Virus record (IMG/VR): IMGVR_UViG_3300043449_001455
Span: 1 to 55,433 of that record
DNA length: 55,433 nt
DNA from: a virus
Lineage: Duplodnaviria; Caudoviricetes
Reading direction: 5' to 3' (one strand)
Part shown: positions 1 through 55,433 of the stretch, one piece after another
How the letters are laid out: the number at the start of each line of letters is the position of its first letter
Position numbering within the stretch: position 1 is the stretch's first letter
The notes under the pieces: generated by a model
Database searches by the model: none
Seen by the model: only the letters and a program-made list of their open reading frames with translations
What the model was told of the DNA's origin: nothing
Translations under genes and position numbers: made by a program

Positions 1-155
1 GCCGAGCGACGCACACCTAACTGTGAGCCGAGCGACGCACACCTAACTGTGAGCCGAGCGACGCACACCTAACTGTGAGCCGAGCGACGCACACCTAACT
101 GTGAGCCGAGCGACGCACACCTAACTGTGAGCCGAGCGACGCACACCTAACCGTG
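1..155. repeat. 26-bp tandem repeat array (left part), unit GCCGAGCGACGCACACCTAACTGTGA
   Basis: Five exact copies (1-130) plus a degenerate sixth; no spacers; the same unit ends the window, so the contig circularises through the array. Confidence 0.97.
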
Positions 156-160
156 TTGGC

Positions 161-205
161 TGTTTGTGAAACAAACAAACAGCGCAGTTTGTATTAGTTA
201 CAAAC
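161..205. promoter_or_regulatory. Two related inverted repeats in an AT-rich island
   Basis: TGTTTGT-GAA-ACAAACA (161-177) and GTTTGTA-TTAGT-TACAAAC (187-205). Confidence 0.55.
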
Positions 206-231
206 AGCACTGTTTTAGATCTTTATACAAA

Positions 232-284
232 TAGTAAATTTGTACTACTTAGTACACTTGTACTACTGTAGTACATGTATACCA
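232..284. promoter_or_regulatory. Three tandem cyanobacterial LexA (SOS) boxes
   Basis: TAGTAAA-TT-TGTACTA (232-247), TAGTACA-CT-TGTACTA (250-265, perfect match to TAGTACA-N2-TGTACTA), TAGTACA-TG-TATACCA (269-284). Confidence 0.75.
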
Positions 285-404
285 GTGACCTAAATTTTCC
301 CTATTAGGGGTGGCCGCCTAAAACCGGGCGGCCGCCGTGTGTAAAAAACACTATATAAAGCCGACCCCTTGCAAGTCCCTATAAAACCGGACCCTCGCAA
401 GTCC

Positions 405-596
405 CTAAATTTTTGCGATCGGCCAGGCTTCGATGCCCAGGTCCTCGCAGGCCTCCAGCAGGTCTTCAGCATCAGCAGCCATCAGATCATCGCGGGTCTG
501 CAGCATCTGATCTTCAAAGATGTGGCCGCGCTTCACCATGGCCGCCACCAGGGCAGCCACGAGATCGATGCGCTGTTCTTCGGTGAGCTGTTTCAT
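405..596 (-). CDS. Small acidic helical protein (63 aa), apparent paralogue of 593-820
   Basis: ATG at 596 overlaps the upstream stop (ATGA); MKQLTEEQRIDLV... Confidence 0.7.
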   Translation of the reverse strand: MKQLTEEQRIDLVAALVAAMVKRGHIFEDQMLQTRDDLMAADAEDLLEACEDLGIEAWPIAKI

Positions 597-820
597 AGCG
601 TTGATCGGTAGCAGGTCAGGGCAGCGTCGACAAGGCGGGACCACTCCTCGGGGCAGCGGTCGTCGCATTCGCGGCGCAGGTCAGGATTGCTCAGTCCAGC
701 CAGCCAGGCTTCGGTCTCGCCGATCTGGCTGTCGGTGATGTCGCCCACCTCCAGCATCGCGTCGATCATGCTGTCGATGATGCGGGCGCGCATGGCCTTG
801 GTGATGTAGGTGCTCGCCAT
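593..820 (-). CDS. Small acidic helical protein (75 aa)
   Basis: ATG at 820 overlaps the upstream TGA; MASTYITKAMRARII... Confidence 0.7.
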   Translation of the reverse strand: MASTYITKAMRARIIDSMIDAMLEVGDITDSQIGETEAWLAGLSNPDLRRECDDRCPEEWSRLVDAALTCYRSTL

Positions 821-1152
821 CAGACCAGCCCCAGCAGGCGCAGCCATGAATCATCGGCATCGGGCTCGATGATGTCGCCAGCAGGGGTCTCGCACACGCT
901 GTCGAACGTCCAGCGCTCGATCTCTTCCATGGCGGGCACGGGCCACCACTTGGAGCGCCAGCGCAGCTTCAGCACCTGGCTGCCATCGCCCTTGCGGGTG
1001 AAGCGGCCCACGGCGCCATCGCGCAGCAGCTTCTGCACGGTGCCATCGGGCAGGGTGACTTTCTTCACCAGGTTCTGTGGCACCAGGATGTCGTCACCCT
1101 TGCGGCGGACGTTGACGGTGGCCGGGAACTGGTCGGCTTCGGTGATTCTCAC
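820..1152 (-). CDS. Hypothetical phage protein
   Basis: GTG start inferred; C-terminal W-x-FDSVCETPxG-x-IEPD...SWLRLLGL motif of a kind seen in small phage proteins. Confidence 0.65.
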   Translation of the reverse strand: MRITEADQFPATVNVRRKGDDILVPQNLVKKVTLPDGTVQKLLRDGAVGRFTRKGDGSQVLKLRWRSKWWPVPAMEEIERWTFDSVCETPAGDIIEPDADDSWLRLLGLV

Positions 1153-1215
1153 GGGTCTCAAAGGGTAAAGGGGACTCAAATGGCCAAGGGACTCAAAGCG
1201 GCCCCGGGACTCCAA
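1153..1215. repeat. Four phased 10-bp direct repeats GGG(A/T)CTC(A/C)AA
   Basis: Copies at 1153, 1171, 1188 and 1206 (spacing 18/17/18) in the leader of the 820-1152 gene. Confidence 0.8.
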
Positions 1216-1216
1216 A

Positions 1217-1269
1217 ACCATAGAGCTGCGCCGGCCGCTAGAGCCGGCATCGTTACATTCAGTAATGAA
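1217..1269 (-). promoter_or_regulatory. Putative promoter: -10 TATGGT plus upstream HLR1-like pair
   Basis: -10 at 1217-1222; GTTACATT-CA-GTAATGAA at 1252-1269. Confidence 0.45.
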
Positions 1270-1699
1270 CCGTGCTGCCCACCCAGTTTGGGTCAGCCGG
1301 ATCGGGCTCGACTTCGTCCGCAGGCTCCCAGATGTAGGTGTGGACCCAGCCCTGATTGAGCACGAACACGTAGCTGTGCTCGCAGCCCATGTCGCGGAAG
1401 TGCTCGATCAGGCGCTGGATGTCGGTGAAGCTGCGGGCGTCCACATCGGTCTCGCCGCGGCTGGCGTAATACAGGGGCCCTGACTCCCGGAGGGTCTCAC
1501 GGTTCCAGCCCAGATTGGTGCGCAGGCAGCTGATGTCACCGCCGGCCACCAGGTTCAGAGCAGCTGCAGGGCTGTTGTGATGCTCCTGCAGGATCGGCAG
1601 CTGGTGGCTGGGGTAGCCGTCGTAATGGCAGTAAACAGCGAGGTAGCGGGGCTTGCGGGCGGTGCCGGTGCGGACGGCGATGACGGAGCGGGTGGCCAT
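1259..1699 (-). CDS. Conserved phage hypothetical protein (YCHxDGYP type)
   Basis: MATRSVIAV...YCHYDGYP...GDISCL...EHSYVF. Confidence 0.8.
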   Translation of the reverse strand: MATRSVIAVRTGTARKPRYLAVYCHYDGYPSHQLPILQEHHNSPAAALNLVAGGDISCLRTNLGWNRETLRESGPLYYASRGETDVDARSFTDIQRLIEHFRDMGCEHSYVFVLNQGWVHTYIWEPADEVEPDPADPNWVGSTVHY

Positions 1700-1703
1700 G
1701 GGA

Positions 1704-1964
1704 TCAACGAATAAAGGTGGATGCGTGCTGAGCCCAGTCGGCCAAATACTGCTCGACCTCGCCAAGCTTGCGGAACGCCTCGGCTCGCTCGGCCAGCGCT
1801 GAGCTCCACGCTTCAGGAGATTGAGGGTAGAAGTCTCGCTGGTTGCAGGTGGCGGCAGAGATGGCCTCTCTGGCGGCACGAACAGCACGCCAAGCGGCTT
1901 CGTACTCATCAAACAGCGACGATGCGCCGGTGCCGTTCAAGTGGATGGTGGGAAGGGTTGTCAT
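1704..1964 (-). CDS. Conserved phage hypothetical protein
   Basis: PTIHLNGT...RDFYPQ motif; tight operon packing. Confidence 0.75.
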   Translation of the reverse strand: MTTLPTIHLNGTGASSLFDEYEAAWRAVRAAREAISAATCNQRDFYPQSPEAWSSALAERAEAFRKLGEVEQYLADWAQHASTFIR

Positions 1965-1966
1965 GA

Positions 1967-2179
1967 TCAGGCGAGAGAAGGAGCGGCGCAGCCATTGGCC
2001 AGCAGCTGATCAGCGAGGCGCTCGGCATCCTCCAGCACCATGAGGTAATCCTTCGGCATGGGCCGGTCGCCGATGCTGTACAGGTCGTTGCCGAGGGCGA
2101 AGCCTTCTCTGTGCCAGCCGGCCACATGCAGGGCCTTGATCACGCGGGCTGTGTAGTCGCGAACTTCGTGGAGTTTCAT
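1967..2179 (-). CDS. Hypothetical protein (70 aa)
   Basis: ATG at 2179 downstream of a predicted promoter; abuts the next gene. Confidence 0.65.
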   Translation of the reverse strand: MKLHEVRDYTARVIKALHVAGWHREGFALGNDLYSIGDRPMPKDYLMVLEDAERLADQLLANGCAAPSLA

Positions 2180-2220
2180 GACAGGTAAGCGATAAAGGCG
2201 GCTCGGTGGCCGATGTGGAA

Positions 2221-2272
2221 ACAATACACGGCCACCGACCCCGGCAGCCGTTTCGTTACAAACCGTCACCCG
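2221..2272 (-). promoter_or_regulatory. Putative promoter: -10 TATTGT plus upstream HLR1-like pair
   Basis: -10 at 2221-2226; GTTACAAA-CC-GTCACCCG at 2255-2272. Confidence 0.5.
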
Positions 2273-2589
2273 ACAGCGGTGAGGCTCACGTACTCCTTCG
2301 GCCGATCCTGAGCCACGCCCACCACCTGCTCATCCAGCTGGAGCTGGCGCAGCTGCAGGGCCATGTTGTCGATCGCAGCGCTGTAGCTCCAGTTATGGCG
2401 GGTCTTCAGCACCACACGCAAGCCTTGGGTTTCAATCCGGTCCAGCCGGTTGCGCTGCATGTGAGCCAGCAGGAACTCCCGATCGGTCGACAGCTCAGCC
2501 TCAAGCTGCTGGATCTGCTGCTGCAGGGCCTTGGCACGCGCCAGACGCTTGCCGATGGTGCCGGTGGGGCTGTAAGAGCGAATAGTCAT
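2266..2589 (-). CDS. Coiled-coil protein, loosely Gam/gp157-like
   Basis: N-terminal coiled coil then short beta strands (RVVLKTRHNWSYS); family call tentative. Confidence 0.65.
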   Translation of the reverse strand: MTIRSYSPTGTIGKRLARAKALQQQIQQLEAELSTDREFLLAHMQRNRLDRIETQGLRVVLKTRHNWSYSAAIDNMALQLRQLQLDEQVVGVAQDRPKEYVSLTAVG

Positions 2590-2619
2590 GATGCGCAGGT
2601 AATTGCTGAACGCCCCAGA

Positions 2620-2674
2620 ACAGTACGCCCTGGGCGCACCGTTACGACGCACTGCCGTAACAAATCGAAACAGT
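2620..2674 (-). promoter_or_regulatory. Putative promoter: -10 TACTGT plus upstream HLR1-like pair
   Basis: -10 at 2620-2625; GTAACAAA-TC-GAAACAGT at 2657-2674. Confidence 0.45.
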
Positions 2675-2851
2675 GCGCGAACCGGCTGATGATGTGGTAG
2701 ACAGACCACGGGAGCCTGTATTTGCAGCGGCCCAGCCTGTGTTAGTACGCACGCACCAGCTTGCAATTCAGCTGCAGCAGCCTGCACCCCATAAAGCCGG
2801 CCGCCAGCCGTGTGCGTGATCGGCCCCTTAAAGCCGCAACCCCGCCGGTCC

Positions 2852-3022
2852 CTAATTTTTTCGCGCCACGGTCTCCAGCGCCAGATCCAGATACGGCGGG
2901 ATCGCCCGGGCGCCAATTTCCCAGCGGGCGATCGTGACGCGGTCGACGCGCAGCCTGTTTGCCAGCTCCTGCTGGGTCAGGCCGTGCGTCTCCCGGAATT
3001 CAACAAGCTGCTTCGATGTCAT
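2852..3022 (-). CDS. XRE/Cro-like HTH regulator (56 aa)
   Basis: GLTQQELANRLRVDRVTIARWEIG is a classic HTH_3 signature. Confidence 0.9.
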   Translation of the reverse strand: MTSKQLVEFRETHGLTQQELANRLRVDRVTIARWEIGARAIPPYLDLALETVARKN

Positions 3023-3054
3023 GCAGCCCTTGTAACCGATGGCAACGGCCGCTG

Positions 3055-3843
3055 TCAACGGCCGCCCATCACTTCTTTCATCTTCTGCTGCACCAGATCC
3101 GGGAAATAGCCCCGCGCTAGGTTGCCGGTGATGCCGTAGAAGTCAAACTTTGGCGTCACATCTGGCGGCCCGTCAAATCTCTTAAACAGCATGCCCAATT
3201 CGCCACCCTTGCGGCGATAGATGCCCGGTGCCAGCCCGCCTGTTTTGCCAGCCCGGCGGTTCGGGGAGATGAAGAACGAGTCCTTCACTCGTCCCTTTTT
3301 CGCGTAACCACGCAGCGGTGACTCCATTGCACCCAGCGCGAACAGGATTCGGTTGTATTGACCAGGCGTGATGTTGCCGTAGCTGTTGAGCAGGTCGCCG
3401 ATCACATTGCTGGTCTTCTTCAGCGGCGCGGCGTACTCGTTATTGCCGATGAAGCCACCCCGACGCAGGCGCTTGGTGAAGCGGGTGACATAGACCTGCT
3501 TGCTGCCACTGCCTCCCGCCTCGTCATTCACCTGCGGGAACAGGTAGTAGCTCGGTGCCTGACCCTTGGCGCCGTCCTCCGAGATCCAGAACCCCATTTC
3601 GAGGTTGCTCTTATCGCTGCGCACCCAGGCCCGGTAGCCCTCAGCGCCCCACCGCACGCTCTTGGTGGTGAACGGCACCGGGTTCTCGAACGTGGTCTGC
3701 ATGCGCTGCTGCAGGTCGTTGCGCACCTTGGGCGCTAGCGCATTCAGCGCCCAGGAGGCGACGAAGGGCATCTGGACGCGCCGGATGATGTCCAGATCCT
3801 TGATCAGGTCGTCGGCGTCAAAGGTGATGGTGCGGCCGGCCAT
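3055..3843 (-). CDS. Probable tail-completion/neck protein (lambda gpZ-like), outside the tail module
   Basis: QMPFVASWALN...FENPVPFT...PKFDFY pattern, basic protein; GGAGG RBS upstream. Confidence 0.6.
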   Translation of the reverse strand: MAGRTITFDADDLIKDLDIIRRVQMPFVASWALNALAPKVRNDLQQRMQTTFENPVPFTTKSVRWGAEGYRAWVRSDKSNLEMGFWISEDGAKGQAPSYYLFPQVNDEAGGSGSKQVYVTRFTKRLRRGGFIGNNEYAAPLKKTSNVIGDLLNSYGNITPGQYNRILFALGAMESPLRGYAKKGRVKDSFFISPNRRAGKTGGLAPGIYRRKGGELGMLFKRFDGPPDVTPKFDFYGITGNLARGYFPDLVQQKMKEVMGGR

Positions 3844-3856
3844 GAAGCCTCCCTAC

Positions 3857-3885
3857 AAAAAGACCCCTGGTCTCACGCAGGGGTC
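3857..3885 (-). terminator. Intrinsic terminator
   Basis: Stem GACCCCTG/CAGGGGTC with an 8-nt loop, followed by a T-run on the minus strand. Confidence 0.6.
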
Positions 3886-3910
3886 GGTGGTCCTCTCGTC
3901 CGGGGTGAGT

Positions 3911-4123
3911 CTAGCCCCGTTTGAGATTGCGCGCATCCCCGCAGAAGACCATCCGCTGCTCCTTCCCCAGCCAGATGGCCCCACGAGCCCCGTGAAGGCC
4001 GTCCCAGGTGCCCTTGGCCCACCCATACCCCATGAACACCCTGCAGGCGGTTCCCCGAGGCCAGGACGGCCAGCTGGTGGGTGATGCGGCGAGGCGCTGG
4101 TGGTCGGGGGTGGCGTTGGGCAT
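3911..4123 (-). CDS. Hypothetical protein (70 aa)
   Basis: ATG ORF filling the gap between the origin and the terminator; no recognised motif. Confidence 0.4.
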   Translation of the reverse strand: MPNATPDHQRLAASPTSWPSWPRGTACRVFMGYGWAKGTWDGLHGARGAIWLGKEQRMVFCGDARNLKRG

Positions 4124-4126
4124 GGC

Positions 4127-4392
4127 TGTAACGCTGTAACGGTCCTGTAACGGTGGGTGTTACAGCCAAACCCCTTGCAGGGACTGGGTTGTAACGTTGT
4201 AACAATAATTTCTATAAAAGTAGATAGTAGTAGTAAGAGGGGAGAGGGGGTCTGTGACAGGGAGAGGGGCTGTATATCTCTATGGGTGTTTCCCGGAGAA
4301 AACCGTTACAACCGTTTCAACCGTTACATCCCTTGCGCTGCAAGGGATCTCGGCGAAACAGGCACCGTTACACCGACCCCGAAACCGTTACA
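4127..4392. other. Putative replication origin (iterons around an AT-rich core)
   Basis: Clustered TGTAAC(G) at 4127-4203 and inverted CCGTTACA at 4303-4392 flank AT-rich 4201-4236, directly downstream of the primase-helicase. Confidence 0.65.
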
Positions 4393-7039
4393 GCGTCTCA
4401 AGCGTCTCAAGTGGGACCAAGGTTGCGCGAGCAACGCCGCACCCTTTGAACCTGATCGTGTTCGCGCTGGTCGTGGCACCCGTTACGCGCCTCAGAGCCT
4501 GCCGGTAGGCGTTCCCCGCCCATGGCGTGTCCTTCAACAGGGCCTGCAGGTTGGTGCTGTTGTTGGCCACCGCCAGCAGCCCGGAGGTCACCTTGAGCCC
4601 GTACCGGCCAAGGATCGTCTCGATCTCATCCGATGGGTGGTCCCGGCCGGGAATGGCGAAGATCACCCCGCGCTGGGCCATCTGCACCAGCTCCAGCACC
4701 GACATCCGCTTGCCGCCATCCACCTGGATCAGCGCCTGCAGGATGTGGTTGAGGCACTTCACCTCATCCGCGTCGGTGGCTTCAACCTCGCGGCTTTCCC
4801 AGTCCATCATGTTGATCCACTCAATCGCCTGCTGAAGCGATAGCTCGCCGCCACCACCAGGCTCAAGCGTCCAAGCGCCGGCCAGCAGAGTGCCGTACTG
4901 ATCACCGAAACGCTGCCCAAAACGACGCGAAAGTGCGGCCGCGAGGGTCTTGGCGTTCTTTCGAATCGCGGGGATTTGCTGAAGCGTCCGGGCCACAAGT
5001 CTGCGGCCGTTTTCCTCAGTGCAGGTCTCAAGAATCTGCTGTTCGAATTCAGTCCAGTCGTCCTTGTCCATGTGATCTTTGCGCAGGCCAAGAACACAAA
5101 AGCGATCGAGGTCGGCGCGTTGGATCAGGGCAACGTTGATGGATGAAACGCAGAACATCGAGCGGATCTCGAAGGTGTTGGATCCGCCGTTTGTGGTGCC
5201 CTTGTAGATTTTGCCGCCTTCCGATGATGCGATCCGCGCCAGGGCAAGGATGTTCTGCACCTGCATTTTGTCTTTGAGCTCGTTCTGCTCCAGCTCGTCG
5301 AACACCACGGGGATGGCATCAGAGCGCAGCTGGCCGCGAAGACCGGCTTCGGTGGTGCCGCCGGTAGCGCCCTCGAACATGCCGCCAAGCATGGGCTTCA
5401 TGAAGGAGCCCAAAATGGTGGTCTTGCCGGTCCCAGCCCCGCCAGTGACCCAGATATGGGGCCGCCACTTGAGGGAACCGCAAACCGGGGCCAGGACGAT
5501 CCATCCGAGGAGCAGGTTGGCTGAGGCTGGGGTCTCCCAGCGAAAGCGCTCAGCGATGAGGCGCACGTTGGCGCAGACGGCGTCGGGAAGGATGTCAGCT
5601 CCCGGACCGTCGATGGCCTTGGCGTTTTCGTAGAAGTAAAAGCTGGAAAACCTGCTGGGCAGCCGCGTGATCGGGTGCGAGCGGCCGTTGATGACAAGCC
5701 GGTTGCCGAGATGGAGGACAACCCGGTCGGCATCAGCCCATGCGCCACGACCGCGGACACGGGAGGGGTCGTAAACGCCCTGCGCGATGCAGGCGCCCAT
5801 GATGGCGTTCTGCGCCGAGTCCCAGTCAATGCGGCCGCGCTCGTCGCCGAAGCCACCGGCCCACCACTCAAGGGGCGCCAGCTGCAGGAAGTGCGACTTG
5901 TTGTGCTGGGCAGCGGTGAGTGCGGTCACCTGACAGGCTGCTGCCGGCAGGTAGTAGTAGATGCCGTGGTCGAAGCCAAGGGGGCGAAATGGGAGGCGAT
6001 CTACTGGCCCTGCTTCGGTAGCAGGATCTTCGAGATCCGGCTCCTCGACTGGGTTTTCGGCAGGCCCAGGAGCAACGTCTGCGGGGGGCAAGTTGGCAGG
6101 CAAGATGGGGGTCAAGTTGCGCAGCTCGGCCGGCCCGGGAAGGATCCTCCGCGGTGCCCGGTAGCCGTGCTCCTTGGCCCAGTACCAGAAGGTGCCAGCG
6201 GCCACGTCAGTGCCACCGGAGCGGGCGACCTGATCGATGCCACCCCACTGGGGGCTGTGGTTGGCCATCATCGCGATGGCGGTGTCGCGTGAGCTGCCGG
6301 CCTCCTCGCAGGCGGCGATGAGCCCCCACAGGATGTTGCGGTACATCGGATAGGTGTTGCCACCGGGCACCCGGGCCGGGATGCAGTTGAGGGCCTTCTG
6401 GATCTCGTCCAGCCCCTGGGTCTCGTAATCGGTGAAGGTGCGGGCCTGCTCAATGCGGGCTGCCACCACCGGTGCCGGCAGGCGTGATGCGATGGCGTCA
6501 GCTGTGTAGAGGGTGTCGTTGAGATTGACGATTTTGGCGATTTCGCCGGTCTGCGGGTGCGGGGTGCCGGGTAGGCGCATCACCCGCGATGGGTTCTTCA
6601 GTGCGCGATCGGCATCAGCGTGATCGAGCAGGCGGGTCTGGATGGTCTTCCAGGCATCGGGCGCCAGCGGCTCGGAGAGCACCCAGTAGGAGTGGATGGA
6701 CTTGCCACCGGTGTCGACCTGGATGGTGGGCTCGGGGAGGCCGAGCTCCTGCCATGCGGTGAGCTGCCAGTCCTTGGGCTTGTCGTCCCACTCGATAAAA
6801 AAGGCGATGCAGCCGGTGATGTCGGCATCCTTGTCGCCGCCGTTGTTGACGACGACGTAGACGCCGCGCTTGTCGGCCACCCAACCCTCGACGAGCTGCT
6901 TGGTGGGCTCACCTTTGGCGCCGCGGTCCTCGGCCTTGCGCGGGTCGGTCTTGGCGTAGAAGCCACGCAGGCGAATGGAGCCCTTGGGCTTGCCGAGAGC
7001 CGCGAGGAACTGGCGAGCCGCGTCGAAATCAATGGACAT
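4388..7039 (-). CDS. Primase-helicase (RepB-like primase, PriCT-2, P-loop helicase)
   Basis: FIEWDD, TGGKSIHSYW, SRVMRLPG primase motifs; GTFWYWAKEHGY; Walker A GGAGTGKTT, Walker B VVFDE. Confidence 0.88.
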   Translation of the reverse strand: MSIDFDAARQFLAALGKPKGSIRLRGFYAKTDPRKAEDRGAKGEPTKQLVEGWVADKRGVYVVVNNGGDKDADITGCIAFFIEWDDKPKDWQLTAWQELGLPEPTIQVDTGGKSIHSYWVLSEPLAPDAWKTIQTRLLDHADADRALKNPSRVMRLPGTPHPQTGEIAKIVNLNDTLYTADAIASRLPAPVVAARIEQARTFTDYETQGLDEIQKALNCIPARVPGGNTYPMYRNILWGLIAACEEAGSSRDTAIAMMANHSPQWGGIDQVARSGGTDVAAGTFWYWAKEHGYRAPRRILPGPAELRNLTPILPANLPPADVAPGPAENPVEEPDLEDPATEAGPVDRLPFRPLGFDHGIYYYLPAAACQVTALTAAQHNKSHFLQLAPLEWWAGGFGDERGRIDWDSAQNAIMGACIAQGVYDPSRVRGRGAWADADRVVLHLGNRLVINGRSHPITRLPSRFSSFYFYENAKAIDGPGADILPDAVCANVRLIAERFRWETPASANLLLGWIVLAPVCGSLKWRPHIWVTGGAGTGKTTILGSFMKPMLGGMFEGATGGTTEAGLRGQLRSDAIPVVFDELEQNELKDKMQVQNILALARIASSEGGKIYKGTTNGGSNTFEIRSMFCVSSINVALIQRADLDRFCVLGLRKDHMDKDDWTEFEQQILETCTEENGRRLVARTLQQIPAIRKNAKTLAAALSRRFGQRFGDQYGTLLAGAWTLEPGGGGELSLQQAIEWINMMDWESREVEATDADEVKCLNHILQALIQVDGGKRMSVLELVQMAQRGVIFAIPGRDHPSDEIETILGRYGLKVTSGLLAVANNSTNLQALLKDTPWAGNAYRQALRRVTGATTSANTIRFKGCGVARATLVPLETLETL

Positions 7040-7137
7040 GAGGATGTTGTTTGGGTGAGAGGCCGATGCGCTGCATTTCCTCATCAGTCGGCTCCGGGAG
7101 CCAATCGACGAGCTTGCGAAAGAAGAGTTGCAGCCGT

Positions 7138-7509
7138 TCAGACTCCTCGAAAGGGTTCTGTTGCGATTCGTTGCGCGTCGGCTGTGGTGCGGACGATGGC
7201 CGAGATGCCACCGGCGCCGCGGATGTGATCGATGAAGCGGCGCTGCTCTGGTGTGGCGCGCCCTGTGGCGGTTTTGATTTCAAGGGCGGTAAAGACGGCG
7301 ATCTTCTGCCCGACCATGTCAGGCGTGATTGCGATGGTGCGGTAGCCGATGAGATCGGACCCGCCCGGGGAGGCGACGCCGAATTGAACCCAGCGACCGG
7401 TGCGCGGATCGGGGAGCTTACCGGAGTTGTTGCGCCAGAGGCGAACGTCGGGCAGCAGGCCCACAGCGAGGCGGATGCGCTGCTGGAGGTCGGTTTCTGA
7501 ATTCGCCAT
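7138..7509 (-). CDS. VRR-NUC domain nuclease
   Basis: ETDLQ...RNNSG...GGSDLIG...EIKT...Q..FI motif. Confidence 0.85.
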   Translation of the reverse strand: MANSETDLQQRIRLAVGLLPDVRLWRNNSGKLPDPRTGRWVQFGVASPGGSDLIGYRTIAITPDMVGQKIAVFTALEIKTATGRATPEQRRFIDHIRGAGGISAIVRTTADAQRIATEPFRGV

Positions 7510-7534
7510 GGAGCCGGGCAGCTGCTGGGCCCCA

Positions 7535-7741
7535 TCATGTCCGGCGGGTGAAATACTTGCAGGCAATAGCCCCTAGCGGGATCGGTTTCTGCCATTTGCC
7601 GGTCATCTGCTTGGCCTTGGCGCAGCAGTTCCGCTGAAGCTGGACGAATGGCCGCGGCACGTAGTGAAGGCAGTCGTTACAGCGTGCGTTAATTGATGGA
7701 TCTGCGAAGTGCGCCTGTCCTGGGTGGGTGTATTCGTTCAT
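7535..7741 (-). CDS. Small Cys-rich protein
   Basis: CxxC...C...ACKYF; ATGA overlap with the helicase stop. Confidence 0.6.
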   Translation of the reverse strand: MNEYTHPGQAHFADPSINARCNDCLHYVPRPFVQLQRNCCAKAKQMTGKWQKPIPLGAIACKYFTRRT

Positions 7742-9108
7742 GCTGCTCTCTTTCTCTGGCGTGCTGCGAGGACGTGCCGGGCCCAGCCGTGCGGGCTCTT
7801 CATCCCGCGCTTGCGCCCGATTTCGATCAGTTGTTCGAGGGTTTGTGCGCCGGCCTGCTCCCGATTCCGCTCACGGCGTAGAGCTGCTTCATCCACCTCC
7901 ACCAGCTGGCCATCGACCTGCTCGGGTCCACGTTGGACGGTGTCGGATTGATAAACGTGACCACACGCAGGACAAACGGGTGCGGGTTCATGGCAGGCGA
8001 AGCACTCGGGGCATTCTCTGACGGAGGGCGCATCGGTCGAGCCCTTGCGTTTTGGTTTCGCATCAAGCGACCACTCGCGTGGATCTTGCGGCAGGCCGTG
8101 GGTGAACACACAGGAGGCGTGGTCGAGAACGATCAGATCGGGCTTGCCGGGTGCAATGCGCAGGCCGCGGCCGACCGACTGCAGGTACATCGTGAGCGAC
8201 TTGGTGGGGCGCAGCAGGATGACGCAGCCGATCTCGGGGCAGTCAACACCAGCCACCCATAGGGCGCAGTTGCAGACGATGTCGATGGTGCCCTGGCGCA
8301 GGCCGGTCAGCGCCGCGGTGCGCTCTTCGCGGGTGGAGTTGCCGGAGATAGCGACAGCGCGGTAGCCGGCTGCAGTAAAGGCAGCAGCGGTGTGTTCTGC
8401 GTGGGCGATGTTGACGCAGAAGGCGACTGCCCGACGACCGTGGGCGTATTTGCGGTAGTGAGCAACGGCGTCACCGATGATGGACGGCCGATCAACGGCC
8501 TCTGCCAGCTGGTCTAGCGCGAAGTCGCCACCACGAGAGCGGACGTTGGCAAGATCGGGCTTGGTGGGTGCGTAGTAGCGGATCGGTGAGAGCAGACCCT
8601 CGGCGATGAGGTCTGCGGTGGAGCAGGTGGGGATGATGGTGTCGAACAGCTCGCCCAGGCCGCGGCCATCGAGACGGCAGGGCGTACCGGTGAGGCCGAG
8701 TATTGGCGGGTTGCCGGCGGCGGCCAATACCTGGCGATAGGTGTCGGCGACAGCGAGGTGACACTCGTCGACGATGATCAGCCCGGGCTTTTTGACGACC
8801 GGTCGGCGGACCGCGGTCTGCACCGAGACGATCTGCACCGGCTGGAACGGGTTGCGCGGCATGCCGGCCATGATGAAACCGTGCGGAATCTCGGCAGCTG
8901 CGAGGCGGCGAGCGGTGTCATCAAGAATCTCGCGCAGGTGGGCGAGGAACCAGACATCGTTGCCGCGCTCGATGGCGGATTTGATGATTTCGGCAGCGGT
9001 GTGGGTCTTGCCGAACCCGGTGGCGGCGCACAGCAATGGCGCCCGGAAACCAGCCCGATAGGCGGCGCGCACGTCCTGGATAGCTTTCTGTTGACGAGGT
9101 CTGAGCAT
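7738..9108 (-). CDS. SF2 DExH helicase with C-terminal Zn ribbon
   Basis: ATGFGKT, DECH, TGT, QSVGRGLR, CPEC/CPACG. Confidence 0.93.
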   Translation of the reverse strand: MLRPRQQKAIQDVRAAYRAGFRAPLLCAATGFGKTHTAAEIIKSAIERGNDVWFLAHLREILDDTARRLAAAEIPHGFIMAGMPRNPFQPVQIVSVQTAVRRPVVKKPGLIIVDECHLAVADTYRQVLAAAGNPPILGLTGTPCRLDGRGLGELFDTIIPTCSTADLIAEGLLSPIRYYAPTKPDLANVRSRGGDFALDQLAEAVDRPSIIGDAVAHYRKYAHGRRAVAFCVNIAHAEHTAAAFTAAGYRAVAISGNSTREERTAALTGLRQGTIDIVCNCALWVAGVDCPEIGCVILLRPTKSLTMYLQSVGRGLRIAPGKPDLIVLDHASCVFTHGLPQDPREWSLDAKPKRKGSTDAPSVRECPECFACHEPAPVCPACGHVYQSDTVQRGPEQVDGQLVEVDEAALRRERNREQAGAQTLEQLIEIGRKRGMKSPHGWARHVLAARQRKRAA

Positions 9109-9218
9109 GGTCTTGACCGTGAGAGGTCAGTAACGGATAAGAGAAAAAGCCAAGCAATCATAAGGGCTTAGCGGGACAAAACGGGAAAGATGAAGAGATG
9201 CGACAAGAGGGGATGAGG

Positions 9219-10094
9219 ATGAGTGAATTTGCGGTAAGTTTCTGTCCACAGCCGACCGAGGAGCCGATGGGGCTCACCAATGCCGAGTACCACGCGAGGC
9301 CCGAGGTCTCGAAAAGCAGCCTGGATCTGGTGCATCGCAGCCCGCTGCATTTCTGGAACCGCTACCTGAATCCAGACCGCGTGGCAGAACCGCCGACTGA
9401 GGCGATGATCCTCGGCTCAGCGCTGCACACCCGGGTGCTGGAGCCGCACCTGTTCGAGGACGAGTATGCCGTGGCGCCCCACTGCGACCGGCGCACGAAG
9501 GAAGGCAAGATGATCTGGGCCGACTTCGAGCAGCAGGCCGCGGGCAAGACGCTGTTGAAGATGGAAGACGCGCTGCGGATCGACGCAATGGCTGGCGCGG
9601 TGCGGAAGCACGAGGCCGCGAGGTTCCTGCTGTCGCAGCCCGGCAAGGCAGAGCAGTCTTACTTCTGGACTGATGATGAGACAGGCGAGAAGTGCAAGTG
9701 CCGGCCCGACTGGCATAGTGCTGACCGCCGGATCATCGTCGACGTGAAGACCACCGAGGACGCCAGCCCGGCGAAGTTCTTGCGCAGCTCGGTGCTCGGG
9801 TGGCGCTACCACGTGCAGGCGGCGTTCTACATGCAGGGGCTCCCGGAGGCCGAGGTTTTCCTGTTCGTGTGCGTCGAGAAGAAGCCGCCCTATGCGGTGG
9901 CGGTCTACAGCCTGCCGCCGCTGCTGGTGGAGCGCGGGCTCAAGGAGGCCAAGGCCGACCTGGGTCTGATCGCTGCCTGCCGGGCGGCCGACAGCTGGCC
10001 GTCCTACAGCGAGGAGATCGAAGAGCTGCCACTGCCCAAGTGGCTTGACGATCCGGCCACTGCTGCACTCATTTCTGAAATCGAAGGTTTCTAA
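9219..10094 (+). CDS. RecE/ExoVIII-like PD-(D/E)XK exonuclease (DUF3799-like)
   Basis: YHA..SKSSL, GSALH, KCRPD, DVKTT, YHVQAAFY; start may be 9267. Confidence 0.9.
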   Translation: MSEFAVSFCPQPTEEPMGLTNAEYHARPEVSKSSLDLVHRSPLHFWNRYLNPDRVAEPPTEAMILGSALHTRVLEPHLFEDEYAVAPHCDRRTKEGKMIWADFEQQAAGKTLLKMEDALRIDAMAGAVRKHEAARFLLSQPGKAEQSYFWTDDETGEKCKCRPDWHSADRRIIVDVKTTEDASPAKFLRSSVLGWRYHVQAAFYMQGLPEAEVFLFVCVEKKPPYAVAVYSLPPLLVERGLKEAKADLGLIAACRAADSWPSYSEEIEELPLPKWLDDPATAALISEIEGF

Positions 10095-10097
10095 CCG

Positions 10098-10808
10098 ATG
10101 TCCGATCAATCAACAGCGCTGACAACATTCAGCCAGGACGGTGTCTTCACCGGGATTCAACAGTTCGAGAACGCTCAGCGCATCGGCAAGGCTCTGGCCA
10201 GCAGTGCGCTGGTGCCAAAGGAATATCAGGGCCAGAACGGCCTGGCTAACACGCTGGTGGCGATGGAGATCGCCGGGCGGATGGGCCTGAGCCCGCTGCA
10301 GGTCATGCAGAATTTGCATATTATCCACGGCCGTCCCAGCTGGTCGTCGCAGTTCATTATTGCGATGGTGAATGGCTGCGGCCGGTTCACGCCGTTGGAG
10401 TTCGTGCTCGATGGCGAGGGCGACCAGCAGAGCTGCTACGCGATTGCCACCGACCTGAAGACCAGCAAGGAGCTGAAAGGCCCGGTGGTATCGATCACCA
10501 TGGCCAAGAAAGAAGGCTGGTTCAGCAAGACCGGATCGAAGTGGCAGACGATGCCGGATCTGATGCTGCGCTACCGCGCTGCAGCATTTTGGGGCCGTCT
10601 TTTCGTGCCTGAATTCCTAGTTGGAATGAAGACACAAGAAGAAGTTATTGATGTGGACTCAGTAGAAGTTGAATCTGTCGCTGCGGTAACAATCAAGGAA
10701 TTGAATAATACAATTTATTCTTCGGCAGCAGTAGACGAAGCCGAATCAGTGACCCAAAACGGCACAGCCGCAGAGCAGGGAGCAGGGGGCGATGATGCAG
10801 TCTGGTGA
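10098..10808 (+). CDS. RecT/Red-beta-like single-strand annealing protein
   Basis: LVPKEYQG, GLSPLQVMQNL, GRPSWS, W..MPDLMLRYRA; follows the exonuclease. Confidence 0.8.
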   Translation: MSDQSTALTTFSQDGVFTGIQQFENAQRIGKALASSALVPKEYQGQNGLANTLVAMEIAGRMGLSPLQVMQNLHIIHGRPSWSSQFIIAMVNGCGRFTPLEFVLDGEGDQQSCYAIATDLKTSKELKGPVVSITMAKKEGWFSKTGSKWQTMPDLMLRYRAAAFWGRLFVPEFLVGMKTQEEVIDVDSVEVESVAAVTIKELNNTIYSSAAVDEAESVTQNGTAAEQGAGGDDAVW

Positions 10809-11013
10809 AACAAGTTACCTAACGCCAACCGAGCTGGCTGATCGATGGCGTAATGTCGTCTCGCTCAGCACGCTCGACAACTGGCGGTCACAGCAACGTG
10901 GTCCCAGATGGTTCAAAGCTGGAGGTCGGGTGCTCTACCCGGTCACTGAGGTCCTCCAGTACGAGCAGCGCAACATGCGCGGCTTCCCCAACAAAACCGC
11001 ATCCGAACGATGA
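10795..11013 (+). CDS. Excisionase/MerR-like HTH protein
   Basis: YLTPTELADRW...TLDNWRS...GP.W.K.GGRVLY. Confidence 0.85.
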   Translation: MQSGETSYLTPTELADRWRNVVSLSTLDNWRSQQRGPRWFKAGGRVLYPVTEVLQYEQRNMRGFPNKTASER

Positions 11014-11261
11014 ACCGCATCACCGCCGAACAAGCTCTTGAGCAGGTCGGCCGTCAATCGAAAACCGCTCCGCTGCGCAACGAGATCCTTGATCTCGAAC
11101 CCGGCGAAGCGATCGAGGTCGACTTCAACGAGTACAAGCCGGGCACCATCACTCAGGTGGCCGGCAACCTCAGCCGCCGGCAGTCAACCCGCAAGTTCTC
11201 GGTGCGCAAGCGCCGGGACGGCAGCGGCTGCTTCATCATCTGCCAATCCACTTCTAACTGA
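11010..11261 (+). CDS. Hypothetical small basic protein
   Basis: ATGA-coupled 83-aa ORF. Confidence 0.7.
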   Translation: MNRITAEQALEQVGRQSKTAPLRNEILDLEPGEAIEVDFNEYKPGTITQVAGNLSRRQSTRKFSVRKRRDGSGCFIICQSTSN

Positions 11262-11269
11262 GCTCATCC

Positions 11270-11710
11270 ATGTTCAACGCAACACTGACCGGCAACCTCG
11301 GTCGCGACCCTGAATTCCAGACCACGCAGTCTGGCCAGATGGTGTCGAAGTTCTCGCTGGCTGTCCGCCAGGCCAAGAAGGACGCCCCGGCGTTCTGGGT
11401 GAAGGTGGAGGTCTGGGGCAAGCAGGCCGAGTACGTGGCCAACTACCTGAAGAAGGGCGCCAGCGTGTGCGTCACCGGCCAGGTGGGTGAGGACCAGTGG
11501 AATGACAAAACCACTGGCGAGCTGAAGAAGGCTGTGGTGATCCGCAACGCATCGGTGGAGAGCTGGCAGGCTCGTGCTGAGGGGGCTGCACCTGCACCCG
11601 CTCCGGCCCAACAATGGAACCAGCCGCCCGCCGCTGCACCTGCCCCCGCTGCTCCTCAGCAATGGAATCAGGCACCGCTGGAGCCCGACGACGACGGGAT
11701 TCCTTTCTGA
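11270..11710 (+). CDS. ssb: Single-stranded DNA-binding protein
   Basis: GNLGRDPE, WGKQAE...YLKKG, acidic tail ending DDDGIPF. Confidence 0.95.
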   Translation: MFNATLTGNLGRDPEFQTTQSGQMVSKFSLAVRQAKKDAPAFWVKVEVWGKQAEYVANYLKKGASVCVTGQVGEDQWNDKTTGELKKAVVIRNASVESWQARAEGAAPAPAPAQQWNQPPAAAPAPAAPQQWNQAPLEPDDDGIPF

Positions 11711-12180
11711 TGTCCACCGAGCGCGCAGCCTGGCTTGCCGATCTGCGTCGCTCCCACCGGTCCGAGACGATCCTGACGCTGCTGCAGCTGCAGGAACTCG
11801 GGCCGGGTCTCTACACCACCCAGGATCTGATGGAGCTGCTGGGCGTCCAGTCCAGCTCCACCGGCCTGGCTCTTGCCCGGCTGAAATGCGCAGGCCTGCT
11901 GCAGTACGAAGGCTGGTGCAAGAAGGGCCGACTGATCTGGTGGATCGCGAACTGGGACGACACACAGCCCAGTCCGACGACGCAGTACCCTCGCTGGGTG
12001 CTGCGGGCCAATGCGGCCAAGGAGGCCGAGGTAATGCTCGGCAAGGAGCGAGAGGCAGCACAGAAGCTCCGCGTCCACCCAAAGACGCTGAGCAACTTCC
12101 TGAGCGGGCGTTACGGCGACTGCCGCCTGCTGGGGGAGTGGAAGATCAAAACCACCCCTGTTGATTTTGTAACTCGATGA
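11710..12180 (+). CDS. Hypothetical protein with winged-HTH-like segment
   Basis: TGATG coupling; TTQDLMELLGVQSSSTGLALARLK. Confidence 0.65.
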   Translation: MSTERAAWLADLRRSHRSETILTLLQLQELGPGLYTTQDLMELLGVQSSSTGLALARLKCAGLLQYEGWCKKGRLIWWIANWDDTQPSPTTQYPRWVLRANAAKEAEVMLGKEREAAQKLRVHPKTLSNFLSGRYGDCRLLGEWKIKTTPVDFVTR

Positions 12181-12662
12181 AACTGACGTTCAACAGCCGA
12201 GAACTGGGGCAGATCGTGCCGATCGAGGCGATCTGCGAGATGGACCTAGAGCAGGCCCGGGCGTTCCACGTGGAACTGACCATGGCAATCCAGGGCATGG
12301 ATGACGCCATTAGTGAGGCGAACCGGCTTGAGCACGAGGCCGGCGTGCCGTTTGACCGCGACTGGATGCACAAGGCGCGCAAGAAGCGCCGGATCACGAT
12401 CGCGTTTGCCAGTGAGGCCAAGCGCCGGCTGCTGAAGCTGGAGGGCCTTGAGGGCGCCGACATGCGGCAGAAGCGCTCGATCTACGAAGCGCAGCGCAAC
12501 AAGTTCCAGACGCTGCGCCACGACCGGCTGCGCGAGCTGCTGAAGGAAGAGCTGGGCCCGGGTGTGCTGGAGGAGATCGAGGCCGATGCGCACGAGACAG
12601 CCGAGCGTGACCTGAAGGCGTGGCTGGAGGAGCACGGCTACGAGCAGGTCTACGTGACATGA
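12177..12662 (+). CDS. Hypothetical helical protein
   Basis: ATGA-coupled 161-aa ORF with genome-typical codons. Confidence 0.7.
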   Translation: MKLTFNSRELGQIVPIEAICEMDLEQARAFHVELTMAIQGMDDAISEANRLEHEAGVPFDRDWMHKARKKRRITIAFASEAKRRLLKLEGLEGADMRQKRSIYEAQRNKFQTLRHDRLRELLKEELGPGVLEEIEADAHETAERDLKAWLEEHGYEQVYVT

Positions 12663-12734
12663 AGGTTCGTAACGGTCGTGGGCGCCGGCAGCGGCGCCTT
12701 GCTTTGATATGCGAGTTCACGCCGAGGAGGGCGC

Positions 12735-12986
12735 ATGACACCTTTTGAACTTGTTGGCGTTGTGGCGCTGGGATCAGTCGCCGGTGCGCTGGTGTACCGG
12801 ACCATGCACAAGATTTTTGTTGCCGAAGCCAGCAAGCACATCGACTACGCAGTGCGCGAGGCATTCGAGAACGGCATGCTGTGCGCTGCCGACATGATCA
12901 CGATGGAGGGCCAGGAAGTGATCGCCGGCGACATCCGCAAGGCGATCGAAGTGGTCCGCACTACAAACCGCAATTCACACTCATGA
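12735..12986 (+). CDS. Hypothetical membrane-anchored protein
   Basis: GAGGAGG RBS; N-terminal hydrophobic helix. Confidence 0.7.
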   Translation: MTPFELVGVVALGSVAGALVYRTMHKIFVAEASKHIDYAVREAFENGMLCAADMITMEGQEVIAGDIRKAIEVVRTTNRNSHS

Positions 12987-13210
12987 CTGGTCAACAACCA
13001 ATTGCATTTCAGTGGCACGAGCACCAGAGCGGCTCGTATGGGCCTGGCATCAGCCGGCCAGCTGTGCCCGAGCGTGCCAAGAAGTTCACGCTGCAGGTGA
13101 AGCAGGGCGGCGCCCGGCCGATGAAGGTGACGCTGATGGCTGAGAACCAGAAGCTGGCGCTGCGCTATGCCGCAAACCGCTGGCCTGGTGCTGCGGTGGA
13201 GGTGGCGTGA
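12983..13210 (+). CDS. Hypothetical protein
   Basis: ATGA-coupled; MTGQQPIAFQW...YAANRWP. Confidence 0.7.
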   Translation: MTGQQPIAFQWHEHQSGSYGPGISRPAVPERAKKFTLQVKQGGARPMKVTLMAENQKLALRYAANRWPGAAVEVA

Positions 13211-13716
13211 TGGCAACGCCAGAGCAATGGGCGCAAGCCGAAAAGTGGGCTGATAACCCCGTGATCGGGGCCAGCGATGCCTGTCTCCTTGAACTCCGCG
13301 CCAGGGTCGAGCAGCTGGAGGCCAACACTACCCAGTGGCGCACGGATCACCTGCGACTGGCCAACACCTGTGCCTCGCTTGCGCCAGACCGCTTGAAATT
13401 CTTTGACGCTTTGCTGCCAAATCAAGAGGCGGAAATCTGTGATTACTACGCCGCGCTGAGCGCCCAGCACCACGGCCAGGCAGTGTTTCACGGCAACTCC
13501 AAGCCAACTCCTAATCCAAGCCAAATCAGGAGTTCACTGGTGGAGCGGGTGGCCATCGCCATCAGCCGATGCGAAGACTCCTCCTGCTGGGACGACGAGG
13601 CTGTCAACTGGGAGCCGGAAGCTCGCGCCGCGATCCGCGAGGTACTGGCTTGGCTCAAGGAAGGCGAGCACACCTGGGCTGCGCTGAAGCTGGAGCAGGA
13701 GGTGGAGCGTGACTGA
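13207..13716 (+). CDS. Mosaic-type hypothetical protein
   Basis: ATPEQW...CLLELRARVEQLEA...SLVERVA...EARAAIREV. Confidence 0.75.
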   Translation: MMATPEQWAQAEKWADNPVIGASDACLLELRARVEQLEANTTQWRTDHLRLANTCASLAPDRLKFFDALLPNQEAEICDYYAALSAQHHGQAVFHGNSKPTPNPSQIRSSLVERVAIAISRCEDSSCWDDEAVNWEPEARAAIREVLAWLKEGEHTWAALKLEQEVERD

Positions 13717-14062
13717 CAGAACACTCCCGGTTCACAAAAACTGCCCCGACCAAGGCTGCGACATCTGCCAGCGCGACTGGCCCTGTGCTCGACTGGCACG
13801 AGCAGAACACGATGCCGCCGCCAAGCACACCGATCAAGACCTTTCCTCTGCCAGCCGGATCATGATTGCAGTGACGCATCTCTACCAAGAGCACGGCGGA
13901 GACCCTCCGGCTCGCGCTGTTGCTGCCGCCGCACTGCGAGCTGCTGCGGATCAGGTGGCTCCCGACTACGCCTGCAAAAGAGGCAGCATTTACGGGGACA
14001 CAATGCGCGGAGTCCGAAGCAACCTCCTCGATATCGCCGCCAAGCTGGAGGCCGAGCAATGA
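13709..14062 (+). CDS. Mosaic-type hypothetical protein
   Basis: AAALRAAADQV...IAAKLEA. Confidence 0.7.
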   Translation: MTDRTLPVHKNCPDQGCDICQRDWPCARLARAEHDAAAKHTDQDLSSASRIMIAVTHLYQEHGGDPPARAVAAAALRAAADQVAPDYACKRGSIYGDTMRGVRSNLLDIAAKLEAEQ

Positions 14063-14244
14063 TCTCCATGAACTCTGAAGGCGGCCACATCGGTCCGTTC
14101 TGGTGGATCAATGGCGATCCGTCTCAAACGCACCGTGTCGGTTTTGATTTTGCCGGTGCTCACGTCCACCTCGATCTTTACTGGTGGGGCACCTGCGGGA
14201 TCGGCCCCAACATTCACGTCGCAATGGGACCCTGCAATGACTGA
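14059..14244 (+). CDS. Hypothetical protein
   Basis: Overlap-coupled at both ends. Confidence 0.6.
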   Translation: MISMNSEGGHIGPFWWINGDPSQTHRVGFDFAGAHVHLDLYWWGTCGIGPNIHVAMGPCND

Positions 14245-14383
14245 CCCACCCCTTGAACTGATCGAACACTGGGTCGCCGATGCGATCGAAATGGTCTGTG
14301 AAGGCGTGATTGCGCCCGAGGCCATACACCACCACGTCGCCTGTCTTGCTGCGGAGTGGGGCTACAACCAACGCGACCGATGA
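14237..14383 (+). CDS. Hypothetical protein (48 aa)
   Basis: PPLELIEHW...AAEWG, similar to the N-terminus of 16758-17099. Confidence 0.65.
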   Translation: MTDPPLELIEHWVADAIEMVCEGVIAPEAIHHHVACLAAEWGYNQRDR

Positions 14384-14583
14384 ACTACCCCGACTGGATC
14401 TGTGACCCTTGCGGCCGCCGCCTTGGCCGCTTCTACATCGATGGCCGATGGGTCGGTCCGGTGCGCCACAGCGCCACCTATCACGAGGGCTGCTGTGATG
14501 TCTGCGGCAAGACCGCACCCGTCACCGAACCCCGCGACCATGGGCACCTGGTGTCCGACTGGCAACGCCTCTTGAAACCATGA
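14380..14583 (+). CDS. Zn-finger hypothetical protein
   Basis: WICDPCG...CDVCG...VTEPRD. Confidence 0.75.
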   Translation: MNYPDWICDPCGRRLGRFYIDGRWVGPVRHSATYHEGCCDVCGKTAPVTEPRDHGHLVSDWQRLLKP

Positions 14584-14891
14584 ACTCTTATCCCGAAACC
14601 CGCCTGCTGGAGCTGTACCGGCAGCAGATGATGCCGATGATCGATCCCGATGCGGTGACGCTGATCCGCTGGGCCGATCGCATCGAAACCCTCGCCCACT
14701 TCAACGTGGCGCGGAAGGGCTGGTCCTACGAGCGGGCCGGCACGCTGGTGGACGAGGTCCGCGAGCTACTGCGCATCTGGCGGCTGGAGATGCACACCTG
14801 GGTGGTCGAGACCCCGCAGGCCGATGGCACCGAGATCAGCCGTCAGATCCAGGCGCCCACCTACGAGCAGGCGATTCAGCTGTTTGACTGA
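14580..14891 (+). CDS. Hypothetical protein
   Basis: ATGA-coupled 103-aa ORF. Confidence 0.65.
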   Translation: MNSYPETRLLELYRQQMMPMIDPDAVTLIRWADRIETLAHFNVARKGWSYERAGTLVDEVRELLRIWRLEMHTWVVETPQADGTEISRQIQAPTYEQAIQLFD

Positions 14892-15079
14892 CGGTCGCAA
14901 TCCATGAGCAGCAGCTCAAGCCGGGCGATTTCGTTGACCGCCTTCTGGATCTGGAACTGCTGCTGGCAGCAAAGCCTGTACAACATGGCTGTACGGGGAT
15001 CTTCCCTGCGGGCGATGGTCTCAACAGCCCACATTTCCTCTGTGCTCATTTCAGCCTGAAGCCACTCACCAAACGTCAT
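14876..15079 (-). CDS. Hypothetical protein (67 aa), counter-oriented
   Basis: MTFGEWL...QKAVNEIARLEL; fills the gap on the minus strand. Confidence 0.6.
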   Translation of the reverse strand: MTFGEWLQAEMSTEEMWAVETIARREDPRTAMLYRLCCQQQFQIQKAVNEIARLELLLMDCDRQSNS

Positions 15080-15530
15080 GGAATTGAACGGCAGCGACCA
15101 TTCAACAGTAGGCAATGGTGTCTGTAACCACCAAAACAGCAGGATTACTTCCACGTATCGCAACAAAAAGGGTGGAATAAAGAAGCGCCACCAGTGCAAA
15201 GACTGCGGGCACTGCTGGAGCACCGGTGCCGTTGGTCCGGGCCCGAAGCTCAGCCAGAGCGACGTGCTGGAGATTCTTGCCACGCCGCGGACCTTCACCA
15301 ATGTGGAGCTGGGCGAGCGGTACGGCGTGAGCCGCGAGACGATCCGCCAGGTGCGCTGCGGCATGATCCACAAGCACGTGGAATCGGTCGACGCGCGGCC
15401 TGATGGCAGCCGGTACTGCACCACCTGTGCCCACTTCAACCTTGGCAGCGGGTGCCGGATGCAGTTCCCGGATTTCGACGAGCTGGGGCCGGTGTTCGCC
15501 AGCGAATGCGAAACCTACTGCGCCGTGTAA
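15078..15530 (+). CDS. Zn-ribbon/HTH/Zn-finger putative regulator
   Basis: RHQCKDCGHCW; ELGERYGVSRETIRQVR HTH; CTTC...C...C. Start uncertain. Confidence 0.75.
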   Translation: MELNGSDHSTVGNGVCNHQNSRITSTYRNKKGGIKKRHQCKDCGHCWSTGAVGPGPKLSQSDVLEILATPRTFTNVELGERYGVSRETIRQVRCGMIHKHVESVDARPDGSRYCTTCAHFNLGSGCRMQFPDFDELGPVFASECETYCAV

Positions 15531-15576
15531 CGAATTGTTAAGACGCTGTGGCTCCTGCCCGGATGCCCGGCACAAT
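15524..15576 (+). promoter_or_regulatory. Putative promoter: reverse HLR1-like pair plus -10 CACAAT
   Basis: TTAACAAT-TC-GTTACACG on the minus strand (15524-15541); CACAAT at 15571-15576. Confidence 0.5.
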
Positions 15577-15599
15577 TAGCCCGTCCACCTCTCCAACCC

Positions 15600-15722
15600 A
15601 TGAAGCGACTGCTGATTCTCCTTATCCCCATTGTCACGATCGCCGTGATCGTCAACGAGCACGCCAACAGCTGCCGCATCGCCCATCACCCTTCTGCCGG
15701 GCCGATGCCCGTTTGCGAATGA
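15600..15722 (+). CDS. Small membrane or secreted peptide (40 aa; below ORF-track cutoff)
   Basis: MKRLLILLIPIVTIAVIVNEH...; stop overlaps the next ATG. Confidence 0.6.
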   Translation: MKRLLILLIPIVTIAVIVNEHANSCRIAHHPSAGPMPVCE

Positions 15723-15910
15723 CTGAGCGCAACTACCACTTCACCATCCCGCAGTCGAACGTCTTCGACTACGTCACCGCTGCCAGCTTTACCGATGCCA
15801 AAGCCAAAGCCTTCGCCGAATACGGCCCCTGGTGGAGCCTCATCGAGTGGCTCGACGCGGATGACAACGATCAACGACGCGCTGGCACCCTGGATGACCG
15901 TTCGCTCTGA
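15719..15910 (+). CDS. Hypothetical protein
   Basis: ATGA-coupled; MTERNYHFTIP... Confidence 0.65.
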   Translation: MTERNYHFTIPQSNVFDYVTAASFTDAKAKAFAEYGPWWSLIEWLDADDNDQRRAGTLDDRSL

Positions 15911-16115
15911 TGTCGACTGGGACTCATGCCCGGACAAGCTGTGGGACGAGCTGCTTGAGCAGGCACCCAGGCTGGCGACCATCAGCCGGTTCTGGTTCCT
16001 GAAGGGCATCCACCGCGCCATTACCGAGATGGAGCGCAAGATCGACGACAAGCCGCTGTGGCCCACACGTCAAGACCTTATCGATCACCTGAATTCGATC
16101 AATGCACCCAACTGA
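15861..16115 (+). CDS. Hypothetical protein
   Basis: ATG ORF in the operon; start uncertain. Confidence 0.55.
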   Translation: MTTINDALAPWMTVRSDVDWDSCPDKLWDELLEQAPRLATISRFWFLKGIHRAITEMERKIDDKPLWPTRQDLIDHLNSINAPN

Positions 16116-16491
16116 AGACGACTTCCGGCTGATCCCGGAAACCTTGATCTACATGCAGACGCGCACCATCAATGCGCTGCTGCGGGGCGGGTTCTTCACC
16201 GCCGAGCAGATCATGATGGCCAGCACGGCCGACCTGATGAACCTCAAGAATTTCGGCGTGCAGTCGCTGGCTGAGGTTGCCGCCTGGCGCCAAGCGCTTA
16301 TAGAGCCCGATCCAGTGCTTTATCGCGAGACCCATCAAGCGGTCACGGCAGCGCTGAACGAATGCGGCAGCTGCATGGCTGATCAGGAGGCTGTTGCGGC
16401 AATGCGGGTGGTCTGGAGCCGAATCGCTCGCGGGCCGTTCACCGCCACCCGGATCCGCCAGATGCTGATGCCGCCGGAGGTGCAGGCCTGA
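16102..16491 (+). CDS. RNA polymerase alpha-CTD-like domain protein
   Basis: RTINALLRGGFFTAEQIMMASTADLMNLKNFGVQSLAEV matches the alpha-CTD pattern R..NxL...I.T...L......L..+.NFG..SL.E+. Confidence 0.8.
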   Translation: MHPTEDDFRLIPETLIYMQTRTINALLRGGFFTAEQIMMASTADLMNLKNFGVQSLAEVAAWRQALIEPDPVLYRETHQAVTAALNECGSCMADQEAVAAMRVVWSRIARGPFTATRIRQMLMPPEVQA

Positions 16492-16494
16492 GCC

Positions 16495-16761
16495 ATGGGC
16501 TACTTCAACTGCGCTTCGACCAAGGAGGCCTACTACCTGTCGATGGCCAACCGGCCGCGGCCGAAAAACGGAACCAGCACCTATCGCGGGGTGTCACGCA
16601 GCAGCAGCCCGAACTTGCCGTGGCGTGCAGCGCTGGGCTACCGCGGCGCCCGCTACTACCTCGGATCGTTTGCCACCGAGCGGGAGGCGGCACTGGCGTA
16701 CAACGAGGCAGCGCTGCGGATCATTGGTGAGCATGCTGTGATCAATGAGGTGGGCGAATGA
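16495..16761 (+). CDS. Stand-alone AP2 domain protein
   Basis: STYRGVS...WRA...YLGSFATEREAALAYNEAA. Confidence 0.9.
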   Translation: MGYFNCASTKEAYYLSMANRPRPKNGTSTYRGVSRSSSPNLPWRAALGYRGARYYLGSFATEREAALAYNEAALRIIGEHAVINEVGE

Positions 16762-17099
16762 CCCACCCCATCACCCCACCGCCGGAGCTGGTGCAGCAGT
16801 GGGTTGAAGAAACGCGCTCGCATGATTGCATTGGCTCTTATCCAGAAGACCTTGAGCAGCGAATTGCTACCCGCGCCGCCCAATGGGGCGCCGACCAGGA
16901 GCTGGAGGCGTGCTGCCAGTACTTTGCCCGCGATCTCCGTGAAAGTCTTGCGCTAGAACTCCGCGCCGCCCGCCGCCCCAAGCCTCAAACGCTAAACAGC
17001 ATTGCCTTGCAAATGCTGGGCACAATCGAGCGCGACGCGCACTATCTGCCCGAGATCACCGACACCATCCGCCGCGCCCTAGAGGCCCTGCCCGAATGA
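16758..17099 (+). CDS. Mosaic-type hypothetical protein
   Basis: HPITPPPELVQQW...AAQWGADQELEACC...LRAARRPKP...TIRRALEALPE. Confidence 0.8.
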   Translation: MTHPITPPPELVQQWVEETRSHDCIGSYPEDLEQRIATRAAQWGADQELEACCQYFARDLRESLALELRAARRPKPQTLNSIALQMLGTIERDAHYLPEITDTIRRALEALPE

Positions 17100-17305
17100 C
17101 TTACGTTTCAGGCCATAGCCAAGAAATACGAGGGCTGCTTGATGCTTTGGGCATTTCGCATGAAGCCGTTACAGTTCGCTTGCTTGTTGAACCCGATCAA
17201 CTTGTTCGAGTTCAAGTAGAGCGGCTGGTTACTGCTGACGAGATAGGTGAGATAACAGAGTGGGTTCTCAAGCACGGCATCAAAGCGGAGCAACTCGATG
17301 ACTGA
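17096..17305 (+). CDS. Hypothetical protein, AT-richer than neighbours
   Basis: Overlap-coupled at both ends. Confidence 0.65.
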   Translation: MTYVSGHSQEIRGLLDALGISHEAVTVRLLVEPDQLVRVQVERLVTADEIGEITEWVLKHGIKAEQLDD

Positions 17306-17699
17306 CTACCTCTCTCTGCGGATCAGCGCCGTCAGCGCCCGTTGCAAGTTCGGCGCCATGATCCACGACTGGTATCGCTGCAATGGCTGGCAGCGCTGGG
17401 CCTTGGCATCCTGGGCTGAATCAGCAGGCTTCCATGCCATTCCCTATGGCCGGATACCTGACATCTTTGGCGGCACTGCCGGGGAACTGTCAAGGCAAGA
17501 CTTCGAAGCCCTCGCTGAAGCGAACCGCCGGCTTGCTGCTAGGGACTACGGCACCTTCGCCAACTACCGGGATGCGCAGGCCATCAGCAATGGCGTACCA
17601 CTGCTCCATGAGAGCGGCGCACCTTGGTCCGCTTCTGACTTCTGGGCCTGCTATTGCGGGCTGCTTGCACCCACCCGCCCCTTGACTCGCCATGACTGA
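17298..17699 (+). CDS. Hypothetical protein
   Basis: ATGACTGA-coupled at both ends. Confidence 0.65.
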   Translation: MTDYLSLRISAVSARCKFGAMIHDWYRCNGWQRWALASWAESAGFHAIPYGRIPDIFGGTAGELSRQDFEALAEANRRLAARDYGTFANYRDAQAISNGVPLLHESGAPWSASDFWACYCGLLAPTRPLTRHD

Positions 17700-17976
17700 C
17701 TACCGCGCCCTGTGCGCCCGCATGGCTGACGAGCTGGATCATTACCGCCAGCTCCTAATGGATGATCGCCGCGAGACTCATGCGTTGGCGGCTGAAGCTC
17801 GCGCGACCCTGGCCCAGCCCGAGCCGCAGGGGGCGACGGATGAGGAGCTGTACAACTACTGGATCAGCACCTCTCCAGAGTTTGGCTGCGCCGATCCTGT
17901 TGGTTTTGCCCGCGCCGTCCTCGCCCGCTGGGGCCGCCCCGCCATCAAGCCGGTGCCGCAGCAGGAGGCTGAGTGA
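17692..17976 (+). CDS. Mosaic-type hypothetical protein
   Basis: TDYRALC...LAQPEPQGATDEEL...FARAVLARWG. Confidence 0.75.
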   Translation: MTDYRALCARMADELDHYRQLLMDDRRETHALAAEARATLAQPEPQGATDEELYNYWISTSPEFGCADPVGFARAVLARWGRPAIKPVPQQEAE

Positions 17977-18260
17977 TGACTGACCTCTCCCCCGCCGCGC
18001 AGGCAGTCTTGACTGCCTTCGGCAAGCATCCCTTGCACGGTGACCACGTAGCCGAAACGCTGATGCACGGTGCGCTACCCGCCGCTCTCCGCGTTGCTGC
18101 GCAAACACTTGCCTACGAAGCTCACGGCGAAGGCTGGTTTGAGTTGGTCGTAGATGCTGCTGACCTTTATGCCATCGCCGCCGAGCTGGAGGGTGATGGA
18201 CCGGCTGTGTCGGCAGACAGGGAACCGGCCTCTATCGTGATCGACGCCAACCCACGATGA
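17973..18260 (+). CDS. Mosaic-type hypothetical protein
   Basis: LSPAAQAVL...AALRVAA...AIAAELE. Confidence 0.75.
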   Translation: MMTDLSPAAQAVLTAFGKHPLHGDHVAETLMHGALPAALRVAAQTLAYEAHGEGWFELVVDAADLYAIAAELEGDGPAVSADREPASIVIDANPR

Positions 18261-18346
18261 CCCTGCTTCAGTTCCTCTACCTCACAGGCGCCTACTGCGT
18301 CGTCTGCCTGCTGCTGATCTGCTTCTTCAAGAAAATTCTCCCATGA
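18257..18346 (+). CDS. Single-TM peptide (29 aa; below ORF-track cutoff)
   Basis: MTLLQFLYLTGAYCVVCLLLICFFKKILP; ATGA overlaps at both ends. Confidence 0.55.
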   Translation: MTLLQFLYLTGAYCVVCLLLICFFKKILP

Positions 18347-18501
18347 CCGTTGGCTATTACCGCATCCGCCTGCGGGATCCCGCTGGCAACATCAAGGTCT
18401 GGTGTACCTGGGCGGTCAGCGCCACCAATGCCCATTGGATGGCAGCTGAACTGCACCCCGGCTACCAGGTCGAAGTTCTTGGCTTGGAGGACGAATGGTG
18501 A
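18343..18501 (+). CDS. Hypothetical protein (52 aa; below ORF-track cutoff)
   Basis: MTVGYYRIRLRD...LEDEW; coupled at both ends. Confidence 0.6.
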   Translation: MTVGYYRIRLRDPAGNIKVWCTWAVSATNAHWMAAELHPGYQVEVLGLEDEW

Positions 18502-18692
18502 TTCATTCTGAGCAAGGCGTCTGGCAGGGGCAGAACCATCCCTGCTACGGCGCCCACCCATCCGAATACGGGTTTACCCTGATGTTCCGGCCCTGGGTTT
18601 ACGACGGCACCCACGTTCGTTGGGGCCCCGGGTACGAGACCCATTCCGAAGCTCTCCTGGCCGCAAAGCGGCTCGCTGGACACGATGTTTGA
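18495..18692 (+). CDS. Hypothetical protein
   Basis: Operon packing. Confidence 0.6.
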   Translation: MVIHSEQGVWQGQNHPCYGAHPSEYGFTLMFRPWVYDGTHVRWGPGYETHSEALLAAKRLAGHDV

Positions 18693-18897
18693 CTGCCACC
18701 CCACGACCGAACAGATGAAGGCCGAGTTCCTCGACGAGCTCTATGAGCAGTCGGGCCGTGACGACCTTCCCTATGCCCACCCTCTGCGCTCCACCTACAC
18801 CGGCCTCTGGCAGGAATTCACCCAGCGCTCGGCTGAAGAGGCCCGGCAGGCCTGGTGGGATGTGAAGCAGATCGATTCATCGGCATTCGATCGATGA
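18685..18897 (+). CDS. Hypothetical protein
   Basis: FLDELYEQSGR...HP...TYTGLW motif. Confidence 0.7.
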   Translation: MFDCHPTTEQMKAEFLDELYEQSGRDDLPYAHPLRSTYTGLWQEFTQRSAEEARQAWWDVKQIDSSAFDR

Positions 18898-19427
18898 GCA
18901 GGATCATCGGCCTCTACAGCCCGGCGCCACAGTCGGGCAAGACCTTCGCGGCCACAGCGCTCGCGCACCAGGGCTTCCAGCCGATCAGCTTTGCCGAGCC
19001 ACTCAAGCAGATGGCTGTCGTCTTTCTTGAGAGCTTCGGCTACCGGGAGGATGAGGCCCTGAAGCTGGTTTGGGTCGACAAGCACAAGTATCTGCCCGAA
19101 CTTGGCTGCACAGCCCGGTGGCTGCTGCAGACCATCGGGACAGAGTGGGGCCGGCAGAAGATCGCCGACGATGTCTGGATCCGCTGCTGGCAAGCCCGGG
19201 TCGAGCGTCATGACAAGGTCGTGACAGACGACGTGCGCTTCCTCAACGAGGCCGAGGCGATCAAGGCTGCCGGTGGCGAGATGTGGAAGGTGGTACGGCG
19301 TTCTGCCGTACACGATGGCAGCCACGAATCGGAAGGTGCTCTGGACAATTGGGACGGATTTGATGCCGTGATCGATAATGACGGCAGTCTCGAAGATTTC
19401 CGTCGCAAGATCGACGCACTGCTCTGA
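18894..19427 (+). CDS. Deoxynucleoside monophosphate kinase (T4 gp1-like)
   Basis: QSGKT, SFAEPLK, LLQTIGTEWGR, DDVRFLNE, HESE. Confidence 0.9.
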   Translation: MSRIIGLYSPAPQSGKTFAATALAHQGFQPISFAEPLKQMAVVFLESFGYREDEALKLVWVDKHKYLPELGCTARWLLQTIGTEWGRQKIADDVWIRCWQARVERHDKVVTDDVRFLNEAEAIKAAGGEMWKVVRRSAVHDGSHESEGALDNWDGFDAVIDNDGSLEDFRRKIDALL

Positions 19428-19765
19428 TGGCGATGATGCGGTTTCATGCAGGGCGGATGGTGCTCTACCTTGAGCACTCCGTCTGGCATGTCCGCATCAA
19501 GCTCGGCAACAGGCCCCACCAGCAGGTGGAGTCATCGCTGCAGACGCAACAGGCCGAAGCGGCGATCTTCAAAGCCGAACGGATTTACTCGGACCTCAAG
19601 CGCAAGCTGAACAGCAAGGCCGACAACAAGCCGCTGTGCTGGCAGTGCATCCACTGGGAGGGGCTGAAGGCGCAGTGCTCTTTCGGCTGGCCCGAAGCCC
19701 GCCAGACTGGTGGCAGATTTGCAGCCCAATGCTCGGTGTTCAAGGCATGCCCAACCCGACAGTGA
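19427..19765 (+). CDS. Hypothetical protein with C-terminal Cys motif
   Basis: CWQCIHW...CSFGWPE...AAQC, similar to the C-terminus of 15078-15530. Confidence 0.7.
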   Translation: MAMMRFHAGRMVLYLEHSVWHVRIKLGNRPHQQVESSLQTQQAEAAIFKAERIYSDLKRKLNSKADNKPLCWQCIHWEGLKAQCSFGWPEARQTGGRFAAQCSVFKACPTRQ

Positions 19766-19920
19766 TCAGCTCGATGGAGCGCGACGGCGGCACGATCGAA
19801 ACGCTTGAGCCCGCTGGTGGTGGTGAGCTGTACTACCGCAGCTGCGCCAACGGCTACTGCCGGTATTCGAGCGACCTGTGGCAGGCCGAGATCTACCTCG
19901 ACCACCTGCTGGCTCGGTGA
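19747..19920 (+). CDS. Hypothetical protein
   Basis: YYRSCANGYCRYSSDLWQA. Confidence 0.7.
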   Translation: MPNPTVISSMERDGGTIETLEPAGGGELYYRSCANGYCRYSSDLWQAEIYLDHLLAR

Positions 19921-20015
19921 ATGGTTGGGAGGTGGCGCCGGCTCTCGCACCTGCACGCCTCACCGCAGCCCCCCTGCTACGGAATGCCCAGCGATTAGAT
20001 CGTTGGACCGGAAGC

Positions 20016-20345
20016 CTAGCAGGAATTCCGGCCGCCGTCCTGCTCCAGCCACTGCAGGATTGCCTGCTCCTGGAGCTCAGAGTGGAACGACTGCGAGCGG
20101 AACCAGCCCTCCCAGTCGTGGTGCATCTTGTGGCTGTTGCAAGCCAGGCAGCAGGCCACCAGGTTCTCGCGGACGGTGAGCCCGCCCTTCACCTTCGGCA
20201 CCACGTGATCAAGCGTCGCAGAGCGCCCCAGTGGCTCCCGGCAGTACGCGCAGGCATAGTCCCAAGCCAGAAGGATCTGGTCACGGAACCGGAGCTTCGC
20301 CTCCTTCCTCGGGATCAGCTCGGTCTCCGAGATCTGATGATCCAC
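20016..20345 (-). CDS. HNH endonuclease
   Basis: CAYC...DHVVP..GG....NLV..C..CN. Confidence 0.9.
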   Translation of the reverse strand: MDHQISETELIPRKEAKLRFRDQILLAWDYACAYCREPLGRSATLDHVVPKVKGGLTVRENLVACCLACNSHKMHHDWEGWFRSQSFHSELQEQAILQWLEQDGGRNSC

Positions 20346-20514
20346 CTGGCTCCTGGGGTAGGGGAAAGGCATCCAGTTCGATGTCGACGATGTGCTCGTC
20401 GTCGGGGATGAACTCAGCGATCCGCGAGTAGGTGTTCGCGAGGAATTCCTCGATGGAATCCTCGTCGCTATGCACCACGACCTTGGCGGCCACTTCCAAC
20501 AGGTAGGTCGCCAT
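20281..20514 (-). CDS. Hypothetical acidic protein
   Basis: MATYLLEVAAKVVV...; downstream of the tRNA. Confidence 0.6.
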   Translation of the reverse strand: MATYLLEVAAKVVVHSDEDSIEEFLANTYSRIAEFIPDDEHIVDIELDAFPLPQEPGGSSDLGDRADPEEGGEAPVP

Positions 20515-20649
20515 CGGCGCCACCGGCAAGGTCTCGAACCACGGTAGCCACTGCAACCGCACTGAACGATTTCTTTGGGATCACTGCGGGATTCGGACGT
20601 GCGCGTAAGAAATACGGACGTGTTCGTAAGGTACGAACAATTGATGAAA

Positions 20650-20725
20650 TGGTGAGCCGGGAGGGATTCGAACCCTCGGCCAGTTGATTAAAAGTCAACT
20701 GCTCTACCCCTGAGCTACCGGCTCC
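20650..20725 (-). tRNA. tRNA-Lys (UUU), 76 nt with encoded CCA
   Basis: GGAGCCG acceptor stem, D-arm AGCTCAGGGGTAGAGC, anticodon arm GTTGA-CTTTTAA-TCAAC, T-loop GTTCGAATC, 3' ACCA. Confidence 0.95.
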
Positions 20726-20730
20726 AAGCC

Positions 20731-20959
20731 TGCGCGAATGCTGCGCGAACGGCTATTTTGCTACTTGCTAACCCCTTGCGTTCAAATGCAAATTTGCCGT
20801 CGATCAACTGATTAAAAGTCTCTTTCTATGGTCTCACGGAACTTCACGGAATCTCATTAAGTATCTGAATAACCGGCATTTATTAGGATTGCTTTTTCCG
20901 CGCCGTTCGCGCAACTTACCGCAAATTCGCGCAAATCTGCGCGAATAGTGCGCGAACGG
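20731..20959. other. Putative attP: core TGATTAAAAGTC with arm-type repeats
   Basis: Core at 20809-20820 equals the tRNA anticodon arm (20685-20696); TGCGCGAA at 20731, 20742, 20938, 20949 and inverted at 20906, 20926; directly upstream of the integrase. Confidence 0.7.
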
Positions 20960-20967
20960 AGGGACGC

Positions 20968-22107
20968 ATGAAGCGTGACTGGAAGCCCGATACGAAGGTG
21001 GCCGGCCTGGGCCTGATGGTCATGCCGAGCGGGGTGTCGACCTGGTATCTGCGCTACCGCGAACCGGGCGGCAAACAGCAGCACCACAAGATCGGCCGGG
21101 CCGATGTCCTCAACCGCACGCTGGCCCGCGAGGAGGCGCAGAAGATCCTCGTGGCCGCCGCCCAGGGCAAGTCGCCCACCAGCGCCCGCCAGGAGCTGCG
21201 CACGGCCCCGACCATGGCCGACCTGTACCGGCGGATGGTCGCCGAGCACTACCCGAAACTGCGCCCGGGCACCGCAAAGAACTACAAGAGCATCTGGGAC
21301 GTTCACATCATCCCCAAGCTCGGCCGGCACAAGATCCAGGCGGTCACCAGCGCCGACGTGATGAAGCTGTTGATGCGAATCCGGCCGATCCAAGCCAACC
21401 GGTGCCTGGCAGTGCTGCGCAAGGCGTTCAACCTCGCGATCCTGTGGCAGCTGCGCCCCGACAACCCCTGCTCCAAGGTGCCGAGCAACACCGAGCGCAA
21501 GCGGCGGCGCTATCTGTCAAACGAAGAGCGGCAGCGGCTGGTGGCTGCACTGGATGCGATAGCCACGTCGCCACTGCGGTGGCGTTTCGCGCAGCTGGTG
21601 CGGTTGCTGATGCTGACGGGGTGCCGGGTGGGTGAGATCTGCCGCGGCAGGTGGGATTGGGTCGACGAGAAGGCAGGGCTGATGGTGATCCCGCCAGAGA
21701 GTCACAAAACCGGCCAGAAGGTGGGCCACGAGCGCGTAGTGCATATTCCTCCTGCAGGAATTCTCATCTTGAGAGAACTGCGTCTCAAATCGAATACACA
21801 GTGGATTATCGCAGGGGATGGCGACGGCCACCTAGTGGGGTATCAGAAGCTCTGGGAGGAGTTGATGCGCATCGCTGAAATCAAAAATTTCCGCGTGCAT
21901 GATGCTCGGCATCACTGGGCATCGGTGGCGATCACCAAGGTCGGCTTGACGCTGCCACAGGTCGGCAGCCTGCTTGGCCATGCCAGCCCGCTCACCACCA
22001 GCCGCTATGCCCACCTGCTGGAAGATGGCGCACAGGCGATGGCCGGAGCCGTTGCCGATCAGATTGGCGTCGGATCGTCGCCGTCCTGGAAGCGACAGGC
22101 GATGTAG
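20968..22107 (+). CDS. int: Tyrosine integrase with N-terminal arm-binding domain
   Basis: TGCRVGE (R), HDARH (HxxR), LLGH, RYAH (Y); GGAGGG RBS. Confidence 0.95.
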   Translation: MKRDWKPDTKVAGLGLMVMPSGVSTWYLRYREPGGKQQHHKIGRADVLNRTLAREEAQKILVAAAQGKSPTSARQELRTAPTMADLYRRMVAEHYPKLRPGTAKNYKSIWDVHIIPKLGRHKIQAVTSADVMKLLMRIRPIQANRCLAVLRKAFNLAILWQLRPDNPCSKVPSNTERKRRRYLSNEERQRLVAALDAIATSPLRWRFAQLVRLLMLTGCRVGEICRGRWDWVDEKAGLMVIPPESHKTGQKVGHERVVHIPPAGILILRELRLKSNTQWIIAGDGDGHLVGYQKLWEELMRIAEIKNFRVHDARHHWASVAITKVGLTLPQVGSLLGHASPLTTSRYAHLLEDGAQAMAGAVADQIGVGSSPSWKRQAM

Positions 22108-22370
22108 GCCGGCTCGCCCTCGTCGCTCAGTACCGGCTGCACCTCCTCGTCGCAGATCATGTTGAACAACGACACGTGGGCCATCACCTCGGTGAGGTGG
22201 TTGGCCAGCGCGGTGTACTCGCTCTCGCCAACGATGCCGATGCTGTCCGGGTCGGCGTAGACCAGAAACATCATGGCCGCCTCCTTTGGGCGGCCGTCAC
22301 GAAACAGGTCGTAGGCCGTGCGCAGCCCTTCTTCGGGCGTCACCGTGCCATCGCGGGTGGCGAATCTCAT
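22059..22370 (-). CDS. Hypothetical acidic protein
   Basis: ATGA-coupled to thyX; 3' end overlaps the integrase end. Confidence 0.65.
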   Translation of the reverse strand: MRFATRDGTVTPEEGLRTAYDLFRDGRPKEAAMMFLVYADPDSIGIVGESEYTALANHLTEVMAHVSLFNMICDEEVQPVLSDEGEPAYIACRFQDGDDPTPI

Positions 22371-23098
22371 GGCGCGAGACGGGCTTTGTGCAGCCTAGTG
22401 CGCTCGTACCAAGCCGCGATCTCTGGCGCCCAACGGTGAATCACCGGCCACATCAGATCGCACATTGCCTGGATCTCGGGCTGGGCGTCGGCCTTGGCGC
22501 GCAGATCCATAAAGTGCAGCGCCGAGCGCAGGTTGAACGACACCACGAAGTTCTGGCGGAAGTCGAACGGGATCATGCCGCGGGCGTGCTCCTCGGCCCA
22601 GCCAAGGCTGATTTTGTTTTCGTAGGTGCGGGCTGCGAACAGGCAGTCGGCCAGGTCTGATTCGCGCTGCTCCTCGCTGTAGGTGTATTTCTTGCCCTTG
22701 CGGTCGCGGTATTCGCCGGCCGGTCGCAGGTAAAACACGTCCTCGATGCTGATCTCATCGTTGGCGGCCCGGCAAAGCCGCAGGCCGGTGTAGCGCATCG
22801 ACTGCACGTCGAAACTGATGCCTACGCGATGCGTGCGTGCCTGCTGCATCACCGAATGCGGAAATCCGGCGGTGGCCATGGTGATGGTCGGGTGCTCCAG
22901 CGGGCCGTAGTGGCCGCGCTCGCCGGCGAGCAGGTGCTTGACCACGAGCTTACCGGCCTCTTCCTCCTCGGGCGCGTCACAGTCGAGCACCGTGCCCTCG
23001 AAATAGTCCTGGTGCATCGCCATCCAGACCAGCTGCTGGGGTGCCATCGTCCAGTTGATGGCGTCGATGCGGAAGCGGGGGTCGTTCAGGCTTCCCAT
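22367..23098 (-). CDS. thyX: Flavin-dependent thymidylate synthase
   Basis: GHYGPLEH, QARTHRVGISFDVQSMRY, EEHARG, NLRSALHF, AQPEI (cyanobacterial-type variant). Confidence 0.93.
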   Translation of the reverse strand: MGSLNDPRFRIDAINWTMAPQQLVWMAMHQDYFEGTVLDCDAPEEEEAGKLVVKHLLAGERGHYGPLEHPTITMATAGFPHSVMQQARTHRVGISFDVQSMRYTGLRLCRAANDEISIEDVFYLRPAGEYRDRKGKKYTYSEEQRESDLADCLFAARTYENKISLGWAEEHARGMIPFDFRQNFVVSFNLRSALHFMDLRAKADAQPEIQAMCDLMWPVIHRWAPEIAAWYERTRLHKARLAP

Positions 23099-23604
23099 GA
23101 CGGCATCACTTGGGGTTGAGAGTTGTAGTGGCCGACCTCGGCGTAGGAGATGTCCGGGATCCCGGCGGTCAGCATGAACACCATCTGGCCGATCTTGAGG
23201 CCGGGCCACAGGCGCAGCGGCCGCAGCTGGCGGGCATTGGTGAGCTCCAGCGTCAGCTTCGACCCGGTCCATTGCGGATCCGCGAAGCCGGCATGGCTGT
23301 GCTCCAGGCCCTCGCGCGCGCGGCTCGATTTCAGGAAGAAGAAGCCCGCCACATCGTCGGGCATGTTGAACGTCTCGAACGTCTCGGCGAGGATCCACTG
23401 GCCGGGCTTGAGCAGGTATGGATCGGCCTGGGTGTGAGCACTGATGTTGACGCGCACCAGCGTGTCGGTGGTGGCGCTCTCGATCATGATCTCGTTGCCC
23501 AGCAGCAGGTCGTAGCTGGCCGGGTTGAGCTGGTCGAGATCGAAGGGAACGATCATCCGCTGCTCTTCGCAGAAGCGGCGAAGCTCGGTGTCGTGGAGTA
23601 TCAC
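23086..23604 (-). CDS. dcd: dCTP deaminase
   Basis: LNPASYDL, KSSRAREG, AGFADP, LTLEL, GLKIGQ. Confidence 0.9.
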   Translation of the reverse strand: MILHDTELRRFCEEQRMIVPFDLDQLNPASYDLLLGNEIMIESATTDTLVRVNISAHTQADPYLLKPGQWILAETFETFNMPDDVAGFFFLKSSRAREGLEHSHAGFADPQWTGSKLTLELTNARQLRPLRLWPGLKIGQMVFMLTAGIPDISYAEVGHYNSQPQVMPSWEA

Positions 23605-23867
23605 TGGGTCAAACTGCTTGCGGCTTCAGCGTACCCGTCATTGACCCTAGCTGAGATTACGTTTTGCGACTGCAACCTCTCCTTTTCATGCAGACAAAGC
23701 TAGTGCTGACACAAGTAGGCGATGATTTAGATATGTAAATACGAGCCGCAGGTCAGCTGCCTTTTCGCAGCAGGGGCCTTCAAGGCAGGCAGGGAAGATT
23801 ACGTTTACCTCATGCGCACAGCCCGCTGAGCGCAATCAACACAGCCTCGCCATTCGGCGTTACCTTC

Positions 23868-24428
23868 ATGCCTGCACCTCGCGTTTTTAAGGACGAATTC
23901 AAGTCTAAACTCCTGCGTATTGCTATTAGCCCAGACGAGCTGCTGGAGCGGCTCCAGTCCAAGACATGTCTGCAAGACCTGATCCTAGAAAACAACCGTG
24001 ATCACCTGATCAGCAATCGCCATTACAACACAGTAGGATATGTGCTGCAGTTGTTTGAGTATCTCGGACGCAACACTACTGCAGCCGAAATGATTGCCGC
24101 CAGCGAAGACTCTAAGCTCACTGAGCGGTCAATCCATGTTGCGGTCAACCGCCTGAACGAAATCCTGTACCAGCTGCTAGGCCTGCAGATTCAGCGAGTC
24201 CATGAGTCTGGTGAGCTGCGACTGGCCAACCAGAACGATGCAATCGCGGCCACCGAGAAGTTCGCCAAGCGGTTTGCCAAAGTCAGCGATGAGTTTGTTC
24301 ACACCATGAACGCCTATCGCGCCACCGGCGGTGATGTGGCAGGGCTGCTCGCCTCAAGCAGTGCCGGTCAGAAGCTGGCAGACCTGGGCCATGTTCTTGC
24401 CCCAGCGCAAGATGGCGCCCGGACCTGA
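23868..24428 (+). CDS. Hypothetical protein with OmpR/PhoB-like winged-helix segment
   Basis: TAAEMIAA...LTERSIHVAVNRLNEIL resembles the Trans_reg_C recognition helix; lower GC than flanks. Confidence 0.6.
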   Translation: MPAPRVFKDEFKSKLLRIAISPDELLERLQSKTCLQDLILENNRDHLISNRHYNTVGYVLQLFEYLGRNTTAAEMIAASEDSKLTERSIHVAVNRLNEILYQLLGLQIQRVHESGELRLANQNDAIAATEKFAKRFAKVSDEFVHTMNAYRATGGDVAGLLASSSAGQKLADLGHVLAPAQDGART

Positions 24429-24430
24429 TC

Positions 24431-24466
24431 AAAAAAAAGCGCCGCCCAACCTTGCATTGGGCGGCG
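24431..24466 (-). terminator. Strong intrinsic terminator for minus-strand transcription
   Basis: 10-bp stem CGCCGCCCAA/TTGGGCGGCG with an A8 run on its left. Confidence 0.8.
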
Positions 24467-24491
24467 ATCCTAAAAACACAGCAATTTCATC

Positions 24492-25583
24492 ATGTCACAC
24501 AACCTCACGATTAGTCCACTGATTGGACTACAGACTGTCTCTGACTCCATGAGCGCTGACGAACGATGTGCTGTTGGAGTCAGCAACATTGAGCTTCTCA
24601 TCGATCTGGAGTGGCGCTCCAACCTGTTGCTTGGTGCCGAGTTGAGCCGCATGAAATGGAGTGGGGACTTTACCCGCGACACGGTTTGGTCCGAGCAAGA
24701 CAAGGCACGTGGCTGGCCTGAATGGCTGAAGCGCCGAGGCTTTCGTCTGGGTGGCAGTGATTCTCCAATCCCAAGCGATACGGCTAATGCGCTAATTATG
24801 TGGTCGGTTCTTTATTCTTGTTTTGCAGATGAAAACCAGCGCCGTGCGGATCGTAGCCATCTGCCTCTGCCGTTGCCCACCAGCGTCAGTCAGCTGCGTC
24901 CCTACGCCAGCCTGATGCGGCGCGTTGATGACTGGCAGCCACCATCCCTGGATCAAGCCGGCAATCAGACCAGCTTTGAGATGGAGCCTCCCTTCACCGC
25001 CGATCAAGCCGAAGTGATCGCAGCATGGGAAGCGGCTTGGGAGACGATTCCGCCAGAAAAGCGCATCCGCAAGGGTGAATTGGTGCCGCCCAGCAAGCCT
25101 GTATCGGAACAGTATCTTCGAGAGCGCGAAGGCCTGAAGCGCTTGAGGGCGCGTGAGGAGCGCGACCTGGAGGCAGCCCGGCAACCGGCGCTGACGGTGG
25201 GGGCTGCGCCTGCCAGCGTCAAGCGGCAGCAGGAGGCAGCGCTAGGCGGTCCAGCGCGCGTTGCACCGGCGAGGGTGTCAGAGGCGCAGATCCAGGCCGA
25301 GCGCCGTGCCTACCAGGTGCAGCAGGACGCTAGGGACTACCGGTTAAAGCTAATGAACTTGCAGCAGTCAGCAGAATCTCTGCGCTCATTCCTCGCGGGA
25401 GTGTTGGCACGCGAGGGGAGTGATGCCTATCTGAATGAGCTGCGCGATCTGCCTGCTGGCATCTATTCGGTAGATCAAGACGCCGATCTACTGCGCACTG
25501 CCGTGGTGACGCTGCAGGAGGTGTTTCGGCTGGCCACTGAACCGTACTCCCCGCCTGCGCCGGTGCCGCGTGGCGTGGACTGA
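24492..25583 (+). CDS. Hypothetical protein (363 aa), loosely DUF3102-like N-terminus
   Basis: LLGAELSRMK...GWPEWLK...LPTSVSQLRP; coiled-coil C-terminus. Confidence 0.65.
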   Translation: MSHNLTISPLIGLQTVSDSMSADERCAVGVSNIELLIDLEWRSNLLLGAELSRMKWSGDFTRDTVWSEQDKARGWPEWLKRRGFRLGGSDSPIPSDTANALIMWSVLYSCFADENQRRADRSHLPLPLPTSVSQLRPYASLMRRVDDWQPPSLDQAGNQTSFEMEPPFTADQAEVIAAWEAAWETIPPEKRIRKGELVPPSKPVSEQYLREREGLKRLRAREERDLEAARQPALTVGAAPASVKRQQEAALGGPARVAPARVSEAQIQAERRAYQVQQDARDYRLKLMNLQQSAESLRSFLAGVLAREGSDAYLNELRDLPAGIYSVDQDADLLRTAVVTLQEVFRLATEPYSPPAPVPRGVD

Positions 25584-25614
25584 ACTGGAGGTGGGCGCTC
25601 AGCCCACCCCGAAG

Positions 25615-26802
25615 TCACTTTGAGACCAGCATTGCCCAGCCGGAGCCTGGGCCTTCGACCTCCCAGCGCCGCAACCAGTTCTTCCGGCTGTAGACCACAC
25701 CGGCGCCCTTGCTGTTGACGTAGTCGCCATTGACCAGGTCGCACTCGCCGTAGGGGTCGTTGTGGATGATGCTGGTGGTGTTGAACCCGATCGCCACGCT
25801 CCAGTGCCCGCCGCCGCTGGGGGCCGCTGCTGGGCCCTTGTGCAGCCAGCCCACACCAACGGGCCGGCCGGCGCGCAGCTCGCGCTCCAGCATTGCAACG
25901 GTGCAGCTCTGGATGAACTGCGGCTTCAAGCCCAGTGCCTGCAGAGTCTTGATCTGCGCCGTGGGCTCGGTGGTGTCGCCGTACTGGGCGCGGATGGCGT
26001 TGTATTCGTCGTCTGATTTCACCTTGCCGTGGAAGGCCGCGATCATGGCCATGCTCGAACTGAAGCACTCGCGATAGCCTTGGCCCGACTTGTTGTCGCG
26101 CTGGCTGAAGTAGGGGACGGCCAGCTGGATCGCATCGAACGTCTCAAGGCCGGGCATTTCGGGCATGTCCTTGAGCCAGAGATCACCTTCAGCCTTGCGC
26201 CGCCGCTTCAGGCCGGCCTCCACCGATGAACCCGGATTGCGGTAGAGCATCATGGCGCCGGGTACGTCCTTCCAGCGCTTCTCGCGCAGCGCCTTGCTGA
26301 TGGTGGCAAAGCCCTCGGTGCCATAGAAGCCGGAGCCGAGGTTGTACGCGAAGCTGATCAGCGCCGACTTCTGGTTATCGCCGAGCTCCTTCCAGGCCGG
26401 GATGGTCTGTGCGAGTTTCTGACAGATGCGGTCCATCTCAAGCCGCAACAGCATGTCGGCTTCGATGGCGTTGATCTTGTCGCCCTGCTTCACCGGCCGG
26501 CCATCGCCGTAGCGGGTGGTGCCGTAGCCGATCGTGGCGACCTTCCAGCCATGCAGTGGGTCTGCGTATGCCTCAAGGTGGCAGCCCTCGAACTCCTTGA
26601 TCAGCGCCAGCCCGGCCGACAGATCAGCTTGCTTGCCGTCCTGGCTCCAAGTGTTGAACCACGGCCGATCACGCCGCATGGCGTCCTCGTAGCCGTTCTC
26701 GCGCAGATCGGCCTCCAGCTCGGCGATGGCGGCCAGCTGGTGGGGCAGGCCGCGGTAGAAGCGGAACAGCTGCTCAAGGGTGATCGGTGCGGTGTTGCTC
26801 AA
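25615..26802 (-). CDS. Modular endolysin: GH24 lysozyme plus C39-like peptidase
   Basis: IKEFEG..AYADP...TIGYG...GLKRRR; VPYFSQRDN...ECFSSS...GGGHWS...NDPYG; TTG start. Confidence 0.9.
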   Translation of the reverse strand: MSNTAPITLEQLFRFYRGLPHQLAAIAELEADLRENGYEDAMRRDRPWFNTWSQDGKQADLSAGLALIKEFEGCHLEAYADPLHGWKVATIGYGTTRYGDGRPVKQGDKINAIEADMLLRLEMDRICQKLAQTIPAWKELGDNQKSALISFAYNLGSGFYGTEGFATISKALREKRWKDVPGAMMLYRNPGSSVEAGLKRRRKAEGDLWLKDMPEMPGLETFDAIQLAVPYFSQRDNKSGQGYRECFSSSMAMIAAFHGKVKSDDEYNAIRAQYGDTTEPTAQIKTLQALGLKPQFIQSCTVAMLERELRAGRPVGVGWLHKGPAAAPSGGGHWSVAIGFNTTSIIHNDPYGECDLVNGDYVNSKGAGVVYSRKNWLRRWEVEGPGSGWAMLVSK

Positions 26803-26981
26803 TCTCGCCTCCAGGGGGCTTTGATTTCCATGGCGCCACCAAGCAGCCGGCTGTCGCCGGTCTGCAGGTCAGGGTCGATCGGGTGATGCTCGATCACCGG
26901 AGCGGGAGTGCTTGGTGGCTGAGTGGCGTGCCAGTCCTCAATGGCGCGATCGAGCCGCGGCCCGATCGTCAGCGTTTTGGG
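26799..26981 (-). other. Predicted -1 frameshift signal and 58-aa extension of the holin-like protein
   Basis: In-phase C CCA AAA (26981-26975), 6-nt spacer, 9-bp hairpin (26968-26947); -1 frame is open to TGA at 26799-26801. Confidence 0.7.
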
Positions 26982-27106
26982 AAAGCGAGCCGCAGGAACT
27001 GCAGGACCAGCTGGATGATGCTGTTGGCGCGCAGAGGGCTGAGTGCAATTGCCTCAGACAGCGCAGCGATGGCGATCGCGACGATTGCAGCGGTAGTGGG
27101 GTCCAT
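26969..27106 (-). CDS. Holin-like small membrane protein (45 aa; below ORF-track cutoff)
   Basis: MDPTTAAIVAIAIAALSEAIALSPLRANSIIQLVLQFLRLAFPKR, upstream of the endolysin. Confidence 0.75.
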   Translation of the reverse strand: MDPTTAAIVAIAIAALSEAIALSPLRANSIIQLVLQFLRLAFPKR

Positions 27107-27134
27107 GCCTAAGCCCATGGTGTGTTCTCCAAGA

Positions 27135-27404
27135 TTAGCCCTGCTTGCTGATCACAGCCGCGGTGGGTCGAAGATTTAGCTGAAAGTGCTGTCCGACGAA
27201 CGAAGCGATGGGCGGCAAAACAAGGCTGGCGATCACTGCGGCCAGCACCACCTGACCCATGCGGGTTTCCAGTGTGCCGATGCGTTTGAAAATGTCCTTC
27301 TTGTCGTCGTCGTCCTTTTCGGTACGAAGGATCAGGGCAGACATCATGCCCTTGAGCTCACCGAGCTCTCGGTAGATGTCATTGTGCGACACCTGCGGCT
27401 CCAT
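27135..27404 (-). CDS. XhlA-like coiled-coil plus TM lysis-module protein
   Basis: IYRELGELKG...RIGTLETR then a hydrophobic helix. Confidence 0.65.
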   Translation of the reverse strand: MEPQVSHNDIYRELGELKGMMSALILRTEKDDDDKKDIFKRIGTLETRMGQVVLAAVIASLVLPPIASFVGQHFQLNLRPTAAVISKQG

Positions 27405-27430
27405 GGAGGGCTTCCTTCGACTGAACGATC

Positions 27431-27574
27431 CTACCGAGGCAGTTCGTGGTCAAAAGGATCGCCCTTGCCCTGGCAGATAGCAACAGCCCGCCTGTAGTAG
27501 TGGTTGTCGGTTTTTCCCGCCTTCTCAAGAGCTTCCTTGACTTTGCGCCAGTTCTCCCGTTCGGCGGAATCCAT
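27431..27574 (-). CDS. Small hypothetical protein (47 aa)
   Basis: ENWRKVKEALEKAGKTDNHYYRRAVAI; TAATG coupling. Confidence 0.75.
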   Translation of the reverse strand: MDSAERENWRKVKEALEKAGKTDNHYYRRAVAICQGKGDPFDHELPR

Positions 27575-27711
27575 TACCGACCTTGCCCTCTGAGGGGCTT
27601 CTTGCCGCGGCGCCGCGGGCGACTGCGCTGGCCGAACCCTTGGCTGGTGGTCTTGGGCGGACCGGGATTGTGCTCGACGCGAGCGGTGCCGGTCTTGCTG
27701 CGAACTGCCAT
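27574..27711 (-). CDS. Small very basic protein (45 aa; below ORF-track cutoff)
   Basis: MAVRSKTG...PKTTSQG...RPRRRGKKPLRGQGR; coupled at both ends. Confidence 0.75.
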   Translation of the reverse strand: MAVRSKTGTARVEHNPGPPKTTSQGFGQRSRPRRRGKKPLRGQGR

Positions 27712-28160
27712 CAGGGTTCCTCAGGCCAGGTGACCTGCCAGGGGAAACCAGACTGGCTGGTGACATCACGCAGCAGCTGGCGGTAGGCGGCCCAGTCGGC
27801 CGTGTCTACGGGTGCATCGGGGAGCTGCGTCCAGTCACAATCGGCAAGGCGCTGGTTGCGCTCTTGACGCACGCTGGCGGCCTGGGCGTCGGTGCGTTCA
27901 GCGATCTCGGCCGGCGTGGCATCGGTGACGACCCAGACCTGCTCGTAGCCCGAGCGGGTCTTCGCAGGAGCGCCTTCGCTCAGGTTCTGGGTGTGGTCGA
28001 TCACCGGCTGGATCGTCGGCAGCACCACGGCATAGCCGAGATCGGGCAGACAGGCTTCAAAACCAGCCACATCCGAGGGAAAACTGGTGTCAGAGAAAGC
28101 GGCGCGGACATCTGCTGCGGAGAGCGGATAGGCGCCGGTGGTGGTGTTCAGGTAGCTCAT
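27711..28160 (-). CDS. Tail fibre assembly/chaperone protein
   Basis: RQERNQRLADCDWTQLPDAP...WAAYRQLLRDV..Q.GFP..V.WP. Confidence 0.88.
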   Translation of the reverse strand: MSYLNTTTGAYPLSAADVRAAFSDTSFPSDVAGFEACLPDLGYAVVLPTIQPVIDHTQNLSEGAPAKTRSGYEQVWVVTDATPAEIAERTDAQAASVRQERNQRLADCDWTQLPDAPVDTADWAAYRQLLRDVTSQSGFPWQVTWPEEP

Positions 28161-28174
28161 TGGGTCACCTTAAA

Positions 28175-28828
28175 TCAGGCAGGCTTGATGCCGACAAGAA
28201 TTGCAGCGGGGGATGACACGCCCCCGTTCGCGGTCGCGGATCGTGTGCCGGTACTGCCTGCTGATAGGTTCAGCTCCCGGTATAACGCCCACGACGGCGT
28301 GGCGCTGTCGCTTTTGTTTGCAGTTGCAATCAGCCCTGATGTCGGATTGGTCCACAATCGGCCTGTGTTGTCGCAGGCAAAGAAGGCGATGACTGCCCCG
28401 CCGCTTTGAGACAGCGTAATTGCAGGTGCGGTTTGAGTGCTGCTGGAGTGCGTTGTTGAAATACTGCCAACAACATCGTAAGCGGCGTTCCTGAACGTGG
28501 CGATGACGCCAGTAATCCTGGCGTTACCACTTGAGGTGAAGGCATAACTTGAGGGCTCGCTCGCCCCTGCGACAAGGTACGCGACTCGCAGGCATGGGAT
28601 AACGCCCTGGTCTATGACTTCGGTCCACCCCGTATCGCCTGTCCATGTTCTATTACTGTCAGCCGCCATAATCGCGACCATCAAGTCACCGGACTGCGTT
28701 CCAGTGGGCTTGCTGATGGTCAGGGTGGAGGTACTGCTTGTCGTCGCCTGCGCTGAAGCCACAAACTCGATGGGCGCCGCTCCACCAGCAGCAGCGCCCA
28801 TCATCAGTGCTCGGGTGGTCGGGTCCAT
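28175..28828 (-). CDS. Tail fibre-associated beta-rich protein, candidate receptor-binding module
   Basis: LTISKPTGTQSGDLMVA...; follows the fibre gene; AT-richer codons. Confidence 0.65.
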   Translation of the reverse strand: MDPTTRALMMGAAAGGAAPIEFVASAQATTSSTSTLTISKPTGTQSGDLMVAIMAADSNRTWTGDTGWTEVIDQGVIPCLRVAYLVAGASEPSSYAFTSSGNARITGVIATFRNAAYDVVGSISTTHSSSTQTAPAITLSQSGGAVIAFFACDNTGRLWTNPTSGLIATANKSDSATPSWALYRELNLSAGSTGTRSATANGGVSSPAAILVGIKPA

Positions 28829-31545
28829 CAGTTGGTGTAGTTGATCAGGCTGGATGCACGCCAGCGGGTGCCGCCGTCATCAGTGACGAACAGGAACAGG
28901 TGCGTCTTGCCGGTGGTGAGTGTCGGCGCCGTGCCACCGGGCCACTCCACACCAGAGAACCATGTGATCGTGCCGCTAGTGTGCGTCAGCTCCAGGGTGA
29001 AGCTGTAGGCCCGGCTGGCCGGAACATTGCTCACCGTGAAGGTCGAGGCGCCGTTGATCGTCTTGGTGAAGTAGTTGCCGGTGCTGCAGTCGATATCCAG
29101 CGCCGAGACGGCTACCACCGTCTGGGCGTAGGTGCCGGCCACGTCGAGATCGGTGTTGGCTGCCGCGCTCGATTGGCCCACGGCCAACGCACCCGTGGTG
29201 GCGATGTTGCCGCTGGTGCCGATCGCCGTGCTGCCGGCGATGGTGCCGGAGGTGATGGCGCTGCCGCTGACCTTGCCGGCGGTGCTGATCGTCGCCAGCT
29301 TGCTGTCGGCGATGGCGGCCGATGCGTTGATGTCGGCGTTGACGATGCTGCCCGTGAGCGCCAGCTTGCTGTAGGCGATCGCAGCTGAGGCGTTCACATC
29401 GGCGTTCACGATGGCGCCGTCCGCGATCATCGTGCTCGTGACGGTGCCGGTGTCACCCGTCGTCACCACGGTGCCGGTCGCTGCCGGGAAGGTGATCGTG
29501 TTGGTGCCGGCCACGGCCGCCGGCTGGATGGTGATGGTGCCGCTGGTGGAGCCCGGCAGCGCCACGCTGCTGATGCCGGTGAGCGCTTGGTTGGCCGAGC
29601 TGCGGTTCAGCGACAGCGACGTGGTGCCGAGGAACGTGGTGCCGTTGAAGGTGGCCGTGATCGTGCCAGCCGAAAAGTTGCCGCTGCCGTCGCGGGCCAC
29701 GATCGTTGAGGCCGTGTTGGCATCGGTCGCGGTGGTGGCGCTGTTGGCCACCTTGCCGGCGGTGCTGATGGTGCTCAGCTTGGAGTCGGCGATGCTGCCG
29801 GCCAGCATCGTGCTGGTGACCGTGCCGGTGTCGCCGGTGGTGATCACCGTGCCGGTGGCATCCGGGAAGGTGATGGTGCGGTCGGCGGTTGGATCCACCA
29901 CCGCCAAGTAGGTCTCGTAGGCATTGGCCGTACTGCCCTCGAACGCCAACGATCCCGTGGTGCCGATCAGCAGCTCGCCGGTGACGGTGCCGCCAGCCTT
30001 GGCCAGCTTCTCGTCGTCCAGCTCCTGCAGCGCCGTCTGGGCGTTGGTGGCAGCGATGTTGCCGTAGGGCGTGAAGCTGATGTTTGAGGCCGCCTGGCCG
30101 GCGATAGCAGACGAAACGTCGATCAGCTCCCAGCTGGTGCCGCCTGAGACGATCATGTCTGGCGGGGCAAGCGATACGGCCGGGGCCGGTGCCACGCCGG
30201 TGCCGCTGTCGGAGACGACGAGGTAATAGCGCAGGTTGCCGTTGGAAGCGTTCGGCAGCGAGGCATTGGCCACCAGACCTGCGGCAGTGCCGGCCTGCGT
30301 GACCGACTTCACCTTGTTGGTGCTGGCGTCGTAGGTGCCGCCATAGATCAGTTCACCAGCGGTGATGGTGATCGGCTGCCAAGCCGACCCGTCGTAGAGG
30401 TACAGGTCGCCGTTCAGCGCGTCGAAGAAATACTGCCCCTGGAAGTCCGGGCTCGGGAAGGTGACGACGCCGGCAGTCGAGCCAGCACCACCGAACTTCA
30501 CCGTGGCTGAGTTGGCCAGCTTGGCGCCGGTGATGGCGTTGTTGCCGATCAACGCGATGTCCAGCGTGCCAGAGGTGATCTTGCTGGCTGCCAGGTTGGG
30601 AATGTCGGTGGCATCCAGTGACGCCCCGCCCGTGACGTGGCCCTGCGCGTCGTAGGTGATCTTGGTGTTGGTGGCCGCCGTGACGCTGTTGGAGTGGTTC
30701 AGCACGCCAGCGCCGGTGACTGCCAAGCCGGTGCCGGGATGCACCACGCCGTTCACGCTGGCGGTGGCTGCTGGCAGATCTGAGCCTTGGATGGCCCGCC
30801 CGCCCGTCACCAGGCCTTTGGCGTTGAAGTTGACGACCTTGTAATCGGAGAGGCTCGCGGTGACATCGTTGTCCACCTCGACAACGCTGCCATCCATGCG
30901 CAGGCCCTCGCCGTTCACGACCACCGCACCCTTCGTGGTGGTGGTGGCGGTCGGCAGGTCGGTGGGGTCGATCGTCCGGTAGCTCGGTGCTCCACCAGCG
31001 CCGGTGGGGCCTGCGAGGAACTGATTGGCAGCGCCGGTGGCATCCAGTGTTGCCGTGATCGCCACCGAGTCGCCGGTGGTCGTCACGTTGATGTTGACGA
31101 TGCCGCTTGCGTCGCCCGCAATCGCGTTGATCGAGCCGGCGGCCTTGAAGCTTTGCCAGGCGCTGCCGTCCCAGCAGTAGACCTTCAGATCATCGGTGTC
31201 GAGGGCGAGTTGGCCGACGTAGGCACCGGATGCTGGCAGCACGGTGACCAGATCCACCGTGGACTCGTTACCGAGCTTGGCGGCGGTGACTGCATCATTC
31301 GCCAGCTGCGTGGTGCCGATGCTACCGCTGGCAATCGCGCCGCCCGACACGCTGCCGCTGTTGAACAGAATCTTGCTTTCGGGGATGGTGGCGTCAGCGA
31401 TCAGGGTGACGCCGTATCCGATGGCGTCTTGAACCGTGATTCTCTTGGTCTCGCTCCCCGAGATGTCGACGACAGCCAGCAGGTCGCTGCCAGCGAGGTC
31501 AACGCCGGCCAGGGCCGCAAGTTCTGAAATCTTTAGATCGGCCAT
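28828..31545 (-). CDS. Long tail fibre protein
   Basis: MADLKISEL start; G/T/A/S-rich with internal repeats TITFP.ATGTV.TTGDTGTVTSTM and ADSKL.TISTAGKV; C-terminal WPGGTAPTLT. Confidence 0.85.
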   Translation of the reverse strand: MADLKISELAALAGVDLAGSDLLAVVDISGSETKRITVQDAIGYGVTLIADATIPESKILFNSGSVSGGAIASGSIGTTQLANDAVTAAKLGNESTVDLVTVLPASGAYVGQLALDTDDLKVYCWDGSAWQSFKAAGSINAIAGDASGIVNINVTTTGDSVAITATLDATGAANQFLAGPTGAGGAPSYRTIDPTDLPTATTTTKGAVVVNGEGLRMDGSVVEVDNDVTASLSDYKVVNFNAKGLVTGGRAIQGSDLPAATASVNGVVHPGTGLAVTGAGVLNHSNSVTAATNTKITYDAQGHVTGGASLDATDIPNLAASKITSGTLDIALIGNNAITGAKLANSATVKFGGAGSTAGVVTFPSPDFQGQYFFDALNGDLYLYDGSAWQPITITAGELIYGGTYDASTNKVKSVTQAGTAAGLVANASLPNASNGNLRYYLVVSDSGTGVAPAPAVSLAPPDMIVSGGTSWELIDVSSAIAGQAASNISFTPYGNIAATNAQTALQELDDEKLAKAGGTVTGELLIGTTGSLAFEGSTANAYETYLAVVDPTADRTITFPDATGTVITTGDTGTVTSTMLAGSIADSKLSTISTAGKVANSATTATDANTASTIVARDGSGNFSAGTITATFNGTTFLGTTSLSLNRSSANQALTGISSVALPGSTSGTITIQPAAVAGTNTITFPAATGTVVTTGDTGTVTSTMIADGAIVNADVNASAAIAYSKLALTGSIVNADINASAAIADSKLATISTAGKVSGSAITSGTIAGSTAIGTSGNIATTGALAVGQSSAAANTDLDVAGTYAQTVVAVSALDIDCSTGNYFTKTINGASTFTVSNVPASRAYSFTLELTHTSGTITWFSGVEWPGGTAPTLTTGKTHLFLFVTDDGGTRWRASSLINYTN

Positions 31546-31566
31546 GTCAGCTCAGCGAGTTACCCA

Positions 31567-32457
31567 TCAGCCTTCTTGAAGCAGGCTAGCAGTCGCGTCT
31601 TGATCGAGACGGATGTCGTCGCCTGCCTCCTGGAGGATCTTGCCGTCACTTTCGGTGAAGACCCGCAGCCTGATCGGCCCGGTCGTGATGAATTCGGCAC
31701 TCATCTCGACGATAGTGCCGGGGGTGAATTGGATTGCGGAATTGGTCAGCACTCCATTGATGTCGTACCAGATCTGGTCGTTGGCCTGCTCGGGCACGCC
31801 AGATGGGTTGTATTCATCGGTCTTGAGAAACAGTTGAGCCCTGAACTCACTTCCGACTTCTGTTCTTAATGCGAGCTGCAGCAGGTATTGCGCTGTCTCA
31901 TATTCGCCGTTCCCGCAGCAGTCCTTGTAGTCCCACTGGCAGCTCACTCGGCCAGAGCCTGACATCAGCGACGACCACTGCGACCTGAACTGGTCTGACA
32001 GTGCCGTGACATCAACCGCCTCGCGCTGAGTGCTCAGCTCGTAACCTGTAATTGATCCGAGGATCCGCTGCTGCGCATTTGCGATCACAACCCGGATCGG
32101 GATGTTGGTGACGATGCTATCAAGCGCGATGGCGTTGACGCTACCGCCGTTTACGGCATTAGCGAAACTGGAGTACAGCCTGATTCCGCCAAGCTCATCG
32201 ACATTCACGTACCACTTGCCGTTTGACTGCTTCGTACCGCTTACCCAGCCCGCTGTACTGACCCAATCAAGAGTGGCGTCATTTGTGCTTGTGATTTCGA
32301 CCTGGTCGCCGGTGATCAGGAAGCCGCTGTCGAAATCAAACGAAAACCGCTTCTTGGCCGCGTTCACATCCGATGGATTAACGACCGATTCCACGAAGCC
32401 TTGGTCGGACTTGCGCTGCAGGATCAGCCTGCCAAAGGTGCCGAGATAGACAGCCAT
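31567..32457 (-). CDS. Tail structural protein with tube-like C-terminal domain
   Basis: YELSTQREAVDVTALSD...SGSG motif; tail-tip context. Confidence 0.7.
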   Translation of the reverse strand: MAVYLGTFGRLILQRKSDQGFVESVVNPSDVNAAKKRFSFDFDSGFLITGDQVEITSTNDATLDWVSTAGWVSGTKQSNGKWYVNVDELGGIRLYSSFANAVNGGSVNAIALDSIVTNIPIRVVIANAQQRILGSITGYELSTQREAVDVTALSDQFRSQWSSLMSGSGRVSCQWDYKDCCGNGEYETAQYLLQLALRTEVGSEFRAQLFLKTDEYNPSGVPEQANDQIWYDINGVLTNSAIQFTPGTIVEMSAEFITTGPIRLRVFTESDGKILQEAGDDIRLDQDATASLLQEG

Positions 32458-32888
32458 TAGATACTCGCTGCTGTGAGTGCGCCGGTGGCCTGGAAGGAGA
32501 TCTGCGCCGAGACGATTTCACCCACCGATGCGCCGATCGATACGCTGTTGATGTAGGCCGTGAGGCCGATGTCGTTTAGGTCGCTGCCATCGGCCAGCCG
32601 CAGCGTCAGACTCACTGTGTCAGCGGTCGTGACGCCGCCCGTGCCAGTCTTGACGAGCTTGCGAAGCAGCGTGCCAGCGTCGATATTGCCGCTGTCCGCT
32701 TTGTAATAAATCAGAGCCGCCGTGCCCGCAAAGCTTTGCACACCTGGAACGAATGAACGCTGGTTATCGCCCAGCGTGGTGGACTCCAGCATCTCAACAT
32801 CCGCTTGGATGCTCCAACTGGTCACCTTGACCAGCTCGGCACCAGCTAGCAAAAGTTTGCCATCGCGCCCGGTGTAGACCTTTGCCAT
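32457..32888 (-). CDS. Tail-tube-like structural protein
   Basis: YTGRDG...VTSWS...LESTTLGD...ISFQATG. Confidence 0.7.
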   Translation of the reverse strand: MAKVYTGRDGKLLLAGAELVKVTSWSIQADVEMLESTTLGDNQRSFVPGVQSFAGTAALIYYKADSGNIDAGTLLRKLVKTGTGGVTTADTVSLTLRLADGSDLNDIGLTAYINSVSIGASVGEIVSAQISFQATGALTAASI

Positions 32889-32909
32889 GATGAGCCTCCT
32901 TCCGTCAGT

Positions 32910-33278
32910 TTAGAGAACAGCGACCAGCGACACCTGCACAGTGCTGCGGCCTGGTCTTACGTTGCTGACCTCCGGGGGTCCGGCATAACGCCAGGAATTG
33001 CCGGCTCCGGTGTTGAAATTTACGGATTCCCAGCCAGCGCGAGTGTCTGCATTGATGTCGAACGTGCCAAAGGTGCCTCGCACTTCCTCGTAGTGCTGCA
33101 CGAAATCGTTGGCCTGAGTGTCGAGGATGTTCTCGTAGGACAAAGACAGCTCAGCGCCGGTGCGACGACTGCCGTAAAGAATGCGAGTTTCAACGCCCGA
33201 CTGCGACCGAAACGTGCGGATCGGATAGTCGCCGGCATTGAACGACCGGGAAGTTGGGCGTAGGGCGGGGAATGGCAT
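32910..33278 (-). CDS. Minor/distal tail protein (gpM-like)
   Basis: FPALRPTSRS...LSLSYENI...WRYAGPP. Confidence 0.65.
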   Translation of the reverse strand: MPFPALRPTSRSFNAGDYPIRTFRSQSGVETRILYGSRRTGAELSLSYENILDTQANDFVQHYEEVRGTFGTFDINADTRAGWESVNFNTGAGNSWRYAGPPEVSNVRPGRSTVQVSLVAVL

Positions 33279-33280
33279 CG

Positions 33281-36200
33281 TCAGCCCTCCGTGGTAAACG
33301 CTGTGGTCGAGACCGCATCAAGGGCGATGAGGCTACGGTAGCTGCTGTCAGTGGGGAACTCGCTGGCCGCGATCTCAACCATGCCATCCTCGTCGAGCGA
33401 CAGCTGCTCGATCTGGTAGACGTTGCTGCTGGTGGTGGCGGTGGTCACGGTGAACACGCTGCCGAACAGTGCAGACTGGTTGGTGGCTCCGTTGCTGACC
33501 GTTAGCGTGCCGGTGGCCACCGATGTTGCCGGTGGCCTGTAGTAGATGATGTCGTAGGTGCCATTGGCCAGCGGGCTGATGGAGGTGAGAACCCCGTCGT
33601 CGCCAATCACGCCATTGTTGGCGCCGCTGTACGGGTTCGCCTGCGTTACCACTCGAATGAAGTTGCCCGGCGCCAGATTGAGGCCGTAGGGGCTGGTCTT
33701 GAACTTGACCGTGTGAGTGATGCGCCGGCGCACCGACAGCAGGAACTTGGCAGCCAGCAGCGCATGGCCCCGGCTGGTGCAATATTGCGTCAGGTCGAAG
33801 GACTCGACCTTGTGAGCGGTGGAGCCCGCCTCGTTCCAGCGCACGGTGAGCGTCTTCTCCTCAGGCAACTGATTCTTGGCGCCCTGGCGGTAACGCATCA
33901 CGGCCTGGATGCTCTCGCGTTCCTCGCTGCCGAGGTAGTCGATTGAGAATGACTCCTCCACGATGTTGCCGCTGGTGAACAGCGCACTGATAGGCACCGC
34001 TGCTGTGCTGATCGCACCACCAGATGCGGTCGGCAGCGCCGGCACAAGGCTAAACAGCCCATCAGCTACCACGAAGTTGCAGAGAAAGAATGGCGCGATC
34101 TGGGTGATGAAGTCGCGAATGTTGGTTGGCTCTGCAATGGCGCCGTCAAAGAACAGGCTGTTGGTGCGCAAGAACTGCGCGGTTGACGCGAAATCGCTTG
34201 TTTTGATCTGAGACGGAGAGATGATCGTGCCTGCTCCTGCGGTGCGGTCAGTCAGCAGGTAGTAGACCAAATCACAAAGCAGGTTGCTGGGGCCAATCGT
34301 GCCGGCTTCTGTAGGGTGAAAGCGCGTGACGGGTATTCCATCGTCCTTCCAGATGCGGATCTGATCCAGTGATGCGTAGGTGCGGGATGCCTTGAGCGCC
34401 AAACAGGACGTGACTAGGTTGTCGTAGTCGGGCGTCGTCGGATTGATGATGATTTCGTTCACATAGCTGACCGCGTGCTCAGGCGCGCTTTCGTTGCTCT
34501 TGTTGAGCAGGTTGCCATAGAAGCTGACATCGGCCAGTTGACTGCTGCTTTCAAAGACGCGCGCGTAGCCAGCGCCGTTCTGATTCAGGGTTGCCATCTC
34601 TTCATTGAACTCGACATCACTTGCTGACACGAGCTTGGCGGACGCCTGCAGTGTGATGTTGCCGTAGCGAGTGGCATAGGTTTGGGAGAGCAGCGACTGG
34701 CCGCTTGCCGAGTAGCGGGCATCCAGCTGCCACATGTAATCGGTCGCGGCCATGTGGCGCACCACATCAGCGCCAGAGCGCGGGACAAGCCGAAACTCAA
34801 ATTGCCGCTGCGTTGGGTGAACAATGCGGATCTGGTTGTAGATGTCGGTTGGAGCTTCTCCCGTTACGCAAAGGTTTTCGAGGTGCTCCCACGGGTTGTC
34901 AGCACCGTCCAGCCCGGTGCCTGCAATCTTTATCTGCAGGGCAAAGCAGGACGTGCGCTTGAAGTAGAGCGACATGGTGCCGCTAGTCAGCGCCATGCGG
35001 TCTTGCTCCGCCTTGCGGAACTCGTCAGGAGACGGCAGCGTGGCAAAGTTGCACAAGCCGTTGGCGCGATTCCAGACCTGCGACTTGATGCCGATTTCGG
35101 TAACGTCGCAAGCACGCGTATTGCGCACTGTCGCAAACTGAACCTGCGTTAATGGGTAGTAGGCAATCGGAGCTATAGTCCGATCATCTTCCCAAATGTC
35201 GCGGCGCAGCAGATCGCGGCGAATGAGGCCGATCTGACGACGCTTGTCGGATGTTCCCAGGATTTCAATGCAGCGAAGCGTGATCTCTTGCGTCTGGCCC
35301 TTTTGCCAAATCGGCAACAGTCGGCTGACCACCTTCCACATCGTGTAGCCAATTTGGAAGGTTTCACCTAGCTGCAGTTGACCATCGACCGCCGCGCACT
35401 GGCTGTCGATTTCGCTGTTGATGTCATCGACCTGCGTATTCTTGGCGTTGGTCGTGTGATAGTAGGTTTTTGGGATCCGGTCCGGGTAGATCGTAAAGAC
35501 GCAGGTATCGTTCACCGCGACATAACGCGTTTCAGTTTCAGGGCCACCCGATGGGATGAAGTAGCTGTTGTGCTTGATGATGCCCATCTTGCGGCTGTAG
35601 CCGCGGCCTATGCCCCTTTGGCCTTGCTGCTTGATCAGCTCGCGGTCGGCCTGAGACGCAAAGCTGTAACCGTAGCTGCCGGCAATCTTTACCCGGTCAA
35701 TGCACATCTGCCCGTTTGGATCGTCGGCCGTGTCTGGGACTCTCGGGATGCCAACCAGACGCCAATTCACCCGGTAGTCAGTGCCGTTGTAAATCGGCGC
35801 ATAGACTCCAAACTCGACATTGGAGCTTAAGGAGAACGCGTTGCAGAAAGCAAAGGCATTGGCGCCTGGCCGCGTACCCACCTCCAGCACGTCGTCCGCC
35901 TTCTCGGGGTCGCCGCTGTCGTTGGTGGCGCGGGTGCCGTAGCGCAGGTTGCTGCCCTTGATCCGTGACGTGCCGTTGAAGCTGCCGCTCTTCCAATAGA
36001 AGGCGTAGGTGTGCTCGAAGGCGGCATCCAGCGGCGTGTTGCCGAGGAAGATGCCGGCAAGGTCTGGCTTGTCGATGCCGGCGGTGCCGACGCCCTGCTC
36101 GCCGACCACGAACATTAGCTTGGCGCCTTGCTGCTTGCCGTAGCTGAAAGCGCGGGACCAGACCAGCTTGGGGGAGAACAGCATCCCGCCCGTGGTGCCG

Positions 36201-36595
36201 GTGTAGCGGCCGAACAGGATCGGAATCGGTTCGCCGTAGGTGGCAAGCTGGGCCTGCGTGTCGAAGCCTGTGGTGGGCGCAAAGGCTTGCAGGCCCTCGC
36301 GGTTGGCCAGTTGCTTTTGGCGGGTGCCCTGATCGGCGGCGATACCCTTTGGCTTAGGGATCAGCAGAATGCTGGCAGCCGTGCTGGCAATGCCAATCAC
36401 CAGGCTGATGATGGCGATTGTGCCGGGGTCCATCCGCACATCGGGGATGTGCTCGTAACCAGCCGGACGCGGCTTGGCTCGCTTTACCGCCTCGCTGACG
36501 AAGAACCGGTACTCATCCTCAGTCAGTCCAGCGTGCGCAATGAGCTCGCGCTCGAACGGAAGCAGTGGCAGTCGGTGACGCTTGACAGTGGGCAC
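33281..36595 (-). CDS. Central tail tip/host-specificity protein (gpI/gpJ-like)
   Basis: YGEPIPILFG, LVWS, late FFDG/LVP and LAPGNFIRV motifs; start uncertain (36595 or 36646). Confidence 0.8.
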   Translation of the reverse strand: MPTVKRHRLPLLPFERELIAHAGLTEDEYRFFVSEAVKRAKPRPAGYEHIPDVRMDPGTIAIISLVIGIASTAASILLIPKPKGIAADQGTRQKQLANREGLQAFAPTTGFDTQAQLATYGEPIPILFGRYTGTTGGMLFSPKLVWSRAFSYGKQQGAKLMFVVGEQGVGTAGIDKPDLAGIFLGNTPLDAAFEHTYAFYWKSGSFNGTSRIKGSNLRYGTRATNDSGDPEKADDVLEVGTRPGANAFAFCNAFSLSSNVEFGVYAPIYNGTDYRVNWRLVGIPRVPDTADDPNGQMCIDRVKIAGSYGYSFASQADRELIKQQGQRGIGRGYSRKMGIIKHNSYFIPSGGPETETRYVAVNDTCVFTIYPDRIPKTYYHTTNAKNTQVDDINSEIDSQCAAVDGQLQLGETFQIGYTMWKVVSRLLPIWQKGQTQEITLRCIEILGTSDKRRQIGLIRRDLLRRDIWEDDRTIAPIAYYPLTQVQFATVRNTRACDVTEIGIKSQVWNRANGLCNFATLPSPDEFRKAEQDRMALTSGTMSLYFKRTSCFALQIKIAGTGLDGADNPWEHLENLCVTGEAPTDIYNQIRIVHPTQRQFEFRLVPRSGADVVRHMAATDYMWQLDARYSASGQSLLSQTYATRYGNITLQASAKLVSASDVEFNEEMATLNQNGAGYARVFESSSQLADVSFYGNLLNKSNESAPEHAVSYVNEIIINPTTPDYDNLVTSCLALKASRTYASLDQIRIWKDDGIPVTRFHPTEAGTIGPSNLLCDLVYYLLTDRTAGAGTIISPSQIKTSDFASTAQFLRTNSLFFDGAIAEPTNIRDFITQIAPFFLCNFVVADGLFSLVPALPTASGGAISTAAVPISALFTSGNIVEESFSIDYLGSEERESIQAVMRYRQGAKNQLPEEKTLTVRWNEAGSTAHKVESFDLTQYCTSRGHALLAAKFLLSVRRRITHTVKFKTSPYGLNLAPGNFIRVVTQANPYSGANNGVIGDDGVLTSISPLANGTYDIIYYRPPATSVATGTLTVSNGATNQSALFGSVFTVTTATTSSNVYQIEQLSLDEDGMVEIAASEFPTDSSYRSLIALDAVSTTAFTTEG

Positions 36596-36909
36596 CAGGC
36601 CACCTGCTCCAGCTGTCGGTTGATGTAGAGGATTCCGCTCTGCCATGTCACACCGAATGCCTGCGTGTCCTGCCGAAACAGAAGCACATCACCATCGTAC
36701 CTAGGCTCAGGAACTCTGCGGCCCCAGCCAAAAAGATCGCGAGTGATTTCGCGCCAGCCGGCCTGATACCAGTCGGGCTTGAAAGGCGGGGCAGGGATCC
36801 CCAGCCGATCGAGCACCACGTACACCAGGTGGATGCAGTCGATCTCGCCGTCGCTGCCATCCGCGCCGCGGCGATATTTAAGCCCGACCAGGTCACTGCA
36901 GTCGCACAT
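36523..36909 (-). CDS. NlpC/P60-like tail assembly protein (gpK-like)
   Basis: DLVGLKYRRG...IDCIHLV...GDVLLF. Confidence 0.7.
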   Translation of the reverse strand: MCDCSDLVGLKYRRGADGSDGEIDCIHLVYVVLDRLGIPAPPFKPDWYQAGWREITRDLFGWGRRVPEPRYDGDVLLFRQDTQAFGVTWQSGILYINRQLEQVAWCPLSSVTDCHCFRSSASSLRTLD

Positions 36910-37360
36910 TGCTGGTCACCGGCAACGATCCGATGAGCTGCTGCGTCAGTCGGCGCATGGGAGCGTCAGCGCCCACCGCGTCGAGCACTGTGTTCAGCGT
37001 CAGGCTGAGCGATGCCTCATCCCATGATCCCTGCGCCACTTGGCCGACGTATTGGTGCATCCGGGTGCCGGTGGTGCGGTCGTCAGGATTCAGGGCCATC
37101 ACGTACACCGTGGCCATCCACCGTTGCTCAAGCGCCGACACGGCCCAGGCCCGGCTGAGGTCGTTGTTCGGGAAGACCAGCGAGGCTTCGGTGTTGTCGC
37201 CGTTGCGGTTGATCGTGACGCCAGAGAAGCCGAACGGCAGGAACTGATAGGACTGCCCCTCAAATGTGGCCGACTGCGCGATGTGGAAATTCTGGAATCG
37301 GTAGGTCACGTTGGTGCCGGCCAGCGTGAGGTAGTTGCCGATCGCAAGTTCAATGCTCAT
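36893..37360 (-). CDS. Minor tail protein (gpL/DUF1833-like)
   Basis: FEGQSYQFLPF...; directly after the tape measure gene. Confidence 0.7.
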   Translation of the reverse strand: MSIELAIGNYLTLAGTNVTYRFQNFHIAQSATFEGQSYQFLPFGFSGVTINRNGDNTEASLVFPNNDLSRAWAVSALEQRWMATVYVMALNPDDRTTGTRMHQYVGQVAQGSWDEASLSLTLNTVLDAVGADAPMRRLTQQLIGSLPVTSNVRLQ

Positions 37361-40300
37361 ACGCCAACCTTCCTGCGGGTGCTGGGCGACTGCTGCAGGC
37401 GACGCAGCGTTTGGCGCTCACCTTGGCGAGCTCCTTCCAGTGCAGCCTGCCTCATGCCTTGCTGGAATTGATCGGCCGTCACGTATTCCACATTGTTGAT
37501 GCGCTCGACGGTGTAGCGGACATCGATCGGGCCGCCGCCAGCGGAGCCGGGGTCGCCTGCAGCTGCGCTGGCCATCTTGCCGTCTTCAGTGACGGTGCCG
37601 TTGGCGCCGATCGGCCGGTAGCGGTTCAGCGCGTCGTCACGCTGCTTCATCTTCACCGGGATCGAACGGCCGTCCGGTAGCGGCACATAGGCCTCGGGGC
37701 CGCGCTCGCCAAACATGGCCAGCTGCGGGGCTTTGGCGACCCCGCCCGTGGCGTAGCGGTTCAGCGGAACCGGGCCGCCGGTGGCCATGACGCCACCGTT
37801 GGCAAAGCTGAAGCCAGATGCAAAGCCTCCACCAGAAAGCAGGGCATAAGAGGGAACGCCTGCAGTGCTGACACCGCCTAGGCCACCTCCACCACCTCCA
37901 CCGAAGACCCTGGCGATGCTGTTCAGCGCAACGATGATCAGCTGCTTGGCGATAATGTCCGCGGCCATTTTGATGAACGCATCACCAATGGACTTGAACA
38001 TGTCAGAGAGAGTCTGCTTGATGCTCTGAGCACCGGTGACAAGATTGCTTACTGCGCTGCCGATTGCTGTGCCGAGACTGCTCTCGATCGTCTGAGCCAT
38101 GCTGATGATGTAATTTTCGATGTTTGTCAGCTCGGCAAGCTGCAGCTTCATCTGGCCGATGTAGTTGGCCAGTGCTACGCCGGAATTCGTCAGGGCTTGA
38201 GCGCGTGCATTCTCGGCCGCTACTTGGCGGTCAAGCGCGCTGTTCATCAGCTCAAGCTCTAACGTGTAAGCGGCCGCTTTTTGTGGATCGTCTTTGTTTT
38301 CACTGATTAAATTATTTAGCTCAGCTTCGCGATCGCGGCGCCGCATTTCGATCTTTTCGATATTCATGCGAGCCTCGATCAGCTCAGGGCGCATCCCCTC
38401 CTGTTCAAGCTTCACCCGCTCTCTAAGCAGCGCATTGGTGTCCTCCATCGCTCTTGCTTCATTGCGCAAGCCTTGAGTCTGATCTTGTGCGTACCTGATT
38501 GCCTCTCGGCTGATCAGGAATTTCGACTGATCAGCGCTCATGTCAAGCAGAGCATTGGCCTGCTGCACTTCCGCGTTGGCGCTTCCGAGCTTGCCTTGTG
38601 CGGCGACGTTGCGGCGGCTCTGAGCAGCTACACCAGTAGGAGCGCTGTTGGTCGCGCCGCCCTCAAACTTGCCGTGGATAATTTTATACACTTTACCGTC
38701 AGGCGTCATAAACGCAGCGGCGTCGCCGAAGGAGCCCGGGGTGCTGCCCATCCATTTGGCACCACCGGCGAGGGTTAGCGCCGCTCCAGCGCCAAACGCA
38801 TAATCTCGACCAGCGTGTCCGCCGTAGCTGCGAGGGGCGCCGTACTCTCCGCCCGGCACCGTCACACCGCTGGACAGCGGCCTTCCGTTCACCTGGACGT
38901 AGGCATCGAGTGCATTTCGGGCGTAATAGCCACCGTCGCTGCGCTTGATGTCGAAGTGCGGGCCGTACTGGTTGGCACCCCGCGGCCCGATGCCGCCTTG
39001 GATGTAGCGGCCGGTCACGGACCCACCGCCACTGCCGGAAGCACTTCCCAGCCCCTGCGAGGTGACGGCCTCCATCTGGGCGTTGAATTGCGCAGTCCGC
39101 TCGGCAACGGCAACGCCGAGCGTTGTCTCGCGCAATTGACGGCGAATCGCGTCGATGCGCGCAGAGAACTCGTTGGCGGCGCGGCGCACTTCGGCACGCT
39201 CGCCCTCCAGCGCGCCGGCCCGAATATCTGCCTGCAGCCGCATGCGCTCGTCTTCGTAGTCGTAGCGCCTTTTGACCAGCTCAATTTGGTTATTGAAGAC
39301 TGTTCGGGCCTGCTCGACTTGGGCCCTCGCAGTGGCTTCGTCGAGGCGCTGCTGCTCGGCGGCGAGGCGTTCGGCATCCTCGCGTGCCTTTTCGGCGGCC
39401 TTGTCGGCGCCGCCTTCCTTGCCGGCAGGGTCATCGAACTTGGTGAGCTCTTGCTGCAGCCTTTTGAGCTGGTCGCGCTGGACCTCTAATTCAGTGGGGA
39501 ACTTAAGTGGATCAAGACTGTCGATTGTTTTCTGCGCGCGGGCGATGCGAGTCTCAAGCAGTTTTTTCTGCGCTTGATAGTCACCAGGGCCGGCGCCAAA
39601 TAGCGTGGCGCCAGGGATCATCGTTTTCCATGATCCGGCGTTCAGGCTTTTCAGTTCGTCGCGGAATTTGCTCAGGTCGGTGCGGGCCTGGCCGACAGCA
39701 CCCTGAACGGTTTCGCGCGTTGCTCCAGCAAAAGTTTGGTTTGGATTGTATTCGCGAAGCGACTTGAGCTCTTCGCGGACTCGGCGAACCTGATCAAGGC
39801 CCTTGACAATGACGTTGACGCCAACGGTGATGATCCCAAGCACAGTCAGCGACCTGAGCGCCGCGCCCAGCGCCACAACCTTTGGCGTTGCCATCGCTGC
39901 CGCGATTGCAGTCTGCGTGCTGCCCAGCTGAATAATGGCAAACATTGCCGAAACCGCTGGCCTCAGCGCAATGAATGCCTTGATCGCCAGCGAAATCGCG
40001 CCCATCTGGGCGGCAAACTTAACCAGATTTGCAATCGCACCGGCATTTTCAACGATGGCCTTAATCGCCCCGGCCAGCCCCTTGGCCGCTTCAATTACGC
40101 CGGGCGTAATGCTCTTGAGGAAGTCGGAGAATGCGTTCTGCAGTTCGGCGCCGATTGGTACGAGCTCTTTGCCGATGGCTGCGCGGAAGTCTGCCAGTGT
40201 TTTCTGGAAACGCTGGCCAGCATCAGCGTCAGACGTGGCAATCTTCTTGGCCGTTTCGGTGTAGCGATCTCCAAGGGAGATCACGAATTTCATCACGTCG

Positions 40301-42105
40301 TTCAGGCCGACAGTGCCTTGCTCAAGATCCTTCTGGAGCTGGGGCAGGGTGCGTCCGGTGGCCTCGGCGAATGCTGTGACAGCGCCAGGCAAGCGCTCGC
40401 CCAACTGGCCCTGCAGCTCTTCTGCCGAGACCTTGCCCTTCGAGAAGATCTGCGCCATAGCGGTCAGGGCGCCCTGCACCTGCTCGGCGCCGCCACCGGT
40501 GGCCTTAATGGCCGTGGTGATGTTGCGGAACACCAGCTCGGCGTCGTTGACCTTGCCGCCAGCACCGATGACTGCAGCGCTCAGCTGCGTCATGCTTTGC
40601 GTGGTCTCGCCGATCGGCACGTTGAACTGGTTGGAGATGCTCTGTGCCGCCTGCAGTGCCCGCTGGTATTCAGCTGCGCTGCCGGCAACGCCTTCAAGGG
40701 CGATGCGCTGCTTCTCAAGCTGCGCGGCGTAGTCAGCAAAGCCGCCCAGCGCCTGACGGCCCATGCCGCCATAGGCGCCCACGGATCCGCCGAGGAATGC
40801 CCCCGTGGCAAAGCCGGCGGGGCCGCCAACTGCAGCGCCAATCAGGGATCCGCCCAAGCTGCCGAGGAAGCCCTCGGGCCCGCCGAAGATGCCCGACGCA
40901 GCGAGCGCACCAGCGCCTTGCCCGATTTGCGCAGCGCCGCCGCGATTGCCGCCCTGTCGCCGCCCGATCTGACTGTCGATCGTGCTGACCGCCTTGCGAG
41001 CCTCGCGCTCGATCTGCGCGTATTCCTTGTCGAGCGGGCTGATCGTGGCGCGGAGCTGCTCCCATGCCGCACGCTGCTGCTGCAGGCTGCTCACGCTGCC
41101 ATCAGACGCCATCGATGTCCGGCGGATGCTTTGAGCTACCTCTTCGTAGCTGCGCCCCATGAGCTGCAGCTGGTTGGCTGCAATCTGGTTGCTGATGCCG
41201 CCAATGCTGCGGAAAAGGGCGCTGGGCTCCGGCGGACCGATCGGCGCGTCGTAAAGCGGGCCGGGCTGGCGAGCCTGGTTGCGGGCGATCGATTTCTGGA
41301 CCGCGATTCGGTCTTCAAGGCCGCTGGAGAATGCCAGGAACCCGCTGCCGGTATTGCGGCTCTGCTCAAGGCGGCGACGAGCGGCCTCAACTGCAGGGTT
41401 TGAGAATTCTTGATTCAGCCGCCGCTGGACGTTGGCGATTTCACGCGACACCCGGATCCAGTCGGTGCCGCCGCGGCTAAGGTTGACGAACTCGGCGTTC
41501 AGTTCGCTCAGGCGCTGGTTGAGGCCTGCTGTGGTGTTCGGCAGCTCGGGCAATGCTGCCCCACCCTTGCCGCCTTGCGCGTAAGCCGCTGCACCGGCGA
41601 TCACATTCTGCCGGCCAAGCGCAGCGTTAAACGGGATCTGGCGACGCTGGATCTCGGTCAGAGCGTCGGTGTACTGGCGGGAATAGACGCTGAGTTCTTG
41701 CAGTCCGCGCTTGAGCGCACCGATCTGCTTCTCGAATGTACTCGGCTTTGATCCAACAATCTGGCTTTTTAGCTGCGCATCAGTGAATTGCTTTACGCCA
41801 CTCGCCGCTTCTTGATACGCGCCACCAAGGGCTTTTACGTCTTTACCAAGCTGCCTATAGACAGCGCCGCCGATTGATGCCTGCGCTTGCAGCGCTTTTA
41901 GGGCATCAACCTGGCCCTTGATAACCTGCTGGCTTCTGGCGCCAGCTTCGCCGAATGCCAGGATCTGTTTTCTGGCTTTTTCCAGCTCGGCATCAGCCGG
42001 CCCGATCGCCTGCTGCAGCCCCTTAAACGCACCCTTGAGCCTGTCGAAGCCCTCTAGGCCTTCGATCTGGGCGAGAATCTTTACCCTTGCGACCGACTCA
42101 GCCAT
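37357..42105 (-). CDS. Tape measure protein
   Basis: 1582 aa; QIFSKGKVSAEELQGQLGERLPG domain; FANGG...GERGPEA C-terminus. Confidence 0.93.
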   Translation of the reverse strand: MAESVARVKILAQIEGLEGFDRLKGAFKGLQQAIGPADAELEKARKQILAFGEAGARSQQVIKGQVDALKALQAQASIGGAVYRQLGKDVKALGGAYQEAASGVKQFTDAQLKSQIVGSKPSTFEKQIGALKRGLQELSVYSRQYTDALTEIQRRQIPFNAALGRQNVIAGAAAYAQGGKGGAALPELPNTTAGLNQRLSELNAEFVNLSRGGTDWIRVSREIANVQRRLNQEFSNPAVEAARRRLEQSRNTGSGFLAFSSGLEDRIAVQKSIARNQARQPGPLYDAPIGPPEPSALFRSIGGISNQIAANQLQLMGRSYEEVAQSIRRTSMASDGSVSSLQQQRAAWEQLRATISPLDKEYAQIEREARKAVSTIDSQIGRRQGGNRGGAAQIGQGAGALAASGIFGGPEGFLGSLGGSLIGAAVGGPAGFATGAFLGGSVGAYGGMGRQALGGFADYAAQLEKQRIALEGVAGSAAEYQRALQAAQSISNQFNVPIGETTQSMTQLSAAVIGAGGKVNDAELVFRNITTAIKATGGGAEQVQGALTAMAQIFSKGKVSAEELQGQLGERLPGAVTAFAEATGRTLPQLQKDLEQGTVGLNDVMKFVISLGDRYTETAKKIATSDADAGQRFQKTLADFRAAIGKELVPIGAELQNAFSDFLKSITPGVIEAAKGLAGAIKAIVENAGAIANLVKFAAQMGAISLAIKAFIALRPAVSAMFAIIQLGSTQTAIAAAMATPKVVALGAALRSLTVLGIITVGVNVIVKGLDQVRRVREELKSLREYNPNQTFAGATRETVQGAVGQARTDLSKFRDELKSLNAGSWKTMIPGATLFGAGPGDYQAQKKLLETRIARAQKTIDSLDPLKFPTELEVQRDQLKRLQQELTKFDDPAGKEGGADKAAEKAREDAERLAAEQQRLDEATARAQVEQARTVFNNQIELVKRRYDYEDERMRLQADIRAGALEGERAEVRRAANEFSARIDAIRRQLRETTLGVAVAERTAQFNAQMEAVTSQGLGSASGSGGGSVTGRYIQGGIGPRGANQYGPHFDIKRSDGGYYARNALDAYVQVNGRPLSSGVTVPGGEYGAPRSYGGHAGRDYAFGAGAALTLAGGAKWMGSTPGSFGDAAAFMTPDGKVYKIIHGKFEGGATNSAPTGVAAQSRRNVAAQGKLGSANAEVQQANALLDMSADQSKFLISREAIRYAQDQTQGLRNEARAMEDTNALLRERVKLEQEGMRPELIEARMNIEKIEMRRRDREAELNNLISENKDDPQKAAAYTLELELMNSALDRQVAAENARAQALTNSGVALANYIGQMKLQLAELTNIENYIISMAQTIESSLGTAIGSAVSNLVTGAQSIKQTLSDMFKSIGDAFIKMAADIIAKQLIIVALNSIARVFGGGGGGGLGGVSTAGVPSYALLSGGGFASGFSFANGGVMATGGPVPLNRYATGGVAKAPQLAMFGERGPEAYVPLPDGRSIPVKMKQRDDALNRYRPIGANGTVTEDGKMASAAAGDPGSAGGGPIDVRYTVERINNVEYVTADQFQQGMRQAALEGARQGERQTLRRLQQSPSTRRKVGV

Positions 42106-42442
42106 CTGACTTGTTCAGCTCCTGGAGGGCGGTCGATTCCATGACCTGGATTCCCTCAAGCATGGCCTTCGGGTCCTCTACCGAGTATAGGTCGCACAGC
42201 TTGAAGAGCACCTCGTACTTCAAGCCTGTGTAGCCACCCATCACAACGCTCCACTGGGTCTGCATCCGCAGAAACATCATGACAATGTCCCAGTTTTCGT
42301 CCCAGACCTCAAAATGCTCTTCCTCTGCCTCCTCGGAGACTGCAGATGGAGCAAGGCCGAAGAGACGAGCGTCTTCCTCGGCCTTGTCAGTGCTGGGGGA
42401 GCCGCCCGTGGCCCAGTACCGAGCGGCTTCCTTCAGTTTTTT
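42098..42442 (-). CDS. Tail assembly chaperone GT extension (DUF1799-like), via -1 frameshift
   Basis: Slippery A AAA AAC (42442-42436); -1 frame reads LKEAARYW...VWDENW...TQW...GLKYE. Confidence 0.85.
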   Translation of the reverse strand, partial: KKLKEAARYWATGGSPSTDKAEEDARLFGLAPSAVSEEAEEEHFEVWDENWDIVMMFLRMQTQWSVVMGGYTGLKYEVLFKLCDLYSVEDPKAMLEGIQVMESTALQELNKSDG

Positions 42443-42759
42443 GCTTTGGCCCCTTCCAGCGTCTCAAGGTACGCTTTCACAATCCCCTTGGCGAAATAGG
42501 GATCGTCGAGCATGTCCTTGAGCGCTGCTTTGGTGAAGGGGATCTCCTTCCCTGCTTCGTCCTTGACGCCTTCCCAGTCCTGCAGGACTGCGTGAACCAG
42601 GTCGGCGTCACCCTTGTCGACCAGCTTGCTGAACTCGTCACGCCCAAGGCGCTTGAAAGTTGCGTCAAACGACTCACTTTCAAACGAGCCACCGTCGACG
42701 GGAAATTCAACGGTGACGGGCCACTTGAACGTGGACGATTTCTTGCGGACGAAAGCCAT
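42433..42759 (-). CDS. Tail assembly chaperone G
   Basis: WPVTVEFP.DGG...WEGVKDE.G..IPF...AKN; lies between tube and tape measure genes. Confidence 0.88.
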   Translation of the reverse strand: MAFVRKKSSTFKWPVTVEFPVDGGSFESESFDATFKRLGRDEFSKLVDKGDADLVHAVLQDWEGVKDEAGKEIPFTKAALKDMLDDPYFAKGIVKAYLETLEGAKAKN

Positions 42760-42779
42760 GCAGGGAGTGCTCCTAAGGA

Positions 42780-43712
42780 TCAGGTGAAGGCGAGGCTAAC
42801 CTCGTCGTTACCTGCGCTGGTGGGGATGGCCACGTAGGGCAGGTTCAGCATTTGGATGCCGTCGCTGTCACTATACGTGGGGCTGCCGATGTCGACCTTC
42901 TGGGCGGTGAAGGTGACGATGTTGCCGGCCGTGGTGCCGTGCTCGAACGTCAGGCTGCCGGTGGTGTTGCTGTTTGCGACCGTGAAGAAGTCCTTCGCCG
43001 CGATGGTCGGGGCCTCGATCACAGCCTCGCCGGAGGGGGCGCGGTTGGTGATGATCACCTGCTTGGTGCAGCCAATCAGCTCGCGGTAGACCACCTCGTT
43101 GGCGATGTCGAAGTTCACCGACATCAGGCAGCCGCTGTAGCTCAGCAGGCTGAAGTTCGAGGTGTTGCCTTCCTTGAAGATCAAGGGGGTGGCCTGAGCC
43201 GAGTAGGTCACCACCGGGGCCGCGGTGTCGGTCGGGGCGTTGTAGATGCCGGTCATCGTGAAGTCGATGGTCGGGATCTGGCCCAGCTCGCAGTTCATCG
43301 TGAATGAGCCGCGGCAGCCGGTGGCCTTGTGCAGCACGCCATCGTTGTTGAAGTAGATGGTGGCCGAGCTGAAGCTGGCGCTCACCGGCGCATAGGTCAC
43401 GCTCGTGCTCGCCACGATGGTCGCGCTCATGCCGCATGCCTTCAGCAGGGCGTCGTACTTGGGCGCAGTGCCGGCGGTGCCGGAGCCGGCCAGCTCCACC
43501 TGGAAGGTGATGCTGACGCGGGTGTTGCCGAGGAGCTGCTCGGAGTTGCCCAAGTAGGGGCGGATCAGGTCACGGGACACCTGATCGGATTCGATCGGAG
43601 TGATGTCCAAGTTGCGCACCAGGATCGCGTCGGTGCCTGCCGGCGTCGAATCTGTTGCGTAGGTGGATTCAGTCTTCGCCAGGATCAGGCGTTTGCGAGT
43701 CAGGAGCGGCAT
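42780..43712 (-). CDS. Major tail tube protein
   Basis: ILAKTESTY..D...ELAGSGTAGTAP...ACG...G..AGNIV. Confidence 0.88.
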   Translation of the reverse strand: MPLLTRKRLILAKTESTYATDSTPAGTDAILVRNLDITPIESDQVSRDLIRPYLGNSEQLLGNTRVSITFQVELAGSGTAGTAPKYDALLKACGMSATIVASTSVTYAPVSASFSSATIYFNNDGVLHKATGCRGSFTMNCELGQIPTIDFTMTGIYNAPTDTAAPVVTYSAQATPLIFKEGNTSNFSLLSYSGCLMSVNFDIANEVVYRELIGCTKQVIITNRAPSGEAVIEAPTIAAKDFFTVANSNTTGSLTFEHGTTAGNIVTFTAQKVDIGSPTYSDSDGIQMLNLPYVAIPTSAGNDEVSLAFT

Positions 43713-43842
43713 CGCTGGTTACCTCAGGTTGGGGTGTCGCGACCGGCTCAGTCCGCTCGATGAGCTGTCTCTTGCCGGTTTTGGGGTTGAGGAGGTAGGT
43801 GCCTCCCTGACCATGGTATTCGTCGATTGTGATAGCCATCAT
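43669..43842 (-). CDS. Small hypothetical protein
   Basis: DEYHGQGGTYLLNPKTGKRQLIERT; overlaps the tube gene start. Confidence 0.6.
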   Translation of the reverse strand: MMAITIDEYHGQGGTYLLNPKTGKRQLIERTEPVATPQPEVTSDAAPDSQTPDPGED

Positions 43843-44264
43843 CAGGCCCCAAGGTTGACAACGGAAGTTCTGTACTTGACCAGGTAGTCGCACATCACGA
43901 CACCGGCTGGCACATCTGCTTCCACTGTTTGAAACTCTACTTGGAATGGCTGGATGTCGATCGCGAGCCCGCCAAGTGTCAGATCCGCCATCAGCCTGGC
44001 GTGTAGCGACTCGACTACGGGGTCCGCAGCCTGATCCGGTACGTTGGCGCGCACGATCACGGCCACGCGAACCAGCAGCGACCAGTCCAGCGTTGGCAGG
44101 CTGGTGTTCTGCTCGCAGCGGTCCTTCATCGGCTCGACGATGATCGCCGGGCTCTCCTGTCTTGCCAGTGGCTCCACCCTGCTGCGATAGATCCGGGTGC
44201 TGACGCCGGTGGTGCCGGTCAGCGCTGTGCGGATAGCGGCGAGGATCTGTTCGCGCTTTGTCAT
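43842..44264 (-). CDS. Tail terminator (gpU-like)
   Basis: REQILAAI...RIYRSR..PL...PAIIVE...D.TLGGLA. Confidence 0.8.
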   Translation of the reverse strand: MTKREQILAAIRTALTGTTGVSTRIYRSRVEPLARQESPAIIVEPMKDRCEQNTSLPTLDWSLLVRVAVIVRANVPDQAADPVVESLHARLMADLTLGGLAIDIQPFQVEFQTVEADVPAGVVMCDYLVKYRTSVVNLGA

Positions 44265-44317
44265 GGGTTCAGATTAGCGACAGCCGACAGAGCGGGCGCG
44301 AAGGATGGCGTGAGAAA

Positions 44318-44593
44318 TCATGACTTCGTCAGCATCAATTCGGTGAACTTGCCGTCGTCGACCTTCATCGCCTCGCGGATCGTGTACACGGCGCCATCGA
44401 CGGTGATCGTATTGCCGTAAATCAGACCGCCAAAATCAGCCGTCTTTACTGTGAGCCTGTAGTCGGTGGTGAGCACCATGCCATCTGCCACGATCTGGCT
44501 GGGCATGTCGAGGATGCCTACGCCGGTCACCGCGCCGGCCGACACCGACACTCCGAAATCAGACAGGAACAGATCCAGCTCTTCGGTGATCAC
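44318..44593 (-). CDS. Head closure protein (gpFII-like)
   Basis: FLSDFG...GILD...ITVDG..YTIRE...DDG. Confidence 0.8.
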   Translation of the reverse strand: MITEELDLFLSDFGVSVSAGAVTGVGILDMPSQIVADGMVLTTDYRLTVKTADFGGLIYGNTITVDGAVYTIREAMKVDDGKFTELMLTKS

Positions 44594-45606
44594 AGTGCTA
44601 CCGCCTTGCCTCGTGCAATCAGGCTAGCCGCGTCGGCTGCCAGCACTGCAACTTCAGACCCCGACCAGGCGGGCTGGCCGCCAATCATCACATCCCCCGT
44701 CAGTCGCAGGCGAATCTCGCCCCGGCTGCTCACTGGTGTCGTAATCCGGCGCAGTTGGTCGACCCGAATGGCCTCAATTGCGCAGTCGAGATCATTTCGC
44801 CCATAGGCCACCAGCGCCTTCTGCCCGAACAGTTCCAACCCGCCGGGAAACGCGCATAGTGGCTGCCAGCCCTGCGCGCCTTCTGGCGCACCCCACTCTT
44901 CCTGCGCCGTGATCACCGGTGCCGCAGACATCAGCGTCGGTGCGTGCGGAGCCGTGGCGCCGAACGCCAGCCATGCGGCGTGATACAGGCGACTGCGGCG
45001 CGGGTGCTTCTCCCAGCTGTGGAACATCGTCAGCTTCTGCCCCTGCCAGTCAACCGCAGGCGTGCCACCGCTCATGCGGCCCCAACGCCAGCGCAACGGC
45101 TCGCTGCGCCACTCCTGCACCACCTCGTCGCCATCAAGCTCCAGCACGGTCCACCCGGCCGCGCCCATGTCGTAGATGCAGCGCAGCGCACCCTCGGCCT
45201 CGAAGAACGTCCAGTTCTTTTCCTTGCTGCTCCAGTCGTTGGCGCCGTACTTCGGCACCCACGTCTGTGCCAAGCTCCACGTCTTGCCCTTCTTCACCAG
45301 CCGGCCATAGGCCTGCACGCACTTCCAGCCCTGTTCCAGCCCATAGCGGGCAATCGAGAAGGCGATGTACGTACAGCTGCCGTACATGAAGAGCCGCGGA
45401 TCTTCCAGCGAGCACCCCTTCTCGACACCCGGCACCTTGAGCCGCTGGTTGCGCAGCACTTTGCGTGCCCCATCCAGCTCGGCCAACACGATCTCACTGA
45501 CCTTAAAATCTTCCGGCTCAGACCGGTACGCCAAGAGAAAGCCCTCCCCGGTCGAAACCAGGGAGGGGTTGTAATTCCGCTTGGCCTGAATCAGCCCAGC
45601 GATCAT
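44590..45606 (-). CDS. GH130-like beta-propeller protein with short C-terminal head-accessory-like domain
   Basis: YNPSL, LEDPRLF, EKNWTFF, SGGTP, FPGG, YGRND; tail IRLRLTGDVMIGG...AASLIARGKA. Confidence 0.7.
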   Translation of the reverse strand: MIAGLIQAKRNYNPSLVSTGEGFLLAYRSEPEDFKVSEIVLAELDGARKVLRNQRLKVPGVEKGCSLEDPRLFMYGSCTYIAFSIARYGLEQGWKCVQAYGRLVKKGKTWSLAQTWVPKYGANDWSSKEKNWTFFEAEGALRCIYDMGAAGWTVLELDGDEVVQEWRSEPLRWRWGRMSGGTPAVDWQGQKLTMFHSWEKHPRRSRLYHAAWLAFGATAPHAPTLMSAAPVITAQEEWGAPEGAQGWQPLCAFPGGLELFGQKALVAYGRNDLDCAIEAIRVDQLRRITTPVSSRGEIRLRLTGDVMIGGQPAWSGSEVAVLAADAASLIARGKAVAL

Positions 45607-45608
45607 GT

Positions 45609-47855
45609 TCAGCTCAGGGCACCGGTGCCGTAGCAGAAGGCGCCGGGCTGCTTGATCGCGAAGTCGATGTCCTGCAGCGCGATGATGCGCACGGTGCCGC
45701 TGGTGGCGCCGGCGTAGGGATCGAGGGTCAGGTCGAGACCGGACCACATGCCCATGATCATCTGGTCGAAGGCACCGAACACGATGTCGTCGAAGGCCAG
45801 CTGGTTGGACACCACGGCGGGGTAGCCGTTCACTTCGTTGTTCTCGTACACGAAGCCAGCGGCCACGGCAGAGACAGACTTGGCGGTGGACTTCAGAGCG
45901 CCGCGGGCGGCAGCGTTCATCAGGTAGAACAGCGAGCCGGCGTCGGCGTTGTCCTTGGCGACTTCGGTCTCCATGTCGATCAGCTCGGCGAAGGTGCCGT
46001 AGCCGGTCAGAGACTTGGTGTTGATGCCAACGGTGTTCACCAGGCCGCGGGGCTGGTTGCTGTTGCCGGAGCCGTACAGGCCAGCGCGGTCGATCTCAAG
46101 AGCGATCACGCGAGCCAGGTCGTTGCGGACCATTTGCTCAACGTCCACGGAGGACTGGAGCAGCAGGCGGCGGCTGTAGTCGACGAACGCGCCCACGGTC
46201 TTGGGCGACATGGTCACCTGACCCAGAGTCGGATCGGACTCGGTAGGAGCGTTGCCTTCACCCACCCAGTAAGCAGTGGCGGAACCGGTCTGCTTGGGGA
46301 TGGCGATGTTGCCCTGCAGGCCGTTCAGCACGGTGGCGCCCACCTGAGCCAGGGCCAGCTTGTTGCGCAGCAGCTCGATGAAGGAGCCAGCCAGGAGGTC
46401 GGTAGCAACCAGGTTGCCGCCGGCGGTGGCGGGGCTGGTGGCCAGGTCGCGGCGCAGCACCTCGTTGGGCACCATCAGACCGTTGGCGGGCTTGCCGTAG
46501 GTCTTAGAAGCAGCCTCGGAAACCTCACGCTCGAAAGCGGCGGCTTCAGCAGCCTGTTTGTCGCCGGGGTTGGCGAGGTAGTTGAGGGCGCGAAGGAAGG
46601 AATAGGAGCGGGTCTCCTTGTCGGTCAGGCCGAGGTCGGCTGCCTTTTCGTCAGCGATGCGATGTTCCACTTTGGAGGCGCGGGTGTCGAGTTTGTCGAG
46701 GACAGCGGCGCGAGCCTCGTCCACGGAGCGGCCACCATCGATCAGCTCACGAGCCAGATCTTTGAGGCCATGCTTGTCACCAAGAGCGGTGATGGCGGCG
46801 ATACGGCTACGCTCGGCCTCGGCGGCCTTGGACCGGATCACCTCCACGTCAGGGGTGGTGTTTTCCATTTGGAGAACCTTTGGTTCGGGGGTTGGTGATG
46901 CGGCGGTGGCCGCAGAATCGATCGCAAGCGACCGACCCACACCCACAGTGGGGTCAGCCGGAATGCTAACGACCGATACTTCGTAGGGACTCCAATCAGT
47001 CGCTACGAAGCTCTCGCCACGCTCCTCCATCTTGTTGATGGCGTAGCCAAAGCTGACGCCCCGAAGGACGCCATCCTTGACATCAGCCATCACCTCTTTG
47101 GCGAAGCTGTTGCGAGAGAAGCGGACCTTGACATAGCCACGCTTCTTCTTGCCGTCGACCCATGCACGCTCGACGACGCCCACCACCTTGTCAGGGTTGT
47201 GGTTGAAGAGGAGCGGCGCACCGTCATTGAGACGGCTCAGGTCAGCGGACGCACCGTCGTGGCTCAGCACTTCGTTCCCGAAGTACCGCGCGACGGGATA
47301 CTCGCTAGAGAAGGGGAACTCGAAAGTCCGATCCTCCACTTCCGAGAAAACAGTGGCCTCAGTGCGCTGATAGTTGCCTTCCAGTGAGCGGAGGGCCGAA
47401 ATCTTGGTCAGCGCACTGAATCGATGGCCTGCCATCACGTCAGTTTCATCCCAGCCATCGGCGCCTTTGCGGTACACCGCAATCAGCGCAGCCGGGTCGG
47501 CTTCGGTGCCGACAATCTCGAAGCTGCTGCTGGGCACATCGATGCGGCCATCTCGCTCGATCTTGGTGATCCGACCCTGAGCATTGCCGCCAGGGGTGTT
47601 CCACCGGACAAAGTCACCAACGCTGAGTGCGTCGGCTTCGGCGCGTTGCACCAGACCTTCGGCCGCTTCGCGTTCATCGACATCATCCTCTGACTCTTCG
47701 CCAGACAGTGCCTCGACTACATCCTCGACAGCCTCAGCCATATGCTCAGCCACGACCTCGGCAACAGTCTCGCCGATTGCAGCAACTTGCTCTTCCGTCA
47801 GATCGTGCATTGCACGCTCCTCGGTATCGGTAGGTTGTTCCTTGGGTTCGTCCAT
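45609..47855 (-). CDS. Fused prohead protease and major capsid protein (HK97 fold)
   Basis: FSSEYPV, PLLFNH, VSFGY, EVSVVSIPAD protease motifs; GGNLVATD, IPKQT...YWVGE capsid motifs; possible internal start near 46868. Confidence 0.93.
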   Translation of the reverse strand: MDEPKEQPTDTEERAMHDLTEEQVAAIGETVAEVVAEHMAEAVEDVVEALSGEESEDDVDEREAAEGLVQRAEADALSVGDFVRWNTPGGNAQGRITKIERDGRIDVPSSSFEIVGTEADPAALIAVYRKGADGWDETDVMAGHRFSALTKISALRSLEGNYQRTEATVFSEVEDRTFEFPFSSEYPVARYFGNEVLSHDGASADLSRLNDGAPLLFNHNPDKVVGVVERAWVDGKKKRGYVKVRFSRNSFAKEVMADVKDGVLRGVSFGYAINKMEERGESFVATDWSPYEVSVVSIPADPTVGVGRSLAIDSAATAASPTPEPKVLQMENTTPDVEVIRSKAAEAERSRIAAITALGDKHGLKDLARELIDGGRSVDEARAAVLDKLDTRASKVEHRIADEKAADLGLTDKETRSYSFLRALNYLANPGDKQAAEAAAFEREVSEAASKTYGKPANGLMVPNEVLRRDLATSPATAGGNLVATDLLAGSFIELLRNKLALAQVGATVLNGLQGNIAIPKQTGSATAYWVGEGNAPTESDPTLGQVTMSPKTVGAFVDYSRRLLLQSSVDVEQMVRNDLARVIALEIDRAGLYGSGNSNQPRGLVNTVGINTKSLTGYGTFAELIDMETEVAKDNADAGSLFYLMNAAARGALKSTAKSVSAVAAGFVYENNEVNGYPAVVSNQLAFDDIVFGAFDQMIMGMWSGLDLTLDPYAGATSGTVRIIALQDIDFAIKQPGAFCYGTGALS

Positions 47856-49477
47856 CAGTTAAGCGACCCTTCTGGACGCTCGGGTTGAACTTCTTCCACC
47901 TTACTCGCTTTCTTGCGACGCGATTTCACAGCCCGGCGGGGAGGCTGTTCAGGAGAATCTGCCTCCCCGCCGTCTGCCGCGGGCTCCCCGGGAGGAATAG
48001 GGGCCGCCGGCGGTGCCATATCAACGTCGAGCTGTACCCCGGCGTCGGTGATCGACTTCTTCTCGCGAGCCAGCTGCTGGATGTTTTCGTCAAAATCGCC
48101 GCCCAGCTGCGCGCAGATCTGCGCTTTGGTCATGTAGCCGGCCGCTTCCATCTCACGGTAGGCCTTGACTTCCTTGAGCGGGTCGACCCAGCTCCAGCCG
48201 CGGGCCAGCCACTTCGGGCTGTCGTAGCGCTCGGGGCGCAGCTCGTAATCGGGCAGCGCCAGCTCGCCGGTCAGCACGGCCACGTCGAGCCACTCGCGGA
48301 ACACCCGCATGTGGAAATTCTCGATCAGGTACGCCTGCATCACGCGCCAGTGGTCGCGATCCTCCAGCAGGCTTAGGCGGCTGCTGCTGTAGTTGGTTTC
48401 GCTGAAATCACGGCTCAGCGTTTCGTAGGAGCAGCCAAAGCCCGAAGCAAAGCGCCGGGTCTTGGCGCGCACGAACGCCTCATACTGCGCATCTGGCGAC
48501 GAGATGTCGGGCACCGTGACGCTCTGACCTGGATCGAGATACTTGAACACCCCGGGCTCGAACTCGGTGATGCGCTGCTCGTTCTCAACGTCATCCGCCT
48601 CAAGCTCGCCTTCAGGCGATGTCACGAAGCCCATCAGCGATGCTGCGCTGCGGGCCCGCACCACCGCGGCCTCCTCGTAACCGGCCAGCTGATGCGCATC
48701 GGTGATCACCGGCGCGAACCAGGGCACACCGCGGTGCTGATTCGGGCGCTCGGGAATGAACAGATGGATGACATCCTTGGCCGGCAGGAACACGTGCTTC
48801 ACGTTTTCCCGATCCGGGCTGCCGGCGAACCAATAGTCGCCCGGGTGGCGCGTCAGGAACGCATACTGCACCGGCCGGCCGTAGCGGTCGATCTCGACCC
48901 CCATCCGCCACTCATTGCCCTTGGCGCTCACTGCACCGTTGTACTCATCATCGAGCAGGTCGCTCTCGATGATCTCCAGCGCGATCGGCACCTTGCTGCC
49001 GCCGAACGGGCGCCGGTGGATCCTGAAGATCACCTCGCCGCTTTCTGGCAGCGCACCGGCCGCCAGCCACTCGAACATGTTGAAGCTCTGCTTGCCGGCC
49101 ACATCGCAGTAGTCCTTGCGGCACCAGCGCTCCCACTTGGCCTCGATCAGCCCATTGATCTTCTCGTCGCGTCGATTGCCGCGCAGGCTCATCACCTGCG
49201 ACTGCATCTTCACGCCGGCGCCGATCACGTTGATCTGCGTCGTGCGCTTGGCTTGGCGGGCATACGGGTTGTCCCGCACCATCTGCCGCGACCGGTCGCG
49301 CAGCTTGCGCAGGCTGGTCTTGATCTCGGCATCGGCGCTGGTGCCGTTGCTGATCCAGTCGCTGGTCAGGCGATTGATGATCGCCCCGGCATAGGTGCGG
49401 CGCCGACGCTTGGCGGGCTCCGCCTGTTGTTTCGGCCCGAATCCGATGGCCGTCAGAAGTCGTGTGCGGAGTCCCAT
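47855..49477 (-). CDS. Portal protein (lambda gpB family)
   Basis: LRDRSR, MGVEID..GRP..Y, RGVPW, NYSSSR, WVDPLKE. Confidence 0.93.
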   Translation of the reverse strand: MGLRTRLLTAIGFGPKQQAEPAKRRRRTYAGAIINRLTSDWISNGTSADAEIKTSLRKLRDRSRQMVRDNPYARQAKRTTQINVIGAGVKMQSQVMSLRGNRRDEKINGLIEAKWERWCRKDYCDVAGKQSFNMFEWLAAGALPESGEVIFRIHRRPFGGSKVPIALEIIESDLLDDEYNGAVSAKGNEWRMGVEIDRYGRPVQYAFLTRHPGDYWFAGSPDRENVKHVFLPAKDVIHLFIPERPNQHRGVPWFAPVITDAHQLAGYEEAAVVRARSAASLMGFVTSPEGELEADDVENEQRITEFEPGVFKYLDPGQSVTVPDISSPDAQYEAFVRAKTRRFASGFGCSYETLSRDFSETNYSSSRLSLLEDRDHWRVMQAYLIENFHMRVFREWLDVAVLTGELALPDYELRPERYDSPKWLARGWSWVDPLKEVKAYREMEAAGYMTKAQICAQLGGDFDENIQQLAREKKSITDAGVQLDVDMAPPAAPIPPGEPAADGGEADSPEQPPRRAVKSRRKKASKVEEVQPERPEGSLN

Positions 49478-50058
49478 TAGCGGCCGAACCTCACATAGAG
49501 GTTATGAGGGTTGCCTAGTCCGTTTGCGATCATCGCTGCTTTGTTCTCGCGAGCGACATCAGCCTTGAGCTTGCTCTCCAGCGCCAGCAGGTCGGCGAGC
49601 TCGTAGCGCTTGAGGCTTCGGGTGCCGATCCGGTACTCCTGCACCGCACCGCCGCTCATCAGGCTGCGGATTGCACCCTGAACTGCCTCAAGATCCTTCT
49701 GCGCCTGGCTGCGACCATCGAACGCCCCGGGCAGGCCGGCGTAGCTCAGGCTGGGCAGCACTTCAAACTGCCCCGTGCCCAGCGTCGTCTTCTCGCCGCC
49801 GCTCAGCGCGGTCGCCACCGCCTGGAAGTACCAGATGCCGGCATCAAACGCCGCTGATGTCACCGCCGAGATGGTGAACTCCCACCCCGAATCTGCTGCC
49901 ACGCCGACGACAGTCGCGCCCTCGTGGCTGGTGTTGGTGCGGAGGAAGTAGGTGAGACCGTGAGTTGCACTGGTCAGGGGGGCTCCAAACACGTCCGTGG
50001 CGGAGGGGTCTCGCCAGCGGACTGTGTCTCCAGCGCGTACTTGCGAGGGTATTCTCAC
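49477..50058 (-). CDS. Head completion protein (gpW-like C-terminus)
   Basis: VQEYRIGTRSLKRYELADL; between terL and portal. Confidence 0.75.
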   Translation of the reverse strand: MRIPSQVRAGDTVRWRDPSATDVFGAPLTSATHGLTYFLRTNTSHEGATVVGVAADSGWEFTISAVTSAAFDAGIWYFQAVATALSGGEKTTLGTGQFEVLPSLSYAGLPGAFDGRSQAQKDLEAVQGAIRSLMSGGAVQEYRIGTRSLKRYELADLLALESKLKADVARENKAAMIANGLGNPHNLYVRFGR

Positions 50059-50062
50059 GGCC

Positions 50063-51916
50063 TCACCATTGGCGAACGAACGACCGCTTTGCGGGCTTAT
50101 TCGATCTTAGCGGCGCCTTGCGCTCCCTTTCTACCGGCTTTTCGAGCCGTTTCTCCAGCTGATCCCACATTGTTCTGCGGTCGTACCGCTGATACATCCG
50201 ATTTAGCGCTGCATACGCATACACCAGCTCATCCAGTGCTTCGTTGCGCTGGCTCGATTTCTTCACCCAAACGCGCTCTGGATACCCGCGCACGAACCGG
50301 GTGATCTGCTTCTCTGCTGTCAGCTCCTCAAAATACTCTTTTCCAGCATCTGCGTAAAAGTGCAGGAAGCCTGGGCCGGGCTCGTTGTGCTTTAGTCGGC
50401 CAAACAGCAGGCTTTTCACTGTGTCGCCACCCACCGGATACACCTCGGCGCCTTTCTTCAGCGCCTTGCCCTTGTAGTTCAGGTCGACCTTGGTGGGCTT
50501 GCCGATCGGTGGCTTGCCCTTCTGGCTCTGACCCTTGATCGCGATCACGCCCAGGTTCTGCCGTTCGCGGGCGTACTGGTACACCTCCATCGTGTGGTGG
50601 CCGCCGGAGTCGATGCAGACCACATCCGGCCGCAGCTCGCCGCCCATCGCATGCTTGAACGGCCGCATGATCAGCTCGTCCAGCTGCTTCCACGGCTCTG
50701 GCCGGCTTGGGTCGCCATGGATCACCTGCCGGTCGACCAGCCAGCCTTCCTCCTCGCGGCCCCAGGCCCACACGCTCAGGCTCAGCCTGTTGTCCTGCAC
50801 GTCGCAGCCGATCGTCAGCACTGATGCCTCAGCCGGGATCATCCGCTTCTCGTAGAACTCGGCCCGCTCCAGCAGGCTGTCGGCGCCCACCTTCGCCGCG
50901 TAATCGTCCTCCCAGCTTTCGCCCAGCACGGTGTTGACAAACGTCTTCAGTGCCTCGGGGTCGCTCTTTGCCTCTAGGAACTCGTCCCGCAAGTTCTCCC
51001 AGCTGGCGTTCGGGCTGTAGCTGTAGGCCGCCCAGATGTGGAACGAAGCGTGCTTGCCATTGCCCGGTGCAGTCGCCCGCCATTCGCCGCGCTCGACCAT
51101 CCAGCGCTTTTTGCTATGCGGGATCAGCACCCCGCATTCCTCGCACACGTAATGCACCGGTGAATACGGATCGTCCCACCGCATGTGCGCCCACTTGAGG
51201 TACTGCATGTGCCCGCAATCAGGACACGGCACGAAATACCGGCGCTGGTCGCCCTGCGCGAACAATCGCTCGATCCGGCTTGCATCTTTCAGTGTTGGTG
51301 TGCTGCCGGCGATGATCTTGCGGTTCCAGTAATACTCTGTCCGCCTGATGCCCAGCTTGATCTGGTCGCCCTCGGGCCCGGCACTCGGCGGGTAGCCGTC
51401 CGTTTCGTCGAACATCACAATCCGGCGGCTCACACGGCGGAAGCCCCGCGGGCTGTTGGCGCCCACCAGGCCCAGCGTTCCGCCCGGATACTGCTTCTGC
51501 AGGATCGTGTTGGCGCCGTCCTTCGCCTTGCTATCGCTCACCAACCCCTTCAGCACCGGCACGTCGCGCAGCATTGGCGCGATCTCTTCTTTCGAGTAGC
51601 CCTGGGCGTCCTCAATTGTCGGCTGCACCAGCATCATCGGGCAGGGGTCCTGGTGGATGTGAAAAGCGATGCAGGCGTTGAGGCACTTGGTGTAGCCCAC
51701 CCGGGCGCTCTTCATCACCGAGATCTGCTCGATCGCCGGATCAGTGATCGAGTCCATGATTCCCTTCTGGTACGGCAGCGTGTGCCACCGGCCAGCCTCG
51801 GCGCTGCTCTCGGCCGACAGGAAGAAGTACCGGTCGGACCACTCCGACAGGCTCAGCTTCTCCGGTGGCCTCCATGCCCGCAGCGCAGACGCAGCCAGTT
51901 GCGCAACTTCAGCCAT
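50063..51916 (-). CDS. terL: Terminase large subunit (lambda gpA family)
   Basis: KSARVGYT, FDETD, GSTPT, GCDVQ, IDSGG, RNEALD. Confidence 0.95.
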   Translation of the reverse strand: MAEVAQLAASALRAWRPPEKLSLSEWSDRYFFLSAESSAEAGRWHTLPYQKGIMDSITDPAIEQISVMKSARVGYTKCLNACIAFHIHQDPCPMMLVQPTIEDAQGYSKEEIAPMLRDVPVLKGLVSDSKAKDGANTILQKQYPGGTLGLVGANSPRGFRRVSRRIVMFDETDGYPPSAGPEGDQIKLGIRRTEYYWNRKIIAGSTPTLKDASRIERLFAQGDQRRYFVPCPDCGHMQYLKWAHMRWDDPYSPVHYVCEECGVLIPHSKKRWMVERGEWRATAPGNGKHASFHIWAAYSYSPNASWENLRDEFLEAKSDPEALKTFVNTVLGESWEDDYAAKVGADSLLERAEFYEKRMIPAEASVLTIGCDVQDNRLSLSVWAWGREEEGWLVDRQVIHGDPSRPEPWKQLDELIMRPFKHAMGGELRPDVVCIDSGGHHTMEVYQYARERQNLGVIAIKGQSQKGKPPIGKPTKVDLNYKGKALKKGAEVYPVGGDTVKSLLFGRLKHNEPGPGFLHFYADAGKEYFEELTAEKQITRFVRGYPERVWVKKSSQRNEALDELVYAYAALNRMYQRYDRRTMWDQLEKRLEKPVERERKAPLRSNKPAKRSFVRQW

Positions 51917-52451
51917 CTTTCTCTGCCAGCTCCTCCAGCGCTTCCCGGACGATGTCCTCCAGGATCGCAATCTGGTCCTGGGTGAGATCGGGGATCCGCT
52001 GCTTGGCCTTTGACGGCACACCGAGCACCTTGGTGCGGCTGATCGTGATCACCTCCACCCACTGCGCCTCGACATCCGCGGCCCGCACCAGCAGCCCTTC
52101 CTTCTCCTTGCGCTCCAGCTCCAGCAGCTCGGCCTTGAGGTATTCAGTGCGCGCGCGGCTCTCGTTGTACTCGGGGACAATGTCCTCGGGTTCTGGAGAC
52201 GCGAGTGATCGTTGGGCTGGCTTGGGCCGCGCTGGAGGAAAGGCAGTCTCGCCGGCCGGCGGCTTTGGACCCACGCCGATCTTGGCCATGGTTTTGGCGA
52301 ACCAGTCCTCGCGCAGCGTGTCGGACTGAATCAGCTCCTTGCCTTCAGCCGTGCGCACGACCGGAAGGCGACCCTGGCTGATCGCCTTGTAGACGGCAGT
52401 CCGGGACACTCCGAGCGCCGCGGCGGCTTCTGACTTGGTGATGAGCGGCAA
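51909..52451 (-). CDS. terS: Terminase small subunit
   Basis: N-terminal HTH; YNESRARTE...KEGLLV...IVREALEEL (Nu1-like); TTG start. Confidence 0.85.
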   Translation of the reverse strand: MPLITKSEAAAALGVSRTAVYKAISQGRLPVVRTAEGKELIQSDTLREDWFAKTMAKIGVGPKPPAGETAFPPARPKPAQRSLASPEPEDIVPEYNESRARTEYLKAELLELERKEKEGLLVRAADVEAQWVEVITISRTKVLGVPSKAKQRIPDLTQDQIAILEDIVREALEELAEKDG

Positions 52452-52640
52452 GGTATGCCGGTGGTGTTGACCAATGTTACGGGTTTACAGTCCTGGTTGA
52501 CACCAAGCCCAAAACCTAGGCGCAGAGGCTACTATGGCCGGTTGCCTTGTTTTCGGGGAAAGGGGAGATATTGCGCGAAATCGAGTTGAGGCTCATGAGA
52601 CTCACACCAACTTCGGCAAGTTGTGCCTAGGAAAACATCG

Positions 52641-52682
52641 AGATCCGAATCTACCCCCGAGTCCCTCACGTCGGGAGGACCC
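52641..52682 (-). other. Predicted cos site
   Basis: GGGTCCT (lambda cosQ heptamer) at 52682-52676; 23 nt further, the near-symmetric 12-mer AGATTCGGATCT (52652-52641), matching lambda cosQ-to-cohesive-end spacing; upstream of terS. Confidence 0.65.
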
Positions 52683-52784
52683 GCGAATGAGAATCAGTCG
52701 CAACAAAGGGGCCAGGGCCTGCCCCAGGCCTGCCCCTGGGGTGGCCATTCGCTGAGCTCACCCCAGGCAAAGGGCAGGGGGGTG

Positions 52785-52884
52785 AGATACAACAAAGGCC
52801 CCGCACAATGGCAGGCCCTGAGATACAACAAAGGCCAGGCATGATGCCTGGCCCAGATACAACAAAGGGGCCAGCTGGCCCCCT
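52785..52884 (-). terminator. Three tandem terminator-like units with an identical tail
   Basis: AGATACAACAAAGG at 52785, 52821 and 52855, each adjoining a different GC-rich hairpin; partial fourth copy near 52701. Confidence 0.6.
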
Positions 52885-52908
52885 GCGGTTTGGCTGTGAT
52901 GCCTGGGC

Positions 52909-53991
52909 TCAGGCCCAGACTAGTTCAATCGATCCATCTGCCAGGGCCTGAGGGCCAGGGGTGGCCTGCAGGCTGAAGGGGTCAGCGATGGCACGGTCCG
53001 CCCCTTTGCTTACCTTTGTGCGCAGTATCACAGCCACCCCCTGAGGCTCTAACCATCGATTATCAGACTCATCCCCTGCAATGGCAGGGAGGGTAACTGT
53101 TTGGCCCTTACGGGTGAGCCTGAGGGCCACAGGCCAGGCCTGGCCCTTGGCCAGCAGCACAGGGGCAGCCAGCCTGAAACCTGCCAGGGCAGCTGCCATG
53201 GCGTCTGCCACAGCTGAGGGCCTGTCAGCTGCCAGGCTGGCTGTGACATCCCAGCCAGCTGCCCTTTGTGCTAAAAGGCCAGTCCTGCCCTGCAGGGGGG
53301 CCTTGGAATAGTCGTATAGGGCCATGCTGCCATCGCTCAGGGGCAGGGCCAGGGCCTGGGCTAGGTTCATGGATTCCCCAGCCACAGCCTGCAGGCCATA
53401 ACGTATCCGCAGGGCCTGGGCCTCCTGGGGGCTCAGGCTGAACCGTGCCAAATGGTGCGGGTGATCGTCTGTGCCGCGCAGTCTCACAGCCAAGGGCAGG
53501 CCCAGGGCCTGAGCCTTTGCGTAATGCCGGCCAATGGCCCACAGGAGGGCCCGTTGATACGTGGCAGGCTCAGCCAGCATGGCAAGGGTGCGTCTGCCCC
53601 TGGCAGCTGCCACAGCCTGGCTCAGGCCACCATGGCCAGCCCAGTTAAGGCATCCCATTGCACAGCCAGGGGTGGCCCAGGGGCAGCCATTGCGGGCCAG
53701 GCCCTTTGCCAGGAGGCCCTCAGTCTCAGCCAGGGCCCTCAGGGCAGGGATGAAGGCCCGCGATGGGATGCCGGCATTCTCAGGGGTGATGGCAGCTGCC
53801 AGGGCCTTATGGGGCAAGTGATGAAGAATCACAGGGAGGGCCTGGGCTGAGCCCTTGGCCAGTTTGGCATTGTCGTCTGTCAGCAGGCCAGGGAGGGTGA
53901 GGCTGAACCGTGCCAGGAGGGCTGCCACGTCTGCAGGCAGACGGGAGGGGGCACAAGCGCGGGCCTGGGCTGTGGTTTGGATGGCAGGCAT
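52909..53991 (-). CDS. GP88-family (radical-SAM-like Fe-S) protein
   Basis: CPWATPGCAMGCLNWAGHG, VRLRGTDD, LYDYSK, GDESDNRW; start could be 54018. Confidence 0.75.
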   Translation of the reverse strand: MPAIQTTAQARACAPSRLPADVAALLARFSLTLPGLLTDDNAKLAKGSAQALPVILHHLPHKALAAAITPENAGIPSRAFIPALRALAETEGLLAKGLARNGCPWATPGCAMGCLNWAGHGGLSQAVAAARGRRTLAMLAEPATYQRALLWAIGRHYAKAQALGLPLAVRLRGTDDHPHHLARFSLSPQEAQALRIRYGLQAVAGESMNLAQALALPLSDGSMALYDYSKAPLQGRTGLLAQRAAGWDVTASLAADRPSAVADAMAAALAGFRLAAPVLLAKGQAWPVALRLTRKGQTVTLPAIAGDESDNRWLEPQGVAVILRTKVSKGADRAIADPFSLQATPGPQALADGSIELVWA

Positions 53992-54050
53992 GGAAGGAAG
54001 GGGGATAAGGGTGAGCATTGTCTGGGCTTCCTGTTTGGAATGGCCCTTTG

Positions 54051-54101
54051 TAGCCATTGGCCACAATTCAGTCAACAGAAATATGTGGCCATTGGCCACA
54101 T
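54051..54101. promoter_or_regulatory. Duplicated palindromic operator-like site
   Basis: ATGTGGCCA-T-TGGCCACAT (54083-54101); GCCATTGGCCACA repeated at 54053-54065. Confidence 0.55.
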
Positions 54102-54107
54102 TCTGTG

Positions 54108-54308
54108 CTAGTGGCGATCTGAGATCAGCCAGGCCTGGGCCTGAGGCTCAGGGGGCAGCTGGCTCGATCGGATGGCCCGTCTGAGGGCCTCCTGGGCAGC
54201 CTCCTGGGCAGCGTAATGCTGCAGGATGGCTGCCAGGTCTGGCCTGCCAGGGGTGGCCCATCCGATGGGCTGGCCCTGGCTGTTTGTGACGCGTTCTAGC
54301 TCAGGCAT
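54108..54308 (-). CDS. Hypothetical protein (66 aa)
   Basis: ATG overlaps the upstream stop (ATGCCTGA). Confidence 0.55.
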   Translation of the reverse strand: MPELERVTNSQGQPIGWATPGRPDLAAILQHYAAQEAAQEALRRAIRSSQLPPEPQAQAWLISDRH

Positions 54309-54453
54309 GGGGGGCCAGCTTAAAAGTGTGATCCTGGCCCTTAATACGTTGCAGGAGGGCCAGCCTGCGCTCAGCCACAGCCACAGGCCGAGCCTGGGGG
54401 ATGGCAGGCTGCCATCCCTGCTGAATGCCGCGCCAAATCAAAACAATTGCCAT
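54301..54453 (-). CDS. Hypothetical protein (50 aa; below ORF-track cutoff)
   Basis: MAIVLIWRGIQQGWQPAIPQARPVAVAERRLALLQRIKGQDHTFKLAPHA; pyrimidine-rich leader. Confidence 0.55.
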   Translation of the reverse strand: MAIVLIWRGIQQGWQPAIPQARPVAVAERRLALLQRIKGQDHTFKLAPHA

Positions 54454-54489
54454 GGGAGGGGTAAGGGTAAGGGTTGAAAGGGTGAGGGC

Positions 54490-55104
54490 TCAGGCTGTGG
54501 CCTCACGGGCCAGGGCTAGCCTGCGGATTCCGTCAGCCTGCCAGACCAGCTGGCGGGCCATGCTGCGGATATCTGCAGCAGAACGGGCCAGGGCTGGAAT
54601 CCTGGCCAGGGCCTGCAGGGCCTCAAGGGCCTCAGTCTCGAGTTCAGCGGCCTGGGCCCTGAGCTCAGCAGGGGTGGCAGGGGGGCGAATGGTGGGCAAC
54701 TGAGGGGCAGGGCCAGCCTGGGCGGGAGGGGCAGGGGGCAGGGCCTCACCTGGCAGCACAGGCCGGGCCTGGGCCCAGGGGCCAGGCTCAGAGACTGCGC
54801 TGAACCTGGCCCCCTCAGGGGGCAGGGCCTGGGCCACAGCCTGGGCCACAGCCTGGGCCCTGGCAGCCCTGGCACCCCTGGCAGCCTTAATGGCAGCCTG
54901 GCCAGCTGTGGCAAAGGCCTCTGCAGGGGTGCGAGGGGTAGGGGCATCAACGGCCACCACGCGATAGGCATTGTGGGGGCTGTGCTGAGCCCAGATTGCC
55001 GCGCGACGTTCTGCGCATTCGCGCGGCTCAGGGCCCAGGCCAGTAGGGCCCCAGGCCCCCACGCGGTTCTGCTGAACTTCAATCCGGCAAATTTCAAAAG
55101 CCAT
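54490..55104 (-). CDS. Hypothetical Ala/Pro-rich protein (204 aa)
   Basis: ATG after a pyrimidine-rich leader; small N-terminal domain, linker, C-terminal coiled coil. Confidence 0.6.
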   Translation of the reverse strand: MAFEICRIEVQQNRVGAWGPTGLGPEPRECAERRAAIWAQHSPHNAYRVVAVDAPTPRTPAEAFATAGQAAIKAARGARAARAQAVAQAVAQALPPEGARFSAVSEPGPWAQARPVLPGEALPPAPPAQAGPAPQLPTIRPPATPAELRAQAAELETEALEALQALARIPALARSAADIRSMARQLVWQADGIRRLALAREATA

Positions 55105-55280
55105 AAGAGGTAAGGATTAATGCCCCCAAATACTGAAGCCCAGGCCACCCCTAGCCCAGGGCCAGTGTGCCGGTTTTCTGATTGGCCTAGTTGCCACAGG
55201 CTGGCCACCCCTCGCGAGGGTGCGGACCTGGGGTGGCATTTCACCCCATGCATAAGGAGGGCCACAGCCTGGCCACCCCT

Positions 55281-55433
55281 GCCGAGCGACGCACACCTAA
55301 CTGTGAGCCGAGCGACGCACACCTAACTGTGAGCCGAGCGACGCACACCTAACTGTGAGCCGAGCGACGCACACCTAACTGTGAGCCGAGCGACGCACAC
55401 CTAACTGTGAGCCGAGCGACGCACACCTAACTG
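55281..55433. repeat. 26-bp tandem repeat array (right part)
   Basis: Five exact copies plus 23 nt of the unit seen at 1-155. Confidence 0.97.

Follow-up and report, generated by a model that had tools for sequence, protein, structure and literature searches.

Why should a phage genome hold, immediately upstream of its integrase gene, a complete tRNA-Lys(UUU) gene and, a short way off, a second copy of that gene's anticodon loop with no tRNA around it? The locus lies in a window of 55,433 nt, by which we mean the whole stretch of DNA that was analysed; it is IMG/VR record IMGVR_UViG_3300043449_001455, a complete virus of 55,433 bp with 127-bp terminal repeats. A first-pass annotation had proposed tRNA-dependent lysogeny at a host tRNA-Lys(UUU) in a cyanophage. 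Here, we find that the structural side of this proposal holds: the stand-alone copy is best read as the crossover site, the phage tRNA lies outside attP, and the host tRNA would not be rebuilt. This reading draws on homology to the classical attP sites of relatives, a link between short core and phage tRNA, simulated recombination, and agreement with the definition of tRNA-dependent lysogeny in the available text of PMC10865867; the integration event itself is something we infer. Overall, tRNA-dependent lysogeny at host tRNA-Lys(UUU), by way of a short core and a replacement phage tRNA, is the best-supported reading and in our judgment a probable one.

PHROG matches outline a lambda-like siphovirus gene set (terminase, portal, fused protease-capsid protein, tape measure and tail proteins), together with RecE/RecT-like proteins, primase, helicase, endolysin, ThyX, dCTP deaminase and one integrase, and the phage is probably a temperate siphovirus represented by its complete genome. 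Pfam assigns catalytic, SAM-like and arm-DNA-binding domains to the integrase; given the last of these, arm-type sites are expected around the core. The endolysin (25615-26802, minus strand) is a fusion of two domains, a phage lysozyme and a C39/C70-like cysteine peptidase. At each genome end (1-155 and 55281-55433) a 26-bp unit, GCCGAGCGACGCACACCTAACTGTGA, is repeated in tandem about six times, and the 127-bp terminal repeat is built from it; the arrays could have arisen where the assembly overlapped itself across a tandem array, or could serve in packaging or replication.

To judge from its layout, attP spans approximately 20731-20959, directly upstream of the integrase gene (Table 1). ARAGORN identifies the tRNA-Lys(UUU) as the sole tRNA in the window, and TGATTAAAAGTC occurs both within it (20685-20696), where it covers the anticodon loop, and at 20809-20820. 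These two copies, 124 bp apart as first described, are the only matches with up to one mismatch in all 55,433 bases, and two or more matches were reached in 0 of 100 shuffles, a figure to be read in light of the post hoc choice of motif. Their likeness extends, in degenerate form, to 24 nt at 79% (repeat family D3). Read in reverse complement, the core ACTGATTAAAAGTC corresponds to tRNA positions ~30-43, which comprise two 5′ anticodon-stem bases, the loop and the 3′ stem. No tRNA half was said to be attached to the second copy, and this is borne out: ARAGORN finds no tRNA there, and identity to a real tRNA-Lys 3′ half stops after 14 nt. The segment that a classical, tRNA-restoring attP carries, running from the crossover to the 3′ end of the tRNA, is absent from the attP of the window.

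Table 1. Features of the attP region of the window.
Feature	Position	Strand	Basis
Complete phage tRNA-Lys(UUU), CCA encoded	20650..20724	-	ARAGORN; outside the arm sites
P-arm: TGCGCGAA twice in direct orientation, 11 bp apart; putative arm-type sites for integrase	20731..20752	+	Repeat analysis, octamer count
attP common core ACTGATTAAAAGTC	20807..20820	+	Invariance in relatives; in classical relatives it runs on into a true tRNA-Lys 3′ half
Conserved tandem TCACGGAA motifs 10 bp apart, adjoining core on integrase side	20833..20851	+	Window sequence and alignment
P′-arm: four TGCGCGAA-type sites, two inverted and two direct; ends at integrase ribosome-binding site	20903..20959	+	Repeats I5, I6 and I11; octamer count; alignment
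Tyrosine integrase, 379 aa, N-terminal arm-DNA-binding domain	20968..22107	+	Pfam PF00589, PF13356 and PF14659 above cut-offs; PHROG 1 integrase, 6e-61

The arm-like repeats, reported to enclose the second copy only, are real as well. Positions 20725-20752 pair with 20932-20959 at 86% identity over 28 nt (repeat family D2), and the 22-nt repeats at 20731-20752 and 20938-20959 each consist of two TGCGCGAA units 11 bp apart. The octamer is present in ten copies in the window, six of them within 20731-20956. A total of ten is reached in 3 of 100 shuffles; the unusual part is the clustering, and the tRNA lies outside it. The six sites around the core would bind integrase. Every related attP locus has two copies of TGCGCGAATnnTGCGCGAA, which shows no variation in alignment A1. 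In the tandem TCACGGAA region, CTCACG..A.CTT is kept in all aligned loci; these motifs may be bound by an accessory or excision factor. Just past the tRNA 3′ end, at 20591-20630, lies a direct repeat (ATTCGGACGTGCGCGTAAG / ATACGGACGTGTTCGTAAG) that is shared, within the alignment, by the window and locus L004 only.

Relatives of the window clarify what the stand-alone core is. A search of viral contigs with the integrase gave 11 loci at 72-96% identity, six of which have tRNA-Lys in the same place and five of which have none. When the region upstream of integrase was aligned for 12 sequences, the arm repeats and GATTAAAAGTC proved invariant in all. This 11-mer (20810-20820) is identical in 12/12 aligned loci and in 13/13 distinct attP segments, the latter count coming from a search whose regular expression itself demanded the 11-mer. 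A related population in metagenome run X2 has C for T at core position 20819 (2 contigs; depth 38 of 38), so the invariance is not strict. In the tRNA-less loci, L008 and L009-L012 (the last four identical to one another in the attP segment), the core continues directly into TGGTGAGCGCTGTGGGGGTCGAACCCACGACCTAC, the reverse complement of the variable loop, T arm, acceptor strand and CCA of tRNA-Lys. Core and TGGTGAGCGCTGTGGGGGTCGAACCCACGACCTAC together thus make a textbook attP, which contains the tRNA from anticodon loop to 3′ end.

In total, four lineages are classical in this sense, each with a 47-nt tRNA-Lys 3′ half, CCA included, at the position of the window's core and flanked by the same arm repeats. 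Their integrases are 72-83% identical to that of the window in L008 and L009-L012 and 63% over 353 aa in L063; that of L056 is 74% identical over the 81 aa present before the contig ends. L056 and L063 have five TGCGCGAA-type sites each. The 47-mer is identical in L008 and L009 despite diverged flanks and integrases (74%). Minimal forms, by comparison, have 14 nt (ACTGATTAAAAGTC) in common with the tRNA half (11 nt in L005 and L006), the remainder being unrelated, and carry a full tRNA-Lys on the far side of the P arm. Later scans added L041, L042, L044 and L048 to the minimal set. Thirteen distinct attP segments fit the core-plus-P′ pattern, 11 minimal (the window included) and 2 classical, with L056 and L063 additional to these.

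This homology bears on one alternative, in which a transcription regulator of the integrase gene would bind the TGCGCGAA repeats as its operators and the conserved core would be regulatory too. The last repeats do abut the integrase ribosome-binding site, and the arm-site role of TGCGCGAA is putative, judged from motif placement. Operators would nevertheless leave unexplained why the core of relatives runs into a true tRNA half. The integrase, moreover, has an arm-DNA-binding domain, and the repeats stand on both sides of the core, ~60 and ~85 bp away, which is the P/P′ arm pattern. We regard the operator explanation as very improbable and continue to read the repeats as arm sites of an attP.

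The short core and the phage tRNA go together. A full tRNA-Lys is present with 11/11 distinct minimal attP versions and in 0/4 of the fetched loci of the classical lineages. Whole records were checked for tRNA in two of the four classical lineages, through G405 (the L008 genome, complete, 55.9 kb) and G408 (55% complete), and neither has one. The two forms do not simply sort into one clade each. L008, a classical locus, has an integrase with 95% identity to those of the minimal loci L007, L041 and L044, and in a midpoint-rooted integrase tree it nests with these three at 100/100 support, with the classical L009 basal; at least two switches, or module exchange, are needed. Nucleotide identity over capsid, portal and terminase is ~82% among the window, the classical G405 and the minimal G406. 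One kind of phage, its integrase all but unchanged, thus occurs in both forms, which implies the same attB. The link between tRNA and short core may reflect few evolutionary events plus recombination. We also considered whether the minimal form arose by aberrant excision of a classical prophage, and rejected this, as the P arm between core and tRNA is the wrong order. Some minimal relatives have, ~700-800 nt from tRNA-Lys, a weak second tRNA-like gene that is absent from the window: ARAGORN calls Cys(aca) in L041 (5905-5976) and Leu(caa) in L042 (2810-2884), and the one in G406 (G406:C1:11019-11089) scores 33.5 bits against the Rfam tRNA model.

The phage tRNAs themselves appear to be under constraint as tRNAs. 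Among 11 of them (9 distinct), the cloverleaf is kept, 99.5% of cells pair, and 11 of 21 pairs have changed on both sides, a level of pairing and covariation reached by 0 of 500 shuffles and nowhere near approached by slid registers. The UUU anticodon, A73 and CCA are kept in all. Otherwise they vary widely, diverging far more than the integrases: at least five versions of the anticodon stem are found among phages whose integrases are 82-98% identical. L007 and L041, with integrases 98% identical, have tRNAs with differing anticodon and T stems and a further difference at one D-stem pair, and the tRNAs of L005 and L007 are without the internal 11-mer.

Such strong divergence beside near-identical integrases argues against the tRNA as recombination site. 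A reading of that kind would have the full phage tRNA, by itself or within a long identity block, recombine with the host gene and restore it, leaving the stand-alone core as a dead relic; it could point to the 12-mer that the phage tRNA shares with the core, and to the records of HP1, HP2 and S2, where tRNA-Lys lies within or beside the annotated attP. Yet the arm sites surround the stand-alone core and not the tRNA, and it is at the core's position that the classical relatives have their tRNA half. The core is also the invariant partner: the tRNAs come in 9 distinct versions among 11, two of them (L005 and L007) lacking the 11-mer, and integrases as similar as those of L007 and L041 accompany different tRNAs. 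We consider this alternative very improbable, and take the stand-alone core to be the likely crossover site.

What would recombination at the core produce? As a stand-in for the host gene, we used the tRNA-Lys of L014, the 3′ half of which is identical to the classical attP, scripted the recombination at the core, and ran ARAGORN on the products. With this stand-in, tRNA-Lys was rebuilt in the simulated attL of 2/2 classical sites and 0/11 minimal sites. The sole tRNA of the minimal attL was the phage's own, co-oriented with the broken host gene, starting 94-100 nt after the core and lying ~50 nt past the point where the host tRNA would have ended.

These observations suggest the following mechanism. 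The core ACTGATTAAAAGTC would mimic the anticodon loop and 3′ anticodon stem of the host tRNA-Lys(UUU), and the arm-binding tyrosine integrase would exchange strands within the core and the host anticodon loop. Because the phage DNA after the core is no tRNA 3′ half, integration would destroy the host tRNA-Lys at the junction. The phage tRNA-Lys, ~95 nt beyond the core and outside the P arm, would land directly downstream of the truncated host gene in the same orientation and, in tRNA-dependent lysogeny, would supply the lost tRNA-Lys, which viable lysogens would then require. Since it is co-oriented beside attP, it would come to lie directly after the promoter and 5′ half of the host tRNA, and it could possibly be expressed by read-through from that promoter followed by processing. 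A simple scan for sigma-70-like promoters around the tRNA found 0 where 0.4 would be expected by chance, which says little.

It is also possible that the tRNA-Lys serves lytic growth or counter-defence, for example against anticodon nucleases, and that the short core is a decayed, little-used attP, the link between them being historical only. The discussion in PMC10865867 raises counter-defence in the part available, citing PrrC, which targets tRNA-Lys-TTT; the anticodon stems of the phage tRNAs are unusually varied, and integration was seen in no data set searched. On this account one would not look for arms, core and integrase to be conserved over 11 diverged minimal versions; that they are argues for a working attP. 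Nor does it fit well that the tRNA always lies beside attP, co-oriented and with constant spacing, and that no site with the 3′ half has one. AAA accounts for only 101 of 523 Lys codons in 39 ORFs, a rarity that makes a codon-supply role unlikely. As a replacement for the main reading we think a purely lytic or defensive role unlikely, though the two can hold alongside each other.

Indeed, the variation of the phage tRNAs leaves room for an extra role, such as evasion of tRNA-directed nucleases, an idea raised for phage tRNAs in the available discussion of PMC10865867. A bolder version may be sketched. Integration would swap the host's single tRNA-Lys(UUU) for a phage allele under the host tRNA promoter; the variation among alleles could reflect an arms race with tRNA-Lys-cutting nucleases, so that lysogeny would give the cell a nuclease-resistant tRNA-Lys, and a similar layout recurs in a second integrase family, that of phage Mano. 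We offer this cassette idea as speculation that is rather doubtful as it stands, and return to tRNA-dependent lysogeny, with or without a defensive side, as the reading to be placed in a host.

As to the host, the label of cyanophage is plausible but unproven, with evidence pulling in two directions. A cyanobacterium and an alphaproteobacterium each have, by our estimate, a chance somewhat short of even, and some other host is the least probable of the three. The best capsid matches are to Synechococcus siphoviruses (S-LBS1, 54%; S-CBS3 and S-CBS1, 49%), followed by roseophage CRP-811 (44%) and then phages of Serratia, Ralstonia and Achromobacter. For the two-domain lysin, the top matches among those listed are all Synechococcus phages, at 42-47% with both halves covered, the best of them spanning two adjacent or fused lysin genes. 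Short DNA matches to S-CBS3 and S-H1 were also seen. The terminase is equally near roseophages and S-LBS1 (~44%). Against a cyanobacterial host, the 45-nt tRNA half of the classical relatives was exact in only 7 genomes of a species-representative scan, all of them alphaproteobacterial MAGs labelled Salaquimonas, Rhizobiaceae or uncultured, in a scan whose 45-nt pattern contained the first C of CCA, so that genes not encoding CCA could escape it. Within 3 mismatches, the 44-mer was found in 1/401 sampled Alphaproteobacteria, namely the centre genome G002 itself, and the tRNA half is thus not typical of that group. An Atlas look-up of the integrase returned generic, Pseudomonadota-rich integrase clusters only. 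A Shine-Dalgarno-like motif (14/39 ORFs) was dropped as a host clue, being too crude with start codons uncurated.

Five of five genomes with the exact tRNA-Lys have one full copy of the gene. In two of the five, a duplicated 3′ half starts at tRNA position 30-31, which is the boundary of the core. The duplicated half in G003 (G003:C4:103742-110880; L069, L014) is ~7 kb from the full gene and ~170 nt upstream of an integrase 34% identical to that of the window; in G004 (G004:C21:30608-42395) the distance is ~12 kb. Both have the appearance of islands integrated at the site discussed here, bounded at the same point in the anticodon loop. Taken together with the attP halves of the classical relatives, these islands suggest that attB is the host tRNA-Lys gene. 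Eleven viral contigs (L057-L062, L064-L068) contain an identical 44-nt half plus CCA with neither a relative of the window's integrase nor TGCGCGAA repeats. Their flanks are alike in 10/11, L060 being different and L059 ending 8 bases past the half; CATCAC-type repeats are present in L058, L061, L062, L064, L065 and L067, and partly elsewhere, and the integrase region of L058 has 69-77% DNA identity to integrases of Achromobacter, Bordetella and Pseudomonas phages. The tRNA-Lys gene looks like an integration hot spot.

A check for attL/attR junctions or related prophages, as the first-pass annotation had suggested, turned up none in species genomes, metagenome contigs or viral contigs. The integrase scan of species genomes gave nothing. 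In a 401-genome sample of the order Rhizobiales, 60 genomes have integrase homologues, the best ~40% identical, and no close prophage was found; the capsid protein is absent from 5/5 exact-tRNA genomes. Scanning metagenomes for the core plus P′ side yielded 4 hits, all free attP with both arms and the tRNA, and the corresponding viral scan yielded 12, all free forms, of which 11 were already in our set and one was a new minimal member (L048). The public runs comprised 16 freshwater, lake, soil or wetland metagenomes, none of them isolate-derived. In the contigs of the 4 runs examined, no core junction was found among the matches listed, loose tRNA ends belonging to tRNAs of other organisms; this absence is not evidence against integration. 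Literature searches pairing 'tRNA-dependent lysogeny' with 'cyano-' words returned no title on cyanophage integration, and there was no match joining tRNA-Lys, prophage and picocyanobacteria.

To date, proof by experiment of tRNA-dependent lysogeny comes from actinobacteriophages only, and the discussion in PMC10865867 asks, in its available text, how common the strategy is elsewhere. Further candidates named in that paper and in PMC12429752 are a Lactobacillus prophage and Sinorhizobium prophages. The present phages, abundant in freshwater, offer a natural paired comparison, with near-identical integrases, a full or a minimal core, and a tRNA exactly when the core is minimal; the phage tRNA, in addition, is placed so as to inherit the host tRNA locus. 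The pattern also supplies a simple rule for searching metagenomes: look for arm repeats enclosing a lone anticodon-loop core, and for a cognate tRNA alongside. If the host is a picocyanobacterium, the finding bears on the long-standing scarcity of documented lysogeny there, as described in the available text of PMC6157547, and a freshwater picocyanobacterial host would make this a rare, well-defined lysogeny module for the group.

How does the locus compare with known systems? A similar layout is found in Achromobacter phage Mano (MT708550.1, record positions 20770-22306; L070), in which a tRNA-Lys on the minus strand is followed by ~50 nt, a stand-alone element resembling an anticodon stem-loop (ACTGTTTAAAAGTCAGT), CATCAC-type repeats and an integrase. 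Mano is cultured and annotated as P2-like, and its integrase family and arm motifs differ from those of the window. L058, with an integrase ~69% identical in DNA to that of Mano, has a classical tRNA-Lys half near CATCAC-type repeats, so the two-form pattern may exist in an unrelated integrase family. On this arrangement of motifs, we put Mano forward as a candidate for tRNA-dependent lysogeny in a betaproteobacterial phage. Haemophilus phage HP1 has a tRNA-Lys match within or beside its annotated attP. The HP1 tRNA reportedly lies in an extended segment shared unchanged with the host tRNA operon, and it is rebuilt. The tRNA of the window, by contrast, lies outside the arms and is different from the inferred host tRNA.

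The cyanosiphoviruses S-LBS1, S-CBS1 and S-CBS3 have genomes of 30-35 kb, compared with 55 kb here. An integrase is described for S-LBS1 (PMC6157547); according to its methods, that paper looked for tRNA genes, and its available text reports none and no tRNA-linked attP, proposing other att motifs. The classical relatives (L008, L009-L012, L056 and L063) share with the window the integrase family, the arm repeats and the left identity boundary in the anticodon loop, the last shared also by the islands of G003 and G004. These relatives retain the entire 3′ half, CCA included, and have no tRNA apart from it, whereas the window keeps only 14 nt.

The closest parallel is the tRNA-dependent lysogeny described by Guerrero-Bustamante and Hatfull (mBio 2024, PMC10865867). 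Four traits define it there: the integrase is of the tyrosine type; attB overlaps a tRNA; the core measures ~10 bp (Table 2 of that paper lists 8-17 bp) and leaves the tRNA unrestored; and lysogeny requires a cognate tRNA from the phage. The commonest target is tRNA-Lys-TTT. There, too, long and short forms are contrasted: Boilgate and Ximenita have cores of 43-45 bp (long-core range 43-49 bp) and no tRNA, and Fionnbharth and Cain have cores of 10-11 bp and a tRNA. Like the actinobacteriophages Fionnbharth (K4), Cain (K6), LeBron (L1) and Gaia (X), the phage studied here combines an arm-binding tyrosine integrase, a probable tRNA anticodon target and a cognate tRNA; its core of 11-14 nt falls beside their 8-17 bp and is so short that no tRNA would be rebuilt. 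Close relatives that differ in form are found in both settings, Cain and Ximenita there, L007 and L008 here. Unlike those cases, the host here is probably no actinobacterium and the phage is uncultured, known here from sequence alone. A further difference is the position of the tRNA. That of Fionnbharth overlaps gene 37, outside the intergenic region between attP and int, and a promoter of its own has been demonstrated for it (PMC10865867); the one described here lies beside attP and is co-oriented. As the pattern is the defining one of tRNA-dependent lysogeny, we class the locus as a probable further case.

Follow-up and report, generated by a model that had tools for sequence, protein, structure and literature searches.

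A probable programmed -1 ribosomal frameshift that would give a cyanobacterial siphovirus two forms, short and long, of a lysis-region membrane protein

Between two genes of the lysis region in the window, by which is meant the whole stretch of viral DNA that was analysed (55,433 nt; IMG/VR record IMGVR_UViG_3300043449_001455), lies a reading frame that lacks a start codon at its beginning. On one side of it is a short open reading frame (ORF) for a small membrane protein, on the other the endolysin gene, 167 nt downstream. The gap is bridged by an ORF in the -1 frame relative to the short one. How could such a frame be translated? The most probable answer, at roughly 0.85, is programmed -1 ribosomal frameshifting, by which the lysis region of this cyanobacterial siphovirus would yield a membrane protein in two lengths, short and long. 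We infer both the slip and its frequency from sequence.

The features of the region are collected in Table 1. The short ORF can begin at either of two ATG codons. The one at 27106 was taken as the start in an earlier note on this DNA; the one at 27118 has GGAGA 7 nt to its 5' side. The ORF ends TTC CCA AAA CGC TGA, with the stop at 26971..26969, and the -1 frame is open from 27053 to 26799. The first ATG, GTG or TTG in that frame is a GTG at 26897, 74 nt past the 0-frame stop. The slipped product would have 102 aa from ATG 27106 or 106 aa from ATG 27118. Its stop overlaps the TTG start of the endolysin gene (26802) as TTGA, and the endolysin gene has a GGAGG of its own 5 nt before this start.

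The earlier note had described most of this anatomy: the end of the 45-aa ORF, the in-phase C CCA AAA, a 6-nt spacer (CGCTGA), a 9-bp hairpin, a -1 ORF without an upstream ATG, GTG or TTG that adds 58 aa to give 102, and a long form ending on the endolysin start. Each element was found again on the minus strand. Between the lysis-region genes on this strand there was no promoter-like or terminator-like site, and Rfam gave no match within 26700..27200.

Table 1. Coordinates of the predicted frameshift site and its neighbours in the window
Feature	Position	Strand	Basis or remark
Endolysin, 395 aa	25615..26802	-	Pfam PF00959 7e-23, PF12385 2e-8, PF13529 4e-7; PHROG endolysin families
-1 frame extension, 58 codons and TGA (26801..26799)	26799..26975	-	Conserved motifs; third-position variability in the -1 frame
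Hairpin, 9 bp (one G-U), 4-nt loop	26947..26968	-	Starts 6 nt after the heptamer; possible slip stimulator in the window's subclade
Slippery heptamer C CCA AAA	26975..26981	-	In phase (X XXY YYZ), one codon 5' of the 0-frame stop
Short 0-frame ORF	26969..27118	-	ORF list; 49 aa from ATG 27118, alternatively 45 aa from ATG 27106
Upstream 89-aa protein	27135..27404	-	ORF list; first of a pair of small-membrane-protein genes before the endolysin

Chance occurrence of such a site was checked within the window itself. All six-frame ORFs of at least 40 aa (n = 487) were scanned for an in-phase heptamer, with A or T as Y, in their last 15 nt. Four carried one, and only two of these also had a -1 frame open for at least 50 codons. 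The two are the lysis-region site and the expected tail-assembly-chaperone site at 42442; nothing else passed.

Strong evidence comes from related cassettes, whose alignment the earlier note had proposed and in which both the heptamer and the -1 ORF proved to be conserved. A close set comprised 78 rows with both ORFs (76 of 80 IMG/VR loci, the cyanophage S-CBS3 and the window), or 62 distinct sequences, and a wider set of 150 loci gave 104 distinct sequences. In 78 of 78 rows (62 of 62 distinct) the second ORF is in the -1 frame, which has no interruption across the 0-frame stop. All 62 sequences have an X XXA AAR heptamer; between its end and the stop lie 3 nt in 61 of them and 0 nt in one. 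The versions found are A AAA AAG (37), C CCA AAG (21) and C CCA AAA (4), the last being the rarer variant and that of the window. Across the wider set 95 of 104 distinct sequences have an X XXA AAR heptamer, G GGA AAG occurring in 6, and at nine loci that the search pattern had missed the heptamer is present in all nine. Frame relation, heptamer and its position one codon before the stop are kept at protein identities down to 40%. Together, the close and wider sets support a real -1 frameshift site with a short and a long form, as the earlier note had predicted.

The pattern has an edge. Three loci with a different anchor protein (L149, L150 and L180) have UCA AAG only, and only in L180 does an in-phase A AAG GGC immediately precede the stop. 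One further locus, L213, has no canonical heptamer.

Codon choice provides a separate line of evidence. Where the heptamer begins with C, the Phe before its CCA is encoded by TTC in 25 of 25 cases (background 102/213), and its Pro by CCA in 25 of 25 (background 145/621). The codon preceding AAA AAG has A as its third base in 37 of 37 cases, whether the residue is Gly, Ala, Arg or Pro; GGA accounts for 17 of these codons, while 24 of 347 Gly codons in other places are GGA. None of the 62 distinct sequences has a synonymous codon that would disrupt the heptamer. Judged by these codons, the heptamer is conserved beyond the needs of the encoded amino acids.

Variability along the alignment shows where the coding frame changes. 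In three subclades, mean variability at 0-frame positions 1, 2 and 3 upstream of the site is 0.48/0.29/0.97, 0.57/0.35/1.09 and 0.45/0.19/1.05. Past the site it is position 3 of the -1 frame that varies most (0.94, 1.34 and 1.09). By alignment and variability alike, the protein-coding signal of the -1 frame begins right at the heptamer.

Could the downstream ORF instead be a separate gene, translated without any frameshift? Ribosomes might re-initiate, or be coupled, at the CTG on the stop codon or at the ACG or ATC just after it, and the CTGA overlap in the window does resemble a classic coupled pair. The codon overlapping the 0-frame stop is CTG in 36 of the 62 sequences and TTG or GTG in 7. 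Cluster P0001 has an ATG at the stop position, S-CBS3 and two relatives have one 47 nt downstream of the stop, and in a lower-GC sister clade the extension domain has an ATG of its own and is made as a separate protein of about 95 aa. The domain therefore does not need the anchor everywhere. Against this reading, the overlapping codon in the remaining 19 sequences is CTA, TTA or GTA, which cannot initiate, and 53 of 62 have no ATG, GTG or TTG at the stop or within 12 nt of it. In 13 of 62 more than half of the extension precedes the first such codon, and one locus has none. Re-initiation also leaves unexplained why a top-class heptamer should be held by codon choice, in four sequence versions, one codon before the stop, and why the -1 coding signal begins directly at it. 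As an explanation of the family it is improbable. Nevertheless, since 9 of 62 have a TTG or GTG near the stop and P0001 an ATG, re-initiation may contribute in some phages. Homologues without a slippery site, or with an independent start, would according to the earlier note have spoken against the proposal; the site is kept, and the 19 non-initiating codons leave no start at the stop in those sequences.

The frames could also be fused before translation, by RNA polymerase slipping on the A run so that some mRNAs gain or lose one base. Six consecutive A are indeed present at 37 of the 62 sites, but the run is limited to three or four A at the 25 C CCA AAR sites and at the G GGA AAG sites, and to four in the window. 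Known cases of polymerase slippage use about eight or more. What all versions have in common is the in-phase tandem-slip pattern X XXA AAR, which is relevant only to the ribosome, and polymerase slippage is accordingly very improbable.

Less credible still is that the -1 ORF is unexpressed, a decaying or chance frame in the 167-nt spacer, with the heptamer a by-product of the basic protein tail. Basic tails such as Lys-Lys or Pro-Lys naturally yield A-rich codons, and the extension matches no family or structure of known role. Such a frame would not be expected to show third-position variability of its own or 13 invariant columns in an alignment of 34 sequences, nor to retrieve 99 clusters in a profile hidden Markov model (HMM) search, 40 of them at E 1e-10 or better; the absence of heptamer-breaking synonymous codons also argues against it.

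A sequencing or assembly error splitting one ordinary gene has a negligible probability: homopolymer runs are error-prone on some platforms and two database proteins (P0051 and P0056) look error-ridden, but the layout recurs in three isolate genomes and, over many samples, in more than 100 distinct contigs, 46 aa is the called length of the short ORF in 110 of the best-scoring 120 clusters (of 4160), and the stretch is also covered by contigs of another, independent study, which differ by 22 and 27 substitutions, show no indel and leave the heptamer unchanged.

Programmed frameshifting remains, and its steps in the window phage can be proposed as follows. The majority of ribosomes would read the 45- or 49-codon ORF to its UGA and make a one-helix membrane protein with a basic tail. 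Some, when the P site is occupied by tRNA-Pro on CCA and the A site by tRNA-Lys on AAA, would slip by -1 on C CCA AAA, probably aided by the hairpin 6 nt downstream. These ribosomes would read 58 further codons in the -1 frame and stop at the UGA overlapping the endolysin UUG. Two proteins with a common membrane anchor would result. In the window's clade the domain has no start codon of its own, so that the whole C-terminal domain would be obtainable only through the slip.

The hairpin was part of the original proposal, and this part stands for one subclade only. Folded alone it has -14.1 kcal/mol, and it belongs to both the minimum-energy and the centroid fold of a 52-nt stretch. That stretch is modestly more stable than its shuffles (z = -1.5; 13 of 200 shuffles fold as well). 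Among 10 distinct sequences of the window's subclade, 85.6% of cells pair, compared with 17-56% in slid controls, and two pairs are compensatory, with both sides changed. In the other clades no shared downstream structure was found at the site, and the hairpin was rejected as a family-wide stimulator. Mean fold energy just after the site is -11.4 kcal/mol, compared with -8.6 further on, a weak and uncontrolled excess.

The efficiency of the slip may be low. The heptamers kept here are of the class reported as the most efficient for -1 slippage in E. coli, where the best heptamers without a stimulator give about 0.3% slippage according to the available text of PMC4066793. The long form could therefore be very rare.

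What do the two forms consist of? The short protein consists of a single membrane helix, which bears an invariant Ser-Glu, an amphipathic helix and a basic end, in this order. Its hydrophobic stretch covers residues 4-20, and it ends Pro-Lys-Arg. A profile search with it retrieved 4160 clusters, nearly all of 46 aa and named "hypothetical protein"; the best 120 of these are without exception unnamed or so named, and 115 of them have an x-Lys-Lys-x C-terminus. It matches phrog_22542 (E 3e-9), a PHROG family of "unknown function", and nothing in Pfam or NCBIfam. From the positive-inside rule we infer an N-out, C-in anchor, which would place the extension in the cytoplasm.

The extension contains two conserved motifs, D-W-H..Q-P and Q-T-G-D-S-x-L-L-G-G..P-W. 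Profile searches by sequence found no relative in Pfam, PHROG, NCBIfam or the PDB, and the ESM Atlas gave no usable match. Several candidate interpretations were set aside. The long form does not resemble a spanin, two-component or unimolecular: the window's extension has no Cys, and the anchor is N-terminal, without a lipobox. Long HMM matches that might have been in-frame fused forms are gene calls prolonged in the upstream direction within the -1 frame; P0051 and P0056 change frame twice; and the large multi-repeat proteins among the weak matches are spurious. The Gly-Gly of the motif was also considered as a cleavage site for the C39-like domain of the endolysin, an idea dropped because many cassettes keep the motif without that domain.

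The endolysin consists of a conserved N-terminal domain of about 60 aa with no known function, a Phage_lysozyme domain and a C39/C70-like peptidase domain, in this order. The N-terminal domain, for which the PDB held no match by sequence, is conserved in 43 distinct endolysins of related cassettes, whatever catalytic domains follow, and the N-terminus of the endolysin is adjacent in 53 of 62 relatives. Variation in the tail of the extension matches endolysin type, a trivial result because the two genes overlap there.

Directly upstream of the short ORF is the gene for the 89-aa protein, with a charged, helix-rich N-terminal part and one C-terminal membrane helix (hydrophobic residues 48-66). 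It has no family in Pfam, PHROG or NCBIfam. One-helix proteins of about 80-90 aa, of three types, occupy this position in most related cassettes.

The short protein is holin-like in being small, having at least one membrane helix and a charged, basic C-terminus, and being encoded near the endolysin. It matched no holin family in Pfam, NCBIfam or PHROG, and the 89-aa protein could equally be the holin. A dual start of the lambda S type was not found, since the codons between ATG 27118 and ATG 27106 encode Gly-Leu-Gly and neither Lys nor Arg. The statement in the earlier note that this system differs from dual-start control is thereby borne out.

Two functional proposals can be made, both more tentative than the frameshift itself. 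The preferred one is that the long form, anchored in the membrane, may serve the endolysin as partner or regulator, or else may be an antiholin-like version of the short protein, the ratio of the forms being fixed by the efficiency of the slip; this has perhaps one chance in three of being right. More speculative, and rather unlikely as a whole, is the idea that a large group of cyanophages has a lysis switch in which slippage sets the ratio of the forms. The short protein would be the hole-former; the rare long form would dock the N-terminal domain of the endolysin or block holes, and the ribosomes making it would be delivered to the weak start of the endolysin gene. If so, slip efficiency would set the timing of lysis and the dose of endolysin, and could respond to the state of tRNA-Lys.

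An example of a similar arrangement can be found in the tail assembly chaperones, such as lambda G/GT and P2 E/E+E' (Xu, Hendrix and Duda 2004, as quoted in PMC3091744). There too a conserved -1 slip occurs at an in-phase heptamer near the end of a short ORF and gives two proteins with a common N-terminus in a fixed ratio, often without a conserved downstream structure. The window phage has such a site of its own at 42442. Unlike the chaperone sites, the present one lies in a gene for a lysis-region membrane protein, its stop is fixed one codon past the heptamer, and the extension ends on the endolysin start.

The heptamers are those of E. coli dnaX and the insertion sequences IS911/IS3 (A AAA AAG, C CCA AAG, G GGA AAG), in which tRNA-Lys re-pairs, and the window's hairpin stands at the usual distance of 6 nt (PMC4066793, in the text available). 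The outcomes differ, since the dnaX slip ends the protein early and the IS slip fuses two parts of a transposase. Strong stimulators, such as an upstream Shine-Dalgarno-like element, a hairpin or a pseudoknot, are defined at those sites (PMC4066793, same text), while here a possible one is seen in a single subclade.

Among lysis systems, the lambda proteins S105/S107 are likewise two forms of a small lysis-region membrane protein, made from one gene in a ratio set in translation (as described in the portion of PMC3091744 at hand). They differ at the N-terminus by two residues owing to a second start, whereas the present forms would differ C-terminally by at least 58 residues through recoding. 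Gp1 of phage Ms6 is a chaperone-like protein encoded just upstream of lysA that binds the N-terminal domain of the endolysin (PMC3111421, excerpted text). It resembles the present system as a small protein directly before an endolysin, and the endolysins here also have a conserved N-terminal domain. The likeness seen is one of gene position and of the endolysin domain, and the present protein would acquire its membrane anchor through the predicted frameshift. In MS2, as is proposed for the present case, a frame change in an upstream gene controls a lysis function (Kastelein et al. 1982, as cited in the accessible part of PMC10885494). There, after rare shifts that are not programmed, ribosomes terminate early and re-initiate at the start of the lysis gene, and neither a fusion protein nor a conserved heptamer is involved.

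Three cultured cyanophages, each isolated on a named Synechococcus host, carry the arrangement in unannotated or mis-annotated form. KBS-S-2A has an unannotated gap of 204 nt exactly at the position of the -1 ORF. The annotation of S-EIVl lacks the 46-aa ORF and begins the -1 ORF at an internal GTG, and that of S-CBS3 begins gp22 at an ATG absent in near relatives. S-LBS1 was rejected as a carrier, with unrelated small genes at the same place. The window phage carries its own tRNA-Lys(UUU); this was dropped as a conserved companion of the site, as any tRNA match was found in only one of five related complete genomes, and none was recognised as a clear tRNA-Lys.

A search of the main text of freely accessible papers found no earlier report of a programmed frameshift with a holin, antiholin or spanin, or in S-CBS3, and 300,000 characters of a 2016 recoding review mention neither holin nor endolysin.

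By comparison of these sequences, the known -1 frameshift mechanism would stand here in a new setting, that of a lysis-region membrane protein. To our knowledge, tail-chaperone genes are almost the sole place where conserved programmed frameshifts have been described in tailed phages; if the present reading is true, the lysis region would hold a second widespread, conserved class. It would extend over more than 100 distinct cyanophage cassettes and the three cultured phages, in which current annotation misses or truncates the genes. It would also define a new protein domain, Q-T-G-x-S..L-G-G..P-W, travelling with endolysins. A lysis-region membrane protein would then be made in two forms by a new route, through C-terminal recoding instead of dual starts. 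As far as we know, the timing and execution of lysis in cyanophages are barely understood, and cyanophage lysis bears on the release of carbon in lakes and oceans.

The reading frames upstream of the endolysin are best explained by a conserved programmed -1 frameshift, whose probability, judged from sequence, is roughly 85%. The observation in the earlier note is confirmed. The 55,433-base window is a complete virus record with direct terminal repeats. On its minus strand, tail fibre genes are followed by a chaperone-like gene, a gene for an 89-aa protein, a short ORF, a 167-nt stretch and the endolysin. The 0 frame of the short ORF ends in TTC CCA AAA CGC TGA, and a 6-nt spacer separates its slippery heptamer from a hairpin. 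The open -1 frame spans 27053 to 26799, lacking ATG, GTG or TTG before 26897; its TGA overlaps the endolysin TTG. All the sequence elements listed in the earlier note are thus present, and only its start codon changes. Products of 45 and 102 aa had been proposed, but the ATG at 27118, with GGAGA 7 nt upstream, is better placed and gives 49 and 106 aa.

Features of the cassette and its surroundings (L-numbers are related loci)
Feature	Position	Strand	Remarks
Tail-fibre chaperone-like gene	after tail fibre genes	-	Phage_tail_APC match
89-aa one-helix protein (upstream gene)	27404..27135	-	
Upstream gene in L002	2003..2245		
Short ORF	27118 or 27106..26969	-	
In-phase heptamer C CCA AAA	26981..26975	-	
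9-bp hairpin	26968..26947	-	-14.1 kcal/mol folded alone; in minimum-energy and centroid folds
Uncalled stretch, 167 nt	between short ORF and endolysin	-	no gene called
Endolysin	26802..25615	-	Phage_lysozyme and C39/C70-like peptidase domain
Endolysin N-terminal domain	26608..26802	-	residues 1-65; precedes differing catalytic domains
tRNA-Lys(UUU)	20650..20724	-	
Tail-chaperone frameshift	42433..42795 and 42098..42463	-	heptamer at 42442
KBS-S-2A cassette (L234)	1331..1713		
S-EIVl cassette (L235)	989..1395		

Searching IMG/VR with the 58-aa extension, the -1-frame product after the short ORF, yields 212 relatives, from which 80 loci were retained. Both ORFs are found in 76 of these. Three others are cut at the 5' end; in the fourth, L076, the short-ORF match is too weak, and the same contig (L205) shows a divergent anchor with G GGA AAG. 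In all 76 loci, in the window and in Synechococcus siphovirus S-CBS3, the downstream ORF occupies the -1 frame, which stays open through the 0-frame stop. S-CBS3 is the closest cultured relative by DNA (73.7% over 560 nt, beginning within the "empty" stretch). Dropping identical sequences leaves 62 distinct cassettes, whose predicted long products are 40 to 100% identical (median 58%). The slippery heptamer and -1 ORF described in the earlier note are kept in every one. The heptamer is always X XXA AAR (A AAA AAG in 37, C CCA AAG in 21, C CCA AAA in 4), and it ends one codon before the stop in 61 cassettes and directly before it in one.

Three more scans with distant members as queries, together with a scan of genome contigs, give a wider set of 150 loci (104 distinct sequences), defined by a membrane-type 0-frame ORF stopping within an open -1 frame and excluding ten loci cut at the 5' end. 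The heptamer is present in 95 of the 104, as G GGA AAG in 6; a separate check of nine loci missed by the search pattern found it in all nine. The nine sequences without it are five lower-GC ones with their own ATG, three with another anchor, and L213. L149, L150 and L180 have a different anchor of about 68-72 aa; the -1 frame after it encodes a relative of the extension, with no nearby start in L149. Their 0 frame ends in UCA AAG, one codon and the stop, keeping only the A-site part (A AAG) of the slip motif. The cassette also occurs on 3.8-45 kb contigs of four metagenome-assembled "bacterial" genomes (L084-L087) labelled Synechococcaceae, Prochlorococcaceae, Gammaproteobacteria and Hyphomonadaceae; some of the contigs probably come from phages and were assigned to the wrong organism in binning.

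Codon choice preserves the heptamer. Short ORFs have two main endings, Phe-Pro-Lys-x and x-Lys-Lys-x. In the former, Phe is TTC in 25/25 against 102/213 elsewhere in the same ORFs, and Pro is CCA in 25/25 against 145/621. In the latter, the codon preceding AAA AAG (Gly, Ala, Arg or Pro) has a final A in 37/37; GGA is otherwise a rare Gly codon in these ORFs (24/347). Because different residues with fixed codon choice both spell a top-class slippery heptamer, the site is kept beyond protein conservation. In one E. coli study, C CCA AAG, G GGA AAG and A AAA AAG are reported as the three most efficient motifs, and the V VVA AAR class includes all four versions found here (PMC4066793). In gap-free alignments of three subclades, the most variable codon position is the third of the 0 frame before the heptamer and the third of the -1 frame after it. 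The predicted long products align continuously across the site, with conserved residues starting one or two codons past it.

The hairpin proposed in the earlier note is present in the window and kept in its subclade, but other clades do not share it. Across the ten distinct subclade sequences, 85.6% of hairpin cells pair, against 17-56% with a slid partner, and two pairs are changed on both sides; of 500 shuffles, 1 reaches the covariation score and 18 the percentage paired. Outside the subclade no common structure follows the site, most z-scores lying between -2 and +1.5; in folding, a 52-nt stretch of the window has z = -1.5. Because pairing is kept within the subclade and no common structure is found elsewhere, the hairpin, plausibly a local stimulator, is no feature of the family as a whole.

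Translation of the extension could instead depend on re-initiation. The earlier note had named an independent start, for example at the stop-overlapping CTG, as one argument against a frameshift. That codon is CTG in 36 cassettes and TTG or GTG in 7, but CTA, TTA or GTA, which cannot initiate, in 19 of 62. An ATG, GTG or TTG lies at the stop or within 12 nt in just 9 of 62; the first is at least a fifth into the extension in 47, more than half way in 13, and absent from L045. Re-initiation alone therefore cannot explain the family, and may add to expression in some cassettes. As a check against chance, a scan of all 487 ORFs of 40 aa or more in the six frames of the window for an in-phase heptamer within the last 15 nt and a -1 frame open for 50 codons returned two sites, the short-ORF heptamer and A AAA AAC at 42442. 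The arrangement is no sequencing artefact: contigs of a second study differ over the stretch by 22 and 27 substitutions with no indel and the heptamer intact, and the short ORF family has 4160 clusters, with exactly 46 aa in 110 of the best 120.

The site at 42442 is a classical tail-assembly-chaperone -1 frameshift between the major tail and tape-measure genes. A 120-codon ORF terminates after the heptamer, and 112 further codons of open -1 frame lead up to the tape-measure gene. The window's sole tRNA gene, tRNA-Lys(UUU), reads the A-site codon of the short-ORF heptamer. It is rejected as a conserved companion of the cassette, since just one of five related complete genomes with the cassette has any tRNA match, and none is shown to be tRNA-Lys.

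Cultured cyanophages carry the same arrangement. In S-CBS3, gp21 ends in GGA AAA AAG CTC TAG and gp22 is in the -1 frame; its annotated ATG is absent from L040, L043, L055 and L066, though the preceding residues are kept. Gene 7 of KBS-S-2A ends in GCA AAA AAG AGC TGA, and the 204-nt unannotated gap after it is the -1 ORF. S-EIVl has an unannotated 46-aa ORF ending in GGA AAG CGC TGA; annotation of the following "hypothetical protein" begins at an internal GTG, which leaves it 5'-shortened. GenBank and RefSeq thus omit parts of the cassette in the latter two phages.

Full-text literature searches, supplements and subscription journals aside, turned up no frameshift described for a holin, antiholin or spanin gene, or for these cyanophages. 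For Streptomyces phages, a genome announcement mentions, without detail, frameshifts predicted "near predicted holins" (PMC9671017), and "lysins" appear in the PRFect paper's list of genes known to be frameshifted (PMC10885494). Neither the available part of a 2016 recoding review nor a 2025 frameshifting preprint mentions holin or endolysin.

In the short protein a single hydrophobic helix, which carries an invariant Ser-Glu, is followed by an amphipathic helix and a basic end. Read by eye, the positive-inside rule would place the C-terminus of the protein, and with it the extension, on the cytoplasmic side. The extension belongs to no known family (Pfam, PHROG, NCBIfam, ESM Atlas, PDB by sequence); its invariant residues are W, H, Q, P, P, Q, T, G, S, L, G, G and I. 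An HMM search against 1.84 billion representatives finds 99 clusters, and the longer matches fetched are -1-frame gene calls running through the slippery site. In protein cluster P0044 (218 aa; a single sequence, at protein level only), its C-terminal motif is joined in frame to a Phage_lysozyme domain, where the endolysin N-terminal domain usually stands; this fusion may be an artefact. In a lower-GC sister clade (GC 0.34-0.52), the extension domain stands alone as a protein of about 95 aa that starts at its own ATG; the N-terminus is amphipathic, not hydrophobic, and no endolysin gene is adjacent. This kind makes up 42 of the 47 distinct loci of the lower-GC class, leaving out three mis-sorted frameshift loci and two fragments.

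In about 48 of 62 cassettes, the gene before the short ORF encodes a helix-rich, one-helix protein of about 80-130 aa. These proteins fall into three types that look unrelated; that of S-CBS3 has its helix at the N-terminus and frequently ends in Pro-Pro-Ser-Cys, recalling inner-membrane spanin parts. A protein related to the window type follows the extension instead in L149 and L150. As a holin candidate, the 89-aa neighbour or its counterpart in relatives ranks equal to the short form.

The next gene in most cassettes is a cell-wall hydrolase whose start overlaps the end of the extension, its first candidate start lying 1-38 nt before the extension stop in at least 53 of 62. This neighbour is not universal: small ORFs follow in L020, L024, L044 and L054, and the gene that follows in S-EIVl lies on the opposite strand. 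The hydrolases share a conserved N-terminal domain of about 60 aa, with no match in Pfam or PDB and invariant residues including Leu, Phe, Pro-His-Gln, Ala, Trp, Trp and Gly. Their catalytic parts vary: lysozyme and C39-like in the window, lysozyme and M15 in L037 and L170, M15-like by eye in the C-terminal part of the S-CBS3 endolysin, lysozyme alone in L010 and C39-like alone in L215. The nearest described analogue is Ms6 Gp1, a small protein encoded before the endolysin that binds the endolysin N-terminus (PMC3111421). Because of the hydrolase neighbourhood and the features of the product, an endolysin-linked or hole-regulating role is favoured for the long form, at modest odds.

Follow-up and report, generated by a model that had tools for sequence, protein, structure and literature searches.

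A CpG-poor, GGCC-rich cassette beside a predicted cos site of an uncultured phage, probably an allele taken from a different cassette lineage

Our results suggest that the compositional anomaly at 52683-55280 of the window, by which we mean the whole 55,433-nt stretch of viral DNA that was analysed, is probably a moron-like, terminator-insulated cassette that was taken as a unit from a different cassette lineage and was not recoded on this backbone. The segment would be a self-contained accessory cassette, comprising a gene for a GP88-family enzyme, three small ORFs and, at its end, four tandem terminators. It would occupy the terminal 2.6 kb of the chromosome in the virion, directly abutting cosQ and cosN, in a temperate phage that packages its DNA in the manner of lambda. 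The backbone would have acquired an allele of a different cassette lineage, the CpG-poor, GGCC-rich signature would have arrived with that allele, and the change in composition would mark a recombination junction. As far as alignments can establish it, the boundaries of the cassette and the swap of alleles among near-identical backbones are shown by the comparisons described below. We infer that such cassettes constitute a gene pool that passes between cos phages of widely differing base composition faster than it drifts towards the composition of each backbone.

The segment contains 81 CG and 96 GGCC at a GC of 0.649, which corresponds to a CpG observed/expected ratio (o/e) of 0.30, as compared with 5092 CG, an o/e of 1.01, 498 GGCC and a GC of 0.618 in the rest of the window (1-52682). 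For 500 pieces of equal length from outside the segment the CpG o/e was 1.018 +/- 0.068 (minimum 0.881) and the number of GGCC was 24.6 +/- 4.9 (maximum 42), so that the segment stands at z = -10.6 and z = +14.5, respectively. The Karlin delta* (x1000) between this island and the backbone is 279, the maximum among 39 backbone pieces of the same size being 139. The hand counts on which the initial annotation was based proved exact (4 CG and 13 GGCC in 53101-53400, 6 CG in 54661-54960 and 29 CG in 50581-50880), and the composition does switch just past the predicted cosQ, the left boundary being sharp and located at 52683-52700; the 27 bp that lead from the cohesive-end sequence to the segment are CpG-normal (3 CG, o/e 0.84). 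The statement that the bias covers four genes together with their intergenic DNA is correct for the non-coding parts, since the flanks at 52683-52908 and 55105-55280 have o/e values of 0.22 and 0.24, but it does not hold for a 180-bp patch within the segment, at 54925-55104, that is CpG-normal (o/e 0.80). The coding parts contain 76 GGCC, compared with 51.7 +/- 5.4 after re-encoding with backbone codon usage and 59.8 +/- 4.1 (maximum 71) when their own codons were permuted; most of the GGCC excess arises because the segment's proteins are rich in Ala, Gly and Pro.

The force that depleted CpG acts on DNA or RNA dinucleotides and not on proteins. CpG has been lost at synonymous sites, at codon junctions and in non-coding DNA, and the CGN codons of Arg have been retained. 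Per 1000 codons, the segment has 53 CpG at codon positions 1-2 versus 60 in the backbone, 11 versus 79 at positions 2-3, and 36 versus 171 across codon junctions. The coding parts together contain 72 CpG, whereas re-encoding with backbone codon usage gives 225 +/- 9 and permutation of their own codons gives 134 +/- 5 (1000 permutations, minimum 119). Fifteen of the 16 NCGN contexts are depleted (ratios 0.09-0.56), and TG/CA is in excess, at 1.57 in the segment versus 1.22. Over 106 alleles, CpG and TG/CA are related with a Spearman coefficient of -0.86, which is partly expected arithmetically and comes from rows that are kin, so that such correlations are not independent counts. One could suppose that the cassette is instead fitted to the tRNA pool of a host for high expression and that the loss of CpG is a by-product of this codon adaptation. 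The strongly shifted codon usage (segment versus backbone, CCT 0.56 versus 0.10, GCG 0.01 versus 0.24 and ACA 0.34 versus 0.07) would be in keeping with that explanation, yet it is very unlikely because the non-coding DNA is depleted equally and because CpG at junctions falls far below what the segment's own codons predict.

All four ORFs of the segment are on the minus strand. Upstream of them, the non-coding DNA at 55105..55280 carries three plus-strand copies of GGCCACCCCT, a 10-mer that is found 7 times in the window against an expectation of 0.17, every copy lying within or beside the cassette. No sigma-70-like promoter was found at 55105-55280, and the only match to the consensus used, which may not be that of the host, lies inside the GP88 gene. 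The 204-aa ORF (54490..55104) is composed of an Ala/Pro-rich C-terminal part that is CpG-poor (o/e 0.22) and of 60 initial codons that coincide with the CpG-normal patch. In the sister contig introduced below this ORF has no protein match, only 49 bp can be aligned, and most of the gene is missing, all of the first 60 codons included; a variant that co-occurs in run X1 lacks 54487-54727 and 54777-55101. The 50-aa ORF (54301..54453) is 96% identical in the sister contig and gave no family match in profile searches, which included Pfam and PHROG, while the 66-aa ORF (54108..54308) matches phrog_14769 (4.6e-6), is 94% identical in the sister contig and has weaker relatives in 5 other distinct loci. 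At 54050..54101, in the interval from the 66-aa gene to the GP88 start, are two copies of the palindromic element GCCATTGGCCAC, a candidate operator or hairpin, one copy of which was scored as a hairpin (54101-54083). The GP88-family gene occupies 52909..54018 and encodes 369 aa from the start that is shared with its homologues, although the ORF is open to 54099. Its stop codon is followed by a non-coding tail (52683..52908, minus strand) with 10 GGCC, a 36-bp repeat, 4 copies of the 9-mer CAACAAAGG (0.40 expected) and four tandem terminator-like hairpins at 52884-52865, 52854-52832, 52815-52800 and 52725-52708, each of which is succeeded by TTTGTTG. Terminator-like sites number 6, versus 1.9 +/- 1.4 in shuffles, and these four lie between the GP88 stop and cosQ on the coding strand. 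The cassette is predicted to be expressed as an independent unit.

The GP88 protein matches Pfam PF17338 at 29 bits (cut-off 24.4) and phrog_1617 at 8e-23, and it has 557 homologues at E <= 0.001; PF17338 is also matched by 19 of the 20 members of the aligned set A1. Three cysteines, Cys139, Cys146 and Cys150 (Cx6Cx3C), are invariant in all 20 of the A1 sequences. An AF2 model of the protein (pLDDT 80.5) matched GP88 models and Gp37/Gp68-like models in BFVD, the latter at E 1.4e-11, and radical SAM models there weakly, at E 0.4-0.6; a PDB fold search gave no match at E <= 0.001, the weak ones (E >= 0.019) including several barrel enzymes. The Pfam match, the invariant cysteines and the BFVD similarity ally the protein with GP88 (PF17338) and the Gp37/Gp68-like phage proteins. 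The Gp37/Gp68 family corresponds to DUF5131. An excerpt of PMC9477430 lists DUF5131 among the members of the radical SAM superfamily and assigns it to the megacluster that also contains spore photoproduct lyase, a DNA enzyme. The cysteine spacing of GP88 is, however, not the CX3CX2C that is canonical for radical SAM enzymes, and the PDB gave no significant match. Homologues in cellular genomes amount to 4 loci, all on small MAG contigs, in a search of one genome per species over 185,579 species. Expression from a prophage is unsupported because the homologues are nearly absent from cellular genomes. The Atlas clusters nearest to the proteins of the cassette are 94-100% viral.

The cassette adjoins a predicted cos site. 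A 13-nt sequence at 52643..52655, ATCCGAATCTACC on the plus strand, is the predicted cohesive end (cosN overhang), as judged from terminal overlaps of relatives and from contig ends in Logan. In the sister contig G001 it corresponds by homology to an exact terminal overlap of 13 nt, and G002 likewise has an exact overlap of 13 nt; in the four complete or near-complete linear relatives the overlaps are 13, 13, 24 (1 mismatch) and 12 (1 mismatch) nt, and in all four terS and the GP88 gene lie at opposite contig ends. In Logan, a contig of run X3 stops exactly at 52655 and one of run X4 begins exactly at 52643, evidence that comes from two runs of two studies and consists of contig ends, not read ends. 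The heptamer GGGTCCT (AGGACCC on the plus strand) at 52676..52682, minus strand, had been predicted to be cosQ. This prediction is supported by the observation that GGGTCC(T/C), exactly 20 nt and then the overlap occur in that order in G001, G002, G004 and the window, so that the spacing is kept in three of the four linear relatives; the heptamer coincides with the limit of backbone homology and GGGTCCT occurs only 3 times in the 55.4-kb window. As a model for the heptamer we have taken the sequence of lambda cosQ and its role in ending packaging. Adjoining the site are genes for a gpA-type large terminase (PF05876 1e-82, PF20454 3e-95) and a Nu1-like small terminase with an HTH domain (phrog_57 5e-26). 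The resemblance to the cosQ-cosN-cosB and gpA/Nu1 system of lambda therefore includes the terminase pair beside the site, a cohesive sequence of 12-13 nt and a heptamer at fixed spacing beyond the nick site; the difference is that here the cleavage site is a predicted one, deduced from contigs.

The overlaps, contig ends and heptamer agree with the earlier placement of the segment at a real physical end, beside cos and on the flank opposite to terS. That it would be packaged last and ejected first follows by analogy with lambda only. The ends of the window are not the physical ends of the chromosome. The far edge of the cassette is a 26-bp tandem array (55281..55433, continued at 1-155), within which the window both begins and finishes, the circular assembly having been opened there; direct terminal repeats are the class assigned to the record, and the sister contig L001 is continuous across the junction between the window's end and start. 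The arrangement of a 13-nt end, a 20-nt spacer and the GGGTCCT heptamer provides a predicted cos map for an uncultured freshwater and marine phage group.

The initial annotation had inferred that the segment was recoded in place, and the close relatives speak against this, since their homologous genes at the same position have CpG o/e values of 1.08-1.61, an outcome that the annotation itself had named as grounds for rejecting its inference. Five of these relatives (L011, L013, L016, L028 and L039) have a terS 80-88% and a terL 91-92% identical to those of the window, and their backbones align to it at 80-82% nucleotide identity up to 52659-52682, where the alignment stops; homology begins again at about 89-412 in L011, L028 and L045. 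The GP88 alleles of these five are only 51-58% identical to that of the window and have CpG o/e values of 1.22-1.61. No backbone relative lacks an allelic cassette at this locus. The same CpG-poor cassette is found on L001, an independent contig of 55,495 bp, where its o/e is 0.24-0.47 per 500 bp; it is 89-90% identical in nucleotides to that of the window, as against 67-85% for the flanks, and a third variant of the cassette, about 95% identical, is found on a 2,557-nt contig from run X2 of another study. Concern about a chimeric assembly, or about a piece captured directly from a cellular genome with the same composition all through, is natural for a metagenome-assembled freshwater record with an abrupt change of composition, but we regard both as extremely unlikely. 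An assembly chimera was rejected, the same cassette and junctions being present in L001, which comes from another sample. Cellular capture is opposed by the affiliation of the proteins with a phage family (phrog_1617) and with the predominantly viral Atlas clusters, by the occurrence of GP88 at only the 4 cellular loci mentioned above, and by the absence of the CpG signature from the genomes sampled (53 loci and 60 kb of a freshwater Cyanobacteriota MAG).

A wider survey comprised 53 non-identical loci, each with a backbone of 1.5 kb or more; the allele survey leaves out the DNA of the closest homologues, P0001-P0009 (81-92% identical). The GC of the GP88 gene exceeds that of the backbone in 52 of the 53 loci, as does the density of GGCC (also 52 of 53), and the CpG o/e of the gene is lower than that of the backbone in 32 loci and higher in 21. 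The CpG level of the cassettes ranges from 0.28 to 1.86 according to cassette lineage. In a GP88 tree of 105 rows, which are related to one another and were placed by FastTree only, CpG o/e varies with clade; a branch of length 0.46 leads to the window and L001, within a clade of 20 rows (support 96) whose other members have CpG of 0.57-0.97 on backbones of 0.56-0.61 GC. The CpG level, as read from these sequences, is thus shown to follow the tree of the cassette and not the backbone. For GC3, which was compared in 41 loci, the gene is above the backbone in 33; most GP88 genes have about 0.63-0.90 and the backbones 0.40-0.83, the gene values of three low-GC phages reaching down to 0.26-0.54, and in the window the gene has 0.67 versus 0.77 for the backbone. 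No donor genome of CpG-poor composition was found among these loci, where the lowest backbone o/e is 0.72, or in the 60 kb of the Cyanobacteriota MAG (o/e 0.83), and inheritance from a CpG-poor genome is not demonstrated because no donor of this composition was found. Every CpG-poor cassette seen rests in a CpG-normal backbone. A force confined to the cassette, or one tied to its position, would also fit this pattern.

Two explanations invoke the terminal location itself. According to the initial annotation, CG-containing restriction or sensing motifs are kept out of the 2.6 kb that is ejected first, a leader whose genes, with anti-defence or entry functions, would act before the rest of the chromosome enters, as in T5 or T7. 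Consistent with this are the position at the physical end opposite terS, the removal of CpG wherever the proteins permit as well as from non-coding DNA, and a cassette locus that is hypervariable and swappable, as arms-race loci often are. In excerpts of PMC10644984, sites near the first-injected end are described as generally sensitising a phage, and the restriction sensitivity of T5 as decided by sites in its first-step-transfer segment, T5-like restriction working only with sites in the region transferred first. The first-step-transfer region described in those excerpts is similar to the cassette in being terminal, in small genes of unknown function, and in having repeats and hairpins at the border; by the analogy with lambda the cassette, too, would enter first. 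The tandem repeats and hairpins next to the end also bring to mind the region rich in repeats where T5 transfer stops. We nevertheless consider the leader unlikely. The close-backbone relatives have CpG-rich alleles at the same end, the terminal gene is above its backbone in CpG in 21 of 53 loci, the depletion is general and not motif-specific, and a CpG-normal patch survives inside the segment. The proposed avoidance of CG-containing restriction motifs is further at odds with the finding that avoidance of palindromes of 4 and 6 bp is weaker in terminal cassettes than in their backbones, the island o/e being higher in 39 of 49 loci (pooled, 1.01 versus 0.92 for 4-mers and 0.94 versus 0.83 for 6-mers; in the window, 1.09 versus 0.97 and 0.90 versus 0.82). 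The cassette genes are transcribed towards the chromosome end, so their 5' ends and any promoter would enter last. Neither two-step entry nor a transfer stop has evidence in its favour. The ends are predicted 13-nt cos ends, and the terminal overlaps of 12-24 nt differ from the terminal repeats of about 10 kb of T5-like phages. An excerpt of the review PMC11282364 names no CpG-directed bacterial defence. The suggested link to a cyanobacterial host and its GGCC methylase was not established, and no methylase domain (C5 PF00145, N4/N6 or Dam-type) was found in the phage.

Alternatively, a local process could set a special mutation spectrum in the terminal few kb of every phage of this group, either through radical-SAM-like DNA modification by GP88 near cos or through end-focused recombination or repair. 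The anomaly always coincides with the terminal GP88 cassette and ends within about 400 bp of the end of the gene (18 profiled loci, the window included), and CpG-poor cassettes are never on CpG-poor backbones in the 53 loci. In addition, the phage encodes a RecT and a PDDEXK exonuclease of its own, both of them acting on DNA ends, together with an integrase, and the resemblance of the GP88 model to Gp37/Gp68-like models, along with the radical-SAM placement of DUF5131 in the excerpt of PMC9477430, would be compatible with a modifying enzyme. Against such a process, the signature shifts abruptly at swap junctions and travels with the allele, a CpG-normal patch lies inside the cassette, and the composition shows no trend with distance from the end. 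GC3 is not raised above the backbone in high-GC phages, and is lower in the window, which argues against GC-biased conversion at the end, and GP88 has neither a PDB fold match at E <= 0.001 nor the canonical cysteine spacing. We therefore judge a local process to be distinctly unlikely. It is also improbable, to a lesser degree, that the GP88 cassette at the end evolves as a compartment of its own throughout a group of cos phages, as a first-in, terminator-insulated leader whose dinucleotide make-up, poor in CpG in some lineages and rich in others, is set by what the entering end encounters in a given host or by DNA modification through GP88; if it were so, a cassette swap would retune the phage to a new host.

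The preferred explanation, a swapped moron-like cassette, bears on more than a single window, as a presumed last-packaged end with a GP88 cassette of its own composition was seen in 52 of 53 related loci. If only fast cassette exchange is at work, the cassettes would be a clean natural example of a gene pool common to phages of 32-65% GC, and if selection or modification at the entering end is involved, they would point to a new layer of phage-host interaction. Morons are described in excerpts of Cumby, Davidson and Maxwell 2012 (PMC3594210) as having a GC content unlike that of the surrounding genes and their own promoter and terminator. Like the lambdoid morons treated there, such as the HK97 gene 15 element, the cassette is a discrete element in a temperate phage that differs in composition from the adjoining genes, has terminators of its own and would spread by horizontal exchange. 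It differs from them in that it is not extra DNA, each relative having an allele at the same cosQ-side site, and presence or absence among relatives concerns only parts of the 204-aa gene. In addition, hundreds of phages share the conserved core gene, the search for a promoter was negative, and the dinucleotide deviation, with a CpG o/e of 0.26-0.30 at 65% GC, goes far beyond a mere difference in GC.

The abundance of CpG depends strongly on G+C content (excerpt of PMC11282364), and the values here are far off that usual dependence in an anomaly that is confined to one cassette with base-pair-sharp edges. Since TpG/CpA increases with falling CpG, our leading guess for the drop to 0.26-0.30 is that the lineage resided for long in phages or hosts, as yet unsampled, in which CpG is lost by mutation. 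Bacteria with CpG methyltransferases lose CpG genome-wide, as in Mycoplasma penetrans with M.MpeI (cited in the same excerpt of PMC11282364). The cassette resembles that case in its general CpG depletion and its rise of TpG/CpA, and differs in that the loss is confined to 2.6 kb of GC-rich DNA in a phage with no C5-methylase domain. No PF00145 match was found in the phage; a CpG methyltransferase of a past host may have acted on this DNA.

The compositional anomaly described by the initial annotation at 52683-55280 is real, and each of its hand counts was reproduced exactly. Against 500 windows of equal length drawn from outside the segment, the CpG observed/expected ratio (o/e) is 0.30 (81 CG) versus 1.018 +/- 0.068 (minimum 0.881, z = -10.6), and GGCC occurs 96 times versus 24.6 +/- 4.9 (maximum 42, z = +14.5). 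The segment stays GC-rich, as stated (GC 0.649 versus 0.618 in the rest of the window), and the switch just past the predicted cosQ is sharp on its left edge (52683-52700). The bias had been described as covering four genes and their intergenic DNA. Non-coding DNA is depleted as strongly as coding DNA (non-coding o/e 0.22 and 0.24), but a 180-bp patch at 54925-55104, the first 60 codons of a 204-aa ORF, is CpG-normal (0.80). This patch is missing from the sister phage contig L001 and from a variant that co-occurs with the window in sequencing run X1.

The dinucleotide o/e values of the segment compared with those of the backbone, i.e. the remaining genome, are CG 0.29 versus 1.01, TG/CA 1.57 versus 1.22, CC/GG 1.23 versus 0.84, AG/CT 1.32 versus 1.02, AC/GT 0.55 versus 0.86 and GA/TC 0.65 versus 1.07. 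Fifteen of the 16 NCGN contexts stand at 0.09-0.56 of their backbone frequency, the sole exception being ACGT (0.89), and the CpG depletion is general rather than motif-specific. Per 1000 codons, the cassette has 53 CpG at codon positions 1-2 (Arg CGN) versus 60 in the backbone, 11 versus 79 at positions 2-3, and 36 versus 171 across codon junctions. The coding part holds 72 CpG, whereas 225 +/- 9 are expected when the four proteins are re-encoded with backbone codon usage and 134 +/- 5 when the segment's own synonymous codons are permuted (minimum 119 in 1000 permutations); the latter comparison means that junction CpG is avoided beyond codon choice. The force responsible works at the level of dinucleotides, and not of proteins or codons. 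The GGCC excess is mostly a consequence of Ala/Gly/Pro-rich proteins, with 76 sites in the coding part versus 52 +/- 5 expected with backbone codons and 60 +/- 4 under own-codon permutation. Selection for GGCC is not claimed because higher-order expectations give no special excess: the second-order Markov o/e is 1.01 in the islands versus 0.84 in backbones, and although the first-order value is 1.59 versus 0.97, GATC, ATCA and others score higher, probably through homology of the genes. Strongly oriented 8-mers that might have been Chi-like words (GCCTGGGC, 12 versus 2) are explained by Ala-Gln-Ala-Leu coding repeats.

Comparison with relatives shows a swap of the cassette. Five IMG/VR loci (L011, L013, L016, L028 and L039) have terS genes 80-88% and terL genes 91-92% identical to those of the window and align to it at 80-82% nucleotide identity, and this homology stops dead at 52659-52682; backbone homology resumes past the terminal 26-bp array, at about 89-412, in L011, L028 and L045. 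Between these points the five loci carry cassettes of their own, in which the GP88 gene shares only 51-58% identity with that of the window and has a CpG o/e of 1.22-1.61. CpG-rich alleles at this position in phages of closely related backbone speak against the proposal that the segment was recoded in place and are among the findings that the initial annotation itself had named as refuting it. The same CpG-poor cassette is carried by L001 (55,495 bp), in which the cassette is 89-90% and the flanks are 67-85% identical, and a third variant, about 95% identical, comes from another study. A chimeric assembly is therefore ruled out. The segment is most likely an accessory cassette that is exchanged horizontally, is insulated by terminators and retains the composition of the lineage it belongs to; it resembles the morons of other phages but differs from them in being allelic.

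The position of this cassette was predicted well. Four linear relatives (G001-G004, of which three are rated 100% complete and the fourth 71%) have terS 155-332 bp from one contig end and the GP88 gene 99-901 bp from the other, and their ends overlap by 13 nt (exact) in G001 and in G002, by 24 nt (1 mismatch) in G003 and by 12 nt (1 mismatch) in G004. G001, G002, G004 and the window have a common layout, GGGTCC(T/C) followed by exactly 20 nt and then the overlap, which puts the cohesive sequence of the window at 52643-52655 and the heptamer at 52676-52682, exactly where cosQ had been predicted. In Logan contigs from two studies, one from run X3 stops at 52655 and one from run X4 begins at 52643; these runs hold small shares of the window and were used for contig-end positions only, not for habitat, and the uncovered part of X1 (52578-52690) was left out of the evidence. 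The terminal overlaps and the X3 and X4 contig ends together place the segment at the cos end, and the support for a physical end is good but indirect, coming from contig ends rather than read ends. In lambda it is established that packaging starts at cos and proceeds through Nu1 and A. By analogy, the end that carries the segment would be the last to be packaged and the first to be ejected.

It was proposed that the segment is a first-entering leader kept free of CG-containing restriction motifs. This idea has a real precedent in T5-like phages, in which restriction takes effect only when its sites fall within the first-transferred region; in phages generally, sites close to the end injected first confer sensitivity (excerpts of PMC10644984). 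The depletion in the window, however, is not motif-specific, the CpG-normal patch at 54925-55104 sits untouched inside the cassette, and transcription of the cassette genes runs towards the end. The phage genome encodes no methylase domain of the C5, N4/N6 or Dam type, which also weighs against a leader of this kind. Under-use of palindromes is usual in phages under restriction pressure. In 49 related loci, palindromes of 4 and 6 bp are under-used by the backbones but hardly by the terminal cassettes: the pooled maximal-order o/e is 1.01 in islands versus 0.92 in backbones for 4-mers and 0.94 versus 0.83 for 6-mers, and the o/e of single loci is higher in the island in 39 of the 49 for both lengths, the window included. 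The terminal cassettes are thus not purged of restriction-type palindromes, contrary to the avoidance that was suggested. The excerpts of a review (PMC11282364) that bear on this question name no CpG-targeting bacterial defence and describe phages as tending to match their hosts in CpG content. The anti-restriction reading fails the tests run here, and we consider it improbable.

What is of main interest is the compositional autonomy of the predicted last-packaged end across the family, together with the depth of the CpG loss. We gathered 142 loci with GP88 homologues from IMG/VR, JGI/ENA metagenomes (among the matches listed) and GTDB, some IMG/VR contigs being included twice (e.g., L001 and L004); the metagenome scan gave no relative above 70% identity among the matches listed. 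In the 17 profiled loci with long flanks GP88 lies in a discrete 2-4 kb island that ends about 0-800 bp past its stop codon, and the window has the same profile. The terminase genes terS and terL come next after the island in 8 distinct loci; in the others the contig stops at that point. The GP88 gene was compared with its backbone in 53 non-identical loci, each having 1.5 kb of backbone or more. The gene has the higher G+C in 52 of them (median difference +0.14) and the higher GGCC density in 52. Its CpG o/e lies below the backbone in 32 and above it in 21, ranging from 0.28 to 1.85 (1.86 among all genes listed) versus 0.62-1.12 in backbones. First and second codon positions account for most of the extra G+C (median +0.13 and +0.15). 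GP88 GC3 is about 0.63-0.90 in most of 41 loci, alike for backbone GC3 of 0.40 or 0.83, with three low-GC phages at 0.26-0.54; it exceeds the backbone in 33 of the 41 and is below it in the window (0.67 versus 0.77). This is the prediction of a separately circulating gene pool, not of a GC-raising process at a DNA end, and GC-biased conversion at the end is ruled out as a general cause by GC3.

Loci with backbones of about 49-53% GC (L003, L023, L054, L089, which is the same as L002, and others) show a dramatic GC jump at the cassette, in L002 to 0.70-0.77 from 0.48-0.51, and in these lower-GC phages the jump is over within some 400 bp of the GP88 stop, immediately ahead of terS. Phages of only 32-36% GC have little GGCC outside the terminal GP88 region (which holds 14 of the 19 sites of L136, at 10120-11195, and 60 of the 65 of L125, at 5448-9932), and in that region CpG is enriched (1.36-1.85) rather than depleted. 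These terminal sites fall largely in conserved Gly-Arg (GGC-CGN) or Ala (GCC) codons and in hairpin stems.

In a FastTree phylogeny of 105 GP88 proteins, CpG o/e follows the clades. A long branch (0.46) carrying the window and L001 lies inside a 20-row clade (support 96), whose other members have CpG of 0.57-0.97 and backbones of 0.56-0.61 GC that are not of the window's backbone type. Across 106 alleles, CpG o/e falls with rising TG/CA (Spearman -0.86) and AG/CT (-0.91), correlations that are descriptive only because the rows are related and the measures arithmetically linked. No donor with the segment's signature was found among the backbones of the 53 loci or in the sampled Cyanobacteriota MAG. 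The lowest backbone value in these loci, 0.62, belongs to a 32% GC phage with a CpG-rich cassette, backbones within the 20-row clade are at 1.04-1.11, and the freshwater Cyanobacteriota MAG (69% GC, 60 kb) is at 0.83. Measured from the island, this MAG lies at a dinucleotide distance (delta*, x1000) of 215 and the window's own backbone at 279. The closest GP88 homologues (P0001-P0009) are 81-92% identical and lie on contigs of 7.9 kb or less. Cellular genomes, searched as one genome for each of 185,579 species, are nearly without GP88 homologues, the 4 loci all being on small MAG contigs. Our preferred guess is that the extreme CpG loss on the branch of the window and L001 came from an unsampled CpG-poor phage or host lineage. 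It could alternatively reflect a cassette-specific force, for example selection on the end that enters or a modification associated with the GP88 enzyme.

The cassette itself is compact, its four ORFs filling the segment, all on the minus strand. In coding order, from the array to cos, the 26-bp array is followed by 176 bp of non-coding DNA with 3 copies of GGCCACCCCT, the 204-aa ORF, a 50-aa ORF, a 66-aa ORF (phrog_14769), the GP88-family gene (PF17338, phrog_1617), four tandem terminator-like hairpins 3' of it, each then followed by TTTGTTG, and last the GGGTCCT heptamer. The scan found 6 terminator-like sites versus 1.9 +/- 1.4 in shuffles. Upstream of the GP88 start shared by homologues (54018) lies a pair of GCCATTGGCCAC palindromic elements at 54050-54101, about 25 bp apart, a candidate operator or attenuator, and the start at 54099, which would give a longer ORF, is probably unused. 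The 10-mer GGCCACCCCT occurs 7 times in the window versus 0.17 expected, every copy inside or beside the cassette; the copy at 55271-55280 (plus strand) abuts the array and an inverted copy is at 306-315. At 52957-52966, 53668-53677 and 54249-54258 the identical 10-mer, also present in the upstream non-coding DNA, encodes the peptide ATPG, twice in GP88 and once in the 66-aa ORF. This recurrence could be a chance effect of the skewed composition, or it could mark a shared DNA site. X1, the sample that holds the window best, also contains a second variant of the cassette at about one quarter of the depth that skips 54487-54727 and 54777-55101, two parts of the 204-aa gene, as L001 does; the sample thus contains two cassette variants side by side.

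Among phage proteins GP88 is well conserved, with 557 homologues. Its Cys139, Cys146 and Cys150 are invariant, and it has the motifs RLRGTDD and GDxxDxRW. Its structure model is confident (pLDDT 80.5) and matches BFVD models named GP88 and Gp37/Gp68-like (E 1e-13 to 1e-11). The Gp37/Gp68 family is one that we take to be DUF5131. A fold search of the PDB with the model gave no match at E <= 0.001, nor did a profile search of PDB sequences give any. DUF5131 is listed within the radical SAM superfamily in an excerpt of PMC9477430. Searches of the four cassette proteins against NCBIfam and PADLOC gave nothing meaningful, GP88 had 3 weak partial matches only among GenBank phages and the segment DNA had none, and our literature search found no paper on PF17338 or on 'Gene product 88' in phage.

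The window is the whole metagenome-assembled genome of a temperate phage from freshwater metagenomes, 55,433 bp in length, with lambda-like packaging genes: a gpA-type large terminase (50063-52021) and an HTH-bearing small terminase (51909-52451), both on the minus strand. The closest GenBank terminases, less than 46% identical, are those of Roseobacter phages and of Synechococcus phage S-LBS1. A tyrosine integrase gene (20968-22107) adjoins a tRNA-Lys(TTT) gene (20650-20724), likely the attP region, and a matching tRNA gene could point to the host; comparison of this region with four MAGs gave matches of only 77-83%, which are uninformative for host assignment. Further genes encode RecT, a PDDEXK exonuclease, a helicase, VRR-NUC, ThyX and a lysozyme. 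The record is classed as having direct terminal repeats because the window begins (1-155) and finishes (55281-55433) within one 26-bp tandem array. The sister contig spans this array uninterrupted, and the window ends are therefore a cut of a circular assembly, not physical ends. The unit GCCGAGCGACGCACACCTAACTGTGA is repeated at least 6 times, a minimum since the assembly was cut inside the array. Beyond the array, an AT-rich stretch (160-420) holds 18-bp (232-275) and 26-bp (354-407) repeats, and the layout of the array and these repeats resembles that of iterons next to an origin, or of a complex control region.

What the first reader, a model, noticed from the sequence alone, without database searches (positions are those of the whole stretch)
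55281..55433. Perfect 26-bp tandem array at the inner boundary of the leader: possible injection-stop or protein-loading signal
Seen: at least five exact copies at each contig end, no spacers, stop codons in the unit, period not a multiple of 3. Each unit has three CpGs, in contrast to the CpG-poor DNA beside it. True copy number is unresolved. A better origin candidate exists at 4127-4392. Inference: with the adjacent operator island (161-284) it resembles the repeat- and palindrome-rich T5 injection-stop signal, or acts as a decoy array for a DNA-binding protein.
Basis: partly seen in the sequence, partly recalled or inferred. Interest (0 to 1): 0.8.

Follow-up and report, generated by a model that had tools for sequence, protein, structure and literature searches.

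The report
Phased protein-binding repeat array in cyanophage
The repeats at the two contig ends are one real 26-bp array, split by circular assembly, and it most likely serves as a row of binding sites for a DNA-binding protein in the control region of a temperate cyanophage rather than as a proven DNA-injection stop.

Summary
Observation confirmed. The window is a complete, circularly assembled phage record. Its "terminal repeat" is one perfect 26-bp tandem array cut by the assembler: the longest exact end/start overlap is 127 nt, and at least 6 perfect units plus 1 variant unit are present. The true count is unresolved.

The array is not an artefact. A relative (G001) carries 3 copies inside its contig. 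Two further phages (L083, L074) carry 4 and 2 copies of the same 12-15-bp core, CACGGTTAGGTG, at the same place and in about 26-bp phase, with unrelated spacers. This is the iteron or operator pattern.

It is upstream of a CpG-purged four-gene operon that ends at an inferred 13-nt cos site (52643-52655), 2625 bp away. In 47 distinct relatives, 18 arrays occupy this slot (1.54/kb, against 0.027/kb elsewhere).

Best reading (0.55): a binding-site array for an unidentified sequence-specific protein, recently expanded by slippage or recombination.

The T5-like injection-stop idea fits the geometry but fails the T5 features I could test. Array presence among relatives is not tied to CpG recoding. 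I rate it a new variant of a known kind, of moderate interest.

The parts
55281..55433 (-). Tandem array, left part: 5 full perfect 26-bp units plus 23 nt. Read on the - strand, the unit is CACAGTTAGGTGTGCGTCGCTCGGCT.
1..156 (-). Tandem array, right part: 5 perfect units (1-130) and a boundary variant unit (131-156, 2 mismatches). The variant carries the ancestral core CACGGTTAGGTG. The first 127 nt duplicate the last 127 nt of the record.
   Evidence: The ancestral core is shared with G001, L083 and L074.
157..231 (-). AT-rich stretch with three AAACAG / CTGTTTG sites at a 25-bp period. These sites resemble the conserved 23-bp iteron family of more distant relatives.
   Evidence: Sequence read. 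GC of 157-300 is 0.326. The 23-bp family is shown.
232..284 (.). Three palindromes TAGTACA-N2/3-TGTACTA that match the cyanobacterial LexA-box consensus AGTACWNWTGTACT.
   Evidence: 3 sites; 0.03 matches expected by chance. Consensus taken from passages of PMC3091678.
354..407 (-). Two GGGACTTGCG..CCGGTTTTAT repeats, weak terminator-like hairpins, at the end of the upstream operon. Relatives carry 2.5-5 copies at a period of 21-43 bp.
   Evidence: 12 of 47 relatives.
55105..55280 (-). Non-coding stretch between the array and the first leader gene. It holds a block (about 55165-55194) conserved in 7 of 7 aligned phages.
54490..55104 (-). First leader gene (204 aa). It has no family match. Its N-terminal part of about 70 aa resembles the first leader protein of L083 and L029. 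The gene is replaced in G001.
   Evidence: The N-terminal similarity was judged by eye.
52909..54453 (-). Leader genes gp50 (54301-54453), gp66 (54108-54308) and gp396 (52909-54099; Pfam GP88, function unknown). All are CpG-recoded at synonymous sites.
52700..52890 (-). Several overlapping terminator-like hairpins followed by TTTGTTG-type T-rich tails, lying between gp396 and cos. TRF scores this as a 36-bp repeat.
52643..52655 (.). Inferred cohesive-end site (13 nt, ATCCGAATCTACC).
   Evidence: The ends of the G001 contig overlap by the homologous 13 nt. The site is unique in the window. A Logan contig of run X2 ends at 52655, and one of run X3 begins at 52643.
50063..52451 (-). Small terminase candidate (51909-52451, HTH) and lambda-type large terminase (50063-52021).

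Best explanation
The array is a row of phased binding sites (iteron- or operator-like) for a sequence-specific DNA-binding protein that is not yet identified. It lies in the main non-coding control region of a temperate, lambda-type cos phage of a cyanobacterium.

Each 26-bp unit has a 12-15-bp recognition core (CACRGTTAGGTGTGC on the - strand) and an 11-14-bp spacer. The ancestral state was 2-4 diverged copies. In this lineage one unit was amplified into at least 6 identical copies by slippage or unequal recombination. The phage encodes its own exonuclease/RecT pair.

The array lies 76 bp downstream of three host LexA boxes and directly upstream of the right-end operon. I infer that a protein loaded on it modulates transcription into that operon, or sets how much of the protein is titrated.

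Shown: the array is real and single, its core and phase are conserved, and its position is as described. Inferred: that a protein binds it, which protein, and the effect on the operon.
For: (1) The array is real and not tied to the contig ends. G001 (gp396 91% identical) has 3 units inside its contig, and its unit differs at 5 of 26 positions.

(2) The core is conserved while the spacers diverge. In about 756 kb of 108 oriented related loci, clustered same-strand copies of CACGGTTAGGTG (up to 2 mismatches) occur only in G001 (+125, +151, +177 from the LexA cluster), L083 (+76, +101, +127, and a fourth copy read by eye) and L074 (+78, +104). All other hits are single and scattered. The window's first core lies 76 bp from its last LexA box. 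The spacers are unrelated between L083, L074 and the window.

(3) The slot is a family feature. Among 47 distinct relatives with an oriented LexA-box cluster, 18 have an array of period 18 or more and 2.5 or more copies downstream, 17 of them within 200 bp. The density is 18 arrays in 11.7 kb, against 7 in 256 kb elsewhere.

(4) A second sublineage keeps a degenerate 23-bp array with a conserved core GTTGTTTG in strict phase in 5 distinct phages.

(5) L037 and L085 share almost the same upstream DNA but carry unrelated arrays (26 x 3.2 and 29 x 5.3) at the same junction. This is cassette-like specificity, as in the heteroimmune P2-type operators (abstract of PMC1904268).

(6) The unit is asymmetric (best self-complement 16 of 26, p = 0.10). 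No frame is open.
Against: No binding protein was identified. The genes next to the array encode acidic or low-complexity proteins, and the first leader gene is not conserved between the window and G001, which share the core.

The consensus scan finds no sigma-70-type promoter on either side of the array, so 'upstream of the operon's promoter' is an inference.

29 of 47 relatives have no TRF-detectable array in the slot, so an array is dispensable for the family. L083 and L074 are among those 29, which shows that diverged arrays escape this count.

The perfect identity of the copies means the extra units themselves carry no sign of selection.

The slot is non-coding and the comparison DNA is mostly coding, so the 56-fold enrichment overstates specificity.
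Confidence: 0.55

Rival explanations
1. Functionless expansion. The ancestral 2-4 core sites may matter, but the run of identical copies seen here is a neutral minisatellite made by slippage or RecT-type annealing. It has no role of its own beyond breaking the assembly.
For: The copies are 100% identical. Copy number differs between close relatives: 3 in G001 against 7 or more here. L029's 9.8-copy array shows a 4-unit higher-order pattern typical of unequal exchange (read by eye). The phage encodes exonuclease and RecT.
Against: High-copy, high-identity arrays recur at this one slot in at least 5 further phages: L029 26 x 9.8, L037 26 x 3.2, L059 26 x 4.1, L085 29 x 5.3, L143 25 x 3.5. Arrays are about 56 times denser in the slot than elsewhere in the same loci.
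Confidence: 0.2
2. Replication element. The array is a second set of iterons for the phage's primase-helicase, acting as an origin, a cis replication enhancer or a copy-control 'handcuffing' site next to an AT-rich stretch.
For: Direct repeats abut a stretch of 33% GC (157-300). The only consensus DnaA box in the window lies at 338-346. The array follows the replication module on the same strand.
Against: A better origin lies at 4127-4392: five GTAACGGT repeats and six inverted GTTACA repeats flank an AT-rich core next to the primase gene. The expanded unit does not contain that motif; ACGGTTA occurs only in the boundary unit. No Rep3_N or lambda-O initiator is present. One DnaA box equals the chance expectation of 1.05. 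Cumulative GC skew has no extremum at the array.
Confidence: 0.1
3. Injection pause. A protein or structure on the array, together with the LexA boxes, halts genome entry after the first 2.6 kb until leader genes are expressed, as at the T5 injection-stop signal.
For: The array lies 2625 bp (4.7%) from the inferred cos end opposite the terminase genes. It coincides with the sharp inner edge of a block purged of CpG at synonymous sites and codon junctions: NCG codons are 5 of 140 in gp396 against 60 of 135 in TerL. Like the T5 site, it sits in a repeat- and palindrome-rich region with host-protein sites (passages of 10.1101/866236).
Against: The T5 site is conserved in sequence and order in all 25 relatives compared and has 8 paired DnaA boxes. 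Here 29 of 47 relatives have no detectable array and the units are unrelated, and there is 1 DnaA box in the whole window. The same core array occurs beside CpG-rich leaders (leader/upstream ratio 1.45 in L083 and 1.64 in L074). Across 30 relatives, array presence does not go with CpG depletion (medians 1.47 with an array, 1.38 without; p = 0.71). The CpG-poor block also matches the span from the array to the terminator-like hairpins, and it is the most conserved DNA between the window and G001 (89% against 67-88% elsewhere). A mobile or recoded operon therefore explains the edge without a pause. The leader operon is read towards the DNA end, so the array-side control region must already be inside the cell for it to be expressed.
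Confidence: 0.07
4. Partition site (centromere) of a plasmid-like prophage, or an assembly or adapter artefact.
For: Tandem identical repeats upstream of an operon resemble plasmid centromeres such as sopC and parC (recalled). The repeats sit at both contig ends.
Against: No ParB_N or ParA-type ATPase is present in the record. An integrase next to a tRNA gene points to integration. An artefact is excluded by the in-contig array of G001, by the shared core in L083 and L074, and by Logan contigs of runs X1 and X2 that run from the unique flank into a G001-type unit. The unit has 0 exact matches elsewhere in three collections, so it is not a recurrent adapter.
Confidence: 0.03

Closest known systems
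Direct-repeat operators of P2-family immunity repressors (P2 C, WPhi, P2 Hy dis)
   Same: They are asymmetric direct repeats in the control region of a temperate phage. Between close, otherwise similar phages they vary in sequence, number, spacing and position (abstracts of PMC1904268 and PMC2995052, seen in the listing). The arrays here behave the same way.
   Different: P2-type operators have 2-3 repeats, whereas this array has at least 7 contiguous units of 26 bp. No C-type repressor was identified in the window. No binding was tested.
Plasmid and phage iterons (R6K, P1, lambda ori; recalled from general knowledge)
   Same: They have a conserved core plus a variable spacer at fixed phase, are contiguous head-to-tail units, lie next to AT-rich DNA and vary in copy number.
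   Different: No Rep3_N or lambda-O initiator is present. A separate and better origin candidate lies at 4127-4392. A 26-bp period is about 2.5 helical turns, not the usual 2 or so.
T5 injection-stop signal (iss)
   Same: It is a non-coding, repeat- and palindrome-rich region with host-protein sites, lying at the inner edge of a terminal segment that should enter first (for T5; for this phage).
   Different: The T5 region is conserved in sequence and order in all relatives and carries 8 paired DnaA boxes. Here the array is variable or absent in relatives, the host sites are LexA boxes, and the phage is a temperate cos siphophage with no terminal repeat.
LexA-controlled right-end genes of temperate phages (coliphage 186 tum; recalled)
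   Same: An SOS-box-controlled operon lies at the genome end next to cos.
   Different: There are three to nine LexA boxes in a row, followed by a repeat array. No antirepressor homologue was identified.

Membership tests
T5-type injection-stop signal | Lies at the inner boundary of the first-entering terminal segment | tested here: inconclusive
   The array is 2625 bp from the inferred cos site, on the side away from the terminase genes. That this end enters first is inferred from lambda-type packaging polarity (recalled) and was not observed.
T5-type injection-stop signal | Repeats conserved in sequence and order in all relatives | tested here: not met
   18 of 47 distinct relatives have any array in the slot, and their units are unrelated. 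The same core occurs only in G001, L083 and L074. The T5 criterion comes from passages of 10.1101/866236.
T5-type injection-stop signal | Set of paired DnaA boxes | tested here: not met
   TTWTNCACA has 1 match in the window (338-346), with 1.05 expected by chance.
T5-type injection-stop signal | Pre-early A1/A2-type genes in the leader, and a physically mapped stop | not tested
   Leader proteins match no named family except GP88 and one PHROG of unknown function. No A1/A2 profile was searched. A physical stop needs an infection experiment.
Iteron / direct-repeat operator array | Two or more same-strand repeats with a conserved core at fixed phase, and spacers free to vary | tested here: met
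   the core CACGGTTAGGTG occurs at 25-28-bp spacing in four phages, with unrelated spacers.
Iteron / direct-repeat operator array | A cognate binding protein | tested here: inconclusive
   No candidate stood out. Weak HTH, AP2 and zinc-ribbon hits lie 10-16 kb away. The neighbouring proteins are acidic.
Iteron-type replication origin | Iteron-binding initiator gene (Rep3_N or lambda O) | tested here: not met
   0 matches for PF01051 and PF04492 in the record, and the control genomes gave matches. A primase-helicase is present, but its DNA specificity is unknown.
Partition centromere (type I) | ParA ATPase and ParB in the same element | tested here: not met
   0 matches for PF13614 and PF02195, and the control genomes gave matches. 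ParM/ParR and TubZ/TubR were not searched.
True direct terminal repeat of the virion DNA | The repeat marks the physical genome ends | tested here: not met
   The overlap is 127 nt of a periodic array. The likely physical ends are the 13-nt cos site at 52643-52655.

The most novel reading that the evidence does not exclude
The array and the LexA-box cluster beside it form a protein-loaded checkpoint at the inner edge of the first-entering, CpG-purged 2.6-kb segment. This would be two-step genome entry, so far known from the virulent phage T5, in a temperate lambda-type cyanophage. The purge of CpG would record selection on DNA that is exposed alone to host defences.
Probability: 0.06. Interest if true: 0.85.

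Novelty: new variant of a known kind. Interest (0 to 1): 0.4.

Why it matters
First, there is a practical point. The record's 'direct terminal repeat', and hence its 'complete' label, comes from a tandem array. The real ends are probably a cos site 2.6 kb away.

Second, the array exposes a shared control-region plan in a large group of uncultured, mostly freshwater phages. The plan is terminator-like repeats, then 2-9 host LexA boxes, then a lineage-specific phased repeat array, then a right-end operon next to cos. If the arrays are the specificity sites of a regulator, they would mark immunity or control groups in temperate cyanophages, which are little studied.

Third, the neighbouring CpG-purged terminal operon is unusual and deserves its own study.

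Tried and rejected
Exact-pattern scans for the unit found nothing: 0 in viral contigs, and 0 in genome contigs and metagenome contigs with a pattern that fits both the window and G001.

Megablast of 1-12000 against named phages gave no match. Megablast of 44000-55433 gave one 134-bp hit in the large terminase gene of Synechococcus phage S-LBS1.

The first leader protein found no relative in viral contigs.

Dyad symmetry of 14 array units is not significant in any (p = 0.10 or higher). I therefore dropped hairpin, cruciform and dimer-palindrome readings. The low RNA folding energy of the array (z = -5.6) reflects repeats pairing with each other, and relatives do not share it.

Rfam gave only a tRNA at 20653-20724.

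I tested a link between array presence and CpG depletion and found none (13 with an array against 17 without; p = 0.71).

The ends of the G002 contig lie in coding DNA with no overlap, so they say nothing about distance to a genome end.

The gp396 model (pLDDT 77) has no PDB match at E <= 0.001. The weak rows are TIM-barrel enzymes. The Atlas only repeats 'GP88 family'.

A host search in genome contigs gave 2 MAG contigs labelled Gammaproteobacteria. I do not trust this as host evidence.

No RNA holder was listed among the sequencing runs.

All four runs are held as contigs only, so copy number and molecule ends could not be measured. X1 has almost no cover in 52575-52689. X2 has a 51-nt record on the array at depth 121 beside a 2557-nt flank contig at depth 21. 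That would fit about 6-7 units in a G001-type variant, but the tool states that such depths are not copy numbers.

The consensus scan found no sigma-70 promoter near the array.

The search of earlier findings had nothing for this genome.

Complex prediction was not used, because no candidate partner emerged.

No supplementary files were opened.

Full report
THE OBSERVATION

The 26-bp unit GCCGAGCGACGCACACCTAACTGTGA fills 55281-55433 (5 full copies plus 23 nt, 100% identical). It also fills 1-155 (5 perfect copies, then a sixth at 131-156 with 2 changes).

The record is an IMG/VR virus record classed as having 'direct terminal repeats'. The longest exact match between its end and its start is 127 nt, which is 4 units plus 23 nt. 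The shorter exact matches step down by 26 nt. This is the signature of a circular contig closed on a k-mer overlap that falls inside a periodic array. So there is one array, not two. It holds at least 6 perfect units plus the variant boundary unit, and the true number cannot be read from the assembly.

- There are three CpG per unit.
- Stops occur in all six frames; the longest open stretch is 25 codons.
- The period is not divisible by 3.
- The neighbouring DNA is CpG-poor: observed/expected 0.29 in 52701-55280 against 1.01 in the rest.

THE GENOME

PHROG and Pfam scans show a complete temperate siphophage:
- Packaging and structure: lambda-type large terminase (50063-52021, - strand), an HTH small-terminase candidate (51909-52451), portal, protease-capsid fusion, tape measure and endolysin.
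- Lysogeny and recombination: a tyrosine integrase (20968-22107) next to a tRNA, plus exonuclease, RecT and SSB.
- Replication: a helicase and an 898-aa primase-helicase.

The close relative G001 (55,495 bp) is a linear record. Its last 13 nt repeat its first 13 nt (ATTCGAATTAACC), and the two ends abut in the gap between gp396 and the small terminase gene. The homologous 13-mer in the window is unique, at 52643-52655. In contigs of two other public runs, one record ends exactly at 52655 and another begins exactly at 52643 (records 12 and 18). I read this as a 13-nt cohesive-end site, inferred from contig ends rather than from end sequencing.

With cosB and the terminase genes on the low-coordinate side, lambda-type polarity (recalled knowledge) makes 52656-55280 the last DNA packaged and the first to leave the head. 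The array's inner edge is 2625 bp, or 4.7% of the genome, from that end.

WHAT SURROUNDS THE ARRAY

Read on the - strand, which is the strand of all flanking genes, the order is:
1. The last small genes of the replication-side operon.
2. Two GGGACTTGCG..CCGGTTTTAT repeats that score as weak terminators (354-407).
3. Three palindromes TAGTACA-N2/3-TGTACTA at 232-284 (0.03 expected by chance).
4. Three AAACAG/CTGTTTG sites at a 25-bp period, in 33%-GC DNA.
5. The array.
6. 176 bp of non-coding DNA with a block conserved in 7 of 7 aligned phages.
7. Four genes: 204 aa, 50 aa, 66 aa, and the 396-aa GP88-family protein.
8. Several terminator-like hairpins.
9. cos.

The palindromes match the cyanobacterial LexA-box consensus AGTACWNWTGTACT (passages of PMC3091678). 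Two of the three fit with 1 or 2 mismatches. The 'operator island' is thus a cluster of host SOS boxes, and the host is most likely a cyanobacterium. The only hit to a named phage, in the terminase gene of a Synechococcus phage, and the freshwater metagenome runs that hold the sequence agree with this.

RELATIVES

A scan of IMG/VR for paired LexA-type boxes returned 77 loci. A scan with a gp396 alignment confirmed 473 of 600 pattern matches as relatives and kept the best 80. Many share the window's flanking genes.

After orienting the loci and collapsing those that are at least 95% identical, 47 distinct relatives with a box cluster remained. 61 of the 108 oriented loci were dropped, either because they lacked a cluster or because they were near-duplicates.
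- 18 of the 47 have a tandem array (period 18 or more, 2.5 or more copies, TRF score 50 or more) downstream of the boxes, 17 of them within 200 bp.
- 12 of the 47 have the terminator-like repeats just upstream.
- Array density is 18 in 11.7 kb in the slot, against 7 in 256 kb elsewhere in the same loci. The slot is non-coding, which inflates the contrast.

Units differ widely. Periods run from 18 to 59 bp and identity from 60 to 100%. High-identity examples are L029 (26 x 9.8), L037 (26 x 3.2), L059 (26 x 4.1), L085 (29 x 5.3) and L143 (25 x 3.5). L037 and L085 share nearly the same upstream DNA yet carry unrelated arrays at the same junction.

THE KEY RESULT

G001 has three units inside its contig. 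Its unit is CACGGTTAGGTGTGCTCTGCTCGGCC, which differs at 5 of 26 positions from the window's unit.

TRF misses L083 and L074, but they carry the same core at the same place:
- L083 has four copies of (C/A)ACGGTTAGGTG(C/T)(A/G)C, spaced 25, 26 and 28 bp apart, with unrelated spacers.
- L074 has two 26-bp units with yet another spacer.

In 756 kb of related loci, clustered same-strand cores occur only in these three phages, always 76-177 bp after the LexA cluster. The window's first core is 76 bp after its last box.

The window's boundary unit keeps the ancestral CACGG, while the amplified unit has CACAG. A conserved core at fixed phase, with free spacers, marks binding sites under selection. 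A separate sublineage shows the same pattern with a 23-bp unit in 5 phages.

The unit has no significant dyad symmetry. The sites are therefore asymmetric, as in iterons or P2-type operators (abstracts of PMC1904268 and PMC2995052, seen in the listing).

WHAT IT MOST LIKELY DOES

I commit to a phased binding-site array for a sequence-specific protein in the phage's control region. One unit was recently amplified. The phage's own exonuclease/RecT pair and simple slippage are both plausible causes.

Shown: the array is real, its core and phase are conserved, it sits between the SOS boxes and the right-end operon, and this slot is used across the family.

Inferred: that a protein binds, and that binding modulates transcription into the operon or titrates the protein.

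Unknown: the protein itself. The adjacent proteins are acidic. The first leader gene differs between the window and G001 although they share the core. The weak DNA-binding candidates (HTH, AP2, zinc-ribbon-HTH) lie far away. No consensus sigma-70 promoter is found on either side of the array.

THE INJECTION-STOP IDEA

Points in its favour are the position of the array and the sharp edge of CpG purging. The purging is real recoding:
- NCG codons are 5 of 140 in gp396, against 60 of 135 in the large terminase.
- C3-G1 codon junctions number 11 against 57 expected.
- There is a TG/CA excess.

Points against it:
- The T5 signal is conserved in sequence and order in all relatives and has eight paired DnaA boxes (passages of 10.1101/866236). 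Here the array is variable or undetected in most relatives, and the window has one DnaA box, which is the chance number.
- The same core array sits beside CpG-rich leaders in L083 and L074. Across 30 relatives, array presence is unrelated to leader CpG content (p = 0.71). Only G001 shares the strong purge (0.35 of its upstream value).
- The CpG-poor block coincides with the span from the array to the terminator-like hairpins. It is also the most conserved DNA between the window and G001 (89% against 67-88% elsewhere). A recoded or exchanged operon explains the edge without a pause.

The idea remains untested rather than refuted.

OTHER RIVALS

- Origin: a far better candidate lies at 4127-4392, with direct GTAACGGT and inverted GTTACA repeats around an AT-rich core beside the primase gene. 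No Rep3 or lambda-O initiator is present.
- Partition site: no ParA or ParB is present, and the phage has an integrase.
- Artefact: excluded by G001, L083 and L074, and by contigs of other runs that enter a G001-type unit from the unique flank.

VERDICT

The 'injection stop' half is unsupported. The array is a new variant of a known kind of element. The wider control-region plan and the CpG-purged terminal operon are the more unusual features.

Noticed in passing
window 52701-55280: The right-end operon is purged of CpG (observed/expected 0.29 against 1.01) at synonymous sites and codon junctions, with a TG/CA excess. The block runs from just inside cos to the array. It is the most conserved DNA between the window and G001 (89%). 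Only G001 shares the strong purge among 30 relatives, and L040 and L018 show a weaker one.
   Followed up: partly
window 232-284; loci L012-L088: Clusters of 2-9 cyanobacterial LexA boxes stand in the same control region of many uncultured phages (77 IMG/VR loci with paired boxes). One search of the held papers for 'LexA box' together with 'cyanophage' found no description of this.
   Followed up: partly
L029 1897-1947; L018, L020, L033, L045, L057, L075: An exact Fur-box-like 19-mer, GATAATGAGAATCATTCTC, lies next to the LexA boxes in 7 distinct related loci. A related palindrome abuts the arrays of L037 and L085. There is none in the window.
   Followed up: partly
window 52643-52655: This is a probable 13-nt cohesive-end site. 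The G001 contig ends overlap by the homologous 13 nt, and contigs of two other runs stop or start exactly there. The IMG/VR 'DTR' of this record is therefore not the physical end.
   Followed up: yes
window 52700-52890: Several overlapping terminator-like hairpins, followed by TTTGTTG-type T-rich tails, lie between gp396 and cos (a 36-bp repeat by TRF). If late transcription crosses cos as in lambda, it would need read-through here.
   Followed up: no
window 4127-4392: An origin-like region: five direct GTAACGGT repeats and six inverted GTTACA repeats flank an AT-rich core, immediately after the primase-helicase gene.
   Followed up: partly
window 55165-55194 (- strand block): A non-coding block, GCAACTAGGCCAATC..AACCGGCACAC, about 70-90 bp upstream of the first leader gene, is conserved in 7 of 7 aligned phages whether or not they have an array. 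It is preceded in some by a TATGGG motif and a hairpin that varies in sequence.
   Followed up: no
window 52909-54099: gp396 belongs to the large GP88 family (Pfam PF17338; 473 of 600 pattern matches confirmed as relatives in IMG/VR). It always lies just upstream of cos and the terminase genes. Three cysteines are invariant (C139, C146, C150), as is an RLRGTDD-type motif. The model has no PDB match at E <= 0.001.
   Followed up: partly
window 22367-23398 and 18855-19427: A ThyX-type thymidylate synthase homologue and a dNMP kinase are present. In other phages this pairing accompanies modified pyrimidines (recalled).
   Followed up: no
window 16102-16761: Adjacent small genes carry an RNA polymerase alpha C-terminal-domain-like region and a stand-alone AP2 DNA-binding domain.
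   Followed up: no
run X1: The best-holding run contains both the window's phage and a G001-like variant at lower depth, so the two relatives co-occur in one sample.
   Followed up: no
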